Source: Cenococcum geophilum
Taxonomy: Eukaryota
NCBI GenBank assembly: GCA_050273025.1
Contig: CP158635.1
Location: forward strand, 186,001 to 250,000
Direction: 5' to 3'
Length of the DNA stretch: 64,000 nucleotides
Positions 1 to 64,000 of this stretch are shown here, one piece after another. Each line of letters opens with the position of its first letter. The first letter of the stretch is position 1. The notes under the pieces were generated by a model, which was not told where the DNA came from, made no database searches, and saw only the letters and a list, made by a program, of their open reading frames with translations. Position numbers and translations under genes: made by a program.

Positions 1-3000
1 ATAATTAATATAGGTGCCTTTAAGAAGTCTACTATAGGTTACGGACAATACCTTATATATAAAACCACCACAAATAACAATACGGACATTAATACTATGC
101 AAACTAGGGCCGTAAATGTCCAATTCGGCATTAGCTTAACAGCATTAATTAGATTAGTTAAAGTCAAAACTCCAATTAGCCTAGTTAACTTCCATATAGT
201 AAAAGCGGATATATCTTTCCTACTCTGCCTTACGGATATAGACAGGTTATAGGTCTACTATAACAACGTTATAGACACCTTAATTAGCCCTATAACTAAC
301 CTAGGAAGTAAGTATATTACCCTACTAATTATACAACGATTTAGACACCCGTTCCTTATATAGGGAGAGACTTTACGGACCTATATTTAGGAATCTTTTA
401 ACTATAACCTATACTACCTTACCAGTACTGAAATCCACTACCTATACTACTGTTTTAGCTACCTGTTAGCCGAAAAGCTATATAGAGTCCTTAAACACTC
501 TAGACACGACAATGTTAATAAAAAGGCAATTAACCACCTAACTAAGTACTGCTCCTTTTACCAGAAATACGGACGTTCCCTAGGCTAATTTAAGTTTACC
601 CTTTATAAGGATCTTAATTTCAACTACTTAGTATATATAGACATTATGTATATTAACGGCAGCCTAGTATTATATATAATTAACAAGGCAACCCGCTATT
701 AAGCCGCCCGTTAGTTATAAAATATATCTATAAAATATACTTAGGATATTTTACGGACCTACTAGATTAATATATACCTTAGACCTCCTAAGTATATTTC
801 CTACAACGCTAGTAAGAACTTCATTAGCAAGGAATTTTAATAGTACGCTATGGCTATAGCTATTTTAACAAAAGCCGTTCTAGTTAAGGCGTACTAGTCT
901 ATTAGGCTTATTAAGCGAGCTTACCTAGCTCTACGGAGAGCTTACTAGATTATTACGGATAAGTATAAGGACATTTAAAAGGAACTAGCTTTACAAATAG
1001 CCGTAAAAGCTATTAACAACACCGCTAGCCCTAATGAATTAGTACCTACCCTCTTGGTTTACGGAGCCTACCTAAAGATAAGTAACCTAGGCCCTTTTAC
1101 CCCATCTATTACAAAATAAGCAGCTATAATACGGAAGGCAATAGCCGAAATAGTTAAATTACGGGCTAAATAAGCTGTTAATAGCGCCTTATATTACCAT
1201 AACGGACCTAACACAACCTTAGTTCATGACCTCCCGCTTAATTCTAAAGTCTTTATATAGCGTAAGAGCGGCAACTAAACTGGACCTTATCGCTTACTAG
1301 CTATAGAAAACAAAACGTACTATATATAACTCCCTAGCGGACCGACTAGCTTTAGAAGCACGTCCGTAAAACCCTATTTTCGGCCTAAAAACACCTATAA
1401 TATCAAACCAGATAAACTAGAAGTACCCACCAAATTAAATAAATTAAAAGCACCCCTACCTACTCCGGAAGCCCCCTATAAACCCACTAAACCTACTAAA
1501 CCTACTATAAAGCGTGGCCGAGGATGCCCCTAAAAGCACCCTATAATAGAGAACCCTATAATAAAAAACCACCTAACCTTCGCAGGCACATCTGTAAGGC
1601 AATCTCCGCCTATAGATATATTAGTTCTAGTATAGGAAACCCCTTTTACAGACTTACGACGCAAAGAGATTAACGGACTTCTTAAGAAGGGCGTCTTTAC
1701 GGTTATAACGGAGAGAGACGTTCCACAAGACGTCCGCATATTTAACTTACACTTTATTAACAAAATTAAGCACCCTAGTACTGATAAAGCCTTTAAAAAG
1801 TTAAGGCTCGTTATACAAGCTTATAATGACTAGGGAAAGGACTTAGTTTTTACGCAATCATCCACAATTTAATAAGTTAGTTAATGGATTATACTTACAC
1901 TTACGCCTAGACTACAGTAAACTAAGCCCGTAGCCCTATACTTACGGGACATCTTATAAGCCTATATATAGTCTAATACCTACCTAAGTAGGGATATCTT
2001 TATACAACTACTCTGCGAGTTTAACCTATAACTAAAAACAATTTTATAGGTTATAAAACCTCTCTACGGAGTACTAGAAGCCGGAAACTATTAGTTTAAG
2101 ACGTATTACTAGCATTACGTTAGTAAACTCAAAATGGAACAGTTGACCTACAACCCCTACCTCCTATACACCCCATTAAACGGCCTTAGTATTATTGGAC
2201 TTTAAATAAATAATACCCTCTTCCTAGTAGACTAAACCTTTATAGATACTAAAGAAATTAAACTATAAAAGGCTAAGTTCTTAATAAAGCCGTAAGAGTA
2301 GTTAACTAAGCAGAATCTAATTAAGTTTAATAGAGGCCTAATTATATAAAAGGGCAACCTAATTAAGCTAACTTAGGAACGCTAAGCTTAAAACCTAAAG
2401 CCCGTTATAGTAAAGCCTACGGACCTTACTAGTTCCCGTAGAGAGACCCATAAAACCGTAAATATAAAGGACTAATACGCTATATAGCGTGCAAGAGGCG
2501 CCTATATTACTATAGTCTATTAACCTAAATCTGCCTATAATTTATCCTTTATAGCCTAGGCAATAGACCCGCAAGAGGAAAATATTAAATAGCTTAATAA
2601 GCGCATTTAGTGGCAAATTAACAATGCAGTAAGGGGATTTACTTTTATACCACTAGACCTAAATTCCCTTAGCTTACTAGCATTTACAGACGCCTCTTTT
2701 ACTAATAATAAAGACTTATTATTATAAATCGGCTTTATAATTATACTTACGGACTATAATTAGGACGTAAATATACTATACTGGTCTTTAATTAAGTGCA
2801 AACAAGTAACCCGTAGTGTACTAGCTTCTAAACTATATACACTAGCTTATAGATTTAATATAACAGCCGCAATTAAATTAACGGTCTAGAAGATTTTATA
2901 ACTAGAGTAGTTACCCCTGGTTTTATACACCAATTTAAAGTCCCTCTATAACTGCCTAGTTAAACTAGGTACGATATAAGAGAAGAGGCTTATAGTCGAC

Positions 3001-3177
3001 CTAATATGCTTATATTAGGTCTATAAACGACATAAGATTATAGAGGTTAAATAGATTAGCAGCGGAGATAACCTAGCAGACGCTATAACTAAGGCAAAGC
3101 CGTACTAAGCTCTTAAACCCCTAATTAATACAAATAAGCTTAACCTAAGGGTTATAAAATAGGTGGAATGAGACTAA
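1..3177 (+). pseudogene. Copia A1 pol (PR-INT-RT-RNaseH), many RIP stop codons
   Basis: Motifs as listed for A1; frame ends ...VEWVERD* at 3175-3177. Confidence 0.88.
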
Positions 3178-3427
3178 CGGAACACTTATAGTTTATTTAC
3201 GGCCCGTCGGAAGGCCGTACGGTTTATTCACGGCCCGTTAAAAGGCCGCACGGTTTATTTTATAGACCGTAAGCAGGACTTACAGCTAGCTTAGAGCACC
3301 GTTTAGGAGGCAGCCCAGAAGGCACCTTAGGAGGGATTTCCTATATATTTCCTTACGTGTTTTATGGTTCTATTAAGGCAATTACGGAGGCTGTATATAA
3401 GTGGTTTTATTTTCTAAGTACTGCTAA

Positions 3428-3644
3428 TATATAGTTATAGCACCTGGTATACGAACGCGTATTTACGCGTTCATGCACCAACCACCTACGTGCTGACTAA
3501 TTAGGGGGGGGCGCGTCAGTATATAGACCACGTAGTCTACCTTAATAGAATTAACAGTTACTACTATCCTAAAGAGTATACAATACTATACGTATTTCGT
3601 GCCCCGGGATATAACTCACTTATATTATTAAATTAGTATAAATA
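3428..3644 (+). repeat. 3' LTR of Copia A1 (217 bp)
   Basis: Homologous to the reverse complement of 40992-41211 (TGT...AACA termini, RIP'd here to TAT...AATA). Homology stops at 3644, where Gypsy C sequence GGACTATAAAATAG begins. Confidence 0.85.
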
Positions 3645-6379
3645 GGACTATAAAATAGAGTTGGAACTAGGAATAAGTTTAAGGTTCTTTATAACCTATA
3701 AACTTACTAAAGAAGAATTTAAAGTACTTAAAGAGTTTATCTAAGAGAACTTATAAAAGGGGTATATTAAACCATCGCAGTTATTAGCGGGTTATCTAGT
3801 ATTGTTCGTACTAAAGAAGAACGGAAAACTTAGACTATATATTAACTATAGATAGTTAAATAGCATTACTTAAAAGAATAGGTATCCTTTACCCTTAATT
3901 AGCGAAATTTAAGATTAGATAGGTAATACGTAAATCTTTATAAAGATAGATCTAAGATAGGTGTACCATTAGATTAGAATTAAGGAAGGCGATAAATAAA
4001 AGGCAGCCTTTAAGTTAAGAGAAGGACTATATAAACTATTAGTTATGTAATTTAGGTTAATAAATACTCTAGTAATATTTTAAAAAAGAATTAATAACGT
4101 GTTAGGAGAACACCTTAATAAGTTTATTATAGTATACCTTAACGATATTATTATTTATTTAATAACTAAAGAAGAATATAAAGAATATGTTAAATGGGTT
4201 TTAAGGAGACTACAGGAAGAATAAATGCTAGTAATAATTAAGAAATGCGAGTTCTTTATAAGGAAGACTGATTTTGTTAGATTTATTATTAAACTAGGTT
4301 ATATTAGTATAGACCTAAAGAAAATTAAAGCTATAGTAAGTTGGTAAGAACTAGAAAATATAATATAGTTAAGGTTATTTTTAGGGGTTTGCAATTAATA
4401 TAGAAGGTTTATAGCATAATGGTTAAAGAATATTAAACCTTTTACTAGGCTTATAAAGAAAGAGGAACTATAGGTATAAAGAGACGAATAAAGAAAGCTG
4501 TTTAAGGAACTTAAGGAGCTATTTACCTAGGAGCTAATCCTTAAAATTTACTAACTAGGATTAGATACGGTTGTGAAAATAGATATATTAGACTATATAC
4601 TAGAAGTATACTTATTATAGAAGTATAAGGATATATAGTATCTAGTAGCATACTATAATCGGAAGATAATACTATTAGAGTTAAACTATAACGTTTATAA
4701 TAAGGAGTTATTAGGTATAGTTATAGCACTAAAGAAATAGAGAGTATTCTTATAAGGCGTAGAAAAAACTATTTATAGTTAAGACGGATTATAAGAACCT
4801 AACGGGGTTCCTAATAATAAAAGAACTTAATTATAAATAGGTTAGATAGGTAGAGATACTTATAAAATACCATTTTAAGATTTAGTATACTAAAGGGACT
4901 AAGAATGTAGGGGTAGATATACTTAGTAAAAGAGCTAAACTATAAAACGATAAGAAACTATTAGGAGCAATACTATACAGAGATAAGGATGGATTAATTA
5001 GATATAATTACCCTAAGCTAGTAGCAACTTAAGAGAATAATAAACTAGAAAGAATCTACGAGATACTAGAGAGCTTTTAGGCGTAAAGAATTCTAAAAGC
5101 ATAACTAGAAGATCTATAAATGAATATATACGAAAATCGAGAAGTAAAGTATATTCTAAAGAGTATAGTAGAGTATTTTGTAAAAGATTTCTATAAGGGA
5201 ATAACTTAAGGACACAACGGAGTAATAGGCTTAGTATTAAGACTTTAGAAAGAATATATTATTAATAGAATTTAAGGTATAGCTAGAAAAAGGAGTGTTT
5301 AGATTACTAAAGGAATAAACTAATAAGGCATAAGCTATATAGAGGGCTATAACCCATTAAAATACTAGAGAGACTATAGGAGGTTATATTATAGGACTTT
5401 ATTATTAAGTTATTAGAGTTAAGAGATCCTATTACCGGATAAGAGTATAACGCGATCTTAGTAATAGTGTATAAGTTAACTAAGTAGGGCTACTTCGTAG
5501 CATATATAGAAGAAATCTCAGCGGAAGATATCACTAAAATCTATATTAAAGAAGTGTTTATAAGATATGGAGTACTAAGTAAAATTATATTAGATAGAGA
5601 TCTAAGATTTATAACAGTATTTTAGGAGGTATTCTTAGTAGAGTAAGGAGTTAGAGCAGTAACTTCTACTATATATTATCCGCAGACGGACAGATAAATA
5701 GAAAGATTAAATTAGACACTAAAGTAGTATTTAAAATATTATATTAATTACACGCAGAATAATTAGGTATTACTATTACTAGTTATATAGTTTATATACA
5801 ATATAACACTATAAGAAGGAATAGGTATATTACTATTTAAGGTAAACTACGGATATAAACTAAGAATATCGTTATTACTATAATAAGTAAAGAAAATAAG
5901 TAGTATAGCTAAAGAAAGAATAAAGACGTTAATAAATCTTTATATAGACTTTATAGAATTAGCGAAAAAGGTATTATAACACTAAGAGATCTAAGGGACT
6001 AGATCTTAAGGAGGGAGATAAAGTGTGGTTACTATACAAAATTTTTAAGAGTTGACAACTAAGTAAGAAGTTAAACTATATTAGACTAGGACCTTTTAAA
6101 ATTATATAAAGGATTTTACTAGTTATATTTAAGTTAAACCTACTAGCTAAAATAAAAATATACTCTATATAGTATATTATAATGCTAGAGCTAGTATACG
6201 GGAATATTAAGCTACTAGTTTATAAAGAAGACATATATAGAGGATAAGAAGAAGATAAATAGTAAGTTTTAAAGATTATTAGTTATAAGGATATTAACAA
6301 TAAAATATAGTATAAGGTTAAGTAGGTAGGTTATAATAAAACTACCTAAAAACTACTAGAGAATCTAAAAAAACACTAG

Positions 6380-7029
6380 GAGAAAGGTATAGAAGTATTA
6401 GAAGAAATTAAGTTAGATAGTATTAATAAAAAAAGGATCGCTAAAGAATAAGTTACCTAAGGGGGACCTAAAAAGAGTAGTTGCTAAACTACTTAGATCT
6501 ATTTCCTTCTTAGTTAGAAAAAAAATCCGTTTTTTTATTGCTAAGTTCTTATAAACCTTATTCTATAAGTTTTTACTTTTTAAAATAGACACTTTTACGA
6601 ACCTTCTTAAGATAAAGTAACTAAGTAAATGCCGCAATATAAGCATTTAAGGCCTTCTGTTCTGTATTATAAGAATATTCTAACTTAATAAGAGCTTAGG
6701 ATAACTTGCTATTAAGATAAGTAGTAATAAATTAAATACAAGACCCTAAGATAAATTAACTAGGGAACTAGACGACTATTAAGAATAATAAAACGCGTAT
6801 ATTTAGTATTAGAAGTAGAGTAAACGTTATAGGATAAACAAATATTTGCTTTAGTGCACTTTAAATAAGAGGATAATTATTATAAAAAAGGACTTACTAA
6901 CGCAATATAGACTAACCCCTTTTTCGTATAATAAGAACACAGAGATGGTATAATTTCACTAAGCGATAATATTGCAGTAACGGTATAGGTATAACATTAG
7001 GCGTATAAACAAGAAGAAGCTTTAGGTAT
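6380..7029 (-). pseudogene. Antisense accessory gene of Gypsy C1: Zn(II)2Cys6-like motif plus helical C-terminus, one 55-nt intron (6800-6746)
   Basis: Minus strand from 7029 reads (M)PKASS...PSLCSY(C)TKKGLV(C)...SS(C)LKCTKANI...S(C)NV; (C) = TAT/TAC from RIP of TGT/TGC. Same frame and intron as copy C2. 3' end approximate. Confidence 0.65.
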
Positions 7030-7137
7030 AATAAGTAACGATATTAACTAAATTAATTAGACAGATATTATACCTCTAGTAGATAACTTAGAGATATTAA
7101 GAGTCTTTAAGGACAAAGATAGAAAGGAGGGAGATAG

Positions 7138-7542
7138 TATTATGAAGGCTTTAAGTACAATATTATAACTACTAGGAAAGGAGTTAGAAGCAGCTAGTTA
7201 GTTAATTAAGGCATAGTCTAAGATAGAACTAGTAGAACTATATAATGAGGAATAGTAGCCAAGGTTATATAATATATTATATATTAAACGAAAGGAATAA
7301 GAGGAATATATATACCTTATATATAAGGCGTACCTTACGTATAGGGAGGATTTCTTAGGAGTACGGTTGTGTATTTAAAGGACTATAGTCCCTACCCAGA
7401 TAGTTCTTCTTAGAATATAATTAGAGTTAATCTGTTAGGCAACTACTCTACTAGTTATTATTACGTTATTAACTTCTTATTTACCTATATACCTAGCCCA
7501 TTAATAAGTCTACCGTAGTTCCTACTATTAGGCTTTATTACA
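7138..7542 (+). repeat. 3' LTR of Gypsy C1 (405 bp)
   Basis: Follows the PPT; homologous to 54144-54567 and 61850-62273 with a different central segment. Confidence 0.88.
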
Positions 7543-7829
7543 TTTTATTAAATAGTATATAAATATAAGAACTAAGTTATAGAATAGCTAACTTATCGCT
7601 ACTAAGCATATAAAGGTAGAGAACTTATTAAGCTTACTATAAAGCGAGTTTTTAATTTTAATTTAACGTATATATATATACAAACGACAATAAGATACTC
7701 TTAATATAGAAGTAACTAGATAGAAAAATAATACTAAGTTAAGGAAATCCTAATTAACGCCTTAATTCTTAACGCTAGAAAACAAGAACGTAATTATAAA
7801 AATCTTTTCTTATAAGAAATTTCTTATTT

Positions 7830-9702
7830 CTTTAGCTTCTTAGAGGCTCTATTTATAGTCTAATTTACCTTTCTCTTACGTGTCCCTCTTCTTAATAGAT
7901 TTTCTAATTTATTATCTAGCGCCTTTCCTAGTGAGTTTCTTTACTTACTACTTTAAGCTATCTCTATTATAATATCCTTAAGCAGTATATATATCCTAGT
8001 ATAACAATAGAGGTAATGTAGATTTTTAGTATAGTATAATATAAGTCTCTTATACGGTATAGCCACTACTAAAACCTAGGTAGGATACTAACATATTACT
8101 ATAATAGGACTATATAAAGATATAATTCCTTTATAACTAGGGTTTTGGAGATATATTATATCCTTTATTATATAATAAGTAGGTAACCAAGATATAAAAT
8201 ACCTTACTTATCTACTTAAGATTTTAGCGTTAGAAATTATTAATACTTTAAATGGATGTATAGGGACTAAACCATTCTCTACTTAATTATTGGTATTGCT
8301 AAATAGTATAGGTGTCTTATAAATATACCTTTAGGTACTAGCGAAATATATTTAGAACCTATAACTGTATTTATTTACTAAGATAAGCCCTTAATATAGT
8401 TCCCCCTAGGTTAAGGCAAGCCTATCTTAGCCTCGCCATAGTCCTTTATTAGCTTAGGTAAGTCTATCTTAGTTTTGCTATAGCCTTTTAAACCCCTAAA
8501 GTAATTAAGGTATATTTTTTATATACTCGCCTAAACCGTATCCTCTTATATATCGTCCTTTATATTATTGTCCTTTTTGTAAAAACTGGCCTTATTAAGT
8601 ATTTAGGTAGGTATATAAGGTATTTACTCCTATATATAACTAAAAGGCTATAATTTTTTCTCATCCTTATTATTAGATGCCGCGTCTTTAGCATTAATAT
8701 AATTCTAGGGTTTAAGGTTTCTAATAGGTTAATGATTAGGTATATTATCTCCGGGACGGTAATATATAGTGATTTTTTTTACTAATTAATGACCTATAGG
8801 TTATATTAGCAATATATCTAAGCTTAGTTAAGGTAATATATATAATATCTAGTATTCCTATAAAGATTATAAGGGGTATATAGTTAAGAGGTTAGATTTA
8901 AAGGTAAGTCAATTTAATAGCATATAAGAACTAGAAGTACAACGTTTATATTCTATTTCTCTTTTAGGGCAGAGTTAGAATAGAAGGTAAAAGGAAAAGG
9001 TAGAGTATACTGGCCGCCCTTTTCTACCCTATATAGTGTCTATAGTACAATATTTAGTAGCTATAATTACTCTTAGCTTATATATTATCTGCGCCTAAGA
9101 CTATAAGCGCCTAGAGCGATCGATAAGTAAGGCATTATTAAAAGTAGCTATTAGCTAGGCTGTTGCTAAATTTAAATAGCTAACGATCCCTAACAGACGC
9201 TATATACCTTAGTAGGATTTAAAAGCGTTTATATAAAGTTATAAACTAGAATTAGAAGTTAATAATAACCCCTAAAAACACATCTCTTAGCAGGAATAGC
9301 ATTATATAAGCAACTTCCGACGCCTATTCTTCTTGGGGTAAAATACTACCTAAGTAATAGACTTATCCTAGCCAGTTAATCTTATATATTAACCCCCTAT
9401 CTATAGTAAAGGATCTATTAGTGCCTATAGGGTAGTTTAATTAGTATTTTATCTAAGCCCTTTATAAGCGCTCCGCCTTATATAAGCGGTAATTAACTCC
9501 TATTAATCTGCCTTATATTAAGGGAGATCTTTTACTTAAGGCGCTAAGCAGCCGGTACTTAGAGGTCTATAGGCTTATTTTATATCCTAATAATATCGAC
9601 TATAATTTCTTCTTAAGTAGTATCCTATAACCCTAAGTACCTATAAGTATAGCATCCCTAAATTATTAGCTAGTAAGTAGGCGTTTATAGACAATATTAG
9701 CA
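7830..9702 (-). pseudogene. Unidentified RIP-degraded coding-like segment(s) in the backbone
   Basis: Minus-strand stretches de-RIP to plausible protein text, ending in a basic NLS-like RRGTRKRKV...KKLKK near 7830-7890. No family recognised; limits approximate. Confidence 0.3.
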
Positions 9703-9717
9703 TTTTATTAGGGTACT

Positions 9718-9950
9718 AAGATCCTAGAGGCCTTCTAATAGGATTTTAATTATCCTAGAGGTCCTAGAGGTCCTAGTAGGCTCCTAAAAGGCTTCTAATA
9801 GGATTTTAATTGTCCTAATCGTCCTAGTTGCCCTAATAGGCTTCTGCTAGGATCTTTGATTTTCCTAATTGTATTATTAGGGTCTTATTAGGTCCTAATA
9901 GGAAACTAGTATTTTCTAATCGTCCTATTAGGTTCCTGGCAGGATACCCC
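9718..9950. repeat. Array of short CCTAGAGG / CCTAATAGG motifs
   Basis: Repeated GTCCTAGAG and CCTAATAGG units; a similar array in the same orientation lies at 13381-13540. Confidence 0.6.
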
Positions 9951-9969
9951 CTAAGTAATACCCCTCCTA

Positions 9970-12020
9970 CAGTAAAAACTCTTTAGTACGATACGGTTTA
10001 TACGGCTGAGCGTATCGTTATAATAAGGGTATTGCTATATTTAATATTTGTATGTCAATTATACTAAAGGTTAAAATTATATAATAATATCTTATATCTA
10101 CATGCGCGACGTTAAAATTAATTAATTAGCTACACTAAAATAAGTCGTAATTGAGTTTTACTTGGTGTTGCAAATTCGTCGCCCTTATATTTAACGATTG
10201 TGCTTTATAAGAGCTGTAATTAAGTCTTTATTACTATCTTCCTATTATTCCTTATAAAGATAAAGCTTTTATAAGGCTTGCAAGGCCTTATTAATCTTAA
10301 TTTAAGGTTATATAAAGTTGTCCTTATCTATCTCTGTATCTCTATTAAGCTCTATATAGAGCTCTACTACGTACTTAATAAGATCTTTAATTAAATCCTC
10401 TACCTCCTTACCTAGAAGCTTAATAAAATTGCGAATATTTATGACGTTACGAACTCTTCCTGCCGTACGTAACTATTCTGCTATTTACTATATCTTACCT
10501 AAAACGGGAGGATTAATATAATTGTAAGGGCGGCTTTATAGGCCCTCTTTATACTAAATAAGGTAGATTTAATAAAGTAACTCTTAATTGCCTATAGTAT
10601 TACCTCCTTCTAAGTAGTAATTGCCTATTAAATCGCCTAAAGGACGTGTATCTGCTTAATTAGATCCCGGTTCTTTAGTAAGTGTTCTACTATAAACTAT
10701 AGCTAATATTGTTAGTAGAGAGCTTTAAAGTTTATAATTATTCCTTAATTAAGTAGCTAGTAAATAGATATAAAATTAGGAGGAAGGAACTTAACTCTTA
10801 TATTCTTTAAAGATTTGTTTTTAAGAGCTATTTAAACAGCTACTTAGTAAGCGCTAAAGCTGTTAATTAATAAAAGAACCTTTCTATTCTATATCCTCTT
10901 ATTAAACTAAGTAAGCTACTTAAGTATAATTACGGTTGTTATTTAGGCCTTCTTATTATACCTCTAATATTTATTTAACGAGTTAATATTAATTTAAGCT
11001 TAGGTAAAGTAACGTAGCCGCATTAATATACTAATAATCCAGAGAGGGATCTTATTAGAGCCATTTATATTAGAGCAGTTAGTAAGAGAAAGTTTTACTT
11101 TCTACTTCTTTGTTCCTAATTATAACTTAGTAGCTAGTATAGTATCTAGTATAGCCTTCTAAAATAGCCTAGTCTTATCTATATTATAAATATTCTTTAA
11201 AGAATAAGGCGTAACGGCTATATAAAGCTCTATTATATAATCTTTAGCGCCTTCTATATTAACTAATGCAGCCTTACCGTACTGCTTTCTCTTACGGATT
11301 CCGTTGCGAGATTTAAAGCCTTCTAACTAGCTAATTAACTACTTAGGCTTTAGTAGCTCTAATAATATAGGTATATAATTTTATAATTAAGTCGCGGTAG
11401 CATAAATAAGATCGCCCGTAATAGGAATGCGTAAGTTTTATAGGCGTTAGTGCTACTTAAAGAGAGCCTCCTTTAAGAGAGGCTGCTTAGCGTTTCTTCT
11501 ACGCTTATATATATTTTACCTATAATGGATTCTAATTAAATCTAAGTGGCTAAACTTGTTGCTAAGTATTTTAGATATTAAAGATTAATTAAACTTATAG
11601 CGGAAGGTATTGGTAGCCTAAATTGTAAGGTGTTTTTGCATAAGGTTAGGGTGCTTATGTTAGTGTCTACGGATCTTCTAGCGCTCGTAGTTAGAAATAC
11701 TATAGTAATAACGCCTTTTAGGATTTTAGCTTTTTGCTATATTAAGGAGGTAGAATTAAGTATAGAGAGTAGGATTTAAAGGCTATTTTAATAGAATTTA
11801 ATTATTATGTGTAAGTATTAATAGCTGAACTAGCGGTAAGGAAACACTAGATTAGCTCTATAAAATACTAGCTATACCGATTTTAGTAGATAAAACTTAA
11901 CAATATTGTTAATAGTTAGTATATTGTAATATTACACCAAAAAAAAATTAATTAAGGGGTGTAGATTGTAATATAGAGTATATTATTATAACCAAATATT
12001 ATACTAAAGAGTTTTTACTG
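9970..12020 (-). mobile_element. Tc1/mariner-superfamily pogo/Tigger-type DNA transposon, full length (2051 bp), RIP-degraded
   Basis: 19-bp perfect TIR CAGTAAAAACTCTTTAGTA (9970-9988) / TACTAAAGAGTTTTTACTG (12002-12020); TA target duplication at 9968-9969 and 12021-12022. Confidence 0.93.
10122..11740 (-). pseudogene. pogo/CENP-B-like transposase (HTH + DDE_1), inactivated
   Basis: De-RIP motifs: N-terminal CENP-B-like HTH region, IYNMDETGLFW (~11160-11195), FLPPNSTSIYQPLDQG (~10740-10790), C-terminal QNSITTYF. At least one frameshift. Confidence 0.85.
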
Positions 12021-12298
12021 TAATACCTAGGCTATTAGGAATATAGCGGGGACCTAATAGCACTATGTCGCACTTAATAGCATTATTTGTCGCGTCCAAT
12101 AGCACTATATCGCGCGCGCGCGTACCTAAGGTGGGGGGGGGTGTCATATTAGGGGTGTTGCTTAAGGGGTATATATATAGGTGTCGCTTTAGGGACACGT
12201 GCCTCTACCAAGTTACCCCCTTTAAGCCACCTTATTTTTTACCCTTTCTTATATCCTCCCTACCTTAGAAGGCACTAGAATAGTAGCTAGTAGAGGAC

Positions 12299-13030
12299 CA
12301 TTACTAAAACTAGACGACCGTTACTAGTACTAGATAACCGTCTTAAAGCTAGACAACTATTACTAGAACTAGATAACTATTACTAAAACTAGATAATAAC
12401 CTTTTAAATAACTAGCCAGCGAATACTACGAACGATTTAATTAATTGATTAATCGGATTAAACCAGAGTTTTAATATTGGCCCATTACCAAATTGCATTA
12501 AGGCGTCCTAGAGAGGCACCCTAAACGACTACCGTTTAAATATATAGCTAGCGAACGGCTATAGAGAACGATTTAAATCAATTAGAGCCTTTAATCGGGC
12601 CAATCCCTCCCCTAAATTAAATTGGATACTAATATAGGCAGGTAAGTAAGAGGTAGGTAAAAGAAGACCGTTATTAAAACTAGAGACCGTCGCCAGAACT
12701 AGACAACCGTCACTAGAGCTAGATAACTGTCGTTAAAGCTAGATTACCGTCGCTAGAGCTAGACAGCCGTCGCTAGAGCCAGATAATAATTGTTTAAATA
12801 ACCAGCTAGCGAATACTACAATTAATTTAATCGATCGATTGAATTAAACTAGAGCCTTAATATTAGCCTATTACCGAACTAAATCGAATTAAGGCCTCCT
12901 AAGGAGGCAGCCTAGATAACTACCGTTTAAATATATAGCTAGCGAACGCCTATAGAGAACGATTTAAATTAATACGATTAACCGAATTAAGTAGAACCTT
13001 TAATTAGGCCAACCTCTCCCCTAAATTATA
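12299..13030. repeat. Two-level tandem repeat: 20-bp units (CTAGACAACCGTCGCCAGAA-like) inside a duplicated ~370-bp block
   Basis: About 5 units at 12301-12400 and about 6 at 12671-12790. Downstream blocks 12405-12617 and 12795-13028 are homologous. Confidence 0.8.
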
Positions 13031-13727
13031 GATATAGACAGATAGGTAGGAATAGGTAGGATAGTAAGATAGGTAGGATAGGCAGAATAGGCAGGATAGG
13101 TAAGATAGGCACTAGGCCTAGTTAGGAAATTAGTATATAGCTAGTAGATTATCGGGAACACCGCTAATTAACAATTTAGAGCCTCTATATAAGGCTTTTT
13201 AGTTAATTACCTAACGCCCAAGTAATTATAGAGCTCTTATAATAGCTACAGGCAGTAAGCAGAAAAGATTAATTTAGATTATTTAGATTATATATAATTA
13301 CATTAATTATATATTTTTTAACTAGCTATAAATACTAGAGTGTTAATATACCATATTTTTAAATTTAGAATTTTTATTATTATCCTAATAGTCCTAATAG
13401 TCCTAGAGGTTCTAGAGGTCTTAGTAGTCTAGGTAACTTCCTAATAGGTTCCTAATAGGATGCTAAGTATAAATATCTCCTAAAGCTCCTAATAGCCCTA
13501 ATAGGAGCTATTAGGAGCTATTAGTACTATTAGGAGGCATAAATATTTTGCTAATAAAAGAAACTAACTTTAGAGATGGCGGCGGTAATATAGAGGTATT
13601 AGCTAGTTAGGAAAGTAACTTTAGTAATAAGGATTAAGAATAGGACGCAGAGATATTATATAATAGAGAAAATGGTTTTAGTACTAAATATTAAAAAATA
13701 GAGGCAGATAGTAATAAAGAGATATTT

Positions 13728-15275
13728 AGGCAACTTACAGAAGGGTCTTAATAGGCGTAGTGTACGTAACCTAATGCGTATATGCACAAGGCGACTTACA
13801 GAAGGGTCTTAATAGGCGTGGTACACGCAACCTAATGCATATATATGGGGGAAGCTGCAGGGGAAACACAGGCCAGTCGGACGAGGACTTAACAGTTAGA
13901 GACACAGGCCAGCTTATAAAAAGGGGGGACACAAGCTTAGTTAGTAGGAGGGGGGAGAGCAGGTCGCCTAGTGCGGGACCTAGTCTCTACGGCCCCCCTC
14001 TTATAAGACACGGTTGGCCTATTATAAGGAGACTCTTACAGGCAACATAAAACGGGAACTAGTAGTATATAGGGTGTTGCGCCCCTATATTACTACTAGC
14101 TTCCCACAGGGCGTAGTACGTAGTAGCTACTGCTGGCTCTAAGGACCTTATCCCTTAACTGGGCTCTAACCTTTAGTGCACCTAGTAGGTAGGTAGGATT
14201 ATACCCTAGCCGGAGAGACTACTACGTGGCTTAAGAGAACGGATGTGCGTATTAGTATATTAACAGACGGAACCGTTCGCCTCTAGGGCGGCTTACCGGT
14301 AAGATATGCTTAAGGAGCAAACAGGAGTTACTTAGGCGGGAGAGGCAGTAGCTTGGCCTCGTCCGTAGAAGGTGTACCCAACTATATTACAGGATGCAGC
14401 TACAACGCCTCTGTAGGATTACGTCAGTAGGCGCGAAGATAGGAGTTGCGACCCCTGGAAACGGCAGCTTATGCCCGCGCCAGCGGAAATAATAAAGAAG
14501 GCGTAAAACTAGAGGCTATAGAAGGCTCCCAAGCCGTACAAAAGCGTACCAACTCTAGGAGGAAACTCTTATACAGACTACTGGGGGGTAGACTGGTACT
14601 CGGGTAATACTATTATAAGATATCCAAAAGAACTGGTGAAATTCCCCGCAATTAGTGGTGGCAGCCAACTACTTATAGTTTGGGACCAAAGCACTAGAAA
14701 ACTGGGGTAGAGGCCTAGATAAGCAGGTATGTTAAACTCTACTATATTACTAGCTAATATATAACTACCTGCCCTTAGAAAGGGCCTAACTGGGGCCTAA
14801 GTATAAAAGATACCCAAATACACAATATCCCGCTCGCTTATTAGTATTACAGTAGTTAGAACGGATGAATCCCCCTTACGCCTTCGATAGGCCCTAGGGG
14901 GGGGAAGGCATGGCGTATATAGTAATAGTTAGACAAGAAATAGTATACAGGGGATAGCCAAGATACGGGAAACAGCAGTACGGTAATTAATTGGCAAGGC
15001 CTAGCTGGGACGTAGTGAACCCTAGCTAGGGTAAGCTAGAGAAGGAAGCAGTGGTTCCTAAGGAGTTCGAACATCCAAGGAGGACAGGACGTAGCCGTAG
15101 ACCCGCAGGGCCGCCGCTACGGACAGACATGGCAAATCGGGGTTTTTTATCCTACTAAGGTGGCTTATAGGGTTTTTCCTCCCCCCTAGCAGCAAGGGTT
15201 TTTTCCCATTAATATTACTTTTCCCTTGTGTACGGAGTAGTCTGCGTAGGGCTAGATAGCATCCGTATCAGACGT
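13728..15275. other. Unclassified GC-richer, less RIP-affected segment with a 61-bp tandem duplication at its left end
   Basis: Unit AGGCAACTTACAGAAGGGTCTTAATAGGCG...GCACA at 13728 and again at 13789. Composition shifts at both edges and it interrupts an acidic coding-like backbone sequence. Boundaries approximate. Confidence 0.45.
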
Positions 15276-15891
15276 TAATTAAAGAAGAATTATTATTAAT
15301 AAAGAGATATTAAGCGACGAGGCTATATAGGCGATGGTTAAATATAGTAGTCTTAACTTTATAGTCTTAAATCTATAAATAAAGGATAAAAATATAAAAA
15401 AGAGTTTTAATAAAAAGCTAGTAAAAGGGTTAAAACTCTAGCCTCTTTTTATTTAGCCTATCGCCGAATAAAATAATATTTTACTATCCCCACTAGAGTC
15501 TCTACCCGCTTAACTTATAGCAAGCTATAAAGTATTTATAATAATTTATACTTTTACTTAAATAAATAAATTTACTACTTTAAAAGCAATAATAAAAGGT
15601 AAATCTATACTAACGACCTAGAATTTTTTAAATTTCTTATAGACCTAGGACGCATGCCACCTTAGTAACTATTAGTTATATTTAAGACTATAGTACTTAT
15701 AGATTTATATCTTAAGAATATAAATATATTCTTTTATAGTGTTTTCCTTTTATTTAAATCATTTCTTTACTTATAGTATATAGCGGTTATTTATCTATTC
15801 TAGTGTAGTAGGGAGGGGTAGTTAGGTTATATAAGGGGGCTTAAACTTATAGCTACGCTTATAGGGCTATTTATATATAAACTTCTCTAAG

Positions 15892-16149
15892 TATTAGTTA
15901 CATAAGGTGGTATTACGTAACTACTGTTTATAGATAGTATAATAATTGTTATTCTATGTGTCTTAATAAGGGAAGGCGAGGAGCTTAAGGCTCCTCGCTA
16001 CGCTAGTGCCGCGGCAATATATAACGGTAACTTACTATATATAACGGCAACTTGCTATATATAACGGCAACTTGCCATATATAATGGCAACTTGCTATAT
16101 ATAACGGCAATATGCCTTATATAGTAGCCACTTGCCTTTATTCCCAATA
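15892..16149 (-). repeat. 3' LTR of Copia B1 (258 bp, five 20-bp internal repeats)
   Basis: Direct repeat of 23941-24138; hairpin GCGAGGAGC-TTAAG-GCTCCTCGC at 15976-15998. Confidence 0.92.
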
Positions 16150-19100
16150 CTAGCAACTCTTCTTTTATAATTGCTATCTATTTATATATACCGCTTAACT
16201 AGCAGAATAAATATTAATCCTCCTTATTTACTATTGCCATTATAATATAAGTCTCGCTGTCCCAAAATTTGCCTCTTAGCATATAGTACTTTCTTGCTTA
16301 TAAGTTGTGAGTAGGTATCTTATTAGTAGGGCAGCTAAGGCGCTAGCGGTAAGTAAGCTAATAGCGATTTTCTATCCCGGGGATAGAAAATCCTAATTAG
16401 CTAGTTTAAGTTAGGGTCTGTAGAATGTTATACTCCCCCCTTTAAAAAAGTCTTAGTAAGAGAATCTAACTAATTAGATAACTTTAACCGCCGGTTAAAG
16501 TTTCTGGATATTTTAAGACTTTACGTAATTAAGAAATTTCTAGGGACTCCCTTTTAACCTAACCTTTAACTTATATACGTAGAGTATTTGTATTAATAAA
16601 CGTCTCTAGTACCTTATTTGGGTTCGCCTTCGTTATTACATCTACTAGGTTATTTTGGCTATTAATCTATTAAATCTTAAAGAGTTCTTAACGCTTATAG
16701 GATTACTAAAGTGCCATAATATTAATTATAAGGCGCTTTTTCTTCGTAGTACCGAGCTTAACTAAACACTTATAGAGGGAATATAAGTCGGTGTATACGA
16801 TTATAGAGATAACGGGAAGTTTAAGTTAATTTATAATTATCTTTAGGGTAGTTCTAATTGCAATTGCTATATTAACTCCGCTAACTATTCTATATATCTT
16901 TAACGATAAAACACTTTAGGTAACGCGCTTGCTCTTAGTTAAGCTCTAATAAATAAGATTACTATAGATTATAAAGTCATTCTCTCTAGTAAATTTGTTT
17001 ATAATAATAATTGTATATCCTAACTAGGAGCTAAAATCTTTATTATTTATAAACGATCTATTAACAAATATAAAGAGCTTAGCGGTAGGAAGATTAATAG
17101 GTATATAGAGTAGTCCCCAATTAAGATGGTTTATTTACTAGAAAAGACGTTTATTTAGGGTAAGAATATTATCCTTAGTTAGTTCCTAGTATTAGGTAGT
17201 AATAAAGAGATTAAATAAAGCCTTAGGTTAATAGATAGAAGTAATATAAGCTCCGTAAGCACGTTACTCCATATATCCTTACTTTAGAGAATTAACGTTA
17301 ATAATATTAATCTTCTTGCCTTAACCCTTCTGGCGTAAAGCAATGGAATCCTCATTTAGGGAGAGGATATATTTATTAAAAAGTAATAGTGTTATTAAAT
17401 TAAGCTTTTCTTTTAGCTTTACTATAAGATTTGCCTTTACTAGCTCATCTTCTTTAAGAGCTAAGAATTGGTCGTCTCCTAAGATAATTATATTATTAGT
17501 TTATATGCCGATAATTCTAAACGGAGTTCCTATAGTTGTAATAAGGAAGTAGGGATTAAATATAGATATAGTCATTAAAAGCTTCTCTTTATAGTGCTAG
17601 CTATAGGTAGCCTATTAATAAGTTCCTGCCTTTACAATTCCGTATAATAGCTTAAGCATAACTATAATCGTATCTTTAGGATATTGGTGGCGAATTTACT
17701 TTAAAAGGTGTGCTAATATTAAGCGCTAAAGGTGCGTCTCTAATTAGGTGTAGGCCTAGGTAATATCTTACAAATAAACCGCCATTTTATTCTTTATTAA
17801 GGAGGGAGTTAATATAACAATAACTTGTTAACTAGCTCGTTAAATTATAGAAGATTATATAAGAATTATCTCCTTACTATTGTCGTTATAACCTTAGATA
17901 ATAAGCCTTAATTTCTTAAATAGGGCGTTAATAGCCTTGCCGTTAATCTTATTAACTATCCTTAACTTAAAGATGCGAACTTTATTAAACTTAGTAGGGT
18001 TATACTTCTTAAATTTAAAGACTCCTCTTATAATAAGACTGTTAATCTCCTGCTTGTCGGATGCTTAGAAAGGAGCTTTTAGGGTTATAATATAACCTTC
18101 CTTTTAAAGCTATTTTGCGGGCTTAAAGTCAGCCTTCTCTTTGGCTGTTATAAAGGCCATTAATAACTTAACTCTATTCTTAATAGCGGCAACAAATTAT
18201 TCTTTAAAATTAATAAGATATTAGCGATTTTGTAATCCCTTTGGGCGACCTCTACTACATCGTAGTTATAGCGTATCTACTATAATTATATTGGGATTAT
18301 AGTCGCCTTCTAGAGTATATTAATTATGGTTCTCCTTTAGGGTATCTTTTAGGGTATCCTATAAAGGCTTAATAATAGTTAAACGGAATTAAGTGGGTTT
18401 ATAAGGTATCTAAATAGTATAAGTTTAACCATTAATTATAATAAGTTGGTGTAGGCCTAACTATCCTCCCTTTTTACACTATACGCGTACTTTAGACTAG
18501 AGTGGCAGATTAAGCGTAGTTAAGGTGTTTAGGCCATTTCTTATTCCTAATGCGTTATTAACCTAGCGTATAGCGTAAAGACGTTGCACCTCCTTTATTG
18601 CCTTGCGAATAGCCTTGGCTTATTATATAATAAAGGGAAATAGTAAAAAATTATTAGTTATTTAAGGGTAGGCGCTAAAGACTAGTAATATAGGTATGAG
18701 TCTATTTAGGCTAGCGGAATTATTAATAGCTTTAACAGCTATTTATAAGGTGGGTTCTTTACTAGTATCCTTTAGTTCTAAAGAGATAATCTTATATACG
18801 TGGCGTAATGGTATATAATATTGCTCTACTTTTTTAATACTATTATGTGCCTTAATAGGGACTTCCTTAACCTTAATTGCTATTGCCTTTATCTATTATT
18901 AGAACTCTATAGATAAGAAGTTCTTTCCTATATTATATATAATTTAATTAGGGGGTCCTAAATAGATATTAATTTAGTATAACTAAAGGGTATCCTATGC
19001 GTTTCTAGCTAATATATCTTTTAAAAAACGCGCGGCTTAGAAAAAGATTAAGAAGTTAATAACTTAGAGCACTGGTTTACCGCTAAGATATATAACGTTA

Positions 19101-20470
19101 ATAATAATACAGAAGTTAAAGTTATAGTTATCCTTAAGGGTGAACTTAAATCGGCCAGGGAACTTCTGGTTTATTTAGTAATAATAGTAATACTTTATAA
19201 GATGCTTAATTGCCTTAACCTTAATTTTATAGCCTGTTTGCTAAAGAACCCTAAGTAATTAATAAACAGATAGGTGGCCAAAATAATGGTGTAGTTGGCG
19301 TAACTCTAACTTAGTTAAGTAGCTTTAAGTAATACTCTTTTCTAGTTAATAAAGGAGCAACTAGGGGTAACCCTACTTGCGTATAACAGGCACCTAATTA
19401 TCTCCTTAGATAAGTATATTCTTAGGGTTATTAAGCTTAACGCCTAATTTATCTGTATTTCTAATGCAAAATAAAAATAGAGTATTTATGGGAATAACGT
19501 GAAAAGTAATATACCCTAAGGGGGTTTAAACCCTAATTATGCCAAGAGAAATTATAGTACCTTTGCTAAAACAAATTGTATATTGGCCTGCTGTTAATTA
19601 GTTAATCTAAATAAAGCTATTAAGCTGCTAAAGAGCTTAAACTTAAGGTTCTCCTACTGTAGATACTCCTGCGGCTCCTGTATCTGGCATAATACTATAA
19701 AAGACATTTACCGAGTATCTATTGTTGAAGGAAAACGCGGAACTTTCCTTTAGCTTATTAAAGATATTTAACTTTATAATAGAATAGAGCGTAAATTAGT
19801 TATTAAAAATAGCGATGGTTTATATACTATCTACCTTACTATACTTAGTAAAGTATTAGTTAGGAGAGTAGTCCTTAATTTCTATATTTATAAGGAGCTG
19901 TTTAGTCTTATTAACCTTACCCTTAAGATCTTCTGCGCCTTTATATTAAACTAGAAAGCTTTAAAAGTAAGCCATAGTAACCTTATAATTTTTAACGTTT
20001 TTTATACTTTAACGGAACTTATTATATACCTTGTTTTACTTATTAAGGGAGTATCTAGTTAACTAGCAATTTAGCTTCTTATAAATATAGCACTTCTTTT
20101 AGCGATTACTTCGAAATAAACCTCTATAAGGACCTCTATAATTGCCTTATAGTTAACGTTAATTATACCCTTTACCATATTCCCTACCACGGCCACTATA
20201 TATTTAGTCAGTCTAGTTATAATTATATTAGTTAGGAATACTTAGTTAGGTAGGGTTTTTAATATAGAACTATTAAGGTTCTTATATTTATATCACAGTA
20301 CCTATAGTAGAGCGTAGTTCGGTATATACTCCTTTAAACGTATCTACAGGTTTATATAGCGCTAAATTGCACTTAGGAACGCTACGGTAGGCTAAGATAA
20401 CCTAGTCCCTTAGACTATTCTTATTTTGGTAAGTTTTAATAAGGCTATATTAGATTTTCTAAAGTTTATT

Positions 20471-22580
20471 TTATTTTATTTTATTTTATATCTATTATAT
20501 TATACTACGTATAATACTACGCATACAGCCTTAGGCTATAGCGCTATAGTTCTATATACATAAATCCTTTCTAGGCAGCTTAATATGTACTAGTAGCTAT
20601 ATCCTAGTAGTTTATAAACCCCTAAATTAGGAGTTTATAGTTTCCTAGTAAAATACTAAGATACTACAACTACTAGTAAATAAGAAAATGGTAAGAAAAA
20701 CTATAAGAAATCCTAACCCCTATCCCTGTCCTTTTGCAATTTATTTTTATCCTTTTACTCTCTAATATCTTTTTAAGAGCCTAGTAGGAGTTGCCTCCTT
20801 CTAGAATCCTGTCTGTTTTTATTCTTCCATAAAATCTTCTTCACGTACTAGTTTAGCAGCTTTAAGAGTCTCGCAGTCTTTACTATTAGCAAAGTGTTTT
20901 TCTTTACAATTAATGCAAAGAGGGGTGGTATGCTGGCAAGGCTTGCCTATTATTATATAGGTAGAATAGGAATGGTCTTTAAATAAATATACAGCCGCAT
21001 AGTATCTGTAGGCCCTAGTAGAGCACCTATTTCCTATATAGCCAAATTTTTAGCAGCTCGTACACTGCGTAGTAGGAGAGACTTCGAGGTATTTTACTAC
21101 CTTAGTAGCTGTACCTGCAATTAATATCTCTTTTTGCTTAAGGATTTCTTATCTTTTTTCTTCGTTTTCTATAGTAAAAACTATAGAGCCAAATCTGGTC
21201 TATGGATCGTGTCTTTTTACACTAGATAAGATCTATTTAGGTAGTCCTTATATCCTTATAGGATTAAAGGTCTCAATTTCTTCTTTTAGAAGCTTAGAGC
21301 CTCCTTCTCCTAGGAAAGGTAAGGTAGGAACCCTATAGGCTATAATTTAAACCTATAGTTCTAGTTTTTGTTCTCTTTAAAAAGTAAAGCATTTATGCCA
21401 GATTTCCTTATATTTAACTAGGAAATCCGCATTATACTCTTCCGTAGTTATAAGGAGAATATTTTGTTTTCCTTTAGTTCTAGCTATAGATGCTAAAATA
21501 GGTTTTCCTACTTGCAGTTTTAATATAAATAGTTAATTAACTTTATTTCGTATAGAGAAGGTATCTAAAGGTTAGTCCTTTTGGTCTATAACTAGGACTA
21601 GCTTTCTTTTTTATAGCTGCTTTTTCTTACTTCTAGTAGAAGTAGAAGAAGTAGGAAATAGTAGTGATAAGGAGGGTAGAGAGGACGAAGTAGAGAGGTC
21701 CTTCTTTAGCCTCTCTGCGTAGGTTTCTTTAGTAGGGGCTACCTCCTTACGGAGAGCTCTTACTTCTTCAACTAGTCCTTTTAGGACATCGTTTGTCTTT
21801 TCTTTTCCTTTTATAAAGGGGTTTTCTCCTACTAGAACACTACGTGTATAGTCCTCTAGCTGTTTAACTTGTTCCTTTTTATCTTCTTCTTCTTCTTCTT
21901 CTAGCCCTTTATAGGCCTGGGTTAGGCTATCTAAAGCCTTTTGTAGGTGTTGTTCTAGAGAAAGGGGAGAGAAAGATATACTAGGTATACCAGCCGTAAA
22001 AGTCCTTAGTTTAGTTGTCTTTTTTATAGGTTTTTGGTTTTCTTTTTCAGTAGAAGACTAAGGATGTCCTCTTTTTTCTCCTGTCCCAAATAGGCCAGGA
22101 GAAGGAAAAGGGGCAGAAAAAGTGAATGTAGATATAGGCTTATTATTACTTATTTCCCTAGGAGGTTTCTTTTTAGGCCTACCGGGCCTTGGCATTTTGT
22201 ATCTTATAGGGGGGTTTTCCTAGTTTTTACTATTCTTACACCCTTTTCTCCTTACTAATCCTACTAGAAGATTTCTGGGGAGATTAGGCTAAGAGATAGT
22301 AGAGAAACTAGCCCCTATTTTATAGTTTTGGTATTAGTAGTAGTAGTAATAGTTTTAGTATTCCTGTCCGTGCCTCGCTTATAAGCTAGGGCCACCCTTA
22401 GAGAAATTTTTCTGTTAGGAAAAGGGGGTAAAACGACAAATAAATCCACCTCTAGCTCGCTAGGCAGTGGGAATTAGGTCTTAAAAGTTAGAAAATCGAT
22501 TGTTTTTAATAGTAAGATGGGTATGCATAAGTTTTGGAGTGTGGCGCTACCTTTTAGTAAGGTTGCATATGTGGTGAAGG
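20471..22580 (-). mobile_element. Non-LTR (LINE, Tad1/I-like) element carrying only ORF1, with (TAAAA)n tail
   Basis: TSD TTTTCTAAAG(TTTATT) at 20455-20470 and 22581-22596; (TTTTA)n tail at 20465-20488. No endonuclease or RT motif between the ORF1 end and the tail. Confidence 0.85.
20770..22195 (-). pseudogene. LINE ORF1 gag-like protein with AT-hook-like N-terminus and CCHC zinc knuckles
   Basis: MPRPGRPKKKP at 22195; QCTSC(Q)KFG(H)IGNRC...(C)RY(C)AA...LCINCKEKHFANSKDC at ~21070-20870. True start may lie further upstream. Confidence 0.82.
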
Positions 22581-23940
22581 TTTTCTAAAGTTTATTAAAG
22601 AGTAGTTAAAGGCACTTTAAATAAGTCTTTATTAGGTTAGAAGCAATAACTCTCTAAAACGTAGTCTCCCGCTATTTAGATATATAAAGTTAGCGATTTT
22701 TATTAGTCTTAAAGTAGGCTCTAGTAAGCTAAAGCATTATATTAAAGTTATAGTTTTTACCCGCAATATAGTCGTAATAGAATGTTATTACCCGTCCCTT
22801 TAACATAATAGAGAAAGCGTAATAGTACTAGTAGCGTTAAATTCTAAGCTTATTATAACAGTTATAAAAGACCTATAGTTTTGCTCTAAGTATATTATAC
22901 AGTTCTCCTTTAAACTTTTTCTCTTTATCCGAATATACCTTTATTAGATTTATAACTTCTTATAGTAAAGGCTTACCGGTTAGCTAGAGTAGAGGAGGTA
23001 AAGGTAAAGTAACTCTAAATAGGAGAGCACCTCTAGGTAGGAGGGTAGCTTTAGGTAGGGGGTTAGCGTTTTAGGGGTTTTAATACGAATTAAAGTTGCC
23101 TTCCAAAGAATATAGGTTGTTTTTAGGTTTCTATAATTAACGTATAATCTTAGCTTCCGTCTATATTAGTTCTTCTATACTAATAATAACGGCCTAAATA
23201 TTACTAGTAATTGGGTTACCGTTCTTAGTAACGTATACCCTATTTCTATAGAGGAAGTCTTAAAAATCCTAAACAATATTAATGTTGCTAAGTGCCTAAG
23301 TATTAGCAGCCCATCCCACGAAATCCTCCCTAAAATACTCCTATAGTTGTAAATCAGTATAGTATCTATTTTAGTAGAATATAATATAGTGTAGGAGAAA
23401 GCTGTTAACTTGTTTTGCGGTATAAGTTATTATATTAAAGGCAAATTTGTCCCAATCTTTATCAATAAGTTTTATATGCTTAGCTACCCCTAGTAGTAAA
23501 GAGTCTTTCTAGTTATTTAAAGTAGGCATAGCCATGTTTTTAGAGGGAGGGAAGTATTATTAGTATAGGGATTGTCGTTTAGTACGCGTTTATAATGTAT
23601 ATTTATCATTTAGTACGCGTTTATCGTTTAGTACGCGTTTATAACGTATATTTGCGGTTATACGGCTTAGGACTAGTTCTAGCCTTAAATTACAAAGACT
23701 TATAAAGCGTGTTATTCTATATAATAGACGTAAGAATCTATAATCTTAGAAAGGCTTAGGACTAGTTTTAGCCTTTAAATTCTTAGATTTATAGAAGAGT
23801 TCTATTTAAGGTTTAGGATTAGTTCTAACCTTAAAAGACAGCTTTCTCTAGCACAAGTAGTACTAATATAGTGGCTTATCTCTTCTTAGTAGAATACCTA
23901 GCTACTCTGTAGTATAATAGTAAAGTTAATTACTAATTAG

Positions 23941-24138
23941 TATTAGTTATATAAGGTAGTATTACATAGCTACGGTTCGTAGATAGTATAATTATTATTA
24001 TTTTATATGTCTTAATAAGGGAGGGCGAGGAGCTTAAGGCTCCTCGCTACGCTAATGCCGCGGCGATATATAACGGCAACTTGCTATATATAACGGCAAT
24101 ATGCCTTATATAGTGACCACTTACCTTTATTCCCAACA
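23941..24138 (-). repeat. 5' LTR of Copia B1 (198 bp, two 20-bp internal repeats)
   Basis: Ends CCCAACA before the TSD; abutted internally by CTAATTAG (RIP'd CTGATCAG palindrome). Confidence 0.92.
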
Positions 24139-24300
24139 CTAAGTATATATAAGGGGGCTTTAAGTTATTATAAAGTTTATAAAAGTCTTTATATAGAAAG
24201 TTTTTTAATATTTCTAAATCTAGGACTTATATATTTCCTTTTTTTTATAGTTCTAATATTTTCCTAATATTTACTTCCTATTTATAAGCTAGGTTAGATT

Positions 24301-24815
24301 ACCCTACTTATATAATTACCCAGCTTATATAATTACTTAGCTTATATAATTACCTAGTTTATATAATTACCTAATTTGCATAATTACCTAGTTCGCATAA
24401 TTACTTAGTTTGTATAATTTCCTAGTTTATATAATTACCGAGCTTATATAATCGCCTAGCTTATAGGATTACCTAGCTTATATAAGTACTATACTTATAT
24501 AGTTACCTAGATTATAAAATTAGCTAGCTCCTATAAGTATCTAGCTTATATAATTACCTAGTTTATAGGATTACCTAGCTTCTATAAGCACTATATTTAT
24601 ATAGTTATATAGCTTATAGAATTAGCTAGCTCCTATAAGTATCTAGCTTATATAATTAAAGCTAACGTTATTAAACTTACTAATACCCTATTTACATACT
24701 AGGCATTAATTAGAGGGCGCTAGGTTAGACTACCCTACTTATATAATTACTTACCTTATAAAATCCCCTAGCTCCTATAAGACCTTAGCTTTTATAACCT
24801 CTTAGCTTATAAAAT
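24301..24815. repeat. Minisatellite of ~19-bp units (TATATAATTACCTAGCT-like) in the backbone
   Basis: More than 15 degenerate units at 24309-24660; partial re-start at 24721. Confidence 0.8.
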
Positions 24816-25388
24816 TAAAGCTATAGCTACTAAATCTATTAAGATTCTAGCTATATGTTTAGAGGGCGCTACGCCTAACTACCTAGCTCGCTTTTTTTTA
24901 TAGAATTCCTTAATTAATTAATAGTGCCTAAAGGAAATCGTTATGGAGGAAGTAAAAAATAATAGTTAAAGTAATAGAATATAGATATAGAAGCATTTAT
25001 AAGTGCGTATTAAATTTATCCTCTAATAGCTAGTACTATTTAATTTTAATTTAATAAACTACGCTAAATATATAGTGCCTTTTAACTCTAAAACTAAAAC
25101 TAAACTATAACTCGATCCTTATTACTACTACCCCTCTTATTTATAGCTCCCGGTATTAGTATTATAGCTACTTTCCCTAATAAAACTTATATTTACACCT
25201 AGAATAATAGGAGTGCGTATGTTTATAAACTTTAATAGGTCCTTTAACAGGTCCATATCTAGCTTAACATTAATACTCTTTTACTATTAGCAGTGCTACA
25301 TAAATATAAGTAGGTATACTTAAATAGTACTAAGTTTATATATCTAATATATCTAACTCTTTATACAGTATACTTATAACGTACTAAG

Positions 25389-28300
25389 TGTTACGGCACT
25401 GTAACGCGTAACCTAGATAGGGAGCCTAGTTAGGGGTTCGGCTAAGGACTTGGCGTTATAACGCGTATATATTACGCCTCTACCTCCTCTTCTTAGCTTA
25501 GTATCTTCGTAATATAGCATTCTATAAGCTTTAGTTTAGAGGCATTTATACGAGCCGTAATATTATACTAAGCTCACCCTATATTGCCTGGGAAGGCCTT
25601 AATAATATCCCACCCTAAAAGAAACTTCGTCTATAATAACGCGTTAACGTGCTATACTTAGATACTAAAACAACTTTATATTACCTGGGAAGGCCTAGAT
25701 AATATTCTACCTTATAAGCTAAATAGGACTAGACCTATACCCCTAGAATTAAAACTAAAGCGTATAATACTAATAAACCTTAAAAAGCTAACGATGGTAC
25801 CTAAAGCTAGCTTATTTAAGAGAGCTACTTTTACCTAAGAGGAACCTGAGATCTAATTAGGATCAGAAATTAAAGATAATAATAACGTCGTAGACGTACG
25901 TAAGTAGATTTACGCCCTCGCAGCTAACTAGGAAGCCGATTATTTAAGGTAAGGAATATATAAGAGACTCTATAAGAGATCCTAAAAAGCCTTAGCCGAC
26001 CTATTTACTCTACCAAGTACAATATACTAGGGAGTACGGATATAATAACGAAGTAATTAAAGTCTGTTAAGCTCCCTAACCCCCTACTATCTTTAACAGG
26101 ATAGACCCTATTTTTAAAAATTAGAGGATTTAAGTATAAGGAAAGCTCCGCGTTAACTATAACTATTTTCTTTCTAAAGAAGCTAAAATGCTCTACCTCT
26201 TTAGTCGAACTACTAGGGACGCCTAACGGCACCTTTAAGCTAAGTTTAAGGACAAGTCCCCTGTCCAATTTATATCTGTTAATAAAATAATACAGTACTT
26301 AGCTACTATCTACGTTAACCTAAATAAAGTATAGGATGCCTAGTATAACTATAATCGCCTAATAATAAAACCAAACTAACCCTTTACCAAATTCTAGACT
26401 TAATTCCTATACCTTATAGAAGAAGGCTAAGTCCCTTTTAAAATTACTAATTAGACCTATACGATAAACTAACAATTAGACTATAAGAGAAGATTATAGT
26501 AACCTTAGATAACCTACCAAACTATAAAAGACTCGCGGCTTATTACCTATTATTAGATTTAAAACTAAAGCGAATTAACGCCTGCCCTAATTGGTAAAAG
26601 CGACCCTAAAACCTATTAACTATACCTATAAAAGCTAGAGTAGGAAGATAAGCTATAGCAGTCCCTACTCTAAAAGCGGTTACTACTACGTATTTGCAAG
26701 CCTCGCCTAACCCGTTATATACTACGCCCTTAACTAATAATTACTGTAATACCCCAATTGACCCTACTATAGTTATATGCTATAACTATAATAAGGATAA
26801 TTACTTTGCCTTATCTTGCCTAAAGCTAAAGGATATAGGCGATATTAAGTAGATAGAGGAAGGAGAGACGTCTAACAAGTTAGGAAAAGAAAAACCCTAG
26901 GGAAAAACTCCCCCCTAGGGTACCCTATTAATCTTAAAGAGATTAATTTAAGTTAGTTAATAGGTGGAAAACACTTTACAGTTCTATATATAGTATCTTA
27001 AAATAGATCTAATGTTAATATAACCGCTCTTATTAATACTAGAGTAAATGGTTTTGCCTTTATAAATACTGCCTATATAAATAACGTTGCTAAGTTTTTA
27101 AATATAAAAGCTACTAGACTAGAGAAGCCTATTTAAGTAAGAGGATATAACGGTTAGACTAGTAAGCTAGTTACCTACATCCTAAAGTTATATATTGCTC
27201 TTAACGGACGACGCTAGTATAGTATCCCCTTTTGCATTCTAGACCTAGGGTCTTATAATATAATCCTTAGCCGAAAATAGATATTTTATTTAAATATTTA
27301 GCTAAATATATAATAAAGATAATTTGTCTAGCTAGAGGATAGACTAAAATTACCTTCCTTTATTAGGGAAATCTAAACCGACTATAAGATACTAGCTGCG
27401 AGGGCTAACCTTACCTATTAGTAGGATGTTAGGGACTACAACCTAGCCTTTACTTAAGAAGATGCCCGTTATAAGGCCGTAAGAAACTCTTTTATACCAA
27501 CAAAGATACTCCCCTAGAGCGCTACGGTTGATAAAGACTCTACGTATAGTAGCGGGATAGATAGTAATATAGATAATGTCTAAATTATGTAGATTTAACT
27601 AATATGGAAGAGAATATACTAATAGGATATAAGAGATAACCTTTAAAAGATGCGATAGAAGCTAAAAGGAGTAATAATAACGCCTTTACCCCGGAAGCCC
27701 CTAAGGTCCTATACACCCCTATTATTATATAACCCCCCTATAGTAAATATCGCGGTAATTAGCGCTATAGTATTCTACTTTAATATATATAGGAGGGATA
27801 ATAAGGTCTTTATAACTAGATTATATAAAATTAACTAGATTATTAATAAGAGGGAAGAAAAGCTAGCTAAGGAAACTAATAAGGAACTAATTAAACGCCT
27901 CCTCCCTACTATTTATGCGGGATATAAGAATGCATTCTTAAAAGCGGCTTTAGATAAGTTACTTCCTTACTAGATATACAATTATAAGATTTAATTAGAA
28001 GCTAATAACTCGCTAAGATATAGCCCTCTATATTAAAAATTAACGGATAAGCTAAAAGTAATAAAGTAGTACTTAATTTAGAACCTTAATAAAGGGTTTA
28101 TTAAGCTAAGCTAAGCCCCTTTTACTTCCCCTATTCTATTTATAAAAAAGCCTAATAGAGGCCTTTGTTTTTATATTAACTATTAAAAGCTAAACACTAT
28201 TACTTAAAAGGATTGGTATCCTATTCCTTTAATTAATAAGACCCTTATATATCTAAGCTAGGCAAAGATCTTTACTAAACTTAATATCCGCTAAACTTTC

Positions 28301-31300
28301 CACTGGATTAGGATAAACCCTATATCTAAAGATTTAATAACATTCCGTACCTATTACAGGTCCTATAAATATAAAGTCCTTCCTTTTAGACTAATAAATA
28401 GGCTAGCTATATACCAAAGGTATATAAATAATATCCTTTTAACTACCTTAATAAATTCTGTATAGTATATCTAGATAATATCCTTATATATTTAGATAAC
28501 AAACTTAAGTATAAAGTTTATATAAAGAAGGTCCTAGAGAGACTACGGAACATAGGCTTATAAGTTAATATTAAGAAATACGAGTTTAGAGTAAAACGTA
28601 TAAAGTACCTTAGGTTTATTATTACTATAAAAGGAATTAAAGTTAATTCTAAAAAGGTTAAAGTAATCTATAACTAGAAACCCCCTTATACCGTAAAAGG
28701 GATCTAGTCCTTCCTTAGTTTTTATAACTTCTACTACTAGTTTATCCGTAACTATAGAGTTATAGCTAAGCCTCTTATATAACTTACCCGGAAAGATATG
28801 CCCTTTATCTTTAATAGTGACTATATAGAAGCCTTTAAAGAGTTAAAAGAGCGGCTTATCTCTTCTTTAATTCTTTATTACTATAACCTAGACCTTAAAT
28901 TAATGTTAGAAACGGACGCTTTTAATAAAGTTATAGCGGGAATCCTATTACAGTTATATTAGGACGGTAAATAGTACCCTATCGCCTTTTTTTAAAAAAA
29001 ATAATAAATCTGGCTAAGTATAACTATAAAATACATAATAAAGAAATACTAGCTATTATTTAATTACTATCCTAATAGCGCGCGGAGCTTAAAGGTATAA
29101 ACTTCTAGATTAAGATATATATAGATTATAAGGCCTTAGAGTACTTTATAACTATAAAGTAGCTTACTAAATAGTAAGCCTAGTAGGCTAAAGTACTCTT
29201 TTAATTCTTTTTTATAATTATATATTGTTCTAGTAAGTAAAACACTAAGGCTAATGCCCTAACTTAAAGAGAATAAGATATAGGACCTTAGAATAAGCTA
29301 AAGACCTAATACTAAACGCGCGCGCTTTTTTATCCTAAATAGCTTAACTAGCGGATCCTTAAGGAGCTAGACTTTTAGTAAAACAAGCTAGTACTAATAG
29401 AGGAGTCCTTAAACAAACTAATAGGGCTAATTAACCGCCTTTTAACTATAAACTGCACGGCTAACGCCCTAAAGGCCCTCTATAATTAAGCTCTAAGAGA
29501 AAACCCCAATTTTAAAATAAAGGAAGGATTGCTCCTATATTAAGAGCGGCTTATAGTCCCTAACGTTAATAATCTACAAACCAAACTAATTCGCGAAGCC
29601 TATTGCTAAGTCTCTATGGCATACCCTAGTAAGAATAAGACCCGTAAAATTATTAGCGGCCGCTACTACTGGCCTAGAATAGCTATAGATATTAATTAAT
29701 ATATACGGAACTACGATAACTACTAAAGAGCTATAATCCTATAAGATAAAACTCTAGGATTACTAAAACCGCTCTTAATATTAGAGCGCCCTTAGTAATA
29801 TATCTTTATAAACTTTTATAAACTACCTATAGACTATAACGGATATAATATAGTTATAATCCTAGTTAACCGCTTTAGCAAGCGCCTATTCTTAATCCCC
29901 TGCTATAAGAATATTAATACTAAAGAGGCAGCCTCGCTATATATCTACTACGTCTACTAAATTTATAAACCGCTAGATACTATTATATCTAATTATAGGC
30001 CGCAGTTTATATTAGCCTTCTAGTACAAGTTTACCTAAATCCTAGGCATTAAGCTAAAGCTTTTTACGGCGTATTACTCTTAAATAGACGGTTAGACAGA
30101 GATTGTAAATTAGTATTTAGACTAGAGACTTCGGCCTTTTATTAACTACTTTTAAAACAACTAGTCTAAACTACTCCCCCTAATAGACTATGCCTAAGCG
30201 ACTTTACCCTATAACTCTATAGGGTTTGCCCTTATTTAGCTAGAAATAGGCTACTTACCCTATATAAGCTTTAACTAAAAAAGACCGGAAGAACCCTAGA
30301 CTATACGTGAGAAACTATCTTATAGTAAGGCCTAGTGGTACGCTAAACGCTTAGAAGAGGCCTAGACAATAGCCTATAAGAACTTAGAAAAAGCCCAAAT
30401 GTTAATAAAACAGCAGATAAATAAACACCGCTAGGAACCTAACTTTGCCCCTAGTAATAGGGTCTAGGTTATAATAAAGAATTAAAGGACTAAGCGGCCT
30501 AGCCGTAAGCTAATCTACTAGATAGTAGGACTATATAAGGTTTTAGAGAAGGTAGGCAACTTATATAAGGTAAAGCTTATAGATTTAATTAGAGTTTACC
30601 CTATTTTCTCACCGGATAAGTTATAGAAAGCTATAAGTAACCTATTACCCAGATAGAAGAATAAGCCTCCCCTACTAATTTAAGTTAGTAGCGATAATAA
30701 ATAGGAAGTTAAGAAAATACTAGTATATAAGCTAGTGCGAGGAGCGCTAAAATACTATATTTAATAAAAGGGCTATAACCCAGACCTAACCTAGTACCCC
30801 GCTTAAAACTTTATAGACTACCCCTAAAAGCTTAAAGAGTTCTATAATTAATACCGTAACTTACCTAGACCTCTAAAGTACTTAGATAAGTAGATGGAAT
30901 ATTAGTATAATAAAGACAATAAGTTACTGGAAGAGTATAGAGATAAAAACGCCCTAAGGCCTAAGGAATAAAGCCTACTATAATATACGGCTACCTAGAT
31001 TTACGCGTTACATAAGGCCTTTAAATATTTAGGAACTTTAACCGCTAGTTAAAGTTCTCTAATTAGCTAGATCCTTACTAAGAGTTTTAATAGCTACCCT
31101 TTTTACTCTAGCGCTTCCACGTAACCTACGGTTGCCTTATATACTTAGTCCAAACGCACTTATATCTCCTTTTTTTTTATTTTACTTTATTTCTAATAAA
31201 GCCTAAAAGCAGGCTTTCTTTTAAAGGGGGGGGTAATATTATAGTACTATAGCGCGTAACCTGGACAGGGAGCCTAGTTAAGGGTTTAGCTAAGGACTTA

Positions 31301-31428
31301 GCGTTATAACGCGTATATATTACGCCTCTACCTTCTATATATACCTCTCCTCTTCTCTTTAGCTTAGTATCTTCGTAATATAGTATTCTATAAGCTTTAG
31401 TTTAGAGGCATTTATACGAGCTATAACA
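25389..31428 (+). mobile_element. Ty3/Gypsy chromovirus family D, full length (6040 bp), RIP-degraded
   Basis: LTRs 25389-25562 and 31237-31428; TSD CTAAG/CCAAA (ancestral CCAAG). Gag CCHC ~26778, protease LIDTGA ~27028, RT YLDD ~28468, RNase H ETDA ~28909, integrase, chromodomain ~30700-30850, PPT AAAGGGGGGGG. Confidence 0.95.
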
Positions 31429-32179
31429 CCAAATTATTATATCCAACTCTATATTTAGCTCTTTTTCTATTTCTATTAAACATTTTATATAGGCTTTATA
31501 TTTACAGACATATATTATTCTACGTTTTAACAAACTATCTCCGTAGAAATACTAGTAGCGATTATAATAAGCTTAATAATTAAAAAGACTAAACTTATAT
31601 AATACTAGACTAGATAGCTAAATATAGGAGACTAAGAGTAGCTAGCCTCTATAACTTCCATTACAGGAAATCTATATAGCCTATATTAGCACTACTAAAA
31701 TAGTAATAGTAGTTAAGGCTTATATAGGTTTACACTATACGTATATTAAATGCCTATAATTAGGGCACCTTTCCCTAAATCCAACTCCGTTATAATAGTG
31801 TTGTACCTTTTATTAGACCATTTAATCTTATTATAAAAGGATATATACGCAAATCTAACGTTACTATAGTGGCTAAAATTATTATTATAGAGCCTATAGA
31901 ATTACCTAATAGCAAAACTTATAATACGTGGTTTATAACTCTTAGGTTTAATAAGCGTATTTTCTTCCTAGTTAGATTTAGTACCAAGATTAAGCTTTTT
32001 ACGTTATCTTAATAGTTGCGTATAATTTTCTATACTAGATATTCTTTACTAAAATTAAAAATAGAAAGGCTAAAAGTTTAAAATTTATAGGTAAACATAC
32101 GGGCAGCCTAAAAGGTAGAAGTCTAGCATATTATATAAGCTTTTATATTTGACGGGCTATATATTATTTATAGCTACTA

Positions 32180-34140
32180 ATATAGAGATTTATAAGGCGT
32201 ACTATACTTACTATAAGGCGTACTAGCTATCTATAAGGCGTATATACTAGCTTTTAACCCCCTCCGTTTCGTCTATATTATCTATTACTATTTACATTTT
32301 ATAGTATAATCCATATTAGTTAAGCAACTTAGTATAACTTCCCCTTTCTTTTATCTCTCCGTTTTCTAAGAAAATAATTTTATTAGCACCCTTAACTATA
32401 CTAAAACAATAAGTAATAGTTAAAATTATTTAACCTTTCCCCTAACTTTTAAGCAATTCGCGAAATTAATTTCTTTATTATAGTATCTATAATAGATATA
32501 GCTTTATTAAAAAGCAAAATCTTTAAATTTTTAAGAAAGGCCCTTGCAATAGTAATACGTTAACGCTTACCACCTAAGAGTTTAATACCCTCTTCCTTAA
32601 CTACTATGTTATATCTAGCATTATAATATATAATCCGTTTATATATAAAAGCGGCTTTATAGCTTTTTATAATTTTAGTATTACTAATATAGACTCTATA
32701 CAATACGATTTCCCTAATTAACTTATTTAGTACTTTAAGATTTTAGGGTATAATTGCTATATTTTCTTATAGACTTCTTAGTATAATATTACTAATATTT
32801 TAGCTATTAATTTTAATACTCCCTTTACTAGGGTTAATAAACCCCTTTAGAAGATTAAGAAGTATAGACTTACCGCTTCTAGTTAATCTAATAAGCGTAA
32901 TAATCTTTCCGCCCTTAACTATAAAACTAATCTTCTTTACCGTTAACTCGTTATTAGCGTAAGAAAATAAGACATTATTAAATTTAACGCGACCAGCGGT
33001 AACCTTAAGGTGTATTATTCCTTCTTTATTAACAATAGATACCTTAGTTTAAACAAGTATAAAAAAGCGTTCTCCTGCACTAAGGCAACCTATTAGTATA
33101 TTATACGTTTATATAAAATAGCCTATAAACGTAAACATATTTAGCTAGGAACTAATTAAAATAAATAAGCCGCCTATACTTACGGTATCTTATATAAGGC
33201 GAAAAAGCAAGATTAGTACTAAGATTGCTAGGCTAATTACTTTTAATCCCTCCCCTAATAGACTAGTAAAAAGTTATAAACATTTTATCTATAATTTTAG
33301 TTTATTACTATCTACTAATATAGAGGAATATCCGCGCCACTCCTAATCTTAATAATTAGCTATTTTTACTAGATCCTAGTATATAACTATATTGTACTTA
33401 ATCTAGCTTTCCTTATACCTATTTATACTATAGTCTTAATATATTTAAAAAAAAGCTTAGGATTCTTAACAAGCTTAGTTTAGATATAAATAATAATTAC
33501 GTTAATTATAATAAGTCCTATATATGCATTAATAAAGTGCGAGAAATAAACTATAAAGGTAATAATATTAATTGCGGAAGGTATTAAATTGAGAATTATA
33601 CTATCCATAAAATAGATATACTATTCTCCTAAGACTATAACCTCCAAGACTTCCCTAGAGCTATTATTACTATAGAAGTCCATAAAGAGTGTTATAATAT
33701 ATCTTAAGGCGTACTCTTTTAGGTTATATATTAAACATTCTATAACGTGCCCCTTTATATATAAGTTAAACCGGTTTAAAATAAAGGTAAGTAGTGTTAT
33801 TACCTATAGGATAAATTCTTAAACAGGAATAGAACCTTTAGCAGTTAATTAATAATATTTAAAAAGGATAAGAATATATACTAGATCTATCTATAGTAGT
33901 ATCTATAAGTGCACCTATTTATATTAATAGCAATATTGTTAATAGCTTAGCTAAGACTTATAGGATACCTACTAGGCAAAGCAATAACCATATTTTTAGG
34001 TCCTTTAGCTATAGGTATAGTATAACTACTAAAAGATCCTTTATATAATCCCGCTAGCTTTTAATATTACTAGCTTAAGGATGCTTAAGTAGCGGTTCCA
34101 CTTCGCTTACTAGGTAAAATATTCTATATAAGATAGAGAG
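32180..34140 (-). pseudogene. ABCB half-transporter (HMT1/ATM1-like), RIP-inactivated
   Basis: De-RIP Walker A GSTGSGKS (~32866-32890), signature LSGGERQRIAIARA (~32540-32580), Walker B ILLFDEA (~32500-32520); upstream TMD with LSMDFH...SGEVL. Limits approximate. Confidence 0.82.
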
Positions 34141-34685
34141 CCTAACTAATAAAAATATCCTTAAAATTGGTATTATAAGGCGCACAATTTAGTAGACGTT
34201 AATTAATTAGCTAACAGTAAGGACGATAAAATAGGAGACTTTAAAGGTATATGTAATTAGGCAAGAGCTAAAATAAAAATACCTTAGGTAAATTAATTTA
34301 AGTTAAAAAAGGATCTAAATAGTACTCTATATAAGTATTAAACTTTCTATAAAGACCTAAACATCTAGTTAATATAGAACTACAATTCTATATAAGGACG
34401 TTATATATATATATATAAAGTAATTTGCTAGTATATAGCCTACAGAATACCTTCTATACCCTTAGCTATTATTAGATATACTTATAATTGCAAAATTTAG
34501 ATACTTATATAGCTGGCTATAAGTCCTACTACCATCTATAATATATAAGTTGGCCGCTTCTTATATATAACTAGTAATAACTATAATCTTATAAATTACA
34601 CGGTATAGGAAAGGAAAGAAATAACTAGAAGGATGGAATAAATATAGTTAACAGTCTTAAATAGCTATATAATTTGTAGTTTTAT

Positions 34686-37600
34686 TATTAGTCACATAGG
34701 GTGACTTACCAATAACGACTACTCGAGTAGGGTTATAGTGATATTGGGTGATAAAGCTTATTCATTAGAATGAGGAAGGGCGAGGAACTTAAGGCTCCTC
34801 GCCACACTAGTGCCGCGGCGACACGTAATAGCAACTTACCATCACGTGACGGCAGTTTGCCGTACGTGACGGCAACTTGCCTCATTCCTGACACTAGCAA
34901 CTCTTCTTTTATAGTTGCCATCTAGATATAAATACTGCTTAACTATTATAACAAATATAAATCCTTTTTACTTACTATTGCCATTATAATATAAGTCTCG
35001 CTGTCCTAAAATTTGCCTCTTAGCATATAGCTCTCTTACTTAGGAGTTATAGGTAAGCATTTTGTTTAAAGGGCCGCCAAGGCGCTAGTAGTAAGCGAGC
35101 TAATAGCGATTTTCCATCCCGGGGATGGAAAATCCTAATTGGCTAGGTTGAGTTAGGGTCTATAGAATCCCCCCTTTTAAAAAGTCTTAGTAAGAGAATC
35201 TAACCAATTAAACAACTTCGACCACTGGTTAAAGTTTCTGGATATTTTAAGACCTTACGTAACTAAGAAATTTCTAGGGACTCCCTTTTAACCCAACCTT
35301 TAACTCGTATACGTAGAGTATTTATATTAATAAACGTCTCTAATGCCTTATTTAGGTTTGCCTTTATTATTATATCTACCGGGTTATCTTAGCTATTAAT
35401 CTATTAAATTTTAAAGAGTTCTTAACGCTTATAGGATTGCTAAAGTGCTATAATATTAATTATGAGGCGCTTTTCCTTTATAGTACTAAGCTTAACTAAA
35501 CACTTATAGAGGGAATATAAATCGGTGTATACGATTATAGGGATAATAGAAAGTGCGAGTCGATTTATAATTATCTTTAAGGTAGTTCCAATTGCAATTG
35601 CTATATTAACTCTACTAACCATTCTATATATCTCTAACGCTAAAACACTTTAGGTAACGCGCTTACTCTTAGTTAAGCTCTAATAAATAAGATTGCTATA
35701 GATTATAAAGTCGTTCTCTCTAGTAAATTTATTTGTAATAATAATCTTATATCCTAACTAGAAGCTAAAATCTTTATTATTTATAAACGATCTATTAATA
35801 AATATAAAGAGCTTAGCGGTAGGAAGATTAATAGGCACGTAAAGTAGTCCCTAATTAAAATGGTTTATTTGCTAGGAAAGATATTTATTTAGGGCAAGAA
35901 CGTCGTCCTTAGTTGGTTCCTAGTATTAGGCGGCAACAGAGAGATTAAATAAAGCCTTAGGTTAATAGATAGAAGTAATATAAGCTCTGCGAGCGCGTTA
36001 CTCTATATATCCTTACTTTAGAGAATTAACGTTAATAACATCAATCTTCTTGCTTTAACCCTTCTGGCGTAAAGTAATAGAATCCTTATTTAGGGAGAGG
36101 ATATATCTATTAAAGAGTAATGGTGTTATTAAATTAAGCTTTTCCTTTGGCTTTACTATAAGATTTACCTTTACTAGTTTATCTTCTTTAAGAGCTAAAA
36201 ATCGGTCGTCTCCTAAAATAATTATATTATTAGTTTATATGCCAACAATTCCAAATAGAGTTCCTGTAGTTATAATAAGGAAGTATAGGTTAAATATAGA
36301 AGTAGTTATTAAAAGCTTCTCTTTATAGTGCTTGCTATAGGTAGCCTACTAATAAGTTCCTGCCTCTGCGATTCTATATAATAGCTTAAGCACAACCATA
36401 ATTATATCTTCGGGATATTAGTAGCGAATTTGCTCTAAAAGATATACCAGTATTAAGCGCTAAAGGGGCGTCTCTAATTAAGTGTAGGCTTAAGTAATAT
36501 CTCGCAAATAAACCGCCATTCTATTCTTTATTAAGGAGGGAACTAACGCAATAATAACTTGCTAACTAGCTCGTTAAATCGTAGAAAATTACGTAAGAAT
36601 TACCTCCTTACTATTATTATTGTAACCTTAGATAATAAGCCTTAATTTCTTAAATGGGGCGTTAGTAGCTTTGCCCTTAATCTCGTTAACTATTCTTAAC
36701 TTAAAGATGCGAACTCCATCGAACTTAGTAGGGTTATACTTCTTAAATTTAAAGACTCCTCTTATAATAAGACTATCGATCTCCTGTTTATTAAATACTT
36801 AGAAAGGAGCTCCTAAAGTTATAATACGACCTTCCTTTTAGAGCTGTTTTACGAGTTTAAAGTTAGCCTTCTCCTTAACTGATATAAAGGCCATTAATAG
36901 CTTAACTCTATTCTTGATAGCGGCAACAAATTGCTCTTTAAAATTAATAAGATGTTAGCGATTTCGTAATCCCTTTAGGCGACCTCTACCGCGTCGTAGT
37001 TATAGCGTATCTACTATAATTATATTAGGATTGTGGTCGCCTTCTAGAGCATATTAATTATGTTTCTCCTCTAGGGCATTTTCTATGGCATCCTATAAAG
37101 GCTTAGAACTGTTATCTTTATAGTAAGGCTTAATAATAGTTAAACGGAATTAAGTGGGTCTATAAGGTATCTAAATAGTATAAGTTAATATGGGCCTAAC
37201 TATTCTCCCTTTTTACGCTATACGCGTACCTTAGACTGGAGTGGCAGATTAAGCGTAGTTAAGGTATTTAGGCCATTTTTTATTCCTAATATATCGTTAA
37301 CCTAGCGTGTAGCGTAGAGATGTTATACCTCCTTTATTACCTTATAAATAGCCTTAGCTTATTATATAATAGAGGGAGACGGTAGAGAATCGTTAGTTAT
37401 TTAAGGGTAGGCGCTAAAGACTAATAATATAGGTACGAGTCTATCCGGGCTAGCGGAATTATTAACGGCTTTAACAGCCATTTATAAGGTAAGTTCTTCG
37501 CTAGCGTCCTCTAGTTCTAAAGAGATAATCTTATATACGCGGTATAATGGCGCGTAATATTACTCTACTTTTCTAATACTGTTATATGCCTTAATAGGGA

Positions 37601-40600
37601 CTTTCTTAACCTTAATTACCATTGCTTTTATTTATTGTCGAAACTCTATAGATAAGAAGTTCTTTCCTACATTATGGACGATTTAATTAGGGGGTCCTAG
37701 GTAAATATTAATCTAGTATAATTATAGGGTATCCCATGCGTTTCTAGCTAACATATCCTTTAAGAAACGTGCGGCTTAGAAGAAGGTTAAGAAGTTAATA
37801 ACTTAGAGTACTAGCTTGCCGCTAAGGTATATAACGTTAATAATAATATAGAAGTTAAAGTTGTAGTTATCTTTAAGGCTAAACTTAAATTAGCTAAGGG
37901 ACTTCTGGTATATTTAGCAGTAATAGTAGTACTTTATAAGATGCTTAATTGCCTTAACCTTAACTTTATAGCCTACTTACTAAAGGACCCTAAGCAGTTA
38001 GTAAACAGATAGGTAGCTAAAGCGACGGTGTAGTTAACGTAACTCTAACTTAGTTAAGTGGCTTTAAGTAATACTCTTTTCTAGTTAATAAAGGAGCAAC
38101 TAGGGGTAACCCTATTTGCGTATAACGGGTACCTAATTATCTCCCTAAATAAGTACATCCTTAAAGTTATTAAGCTTAACGCCTAATTTATCTATATCTC
38201 TAATGCAAAATAGAAATAGGGTATTTATAGGAATAACGTAAAAGGTAATGTACCCTAAGGGGGTTTAGACCCTAATTGTGCTAAGAGAGATTATAGTACC
38301 CTTGCTAAAATAAATCGTGTATTAGCCTACCGTTAAATAGTTAATCTAAACAGAGCTATTAAGCTACTAAAGGGCTCGAACTTAAGGTTCTCCTACTATA
38401 GATACACCTGCGGCTCTAGTATCTGGCATAATACTATAGAAGATATTCGCTAAGTATCTGTCATTAAAGAAGAACGCGGAACTCTCCCTTAGCTCGTTAA
38501 AGATATCTAACTTTGTAGTAAAATAGAGCGTAGATTGGTTATTAAGAATAGTAACGGTTTATATACCATCTACCTTACTATACTTAGTGAAGTATTAGTT
38601 AGGTAAGTACTCCTTAATTTCTATATCTATAAGGAGCTATTTGGCCTTATTAACCTTACCTTTAAAATCTTCTACGCCTTTATATTAAACTAGGAAGCTT
38701 TAGAAGTAGGCCGCAGTAACCTTATAATTTTTAACGTTTCTTATACTCTAGCGAAACTTATTATATGCCTCCTTTTGCTTATTAAGAGAATGCCTAGTTA
38801 ACTAGTAATTCGGTTTCTTACAAACGTAGTACTTCTTCTAGCGATTACTTTAAAATAAACCTCCATAAGGACCTCTACCTTTACCTTATAATCGTTAATT
38901 ATACCCTCTACTATATTGCCTACCCCGGCCACTATATATTCGATTAGTCCAGTTATAATTATATTAGTTAGGCGGGTTAATTAAAGTAGGTTAGAGTTAG
39001 GCGTTAAATTACTGTACTTCTTAAAAGCGTAGAGCGGTACTAATAGAAGATCTTAATTAAGTATACACTCCTTTATAAGTATTTGCAGGATTAAAGAGAG
39101 TAAGGTTATATTCTTTAATACCTTAGTATACGCTAATGACTTAATTACGTAGGCTAAAGTCCTTTTAATATGATTCGGATAAACCACGCTAAATTATCTA
39201 AAGTTAATTAAAGAGCTTTTAAAGATAATTAAGCTGAGGGATACCTAGGTTTGTAGCAATAATCCTTAGAAAGGTAGTCTCTCTCTATTCTAATATATAC
39301 TACTACTTATTCTCTTCTGTTTTAAAGTAGTATCTTAACTCATATATTATGCGGTTAAAATTATATCCTTTTCCTGCCAAATGATTATAATAGAAGGTAC
39401 TAGCTCGGCCCTTAAGCATAACGGAATAGGCGTTATAGTATTAATTAGACTCTATTCCCACCTTTTAGTAATAGTTATAGAAGATACGTAGTTTTAAATT
39501 AAGAACATTATATAATTCCCCGCTAAACTTCTTCTCCTAATCCGAATAGAGCTTCGTAAGCTTTATAAGCAATTTTAAACTGCCTCCGATTTAAGATTAA
39601 GATAGAGGAGGTAGGGTTTGCATTGCAGGCTGTAGTGGGGACGTAGGTCTAGTTAGTGGAGTCTAAAGGTCGTTAAATCGCGAAGTAATGGGATCCTGTG
39701 CCTGCTTTTGTTGGGGTATAGTATCCGACGTTAAGGTTATAGATTAAATTAGATACAGAGGAGTTAAAGGCGGAGGTAGGTTCGTCTCTAGAGGTGTATT
39801 ACTTAGGTTCTATCGTAAGTTAAGCTTTCTTATAGTGCGTAGTTGGTGCTTAATCTCTTATAGAGTCCATTCGTGCTCTTCTTTTGCGTTAATAACCTGC
39901 TCCTAAATATTGTCTCTAATAGTACCTCCATCCTTAGGGACAAATACTCTATTCTCCTAAAGGAAGTTACAGAAGTTCTATATAATATCCTTGTTTACGG
40001 GGGCCTATGTTTCCTTTATCTATCTAATAAAGTCCTTCTTTATACATTCCCATAGCGCGGTATTATTGTATTTACTATCCTTATAATATGCTATACGGTA
40101 TAATAAAAATCCATTTAAGTCTTATTTATTAGCGTTTACAAGGTCAATTATAGCTTTATTCTATGTCTTTGGGTTAATATCTTCCTTATACTTCTTTAGA
40201 TAGGTTAACGCTATAATAGGTGCAGAATCGACGGGGTGTTGTACGTTAAAGGTAGGTAGGATTTTCGGTTTTATAGGATCTCGTAGGTTTGCTGTTAAGA
40301 GGTAGGCAATTTAAGATATTATTCAACGCGTTTTGGACGTCATTTAACGCGTTTTAGATGTTAACTTAGGACCCTAGGTTTAGTAACACTTCTAACCTAA
40401 AGTACTTAACCAAATCTTTATAAACGCGGTTGTTCTGCGTAATAGACGCAACTTAGTATCTCCTAGTACTTAGTAACACTTCTATTACTAGTTTTTCGCA
40501 AGTCTAAGGTAGTACAGTATCGCTGGGATCCATTCTATATAAGCATATATGGCACCCCTGTATAAGACTGTCTCTTCTATTTAAAAACCTAGCTGCTCTG

Positions 40601-40859
40601 TAGTTAACTGTATATTTAACTACTGATCAGTGTTGGTCACATAGGGTGACTTACCAATAACGACTACTCGAGTAGGGTTATAGTGATGTTGGGTAATAAA
40701 GCTTATTTATTAGAATGAGGAAGGGCGAGGAACTTAAGGCTCCTCGCTACGCTAGTGCCGCGGCGACACGTAATGGCAACTTGCTATCACGTAATGGCAA
40801 CTTGCCATCACGTGACGGCAGTTTGCCGTACGTGACGGTAACTTGCCTCATTTTTGACA
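34686..40859 (-). mobile_element. Ty1/Copia LTR retrotransposon family B, copy B2, full length (6174 bp)
   Basis: LTRs 34686-34893 (208 bp) and 40631-40859 (229 bp, TG...CA intact); TSD TTTAT (34681-34685 / 40860-40864). pol colinear with B1; CTGATCAG palindrome at 40623-40630. Confidence 0.95.
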
Positions 40860-43266
40860 TTTATAAAATAAGATATATTTACTATTATAATTTTTTAAGC
40901 AAGATAGCCTACTAGACTTTTTGCACCTAGTCTCCCCTAAATAGCTAAAAAAAAACAAAAAAAATAAGGTAGAATTATTACTAAAACCTAATGTTTGTAT
41001 CAATTTAATAATACAATTAAGTTATATCCAGGGGCACGAAATACGTATAGTATCGTATACTCTTTTAGATAGTGGTAACTATTAATTCTATTAAGGTAGA
41101 CTACGTGGTCTATATACTAATGCGCCTCCCCCCTAATTAGTTAGTATGTAGGTAGTTAGTGCACCAAATACGTAACTACGCGTTTGGTATACCACGTGCT
41201 ATAATTATACACTAGCGGCACTTAAAAATAACTCAATTGTATAACTTCCGTAATCGCTTTAATAGAGCCGTAAAATATAAAGGAAATATATAGGAAATCC
41301 CTCCCGAGGTGCCTTCTAGGCTGCCTTCTAAACGGTGCTCTAAGTTAGCCGTAAGTCCTACTTACGGTCCGTAAAATAAACTATACGGCCTTTTAACGGG
41401 CCGTAGATAAACTATACGGCCTTCCGGCGGGCCGTAAATGAACTGTAAGTGCTCTGTTAGTCTCGTTCCACCTATTCTATAACCTTTAAATTAAGCTTAT
41501 TTATATTAATTAGGGTTTCAAGGGCTTAATATAGCTTTGCCTTAGTTATAGCGTCCACTAAGTTGTCTCCGCTACTAATCCATTTAACCTCTATAATTTC
41601 ACGTTATTTATAGGCCTGACGTAAGCATATTAGGTTAACCATAAGCCTCTTCTCCTATATTATGCCTAGTTTAACTATATAGTCGTAAAGGGACTTTAAG
41701 TCAGTGCATAAAACTAGGGGTAATTGCTCCAATTATAGGATCTTCTGGATTATTAACTTAATTGCGGCTCCTATATTAAAGCTATAAGCTAGTGCGTATA
41801 GCTTAGAAGCTAATATGCTATGGGTTACTCATTTGCATTTAATTAAAGACTAATATAGTATATTTGCGTCTTGGTTACAGTCCGTAAGTATAATTATAAA
41901 GCCAATCTATAATAATAGGTTCCTATTATTGGCAAAGGAGGCGTCTATAAATACTAGTACGCTAAGGGAATTTAGGTCTAGTGGTATAAAAGTAAGTCCT
42001 CTTATTGCATTATTAATTTACTACTAAATACGCTTATTTAACTACTTAATATTTTCCTCTCACGGATCTATTACCTGGGCCGTAAAGGATAAATTATAGG
42101 TAGATTTGGGTTAACAGACTATGGTAATATAGGCGCCTCTTACACGCTATGCAACATATTAGTCCTTTATATTTATAGTTTTACGGGTTTCTTTATAGGA
42201 ACTAGTAAGGTCTGTAGGCTTTGCTATAATAAGCCTTAGGTTTTAAGCTTGACGTTCCTAAGTTAGCTTAATTAAGTTGCCCTTTTATATAATTAAGCCT
42301 CCGTTAAACTTAATTGGAGTCTACTTAGTTAACTGCTCTTACGGCTTTGCTAAGAACTTTACCTCTTATAGTTTAGTCTCTTTAGCGTCTACAAAAGTCC
42401 GGTCCGCTAAGAAGAGGGTATTATCCGTTTAGAGTCTAATAATACTAAGGCCGTTTAATGGAGTGTATAAGAGGCAGGGGTTGTAGGTTAACTATTCCAT
42501 TTTAAGTTTACTAATATAGTGCTAGTAATACGTTTTAAACCAATAGTTTCTAGCTTCTAGTACTTTATAAAGGGGTTTTATAACCTATAAAATTATTCCT
42601 AGTTGTAAATTAAGCTTAAGGGGTAGTTGTATAAAGATGTCTCTACTTAAGTAGGTATTAGACTATATATAGGCTTGCGAGATATCCCGTAAATAGAGGG
42701 CTATAGGCTTAGTTTGCTGTAGTCTAGGCGTAAGTATAAGTATAATCCATTAACTAACTCGTTAAATTGTAGGTAATTGCGTAAGGACTAAGTCCTTTCC
42801 CTAGTCGTTATAAGCTTATATAATAAGCCTTAATTTCTTAAAGACTTTATTAGTACTAGGGTGCTTAATCTTATTAATAAAGCGTAAGTTAAATATATAG
42901 ACGCCTTACGGGACGTCTTTCTCTATTATAACTGTAAAGACGCCCTTTTTAAGTAGTCCGTTAATCTCTTTACGTCTTAAGTCCGTAAAAGGGTTTTCCT
43001 ATACTAGAACTAATATATCTATAGGCGGAGGTTGCCTTATAGATGTGCTTATAGAGGTTAAATAATTCTTTATTATAGGGTTCTTAGTTATAGGGTGCTT
43101 TTAGGGGCGTCCTTAGCCACGCTTTATGGTAGGTTTAGTAGGTTTAGTAGGTTTCTAAGGGACTTCTAGAGTAGGTAGAGGTGCTTCTAGTTTATCTAGT
43201 TTAATGGTATAGGTATTTTTAGACCAAAAATAGGGTTTTACGAACATGCTTTTAAAGCTAGTTAGT

Positions 43267-46200
43267 TATAAGGGATATTATTACGGACGCCTTAGGTTGC
43301 CCTTAGGACAACCCTTAAATAGTCGCCAGTTACGTGCTAGAGGCACATGCCCGTAGTATATAGTCTCCACAATTTTAGAGGCCTTACCTCCTTAAGGATT
43401 TATCTCTCTTACTAATCTATCCTCTTCCACAATCGTGTCCTTATAGCCCCCTGTCTACAAAATCCCCTTATATTTAAATCCTTCCTACTCCTTTTTAGAA
43501 GGGTAGTTGGCTTTAAGAACCAGATTATTTATAACCACTATCCTCCTTTAAAAATCTCGCGATAACCTAAATAGAAACTCCACGGATACCTTATGGAAAG
43601 CCATTGCGCAAAGGTAGAAAGGTCCCTCTAATAGCGAGAGATTGCGACAATATAACCCTTTAAGTAAGGTGGCTAAATAAGCCCTAATACCTAGATGCTT
43701 TAGAAGCTTAAAGACTCTTACACACCTATAGTTACCGCTAAGGAAAACGTAGACACCCTCTATAACGGTCGTAACGCTACTAGAAAGTAACTAGAACCCC
43801 TCTAGCCCCACCTAGGCTAATTAGAAGATTAAGCGCTAGAGGTAACTTTAAGATCTTCCCCTAAGCTAGAAATGCTAGAGGAATATACTAACGCATCTAA
43901 CTAGGGAACCAACTAGAACCCTCCCGGAAGACTACCGGCCTATAATTAGTATAGTAATAGTATATAGACTGCTTACGAGCTAAGCGGGCCTACCCCTTTA
44001 GGTAATTTAAGCTAATTACTAACTTAAGACCTAAGCCCTATTGGGAAGCCTATACTAGCTACTAGTACTAATACTACCTCTATAGTAGGAGCCTCCCTAG
44101 GCCCAAGTTTAGAAAGTTAAAAGCCCTATACTAACCTCCTCTAAAACGGATATTGGGAAGCTGTTATAAGGCTCTCAGAAGCTATATAGGAGGAAGCCAC
44201 TAATAAATATATTAGAACCCTTTAAGGGTAAATCTAAATCTAGTAAGGTCTAATCTAAGCTAGGTAAATTTTTTTATAACCTAGTTAAGGCTAAGGGCTT
44301 CCTAAGAGCTACTTAGTACCTACCTAAGAAGGTATAGAAAACTTAGAGAGTTATCTACGCTATAAATAGAAAAAGGATATAAACCGACTAGCTAAGGCCT
44401 CTAGTAGTTTAGAACTCCGCTATAAACCTAACACCCAGCAGTTAGACGATTAGGTTTATAAGGTAGACAACTTCTTTAAGATACTAATAATACGAGATAA
44501 TACTAAAGAGCGTATACGCTAGATTATTAGCAAGATTAAAGACCGATTACTAAACCAGATCGTACTTAATTAGCTTAATAAAGAGTAAATTACTATATAG
44601 CCACAGCTGCAAACCTTTCTAAAGAAATAGACTTAAGATCCGTATATTATATAATATAATAATATAGAGCTATTCTGGAATAGGATATAGCTAGACCACT
44701 ATAACTTCCGCTAGTTTATAAACTTCGTAGAAACTTATACTTAGTAGATAAATCTAGAGCCCTTTAAAAATAAGGACGGTAGCATCCATAAGAAGGAGAA
44801 GATTAGGTTTATCTAGGCTAGAATTAAGCTAGCAATTCGTAACGAAATAAAGCGCGTAGGAGCTTTATTGCGGATCACTATATATATAGATTTCGAACGA
44901 GCAGTTCTAAACGCTAAAGATACGGTAAGGAACCAGACCTCTTCTAGTAGGAAGCTAGGGGGTCACTAAAAGCGTAGGCACTTTAGTAGTAATATAGGGT
45001 AGACCTAACCTTTAAAGAAGCCATTCTTAAAGAGAACTTTAAAGGGGTTAAAGTTAGGAACCTTAAATAACGGGAAAGACTCCTAGGGTTAACCTAATAC
45101 CTATTTAGCACCTTTATGGGAACACTCTAAGAAGTTAAGAGAAAATTCCAGAGGTAGATCCTATTGGAAAAACAAGTAGGGCAATAACCGCACTAATAAT
45201 CTAAAAAAAGAAAAGCCCTAGTCGCGGACCTCTTTTAGCTGTAACTAGGGCAAGATATGGAAGGAGAGACTCTCCGTATTACTATTAAGCTGGAAATAAT
45301 ACTCCCTATAGGTAAGGTACGACAGTTCTAAGCACTATATAATAGCGGCGCCGAAATTAATCTTATACAATACGATTTGGTAAAAGAGCATAAACTTACC
45401 CCATTGAAAAGGCGGCGGAAACCTATTATAGGCTTCCTAGATAAGCATTGGATTAAGCTATATAATGCCTATAAGCTTATAGTATTAGTAGCCAATATAT
45501 ATAACCGCACTAAGATAGTTAGCCCGCAACCCTTCTGGGCGGCTAACTTCGTATATTATAACTTTATCCTTAGAATCCCTTAGCTTGCAGAAGTAGATTT
45601 TAAGATACGCTTTAAGACTAGAGCCTTTAAATAGTAGAATAATAAAGATTTGGAAGGGCGTATATTACTAATAAGCTTAAAGAATATCCTAGAGAATGTA
45701 GCCCTAGGCGAAATAGTATATGCTCTATACCCAAAGGAGTATTAGATTTAACCCCTATTTAATAGTAAGATAGGTATAGAGCCTAGTATAGGTAATAACC
45801 CCTTTATAATAAAGACCCTATAGGGAACTGCTGGATAAGTCACAGAGATATTATAGGGAGGCGGCGATCTTAAGGATCTTATAAGATACTTTAACCGCTA
45901 TAGGTTACTCTAGCTTAAGCAATATGCGGAGAGTATACTACAGCACCTTAAACGCTGCGTTAAGGAGTTCTCTACCCTCTACTAGCTACCGCATAAAACG
46001 GTTTAACGTATAGTGGCAACTATATATAAGCAACTACTATAGCGTATAACGCTGCCCGTAAGTATTTTAAGGAAGCTCTAAGATCTACCTAACGATAATA
46101 TAAAGGATAAACGCGACCTTAATTTGTTAAATATTCTAGTAGGCCTAAGGGACTTACTAAGGGTATTTTCGGGCAGGAGAGTAAAAGTCCTACCGTAGAA

Positions 46201-49200
46201 CTTAAAGTACAATTATATAATTAATCTAGAAGAAGGTAAACAACCGCTAAATCTTCCTATCTATAACCTCTCGCGTAAAGAGCTTAAGATCCTATAGGAG
46301 CACCTTAATGGGTTACTAGAAAAGGGGTGGATCCGGCCTAGTAAGTTACCGTTAGGCACACTAATCCTTTTTATCCCAAAATTAGATAGAACTATAAGGC
46401 TATGCGTAGACTATCGCGGTCTTAATAAGATTATAATTAAGAACCGTTACCTACTACCACTGGTTAGTAAAATGCTGGATTAACTATCTAGGGCGAAGAT
46501 CTTTATAAAGCTAGATTTATAAGACGCCTACTATAGGCTCCGTATTAAAGAAGGGGATAAGTAAAAGACCGCTTTTAAGACCTAATACGGCCACTTTAAG
46601 TATCTAGTAATGCCTTTCGGGCTAGCTAATACGCCTATAACATTCTAATTATACATTTATAAAGCCTTAGGGGGACTAGTTAACCGTATATACGTTATGT
46701 ATTTAGATAACATCTTAATCTATTTAGAAGATAAGGATTAACACGAGTAACATATCCGCGAAGTACTAGAACATTTAAATAATTAGGGCCTCTACGCTAA
46801 GGCGTTAAAGTATATCTTTAATACTAAGCAGGTTAAGTTCCTGGGTTATATTATAACGCCTATAGGTGTAGTTATAGACCTAGTACGGGTGTAGATAATT
46901 TAGGAGTAGCTAGAGCTAAAGAGCTACTGGGATATTTAAGTGTTTCTAAGCTTTGCCAATTTTTATAGGCGCTTTATCTATAACTACTTAGACGTTACCT
47001 AATACCTATCTAACTATATTATAGAAGCTTTTTAAGACCTAACCTAAGGAGCAAAAAGCTTAAAGGCGGCAAGGAAGAAAACTAAGAAGGGACTAACTAA
47101 ATAGTATAAGCTATGGTTATAGCCCGGAAAGGTTTAAAAGGCCTTCTAGGAACTTCGCGTAAAGTTTATAAAAGCTCTATTACTACGGCATTTTAACCCA
47201 GATTAGCTATTAATAATAATCACTAATATATTAAATTTTGCCCTTATTAGTATCCTACTATAACCTAATAGGTATCCAAACGCTACCTAGCTCTATTAAA
47301 GACTAGTAGTATTTTATAGTAGAAAATTCTAGGGACCTAAAGTTAGGTATTATACCCACGATAAGGAACTGCTAGCTATAGTTAACTGCTTTAAATAGTG
47401 GCAACACTACCTTAAGTACGCGAGCTATACTACTTGTGTACTTTTAGATTACTATAATTTACACTACTTTATAACTATAAAGGAGCTTACACCTCGACAA
47501 GCTAGATAGGTAGAGGAGCTCGCGCGATTTGATTTTAAGATTAAATATAAGCTAGGGGAAAACAACCCTGCTAATAGACTGTTACGACGGCTAGACTATA
47601 CCAAAGGCTTTAAAACGGAAGAAGGAAAACAAATAATAGATATCTTACTCCCTATATTATAGAACAAGCTCTAGGTATAGGATGCTTAAGTATTTATAGC
47701 TCTATACACCGAGTCTTAGGCGGTATAAGCCCTATTAGTTTCCACTAATGTTTTAGCTAGTACCCGGTCCGTTACTAATAAGGGTTTAAATATACCTAGA
47801 TAGGACGTCCCTAATATATTCTTAGAACCTAGTAATATACTATCCCTAATTACTAAGCTATCCCCTTAAACTAATAGCGAAGCTATAAAGTAATTGGAAC
47901 TCGGAGCCCTATAATAACTAAAGGACTTTAACCTTATAGCGGCCTTCCTAATGTACGCGCATTAAAGAGTTGTAAGATCTATGGTACTATCTAGTCTTAT
48001 ACTTAGAGCAGTATAGGACGAAATAGCTTTTACCTAGGAACTATCTAAAGGGTTAATGGATTTTATCCATAAGGTGCAACGGAGGGACGCTTTTTATACT
48101 ATCCTTAATGCGAAAGTAGACCAGAAACGTAACGGAAAGAAAGCTGCTAGGCGCCACTATTGGGAACTAGACCCAATAGGCCTACTACGTAGAGGTGGTA
48201 AGGTTTAAGTGCTATAAGAAGCAAATCTACAACAGAAGATTTTTATAAAGAATTACGATAATCCTCTAGGCGGCCACTATGGTTAAGTAAAAATAGTGGA
48301 ATTACTTTAGCGTAAATACTATTGGCTAAGGCTTAATCGAGAAGCAAAGGAGTATATTAGCTATTGCGAGAAGTGTTAAGTATATAAGATCCGTAGGCAT
48401 AAGCTATAGGGTCTACTTAAATTAGTTCCCCCCGCTAGTAAGTAATAGCAATATTACGCTATAGACTTTATTACGGATCTCCTACTATCTAAAGATGGCT
48501 AAGGACGAATATATAATTTGGTCCTTGTATTTATTAATAGGTTTTTAAAGTACGTCTAATACCTTTCTGTTAATAAGATAATTAACGTATAAGAGCTCGC
48601 CAACTTAATTAAGGAGAAATGCTTTCTTAAAGTAAATTAGCTATACTCCATTATTACTAATAGGGGTAGCGTCTTTATAAGCTAATACTAGTCGGACCTA
48701 TACTTCTATTTAAAGATAGACCACTATTATAGTACGGCTTTTTACCTATAAATAGATGGGTAAACGGAACGCCAGAACTAGGAACTAGAGTCTTACCTAC
48801 GGATATACTTAAACTACTAGTAAGACAACTAGTGCGAGCTACTTCTATACGCGGAGTACGCTTACAATTTAAAGCAATATATATTATATAAGTATGCACT
48901 AATCCAGATTGCCTATAGCGTATAACTATTTGGGTTTAATAGTATACCCAATAATCACTAGCTAAGGCCGCATAATTAGTTATAGGATCCTATTAGGAAG
49001 TTTAAGAATATCCACTAGAGAGTATAAGGATACCTTTAGGAATAGGAGGAGTAATAGAAGTATATAAAGTAGAGCCTATAAGATGCCTAAGAGCAGTAAA
49101 GACTTTAGTATAACTATAAGCACTAGGATAAGCATTTCGGAGTAGGCGATAAGGTTCTATTACGTTTAACGAATATTAAAACCCGTTAACTATTAAAGAA

Positions 49201-52142
49201 GCTTAATATAAAATACCTAGGTCCCTTTTAAGTTAAGGAACGAATTAATAAGCTAGTTTACTGTCTCTAGCTACCCCTATCTATAGCCTATATGCATTTA
49301 GTGTTTTATATAAACCTACTAAAGCTATAGTATAGGCCACCGCTGGAAAAGAACTTCTGTCTAGGCCCAATTAAACACCTTAAGGTAGTGGGCGAGCGGT
49401 ATAAGGTTAAAGCTATACTACGCTATAAGTCTGTTAAGAATAAGCTTTAATTTAAAGTTAAATAGCTAGGCTGGCCCACTGAGGACTCTATATAGAAACT
49501 AGAGGATTACCTTAATTATTGCGAAGATATTCTAAAAGAATATTGGGACTAAGGTCTATAATCTATAAGTTATAGAAAGCGCTCTAATACTAAGTTATTA
49601 TCGCGACCTATAAAGAAAGCTCGCGAAAAGAGTAAATAGGTTAAATTGGATATAGGACGGATAGGCTCTAGAAACTATAGGGAGAGGGCTACAGCTTAAA
49701 GTAGAATGGGTCCTTAGCCTTTTTACGTATATAGTATAGAGTTAATAGGGCATTTTGCTAGAATTGCATTCCTATTTATTAATCTATACTAGGAATATTA
49801 TTTTTAGGGCTTCTAAGCCCTTTCTAAAAGCCTTATAAGGCCTTCCCGAGCACCTAATTAAGGTCCTTAATTGCTACTATATATAAGAACGAATCCTAAA
49901 AATCTAAACTATAAATGCCTAATCTAAAAAGCCACTACGCCTTATTATTATTAGAAGTAGGATTAGTATCTATTAGGCTACTAAGTAATAGCTAATAAGA
50001 ATAGGATCTAGATGCCTTAGTAGGCGTATAAGTAGGTATAAAAATAGGGGTAGGATGATAAGGTGTAGCTAGAGTAGAGACTTTTAAACGCTTAACACTA
50101 ATATTAGGTCTAAACTAATACCAACAAAGCTCTTATAGCGTAAGCTTATAATTAATAAAGATACGCTTAAGCCTAGAATAAATAGAGACGTTAGCTAGCT
50201 GGTATAGTCTAGAACTACCAAGACCTTACTACGGCAACTATTAGTTACTTATCCGCTAGGTACCTAAAGGGTAACCTACCTAATACTGCATTATGTTATA
50301 CTCTTTTAAAACTTAACGCGTATACGCAAACTCCTTCCTGTAGTAGACAGCGACCTTCTTCTTATTACCCCTATCCCGCACCCTATCCTCAATATACTAA
50401 CCTTACTCTTATATTAGGCGTTACTAGCTAGCTTGCTAAGAATTATAGGCGGTGTAGATGGCTGTGGTATAGTCTTAAATACGACTAAGACGTTTAGTAT
50501 TAGCGCTAGAATGAGATAAAGCCTAGGCAATATAGTAGTTAAGGACATTAAAGGATCGTTGCCACTTAGGCCTAGGCTATTAAAGCTTAAAGTTAGTAAT
50601 AGAAATCTATTAAGAATAGAAAAACTCACCTTAATATAACTGCCGCTCTTAGTATATATGCATTAATTATAAGGGCTAGAGGTATTAGATCTGATGTAGT
50701 GCGTTTTATTATAAGCCTCTAGAATCCTATTATTAGATTTCTGGTCTTTTAAAGACGTATAGGTAAAATCATTTAGGTAGGACCAGCACTAGTTGCGAGT
50801 TAGCGGAGGTTAGGGTTTTATATGCAAAGGTAAGGCTAGGATATACTATGGAATCTACTTAAAAGAGCAGTTAGTAGGAGAATAAAGAGGTATATTAAAT
50901 TAATAATAGAAAAAAAGAAAATCTTAATAATATATCGAAGATACGTCCAAAATTGGACAACGGTTAATGGTGAGAAGTAAGGTGTTTAAGAAAAGGAGCA
51001 GCTCGATAAGCAAGGTGTCTTTATACTTTACCTTCTAATATCCTTTTAGTAAATAGCCGCAACCTTACCAATATAACTCCGTTATAATAGCGCTATTTAG
51101 AAGGAAGGAAACACGCGTATAAGTTATTTAACTATTACTTCCTTACAAAAACTGACTACGCGGCGGGGGAAGGCAATTAAGACGTTAAATTAAAGATGTA
51201 TATGGGTTAAATTAGACCTAAAACGATACTATAGTATTAAAGAACAACGTTATAGACGTTCTTGACAATCGTATAATAGCTATAATTACTATCGCGAAAT
51301 GTCCCTATTTGCTAGGTAGTAGAGCTACGCTAAATATACGGCACAGGACTATTAGATTTAAAAGTATATGCACCAAATCTTAGGGGACAAGTCTCCTTAA
51401 TTAACTAATTAATACCTTAACTATATTTAATAGCCTAAGGGCAGATATAAGAATAATGTGTTAGTGACGTAGAGGATTATATAAAACGATTATAGATTAT
51501 ATCTTAATAGTTAAAGACGACGGCAAGTTAAGGCTTTATACGTTAAATCCTATACTAAAAGGTTCTACGGAACTATACTAGAACACCAAATTACCTATAA
51601 TACTTATAATTAATTACAGACCGGCATAAAGGCTTAGAAGTAGAGTTACATAAAAATCCCTATATTAGCCTAGGTAGTTACTAGTATGCTTCTAGTAGGC
51701 TTCTAATAGGTCTCCTAGTAATCCTTACGTCTTTTCTCCGGTTATATTTTTTCCTTATTAAGGTTTTTCAGGAGTTTAAAGTAGGGGTTAGATAGATAGA
51801 TGATATACAGCGGTATACTAATATCTCTTTAATATCTCTCCGAACCTCTTCCGTGACGAGCCCTTATAATCTCCCTATTATAAGGTAATGGCGATTAGGG
51901 GCCAACCGTAAGAAGGGGGGGGTAATCTAAGGGATATTATTGCGGACACCTTAGGTTACCCTTAGGATAACCCCTAGACGCCCCTTAGATAGTCGCTAGT
52001 TACGTACTAGAGGCACATGCCCGTAGTATATAGTCTCCACAATTCTAAAGGCCTTACCTCCTTAAGAATTCGTCTCTCTTACTAATCTATCCTATTCTAC
52101 AATCGTGTCCTTATAGCCCCCTATCTATAAGATCCCCTTATA
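43267..52142 (+). mobile_element. Ty3/Gypsy chromovirus family E, full length (8876 bp)
   Basis: LTRs 43267-43472 and 51926-52142; TSD TTAGT (43262-43266 / 52143-52147; the empty site in A1 is TCGGT). Protease L(C)DSGAE ~45334, RT YLDD ~46699, RNase H, integrase, chromodomain YEVEAIL...KWLGW ~49400-49510, 2.3-kb 3' region, PPT AGAAGGGGGGGG. Confidence 0.95.
49700..50860 (-). pseudogene. Antisense spliced accessory gene of Gypsy E with Cys6 motif
   Basis: Exon CWS(C)-x26-(C)-x8-(C)-x2-C-x7-(C) at ~50790-50635; donor GTGAGT at 50629, branch CTAAC 50596-50592, acceptor at 50586 or 50577. Limits approximate. Confidence 0.55.
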
Positions 52143-55100
52143 TTAGTCTATTAGGGAGTTATATACAATACGTTTTGTCTTCTATGGCTAGTAGACAATA
52201 AGGTCCAGTCTAATTACCGCTCTTACGCTATATAAGGACTTTAGAATTAAGTGGGAGGTTATAAACTAAGGTTATATTAGGTCCGTTGCAGTAATATAGG
52301 GCACTATTAACAGCTTATTTAGCCTGTAATTTAACTATTTCGGCTATTGCCTTCCGTATTATAGCTGCTTATTCCGTAATAAACGGGGTAGGAGGGCCTA
52401 GGTTACTTATCCTTAGGTAGGCTCCTAAACTAAGAGAGTAGGTACTAATCCGTTAGGGCTAGCGGTATTATTAATAGCTTTTACGGCCATCTGTAAAGCT
52501 AGTTCCTTTTAAATATCCTTATACTTATCTGTAATAATCTAGTAAGCTCTCTATAAAGCTAGGTAAGCTCGCTTAATAAGCCTAATAGACTAGTGCGCCT
52601 TAACTAGAACGGCTTTTGTTAAAATAGCCATGGCTATAGCGTACTATTAAAATTCCTTACTAATAAAGTTCCTACCGGCGTCGTGGGTAATATACTTAGG
52701 GGGTCTAACATATATATTAATCTAGCAGGTCCGTAAAATGTCTTAAGTGTATTTTACGGATATATTTTATAACTAATAGGCGGCTTAGTAGTGGGTTACC
52801 TTATTAATTATATATAATACTGGGCTGCCGTTAATATATATAATGTCTATATACACTAAGTAATTAAAATTAAGGTTTTTATAGAGAGTGAACTTAAATC
52901 GGCCTAGGGAACGTCTATATTTCTAGCAGAAGGAGCAGTATTTAGTTAGGTAGTTAATTGCCTTTCTATTAACGTTATTATATCTAGAGCGTTTAAGGAC
53001 TCTATATAGCTTTTCAGCTAATAAATAGCCGAAACGGCGGTATAGGCGGTAGATCTTAGTACTAGTAAGGTAGCACGGGTTATAGTTAAAAAATTCCTAA
53101 ATATAGGTCTGTAAAGTTTCTCCCTATATAAGGAACGGGTGTCCGAATTATTGTGTAATTAGTAGGGTAATATATTTACTTCCTAGGACAGTTATAGGGC
53201 TAATTAGGGTGTCTGTAATATTATTATAGTAGACCTATAACCTATCTATATCCGTAAGGCAAAGTAGGAAAGGGGTATCCGCTTTTACTATATGGAAGTT
53301 AACTAGGCTAATTAGAGTCTTAACTGCGACTAATTTAATTAATGCGGTTAAGCTAATGCCAAATTAGACGTTTACAGCCCTAGTTTGCATAGTATTAATG
53401 TCTATATTATTATTTATGGTGGTCTTATATATAAGGTATTATCCGTAACCTATAGTAGACTTCTTAGAGGCACCTATATTAATTATAACGCCGTAGAATT
53501 CTTTAGGGGTATAGCGTTCTATAGTGATATATGTAAATAGGTCCTATTTGCGGTCTGTAATATCCGTAATAGGTCTAATAGGTATGCTTATAGGCTAGTT
53601 TTTGGGTGCAATTAAGTGTATAAAGGAGCGGTTGGCTAATACAGTTGTAATATTAAAGGCTTAGCCGTCCGTAAAAGGTCTAAAGGTAGTTAGGAACGTT
53701 TCAAAGGTCTCCTATTCCTAAGTATTTAAGTTAAAGTTAATTATAAGGGCTTCTATTAACTTGTTAAGAGACTCCTCCACTTCCTCTCCTTTGTAGTCTA
53801 AGATAAACTAGTTAATCCGATTGTTAAATCTCTTTTTAGACTTATTACGTTCTTTCTAGGTGTGCCTTATAGACTAATATCCTTCCTTACCGCATATAAA
53901 GCACTTCTAACTAGTTCGTTTATAGGGGTATGCTTAGCGTGGTTTTTAATATTAATACTGCCAATAATATTGATCAATAATGTTACTAATCAATATTAGC
54001 GAGTATTGGCGAGTATTGGCGATATTTATAATATTTACAGATCTTCTTAGCACCCCTTTAAATTTTTAACTTTAATATTATACGGATAAATTATTAAATA
54101 TTATGGCTTCTAAAGCAGACTTATTACTTTTTAATATAGAGGATGTTACGGACGCTTTAAGTACAATGTTATGACTACTTAGGAAAGAGTTGGAAGAAGC
54201 TAGTTAGTTAATTTAGGTATAGTCTAGGATAGAGCTAATAGAGCTATGTAACGAGGAATAGTAACTAAGGTTATATAACATAATTTATATAATCTATAGG
54301 ATCTGTGTAATCTATAATAGAGTAAATAGAGTACGCGTATATTACGTATAAGAAGGATTTTATAGGAGTACGGTTGTGTATTTAAGGACCCTTAGTCCCT
54401 ACCTAGATAGTTCCTTCCTTATAGTAATTCTTAGAATATAATTAAAGTTAATCTGTTAGGCAACTACTCCACCAGTTATTACTACGTTATTAACTTTAAT
54501 TTATATCACCTATACACCTAGCCCAATAACGAGCCCACTATAGTACCCGCTATAAGGTTCCGTTACATAATTACTACCTAGTTACGGTATTAAATATAGA
54601 AAGTTAAATAACATACCACTAAAGACAGCCACCATAACGCCATTAACGGCGGCAACTACTTTAAGGTTAGGTGACACTAGTATAGCAGATACTAACTTAT
54701 AGCAACCTATAACGGTCGGACAGTTATAAGAGGTAATTGACTAGTTAATAGCTAATAATACAGCGTTAGAAGAAAGGGTTAATGGGATTAAAGTAGTAAA
54801 GGTTAAGTTACTATCTATTAAGAGATTCTTAGGAGAAAGATTAAAACTTAAAGGATTTCTTACGTAAATGCACTTTAAAGTTTTACAGAAAGGGGTAAAG
54901 CTACTAATACCTATGGATCGAATAGCCTATATAGGACTATTCCTATTAGAAAGAGCACTAAAGTGGTTTAAACCTTATCTTACAGAGATATAAACGAACG
55001 GAATAACGACTACTAACTAAGACGTGCGATTTATATTCTTAAGCTAGGAAGGGTTCGCAGAGCGACTTACGTAAATATTTAAAGACCTAAAATTAACAAC

Positions 55101-58100
55101 CACGGCGAAAAGAAAACTCTAAGATATTATATAATAAACCTTAGCAATTAAGTATATAACATAATTCTAGATATTAGCAATATAAGTAGAGTAGAATAAT
55201 AGGGCGCTTATGGCATAGTATAAGTAAGGACTTAAAGCTAAAGTCTAGGATATAATTATTCTAATAGAAGATACGGACACCCTACGGGAATTAATAGATT
55301 AGGCGATTAAGATTAATAATTAAATCTACTAAAGGGAACAGACCAAGAAAGGTTAGGATAGAGTTCTATAGTTATATAAGATATAGAGTACACAATAACC
55401 AAAGCTAAATTAAAAAACATAGTATGGCGCAGAGCTAATAGACCTAAGTACTACTAAAGAAGCCTATAAGAGATAGAGTAAAAGATTATAGAAACCTAGA
55501 GGTTAAGGATTTAGTAATCACAGGATTAAGGAGCAGAGGCTAAACCAGGGATCTTAGTAGTAGAAGACGTTTAGGCGGATTCTATAGCAAAGTTAATGGT
55601 TTAAAGACGGAGCTTATATAAATTATAGAAAACAGGGTTATTTTGCAAGGAATTGCAAAGATAGTTAGAGTTACTATATAATAAAGGGAACTAGACTAAT
55701 AGTAGAAAACACATACGTATAGAGAGATAATAGTGTACTGCGAGGAACAAAAGAATGTTTAATTAGAAGTTTCGCATTTTATTATAATAATGCATGCCAA
55801 ATTTATAAAGATACTAAGTATAGCGTAAGCTATTAGCCATAGAAGCTAAAATCTATAGAGTGTAGAGGAACTAATAAACTAGTTTATAGACCAAATATTA
55901 AAGACAACGAGTTTAATAAAGGCGAAACATTTTATAACAATAAGGTAATAAGGGCGGCTTACTAGGAGCACGCAGACCTCAGAGATATTATAATAAAAGT
56001 AGATGATGATTCCACTACAGAATAGGGAACATTAGTAGGGATTAAGACCCTACTAGACACGATATCTATCGCTTTACAAGACGTAAGAGAAGTAGGACAA
56101 TAAACCACTTCGGTACTTAATAAAGGTAAAAGGCTAAAGGCTTAAGATTCTTAAGACGAGATAAGGTAAGCTTAAGGACCTATAATGGATAATAACCGAT
56201 AAAGCAGAGCAGTAGCTTAGTTTAAAGATATATAAATGAGCTCAGAATAGAGTTTCCCACAGGCACAAGACTCTTAAGATAAGATAAGTAAGATTTAAGA
56301 CTTTTAAGACGAGATAAGAACACTAAGTAAGCCTAGTTAGACTAAGACAGGAGTAAAGCTTAAGTTAGAAGTAAGCTCGGGATTAAAGAATCTAAGGGGC
56401 TAAGAATTTAGAGAACGAATAAGGATACCTATAAGGAAGAAGTAAGGAGCCTTCTTATAGATTAAAGAATCTGTAGTATAAACAGCAACTAGACTAGGAG
56501 ACAAACATATAGACCTAGAAGACTTACTAGTAGAACACAGTGTTTAGCTAGAAAATTGAAAAACTAATACTAAGATTAAGAAGCAAGACGATGTTAAGGA
56601 TCTACTTATAAAATACGAAAGGGAAGAAACTATAGAGGGATTTAGAGTAAGAATTACCTTATAGTAAGAGCAGAAACTAGATAAAAGATCTAGCATATTA
56701 GGACGTATAAGGGACAAAACGCTAGTATAAAGAATTACCAATAGGCCTAGAGCAGGCACACTAAGAGCTAAGTAGCTTATTAAACTGGAAAATAAAGAGG
56801 ATCTAGGGATTCTAACCAGGTTTAAAGAACGACACACTAAAGGCTGTCACGATATAGTAATAAGAAGATACTTCCTTACGGATAAGCCGTATATACTCTA
56901 ATAGCTATATTAAAAGTAGTATAGATAGCGACATAACGATAAGTGGGAAGATTTCTACATATAGTTGGATAAAAAAGTTATTTAAGACCACCTAATTATG
57001 AAAAAGGCTATAAATTATATTAAAGGAGCCTTAATTATAACATTAAAAGATCTAGAGAAATGCTTAGAGGACTAGAGAAGTAAGAGATGTATCTTAGTAC
57101 CTGCGAATAAAGTCGCAACGTTCAGATTAATACGGTAAAGGTTTAAACTTAAGGACGAAAACGAGCCAAGAGTTAACCTAAGACACTAAGCACACTACAC
57201 GCTATTATAGATTGTATATATGGACGACATATATAAAATATACAAAAACCTAAAGGAAAAGAATCGGAAATACCCTATAAGAATATATTAGTTAATAGAA
57301 GAATAAAAGTATAGAAACGCCAAGTATATACATAGTTAGCATCTAGTAGAAGTTTAGGAGTTAGGGGACTTAATACTTTAGCTAGGAAGATTCCTTATAA
57401 AAGAATGCCTAAATAGACGATAGTAGTAGAAATACCTAGAGAATACATATCTATAGTATATTAAAGATAAAAAGCAAACTAAGTATTAGCCTAAGTTAGA
57501 CCAAGTATAAATAGGATTAAGTAGCTAATAGTTAGGAAAAGTAGAGGCCTATAGGACTAGAGGGAGCTAGTAATAGAGCCTTAGACCCTTAAAGGAATTT
57601 AAGGACAACACCTAAATTTACAAGTTAAGTGGCAAGATTAACAGTTTAAGGCATTAATAGATAGTGGAGTAATAAGGAACCATATCTCGCTAATAGCGGT
57701 TAAAAGAATGGGATTACCTTATAGGCAAAAGGAGGAACCTTACCTATTAGTTACAATTTTAGGAGATCCGATAGCCTATAGAGGAGGCATTATTAATCTT
57801 AAAATAGGACCTATTTAGTTAACTATTAAAGGGAGATAAATTAAGATATCTTTTAATATATTACTATTAGGGAATAATAAGGCAGTACTAGGAATGCCTT
57901 AGTTACAGAAATATAATCTAAAGATTAATTAGGTTATAGGTTAGGTTAATATTAGAGATACTTAATAATATAAGATATAATAATAAGCTAAGATAGTATA
58001 GTACTAAGTAGGAGCGACCTATAAAGAAATAGAGAAAGGACTAAGTTACGTACTAAAGAGATACTATAAGTATAGTAAGAAACTATAGTCACCAGAAAAT

Positions 58101-58648
58101 AAAAAACTATTAGAGTATATAGTATGGGACTATAAAATAGAATTGGAACCAGGAATAAGTCTAAGGTTCTTTCTAATCTATAAGCTTACCAAAAAAAAAA
58201 GTAGAGTATTAAAAGAGTTTATCTAGGAAAATCTATAAAAGGGATATATTAGACCATTATAATTATTAGCGGGTTATCCAGTACTATTTATACTAAAGAA
58301 AAATAGCAAGCTAAGGCTATGCATTAACTATAGATAGTTAAATAGCATTACCAGGAAGGATAGGTATCCTTTACCCTTAATTAGCGAGATCTAAGATAGG
58401 ATAGGTAACGCGTAAATCTTTACAAAGATAGATCTAAGATAGGCGTACCATTAGATTAGAATTAAGGAAGGCGATAAATAAAAGGCAGCCTTTAGATTAA
58501 AGGAAGGACTATATAAGCTATTAGTTATGCAATTCGGGCTTATAAACGCACTAACAATATTTTAAAAGCGTATTAACAATATATTAGGAGAATACTTAGA
58601 TAAATTTATTATAGTATACCTTAATAATATTATTATCTACTTAATAAC

Positions 58649-58835
58649 TGTCACGGCACTGACCTGACACGTTGTTATAATTTAGTGTTGTTATAACACG
58701 AGCACGGACCTAACCCCTAAGCGACGTATATATATACCACCTCACCTCCTACATAGATCCTCACACGACATCGTTTGTCAATGATATACAGTCACCTCGT
58801 ACATCGTACCTTGACAGTCCGCACGTACTGTGACA
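58649..58835. mobile_element. Solo LTR (187 bp), essentially un-RIPped, inserted in C2 reverse transcriptase
   Basis: TGTCAC...GTGACA termini; TSD ATAAC (58644-58648 / 58836-58840). C1 shows the empty site at ~4162. Confidence 0.92.
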
Positions 58836-61068
58836 ATAACTAAGGAAGAATATAGGGAACACGTTAAATAGGTCTTAAAGAGACTATAAAAAGAACAAAT
58901 ACTAGTAGCAATTAAGAAATGCGAGTTCTTCACTAGGAAGACCAATTTTATTAGATTTATTATTAAACTAGGCTAACTCAGTATAGATCTAAAGAAGATT
59001 AAGGCTATAGTAAATTAGTAAGAATTAGAGAACGTTACGTAGTTAAGATTATTCTTAGGGTTCTATAATTACTACAGAAGGTTTATAGCGCAGTAGTTAA
59101 AGGATATTAAGCCATTTACGCAATTAACGAAGAAAGAAGAACTATAGGTATAGGGAGAGGAACAAAAGGAACTCTTTAAAAAAGTTAAAGAGTTATTTAC
59201 CCAGGAACCAGTTCTTAAAATCTATTAACTAGGACTAGAAATGGTTATAGAAATAAATATATCAGACTATATACTAGGGGCGTGCTTTATATAGAAATAC
59301 TAAGATAGATGGCACTTAGTAGCATATTATAGTCGGAAAATAACACTACTAGAGTTAAACTATAACATTTATAACAAGGAGTTGTTAGGTATAGTTACAG
59401 CACTAAAGAAATAGAGAGTATTCTTACAAGGTATAGAAAAACTATTTATAGTTAAGATGGATTATAAGAACCTAATAGGATTCTTAATAATAAAGGAACT
59501 TAACTAAAGGCAGGTTAAATAGGCAGAGATACTTATAGAATACTATTTTAAGATTTAGTATACTAAGGGTACAGATAATACGCGAGCAGATGCTTTAAGT
59601 TAAAAAGCTAAACTATAAAATAATAAAAAGCCATTAGGGGCTTTACTGCGAAAAGACACTAACGGATTAATTAGGTATAATTATCCAAAAATTATAGCAA
59701 CTTAAGAAGAGTTAGACAAAGTTTATAAAACACTAGGAAGCCTTTAGGTATAAAGAATTCTAAAAGCATAGCTAGAAGATCTATAGATGGATATATATAA
59801 GAACTAAGAAATAATATATATCCTAAAAAGCATAGCAGAGTAATTTATGGAAGAATTCTATAAGGGGTTAACTTAAGGACATAACGGAGCCACGGGCTTA
59901 GTATTAAGACTTTAAGAGGAGTATATTATTAACGGAATCTAGGGCTTAGCGCAAAAAGTTATAAGAGAATATCTAGATTACTAAAGAAATAAACTAATAA
60001 GGTATAAGCTATATAGAGGACTACAACCTATTAAAACACTAGAGAGACTATAGGAGGTTATATTATAGGACTTTATTATTAAGTTACTAAAGTTAAGAGA
60101 TCCTATTACCGGATAAAATTATAATATAATCTTAGTAATAGTAGACAAGCTTATAAAGTAGGGATACTTTATAGCCTATACAGAAGAGATATTAGTAGAA
60201 GATATTACTAGAATCTATATTAAAGAAGTGTTTATAAGATATAGAGCACTAAGCAAGATTATATCGGACAGAGATTTAAGATTTATAGCAGCATTCTAGG
60301 AGGTATTCTTAGCGGAGTAAGGAGTTAGAGTAGTAACTTCTACCGCATATTATCCGCAGATAGACGGTTAAACGGAAAGACTAAATTAGATACTAGAGTA
60401 GTATCTAAAATACTATATTAATTACGCATAGAACAATTAGGTATTATTATTACTAGTTATATAGTTTATATATAATGCAACACCATAAGAAGGAATAGGC
60501 ATATTACTATTTAAGGCGAATTACAGGTATAAGCTAAGAACATTGTTATTGCCACGTTAAGTAAAGAAGATAAGTAGTATAGCTAAATAAAGAATAGAGA
60601 TATTAATAAATCTTTATAAGAACCTTATAGAAATAGTAAAGATAGTATAATAAAGAATAAAAAGGTATTATAACGCTAAGAGATCTAAGGGACTAGATCT
60701 TAAGAAGGGAGATAAAGTATAGCTACTATATAAAAATTTTAAAAGTTGATAACTAAGTAAGAAGTTGGACTATGTTAAACTAGGACCTTTTAAAATTAAG
60801 TAGAGGATTTTACCAGTTACGTTTAAGTTAAACCTACTAGCTAAAATAAAGATCTACCCTATATAGCACATTGTAATGCTAAAGCCAGTATATAGGAATA
60901 TTAAGCTACTAGTTTACGAAGCAGATATGTATAGAGGGTAAAAAGAAGACAAATAGTAAGTTTTAAAGATTGTTAGTTATAAGGACATTAATAATAAAAC
61001 ATAGTATAAGGTTAAGTAGATAGGCTACACTAAAACTACCTAGAAGCTACTAAAAAATTTAAAAAACG

Positions 61069-61741
61069 CTATAGAAAAGGTATAGAAGTATTAGAAGAAA
61101 TTAGGTTAGGCAGTATTAATAAAGAAGGATCACTAAAGAATAAGTTACCTAAGGGGGACATAAGAAGAGCAGTTGCCGAGCTACTTGGATCTATTTCCTT
61201 CTCTATTAGAAGAGAATCCGTTCTTTTATTGCTAAGTTCCTATAAACCTTATTTTATAAGTTTCCACTCCTTAAAACGAACCTTCTTACGCACCTTTTTA
61301 AGACGGATTAGTTAAGCGGACGCCGCCAGATAAGACTTAAGGGCCCATTACTAAGTATCGGTAGCCTCCCATTTAGCGTCCTAAAAACGGCATAATTTAG
61401 CAAGAGTAATAGATAGTTTATTATCTAGCTATATAGCAGCAGATTAAATATAAAACCCTAAGACAAATTAATTAGGGAACTAGACGACTACTAAGAGTAA
61501 TAGGTCGCGTATATTTAGTATTAGAGATAAAGCGAACATTACAGGATAAACGAATATTTGCTTTAGTATATTCTAAGTAAGAGGACGGTTATTATAAAGA
61601 TAGGTTTACTAATGTAATATAAACCAGCCCCTTTTTTAAGCAGTAAGAATATAGAGATAGTATAATCTTACTAAGAGATAATATTGCAGTAATAGTGCGA
61701 GCACAACGAGCAGTTAAGGAAGAAGAAATTGCTTTAGGTAT
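61069..61741 (-). pseudogene. Antisense accessory gene of Gypsy C2: Zn(II)2Cys6-like motif, 55-nt intron (61512-61458), helical C-terminus
   Basis: De-RIP: MPKAISSS...GEIMPSPCSYCxKKGLVC-x13-CSECTKANIRSSCDVRSVSDAE/W...LDNELSVALAKLRR. The spliced frame is continuous. Confidence 0.7.
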
Positions 61742-62740
61742 AATAAGCAATAATATTAACTAAATTAATTAGACAAATATTATACCTCTAGTAAATAACT
61801 TAGAGATATTTTAAATCTTTAAAAACGAAGATAAAAAGGAGGGAGATGGTATTACGGACGCTTTAAGTATAATATTATAACTACTTGGGAAAGAGTTAGA
61901 AGAAGCTAGTTAGTTAATTTAGGTATAGTCTAGGATGGAGCCGATAGAGCTATATAATAAGGAATAGTAACTAAGGTTATATAATATAATCTATATAATC
62001 TATAGGATCTATATAATCTATAATAGAGTAGATAGAGCACGTATATATTACGTATAAGAAGGATTTTATAGGAGTATGGTTATGTATTTAAGGACCCTTA
62101 GTCCCTACCTAGATAGTTCCTTCCTTATAGTAATTCTTAGAATACAATTAGAGTTAATCTATTAGGCAACCACTCCACTAGTTATTATTACGTTGTTAAC
62201 TTTAATTTATATTACCTATATACCTAGCCTAATAACGAGCCTACCGTAGTACCTACTATAAGGTTCTGTTATAGAGGAGTTATTTAACTGCTAGTAAAAA
62301 AAGACTTTTAACCTATAGATACTAGTTAGTAGGGATTTGCGAAGCAAATCCTATCCCTCCGTCGTACTGCGCAGCCCCCTGCCCCGCTACGCTCCCTCTA
62401 TAAAAGATATAAAGTCAGCTACTACGCAGCCTCCTTTATATCCTCGCAGGGGGAAGCGTAGTAGGGTAGGGGACTGCGCTGCGGGGGCTGCTTTGCAGTG
62501 GGGGGTAAGCTTTAGACAAAGCTTCGTGCGGAGGTTCGCGCAAAGCCTTATGCAGAACCGCGTGCGGCGTAAAGGCATGTGGACGTATAGATGTCTAGAC
62601 GTGCGGACGTTTATACAGGCATTTATATAGACGTTCGTATAGGCGTTCGTGTAGGTAATTAATTAATAAATCGATTAATTGTAGAGCCGTTCGAGTAGAT
62701 AATTAATTATATCAGTGCTGCGTGTTAGTAGAGCTTAGAG

Positions 62741-63070
62741 TAGAGTGTCGTGTAGAGCTGCGGGTAGAGCCTCGCGTAGAGTTTTTAAGTAGAGCTTAAG
62801 TAGAGCTCCGTGCAGAGCCTTAATAGAGCTTTAAGCAGAGCTTTAAGCAGAGCTTTAGTAGAGCCTCGTGCAGAGCTTTGAGCAGAGCTTTGAGTAGAGC
62901 TTTGAGCAGAGCTTTAAGTAGAGCTTTAAGTAGAGCTTCGAGTAGAGCTTCGAGTAAAGCTTCGAGCAGAACTTTAAGTAGAGCTTCGAGCAGAGCTTTA
63001 AGTAGAGCTTTGAGTAGAGCTTTGAGCAGAGCTTGGTTAGAGCTTTAAGTAGAGCTTTAATAGAGCTTCT
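62741..63070. repeat. 12-bp tandem repeat array (AGAGCTTTGAGC / AGAGCTTTAAGT) inside the hAT
   Basis: More than 20 units; related units recur at 63120-63145 and 63400-63500. Confidence 0.88.
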
Positions 63071-64000
63071 CTATATAGACCTTGTATTTAGGCTTATTTT
63101 TAAAGGCCTTGTAAAGGGCTTTATATAGAGCTTTAAGTAGAGCTTTGTATAGGCGTTCGTGCAGGCGTTTGTGTAGACATTTATAGAGACATTTATAGAG
63201 ACATTTATAGAGACGTTCGTATAGACAATTATATGGGCAATTATATAGATATTTAATTAATTAATTGTATAGGTATTCGTACGGGCAATCATGCGACATT
63301 TATAGAGCCGTTCGTAAAGACGATTGTATGGCGACTAATCGTATGGGCGTTCGTACGGCCGATTGTAGAACTTCCTAGTATATTAGTGCTGCATGTTAGT
63401 AGAGCTTTAGAGCTCTATATAGGGCTTTAAGCAGAGATTTGAGTAGAGCTCTAAGTAGAGCTTTAAATGGAGCTTCATGCGGAGCTTTTGCAGAGCTTTA
63501 GTAGGACGCGTATAGTCGTAAAAAAATCTAACTGCCCTTTTACTACGCCACTATAAAGCTATTATAAAACTAGCTGCTTATAGATAACATAGATAGTAGA
63601 GTAAAGAGGCTATATTAGAGATATAGAGCTTTAATTATATATAGTTGTGGTATAGTTAGGGGTAGTTAATATTTAATTTTGGTAAGGGAACGCGTATTAA
63701 GACATTTTATAGCATACAAATACTTCTACACCTAAGAATATATTATAAAACTGCCAATATATGCCAATAATTTATATAATCTTTAATTCGAAATAAGTAT
63801 ATTTCTATTATAATTATTTTATTTAAATTATTGCTAATATTTAAATATTAACACTACAAATATTGGCTGGAATTTCGCTTATTAAAAACCACGCTGGGTA
63901 TGCTTTTATATGGGAGTTGCTTTGGTGGTTATAGGTAGGACTTAGTCGGTACGGGTACTACTAGCGGTAGCGGCGGTCCGTAAAGTAGGCATCTAAGTTA

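Follow-up and report, generated by a model that had tools for sequence, protein, structure and literature searches.

Why should a retrotransposon carry, on the strand opposite gag and pol, a gene with an intron of its own? LTR retrotransposons are usually assumed to need only gag and pol. The question is raised by the window analyzed here, a stretch of 64,000 nucleotides from Cenococcum geophilum, whose initial annotation placed such a gene between pol and the 3′ LTR of a Gypsy family and likened its product to the Gal4-type fungal transcription factors. The answer is not the same for the gene and for the protein. In all likelihood, the gene is a genuine antisense, intron-containing accessory gene of the element, situated in the interval from the end of pol to the 3′ LTR, while its product calls for more caution.

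Judged by its pol domains, its chromodomain and its LTRs, the host element is a Ty3/Gypsy chromovirus, and two copies of this family (family C) are present in the window, with the following features:

54138..62271, + strand: family-C Ty3/Gypsy copy 1, full length, RIPped, with LTRs at 54138-54565 and 61844-62271
3626..7543, + strand: family-C copy 2, truncated on its 5′ side, with a 3′ LTR at about 7132-7543
60954..61100, + strand: chromodomain at the pol C-terminus (Chromo PF00385, profile positions 1-53 of 53)
61107..61109, + strand: probable pol stop codon TAG, from codon counts in 79 copies

The LTR pair of copy 1 is 90.7% identical over 428 nt. A Pfam scan of this copy, run on a translation in which stops were written as X, returned RVT_1 (1.1e-16), RT_RNaseH_2 (1.6e-17) and SH3_Tf2-1 (2.7e-7), as well as gag-asp_proteas below its cut-off (8.7e-5); in this RIPped copy the rve core gave no Pfam match at E<=0.01. 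In copy 2, segments 3626-4167 and 4161-7540 match 58108-62271 at 80-84% identity (self-BLAST), and the coordinate map sets position 7131 of copy 2 against position 61843 of copy 1. The chromodomain is best seen in L040, the least-RIPped relative, where it scores 24.8 bits against a cut-off of 25.1 (E 2.1e-5), the match covering residues 9-57 of the segment aligned to window positions 60930-61109; three further relatives give E values of 2.9e-4 to 0.054. The codon at 61107-61109 reads TAG in 72 of the 79 copies, CAG in 4, TAA in 2 and CAA in 1. This TAG is probably the pol stop, with later candidates at 61272 and 61299, and past it the most variable sites track the antisense frame rather than the pol frame.

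On the other strand, the gene was laid out from its translation and from a comparison of 81 copies, namely the two in the window and 79 metagenome loci:

61069..61741, − strand: antisense gene copy 1, from start codon position to stop (translation; tblastn of relatives)
61739..61741, − strand: start codon position, ATA in copy 1, ancestrally ATG
61513..61741, − strand: exon 1, 229 nt, basic N-terminus and six-Cys domain (per-codon table, 81 copies)
61541..61651, − strand: six Cys codons of copy 1, starting at 61651, 61642, 61621, 61579, 61570 and 61543
61458..61512, − strand: intron, 55 nt, phase 1, ATACGC...TTAG here, ancestrally GT(G/A)CGC...TAG
61069..61457, − strand: exon 2, long helix and conserved acidic, hydrophobic tail (translation; relatives; AlphaFold2)
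61742..61843, no strand assigned: spacer from gene start to 3′ LTR, containing the sense-strand polypurine tract at about 61831-61843
6376..7029, − strand: antisense gene copy 2, with exon 1 at 7029-6801, intron at 6800-6746 and exon 2 at 6745-6376

As the initial annotation had proposed, both copies share a two-exon frame between pol and the 3′ LTR (61741-61069 and 7029-6376). Copy 1 reads from 61741 as IPKAISSS...YSYCLKKGLVYITLVNLSL, two stops and PSSYLEYTKANIRLSCNV, and copy 2 reads from 7029 as ...CSYYTKKGLVYIALVSPFL, two stops and LSSYLKCTKANICLSYNV. Both genes are dead. Copy 1 contains 11 in-frame stops, the terminal TAG included, and exon 2 of copy 2 has suffered a 21-nt deletion along with 1-nt insertions at 6525 and 6434; within the gene, 123 transitions and 34 transversions separate the two. 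The frame can be followed with the un-RIPped relatives P0093, P0092 and P0011, which match by tblastn at 61735-61457 and 61443-61072, and exon 2 has 82 representative relatives at E<=0.001. Exon 1 keeps a length divisible by 3 in 76 of the 79 loci and is stop-free in 9 of them. At the start codon position, 19 of the 81 copies carry ATG and 60 carry ATA; the next in-frame stop upstream (61771) is kept in 79 of 81, and relatives P0092, P0094 and P0096-P0098 begin with MP(P)K. The 102 nt between this position and the LTR edge (61844), in which the polypurine run was read straight off the sequence, presumably hold the antisense 5′ UTR or core promoter. At the other extremity, the stop of the antisense ORF (TAG, 61071-61069) falls inside the chromodomain, bearing out the suggested overlap, and the last 13 codons of exon 2 meet the end of pol tail to tail.

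The six cysteines are mostly hidden by RIP, which converts TG to TA and never the reverse. The codons of copy 1 read, in order, TAT, TGC, TAT, TAC, TAT and TGT, giving for the two window copies the motif [C/Y]-x2-[C/Y]-x6-Y-x13-Y-x2-[C/Y]-x8-[C/Y], that is C-x2-C-x6-C-x13-C-x2-C-x8-C wherever C or Y is accepted. Among the 81 copies, TGY is found at Cys1 to Cys6 in 27, 32, 15, 12, 64 and 28, and TAY in 52, 47, 66, 67, 14 and 50. Because RIP acts only from TGY to TAY, this mixture establishes, at the level of codon comparison, that all six positions were ancestrally Cys. Arg codons occur there in 0 to 2 copies, whereas true Arg sites have them in 33 to 46, and in the un-RIPped relatives P0092 and P0093 every one of the six is Cys. 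TAT and TAC at Cys3 and Cys4 are indeed found in both window copies, as had been claimed, and the relatives point to cysteine rather than tyrosine as the original residue at these two positions. The pairs of cysteines said to survive were also correctly identified, the copy at 61741-61069 keeping Cys2 and Cys6 and that at 7029-6376 keeping Cys1 and Cys5, although their assignment is reversed if “C1” designated the first-listed copy. Two in-frame TAA codons (61594-61589) lie in the x13 loop of both copies; the corresponding residues in relatives are R or W, then Q.

The 55-nt intron announced for both copies was recovered at a common position, copy 2 holding its matching stretch at 6800-6746. 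GT...AG emerges from the 81 copies: 10 have G at +1, 79 have T at +2, and the 3′ site keeps its A in 80 and its G in 78. The intron is nearly free of indels throughout. As it measures 55 nt, the codon phase shifts by one base across it. In four ORFs (P0011, P0025, P0092, and P0093) the intron is absent exactly at the predicted junction, across which they read ...DAE-W-SRV, while the unspliced ORFs P0090 and P0015 show a G (GGG) where splicing would form W by joining T to GG. These four ORFs are encoded on short contigs of 0.9-1.4 kb, which we infer to be RNA-derived, and the intron is retained in the genomic-contig ORFs, namely P0090 (on a contig of 120,785 nt) and all 80 loci, which have G at that codon.

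The RNA data give no firm indication either way. Of the RNA runs listed, 20 of 24 contain only 4-8% of the words; in four runs aligned to the window at 80% likeness, no spliced joint at 61512/61458 was seen. Metatranscriptome contigs (X2 records 11 and 12) cross the intron unspliced. Run X21 covers 60946-61175 to a depth of at most about 10 raw reads, every first mate being on the + strand, and these reads differ by at least 14 letters and continue into unlike sequence. An antisense promoter inside the 3′ LTR had also been put forward. Its position receives indirect support from P0093, a spliced ORF whose residues 8-23 align to window positions 61859-61812, collinear with the LTR edge, and the antisense mRNA may thus start in or next to the 3′ LTR. 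The CGG-type sites expected in the LTR stay at chance level: the de-RIPped LTR has 7 CGG and 7 CCG in 526 nt (about 8 of each expected), among them two pairs of the form CGG-Nx-CCG and, at two places, direct CGG pairs that overlap.

What does such a gene encode? The protein is about 205 residues long and is composed of a short basic N-terminus, a six-Cys domain, a helix of about 100 residues and an acidic hydrophobic C-terminal tail, with 10 K+R vs. 4 D+E in the N-terminal domain and 1 K+R vs. 6 D+E in the tail. In P0093, AlphaFold2 places the helix at residues 98-197, with a pLDDT of 92-98 over residues 101-190. The helical half of the “coiled-coil-like tail” of the initial annotation is therefore well supported, and the coiled-coil half is not: the helix is rich in E, A, R, and K, has only moderate heptad order, and could from its composition be a single stable helix. 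In two AlphaFold2 runs the Cys domain reached a pLDDT of only 49-66, with short helices starting at or beside Cys1 and just before Cys4, and the model, in which this domain has low confidence, gave no match by Foldseek against the PDB.

As to the identity of the domain, the initial annotation had read the spacing as that of a Gal4-type binuclear zinc cluster. The consensus of these clusters is C-x2-C-x6-C-x5-12-C-x2-C-x6-8-C, and an Arg/Lys run between Cys2 and Cys3 contacts CGG. The present gene does resemble them by its six cysteines in two C-x2-C-x(6-8)-C triads, by its fungal origin, and by a long helix right after the Cys cluster followed by an acidic tail. It differs by a loop of 13 residues, one past the classic maximum of 12, and by the segment between Cys2 and Cys3, which is A-K-E-G-L-V in P0092 and A-E-K-K-L-V in P0093, with no basic run. 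Pfam returned no matches on the window copies' own exon translations. In the 16 sequences holding the domain, Zn_clus (PF00172) remains below its 21-bit cut-off in every case; it is listed at E<=10 in six (best 14.5 bits in P0096, with 13.6 in P0092 and 8.1 in P0093), and in five of these six the first Cys triad aligns on the second half of the profile. A PDB profile search with the family profile gave no Gal4-type chain. The best phmmer match was PPR1 (1pyi, E 0.56), the second half of whose cluster resembles the motif P-S-C-x-R-C-A-K-x4-C found here. The PDB profile search also listed C2H2 matches of the “GEKPYKCxECGKAF” kind (E 0.03-1.2), which were discarded as chance. Searched with a strict Gal4-spacing regular expression for host Zn2Cys6 genes, the loci gave 0 matches. 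A Gal4-type identity is thus upheld neither by the profile comparison nor by structure prediction, and since the transcription-factor identity was derived from it, this too is unsupported as stated.

The most serious alternative accepts the gene as real and takes its Cys domain to be of the DUF3716 type, or an orphan, and not a Gal4-type DNA binder. The protein would then assist the RNA, capsid or integrase of the element as an adaptor or chaperone, or would bind a host silencing protein. This is a genuine possibility, if short of an even one. The residues between Cys2 and Cys3 and the half-profile alignment of Zn_clus described above both speak for it, as does relative P0095, in which DUF3716 (PF12511), a fungal cysteine-rich domain, aligns over profile positions 3-59 of 59 and across all six Cys (E 0.018, 15.4 bits); against it, that match lies under the 22-bit cut-off and is the only one listed among the 16 sequences scanned. 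The ESM Atlas neighbors, which score at most 0.91, have no common Pfam family and serve as leads only, pull in both directions, one cluster having DUF3716 on 28% of its members (score 0.77) and another being auto-named “Zn(2)-C6 fungal-type domain-containing protein” (score 0.91). The succession of Cys cluster, long helix and acidic tail also weighs against this alternative, being the layout of small Gal4-type factors. In its favor, DUF3716 proteins are found riding in another fungal transposon, REP9 of Zymoseptoria (PMC8232023). Belonging to DUF3716 would not in itself supply a mechanism.

Whichever domain it contains, the protein has been maintained by selection. Divergence was measured between six subfamily consensi (15 pairs), and the spliced frame shows 0.158, 0.124, and 0.300 differences per site at codon positions 1, 2, and 3, with 0.0375, 0.0239, and 0.112 transversions. 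The intron shows 0.218 differences and 0.093 transversions per site. As controls, pol gives 0.131, 0.136, and 0.230 at the three codon positions, while the LTR (0.196, 0.164, and 0.168) displays no excess at position 3. The codon-position pattern of the antisense gene therefore equals or exceeds that of pol in strength, and the frame conservation on which the initial annotation had staked its case is borne out by this periodicity: on these consensus comparisons, purifying selection was at work on the spliced frame as the family diversified. The least variable stretch between subfamilies is the spacer at 61742..61843, with 0.099 differences and 0.012 transversions per site per pair. These figures bear on a second alternative, in which the antisense RNA matters and the protein is incidental, the transcript pairing with the sense genomic RNA to feed or block RNA silencing. 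Such a role has been raised for antisense ORFs of plant elements (PMC7264820), and transcription through the end of pol would give double-stranded RNA with the genomic RNA. As a sufficient account, it is nonetheless improbable: the position-3 excess is strong in a spliced frame whose phase shifts across the intron, and the six Cys and the start codon are kept in relatives of 57-77% identity, from which it follows that selection acts on the protein. A role for the RNA alongside that of the protein is conceivable.

Is the gene then a standing part of the element, or was it picked up from the host? Retroelements are known to capture genes (PMC7264820), and a host gene captured once by transduction, or a nested insertion, is a third alternative. 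It sits badly with the regularity of what is seen. The antisense gene adjoins the integrase, on the opposite strand, in 71 of the 72 loci with room for it, with the same place, orientation and intron; an LTR lies at most 1.2 kb upstream of it in 63 of 68 loci, and metagenome contigs hold at least 389 related stretches. Position, orientation and intron are constant in subfamilies up to 15% apart by transversions, and distant un-RIPped relatives share the ...P-x-P-F stop that overlaps the chromodomain. These observations show the antisense gene to be a standing part of the element, and a single capture is very improbable. Least credible of all is a chance or “shadow” ORF born of a sense-strand pol extension or of RIP-biased composition. 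In its favor, no stop of the pol frame is certain before 61272 or 61299, nearly all of them having a rare CAG, CAA or TGG alternative; on the + strand, some 134 codons facing exon 2 form an open frame; and Y is common (7.4%) in the RIPped DNA here. Against it, the relaxed [CY] pattern occurs only five times in the six frames of the window, two of them being these copies; exon 1 lies entirely beyond the reach of every pol frame; relatives have spliced ORFs of 138-239 residues; and in 61110-61299 the most variable sites fall on antisense position 3, the equivalent of position 2 in the sense frame, and pol is hence not the constrained frame there.

The best explanation is accordingly that the region is, with high probability, what RIP has left of a genuine accessory gene, now dead, that a Ty3/Gypsy chromovirus family carries opposite gag-pol. 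How could such a gene work? An antisense mRNA from the 3′ LTR region would be spliced, and the sense genomic RNA would keep the intron through retrotransposition, which it survives because the splice signals are on the antisense strand only. The protein may bind zinc through its six Cys, pair through its helix, and act in the nucleus as a nucleic-acid-binding regulator of its own LTR or of host silencing. Taken together, zinc binding, pairing and nuclear regulation make up a tentative proposal, somewhat less likely than not.

Similar arrangements have been met before. The closest is brtn of the gray-mold element Boty, reportedly described by Zhao et al. in 2011 (Virology 417:248). As here, a fungal chromodomain Gypsy carries it as an extra gene on the opposite strand, after pol and before the 3′ LTR, and antisense genes in this position are therefore already known; the likeness is one of position and orientation. 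In the literature, brtn is the fungal example of a review (PMC7264820), it is used in PMC8365987 and PMC4227169, and in Monilinia one transcript matches both a truncated Pol with chromodomain and BRTN, suggesting proximity there as well (PMC5987419). The same review covers plant Gypsy antisense ORFs alike in position and orientation (Grande gene23, RIRE2, Retand, and PvRetro13). The majority of a family's copies have them, their conservation is comparable to that of the other proteins of the element, a nuclear, regulatory role has been proposed for them, and they have no clear similarity to other known proteins. These differ from the present gene, which has a defined Cys6 motif and an intron, in that they belong to plant hosts and are likened to it by layout alone. 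In the titles, abstracts and passages of open-access literature that were covered, no description was found of a six-Cys or coiled-coil domain for an antisense gene of this sort.

A last comparison comes from the human retrovirus HTLV-1, whose HBZ is a spliced antisense gene expressed from the 3′ LTR and encoding a dimerizing transcription factor. The logic is alike, with an antisense 3′-LTR mRNA, splicing and a small protein with a long helix, and it is an analogy only, HBZ belonging to the unrelated bZIP family. PMC7264820 mentions an antisense promoter within the 3′ LTR of HTLV. Pushed to its end, the analogy would have fungal chromoviruses widely carrying a spliced antisense gene for a zinc-binding, dimerizing nuclear protein, the counterpart of HBZ, which would bind their own LTR or host chromatin to set transcription or escape silencing, with a Cys domain that would be a divergent sister of Zn2Cys6 and DUF3716. 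As a whole, this broader scheme is rather unlikely.

As the window copies are dead, the value of the finding lies in the family and not in the locus. Boty and a few plant elements carry extra antisense genes, none of which is known to have a function or a recognized domain, and the present family is a clean case, with a defined intron, six conserved Cys, a 100-residue helix, purifying selection and hundreds of copies, its relatives being apparently expressed. It shows how an intron-bearing gene can ride in a retroelement, since the genomic RNA is the antisense of the intron, and it offers a concrete protein on which self-regulation or counter-silencing may be tested. If the reading modeled on HBZ were true, the largest family of fungal transcription factors would be linked to mobile elements.

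The window is AT-rich (GC 0.26-0.40) and composed of repeats, among them two copies of the family-C element, each carrying a gene on the strand opposite pol.

Features of the two family-C copies and further repeats
54138-62271, + strand: copy 1, full-length element (self-BLAST; LTRs of 428 nt, 90.7% identical)
3626-7543, + strand: copy 2, 5'-truncated (self-BLAST; 80-84% identity to copy 1)
61741-61069, - strand: antisense gene of copy 1, with exon 1 (61741-61513), intron (61512-61458) and exon 2 (61457-61069)
7029-6376, - strand: antisense gene of copy 2
16082-20236 / 34826-38972; 1-1336 / 52152-53486; 1345-3642 / 40994-43262: further repeat pairs

When copy 1 was translated with stops as X, the Pfam scan recovered RVT_1 (1.1e-16), RT_RNaseH_2 (1.6e-17), a Tf2-type integrase SH3 domain (2.7e-7) and, below cut-off, an aspartic protease (8.7e-5). 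In the least-mutated relative, Chromo is matched over its full length (E 2.1e-5, 24.8 bits versus a cut-off of 25.1), in a region equivalent to window 60954-61100. Together, these domains identify the family-C element, on sequence grounds, as a Ty3/Gypsy chromovirus. A comparison of the antisense gene between the two copies shows 123 transitions and 34 transversions, as expected from repeat-induced point mutation (RIP). When four proteins related to the antisense product were run against the window with tblastn, only the two family-C copies were matched. The other three large repeat pairs belong to other element families; one is direct (86% identity) and two are inverted (88% and 84%). Just outside copy 1, a direct repeat spans 62727-63321 (62727-63202 versus 62846-63321, offset 119 nt, 71% identical), probably a degenerate tandem array.

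The initial annotation had described a spliced, Zn(II)2Cys6-like antisense gene, and this observation is confirmed: the gene is real, and both of its window copies are dead. Read on the - strand, the frame that begins at 61741 runs ...YSYCLKKGLVYITLVNLSL, two stop codons, PSSYLEYTKANIRLSCNV, and that from 7029 runs ...CSYYTKKGLVYIALVSPFL, two stop codons, LSSYLKCTKANICLSYNV. With C or Y allowed, both contain C-x2-C-x6-C-x13-C-x2-C-x8-C, with Tyr codons at motif positions 3 and 4. The shared six-position frame had thus been read correctly, but the surviving cysteines had been assigned to the wrong copies: Cys2 and Cys6 are retained at 61741, and Cys1 and Cys5 at 7029. The stops, two TAA codons inside the loop of both copies, were absent from that account. 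Across the six reading frames of the window this relaxed pattern has only five occurrences, two of which are these copies. The 55-nt intron was found at the same site in both (ATACGC...TTAG, 61512-61458 and 6800-6746), and once it is excised, the motif reads on into a second frame that ends at TAG 61071-61069. This stop falls within the Chromo region, in keeping with the suggested overlap of the tail with the chromodomain end.

Relatives were sought with the exon-2 translation (X at stops) against a large protein collection, which gave four short ORFs; the profile made from these matched 82 cluster representatives at E<=0.001, and metagenome contigs yielded at least 389 stretches that code for a relative. 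Eighty of these were kept with their flanks. RIP has affected all 80, whose GC upstream of the matched part is 0.27-0.42, and not one holds all six cysteines. In 71 of the 72 loci with room for it, the gene is followed by an integrase on the other strand, and in 63 of 68 an LTR lies upstream; these loci are the same element family as the window copies.

RIP converts TG to TA, never the reverse. In a per-codon table of 79 loci and the two window copies (n=81), TGY is present at Cys positions 1-6 in 27, 32, 15, 12, 64 and 28 sequences, and TAY in 52, 47, 66, 67, 14 and 50. Because TGY is present and the change is one-way, the ancestral state is Cys at all six positions, 3 and 4 included, and the TAT/TAC codons there are the RIP product that had been proposed. 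Decayed Arg codons are rejected by the same table, with CGY in 0-2 sequences at the six sites versus 33-46 at true Arg sites. At 61741, 19 sequences have ATG and 60 have ATA, with an in-frame stop upstream, at 61771, in 79/81. Among the 79 loci, exon 1 has a length divisible by three in 76 and lacks stops in nine, and four still have five of the six cysteines.

The intron itself shows almost no indels among the 81 copies, and its ends are those of a GT-AG intron: +1 is G in 10 and A in 70, +2 is T in 79, and at the 3' end the A is kept in 80 and the G after it in 78. Searches with un-RIPped relatives led to two proteins, P0092 (152 aa) and P0093 (239 aa), which share ...M-P-S-C-S-R-C-A-[KE]-x-x-L-V-C-x13-C-x-E-C-x8-C-[DN]-V-R-S-V-S-D-A-E-W-S-R-V... 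and therefore have all six cysteines, with Cys rather than Tyr at 3 and 4, and read directly into exon 2. Two further relatives, P0011 and P0025, cross the same junction. Of the intron-keeping forms, P0094 and P0095 read into the intron after ...D-A-[EK], while P0090 and P0015 enter exon 2 from it, with G where spliced forms have W. This is the prediction for a phase-1 intron with AG before GG, giving GGG when unspliced and T-GG across the spliced junction. The contig of P0090 measures 120,785 nt and those of the four junction-crossing ORFs 941-1423 nt; we infer that these short contigs are RNA-derived. Another relative, P0099, has the variant junction DAE-CTFHVR-SAAARLD versus DAE-WSRVQ-SAAAKLD in spliced forms, and could reflect the use of another splice site or the loss of most of the intron from that copy.

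Was the encoded protein maintained? Clustering 78 copies by transversions only gave six subfamilies of at least four copies, whose de-RIPped consensi were compared in 15 pairs.

Differences per site between subfamily consensi (codon positions 1 / 2 / 3)
Antisense gene, all differences: 0.158 / 0.124 / 0.300
Antisense gene, transversions: 0.0375 / 0.0239 / 0.112
Exon 1: 0.127 / 0.097 / 0.290
Exon 2 upstream of 61300: 0.272 / 0.159 / 0.474
Pol control, own frame: 0.131 / 0.136 / 0.230
LTR control, position modulo 3: 0.196 / 0.164 / 0.168

For the intron the values per site are 0.218 for all differences and 0.093 for transversions. The position-3 excess appears in both exons, whose absolute phases differ, as the 55-nt intron requires. 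The antisense protein was therefore under purifying selection during family diversification.

In 61110-61299 the fastest sites remain antisense position 3, equal to sense position 2, which argues that pol ends at TAG 61107-61109. That end is not certain, because RIP has brought many stops close to fixation: beyond the chromodomain (61107-61299, +), almost every stop of the pol frame has a rare CAG, CAA or TGG counterpart among the 79 copies. Given that stop, pol and the antisense gene overlap tail to tail by 41 nt. Opposite exon 2, some 134 codons of a + strand frame are free of stops (61043-61445); this looks like a shadow ORF rather than a pol extension, because the fastest-varying sites follow the antisense frame.

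Upstream of its coding region the P0093 frame is open, and its residues 8-23 match window 61859-61812, a stretch that spans the polypurine tract and enters the opening bases of the 3' LTR. This is indirect evidence for an antisense start inside or beside the 3' LTR, as had been suggested. The 102-nt spacer 61742-61843, which contains the polypurine tract, varies less than any other part of the region (per site and pair, 0.012 transversions versus 0.093 in the intron) and may hold an antisense promoter or 5' UTR. Among 24 listed sequencing runs, 20 (17 of them recorded as RNA) contain only 4-8% of the stretch's words. Four runs were compared with the window at 80% likeness, and no intron joint was found in them at that likeness; contigs span the intron unspliced, as would also be expected from sense genomic RNA of the element. 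A small number of raw reads cover the 3' end; in every case the first mate is on the + strand, and they come from a diverged relative. In two metatranscriptome runs, summed contig depth over the 3' LTR (61820-62271) is in the hundreds versus 20-30 or less inside the element, sums that include solo LTRs and other copies.

What, then, is the protein? AlphaFold2 predicts a single helix at 98-197 of P0093 (pLDDT 92-98 over 101-190) and a matching one at 77-151 of P0092, with pLDDT of only 49-66 in the Cys domain. Heptad order is moderate (hydrophobic residues at 50-88% of a/d positions), the N-terminal domain is basic (10 K+R versus 4 D+E), and an acidic tail with many F, L, P and S residues closes the protein. 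Pfam Zn_clus is listed in 6 of 16 domain-bearing sequences, at best with 14.5 bits versus a cut-off of 21, and in five of these it places P-S-C-x-R-C-A-K-x4-C on the second half of the profile. The top phmmer match in the PDB is PPR1 (E 0.56); a family profile search of the PDB gave no Gal4-type chain, and Foldseek with the predicted structure gave no PDB match. P0095 aligns over the whole DUF3716 profile (E 0.018, 15.4 bits, below the cut-off of 22). Neighbours in the Atlas come from Ascomycota, measure about 200 residues and have no common Pfam family; one cluster is auto-named Zn(2)-C6 protein (score 0.91), and another has DUF3716 on 28% of members (score 0.77). We therefore call the six-Cys domain Zn2Cys6-like in spacing and context, and not a demonstrated member of Zn_clus or DUF3716. 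As a working mechanism, tentative and less likely than not, the protein would bind zinc, pair through its helix and act in the nucleus, where it would regulate the element's own LTR or host silencing. The chief competing reading is an accessory protein of DUF3716 type whose role is not transcriptional.

The layout is of a known kind. Antisense extra ORFs are reported between pol and the 3' LTR in maize Grande, rice RIRE2, Silene Retand and bean PvRetro13 (PMC7264820), and in fungi in Boty, with its gene brtn (PMC7264820, PMC8365987, PMC4227169, PMC5987419); the family-C gene resembles them in position and strand. According to PMC7264820, no such ORF has a known clear similarity to other proteins, and in the openly accessible literature on Zn2Cys6 or DUF3716 we found no retrotransposon described as carrying an antisense gene with a Cys cluster. 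The class II transposon REP9 of Zymoseptoria tritici likewise encodes DUF3716 proteins (PMC8232023). The presence there of DUF3716, the best sub-threshold whole-domain match here, is a hint that transposons may have taken up the Cys-rich domain as a passenger more than once.
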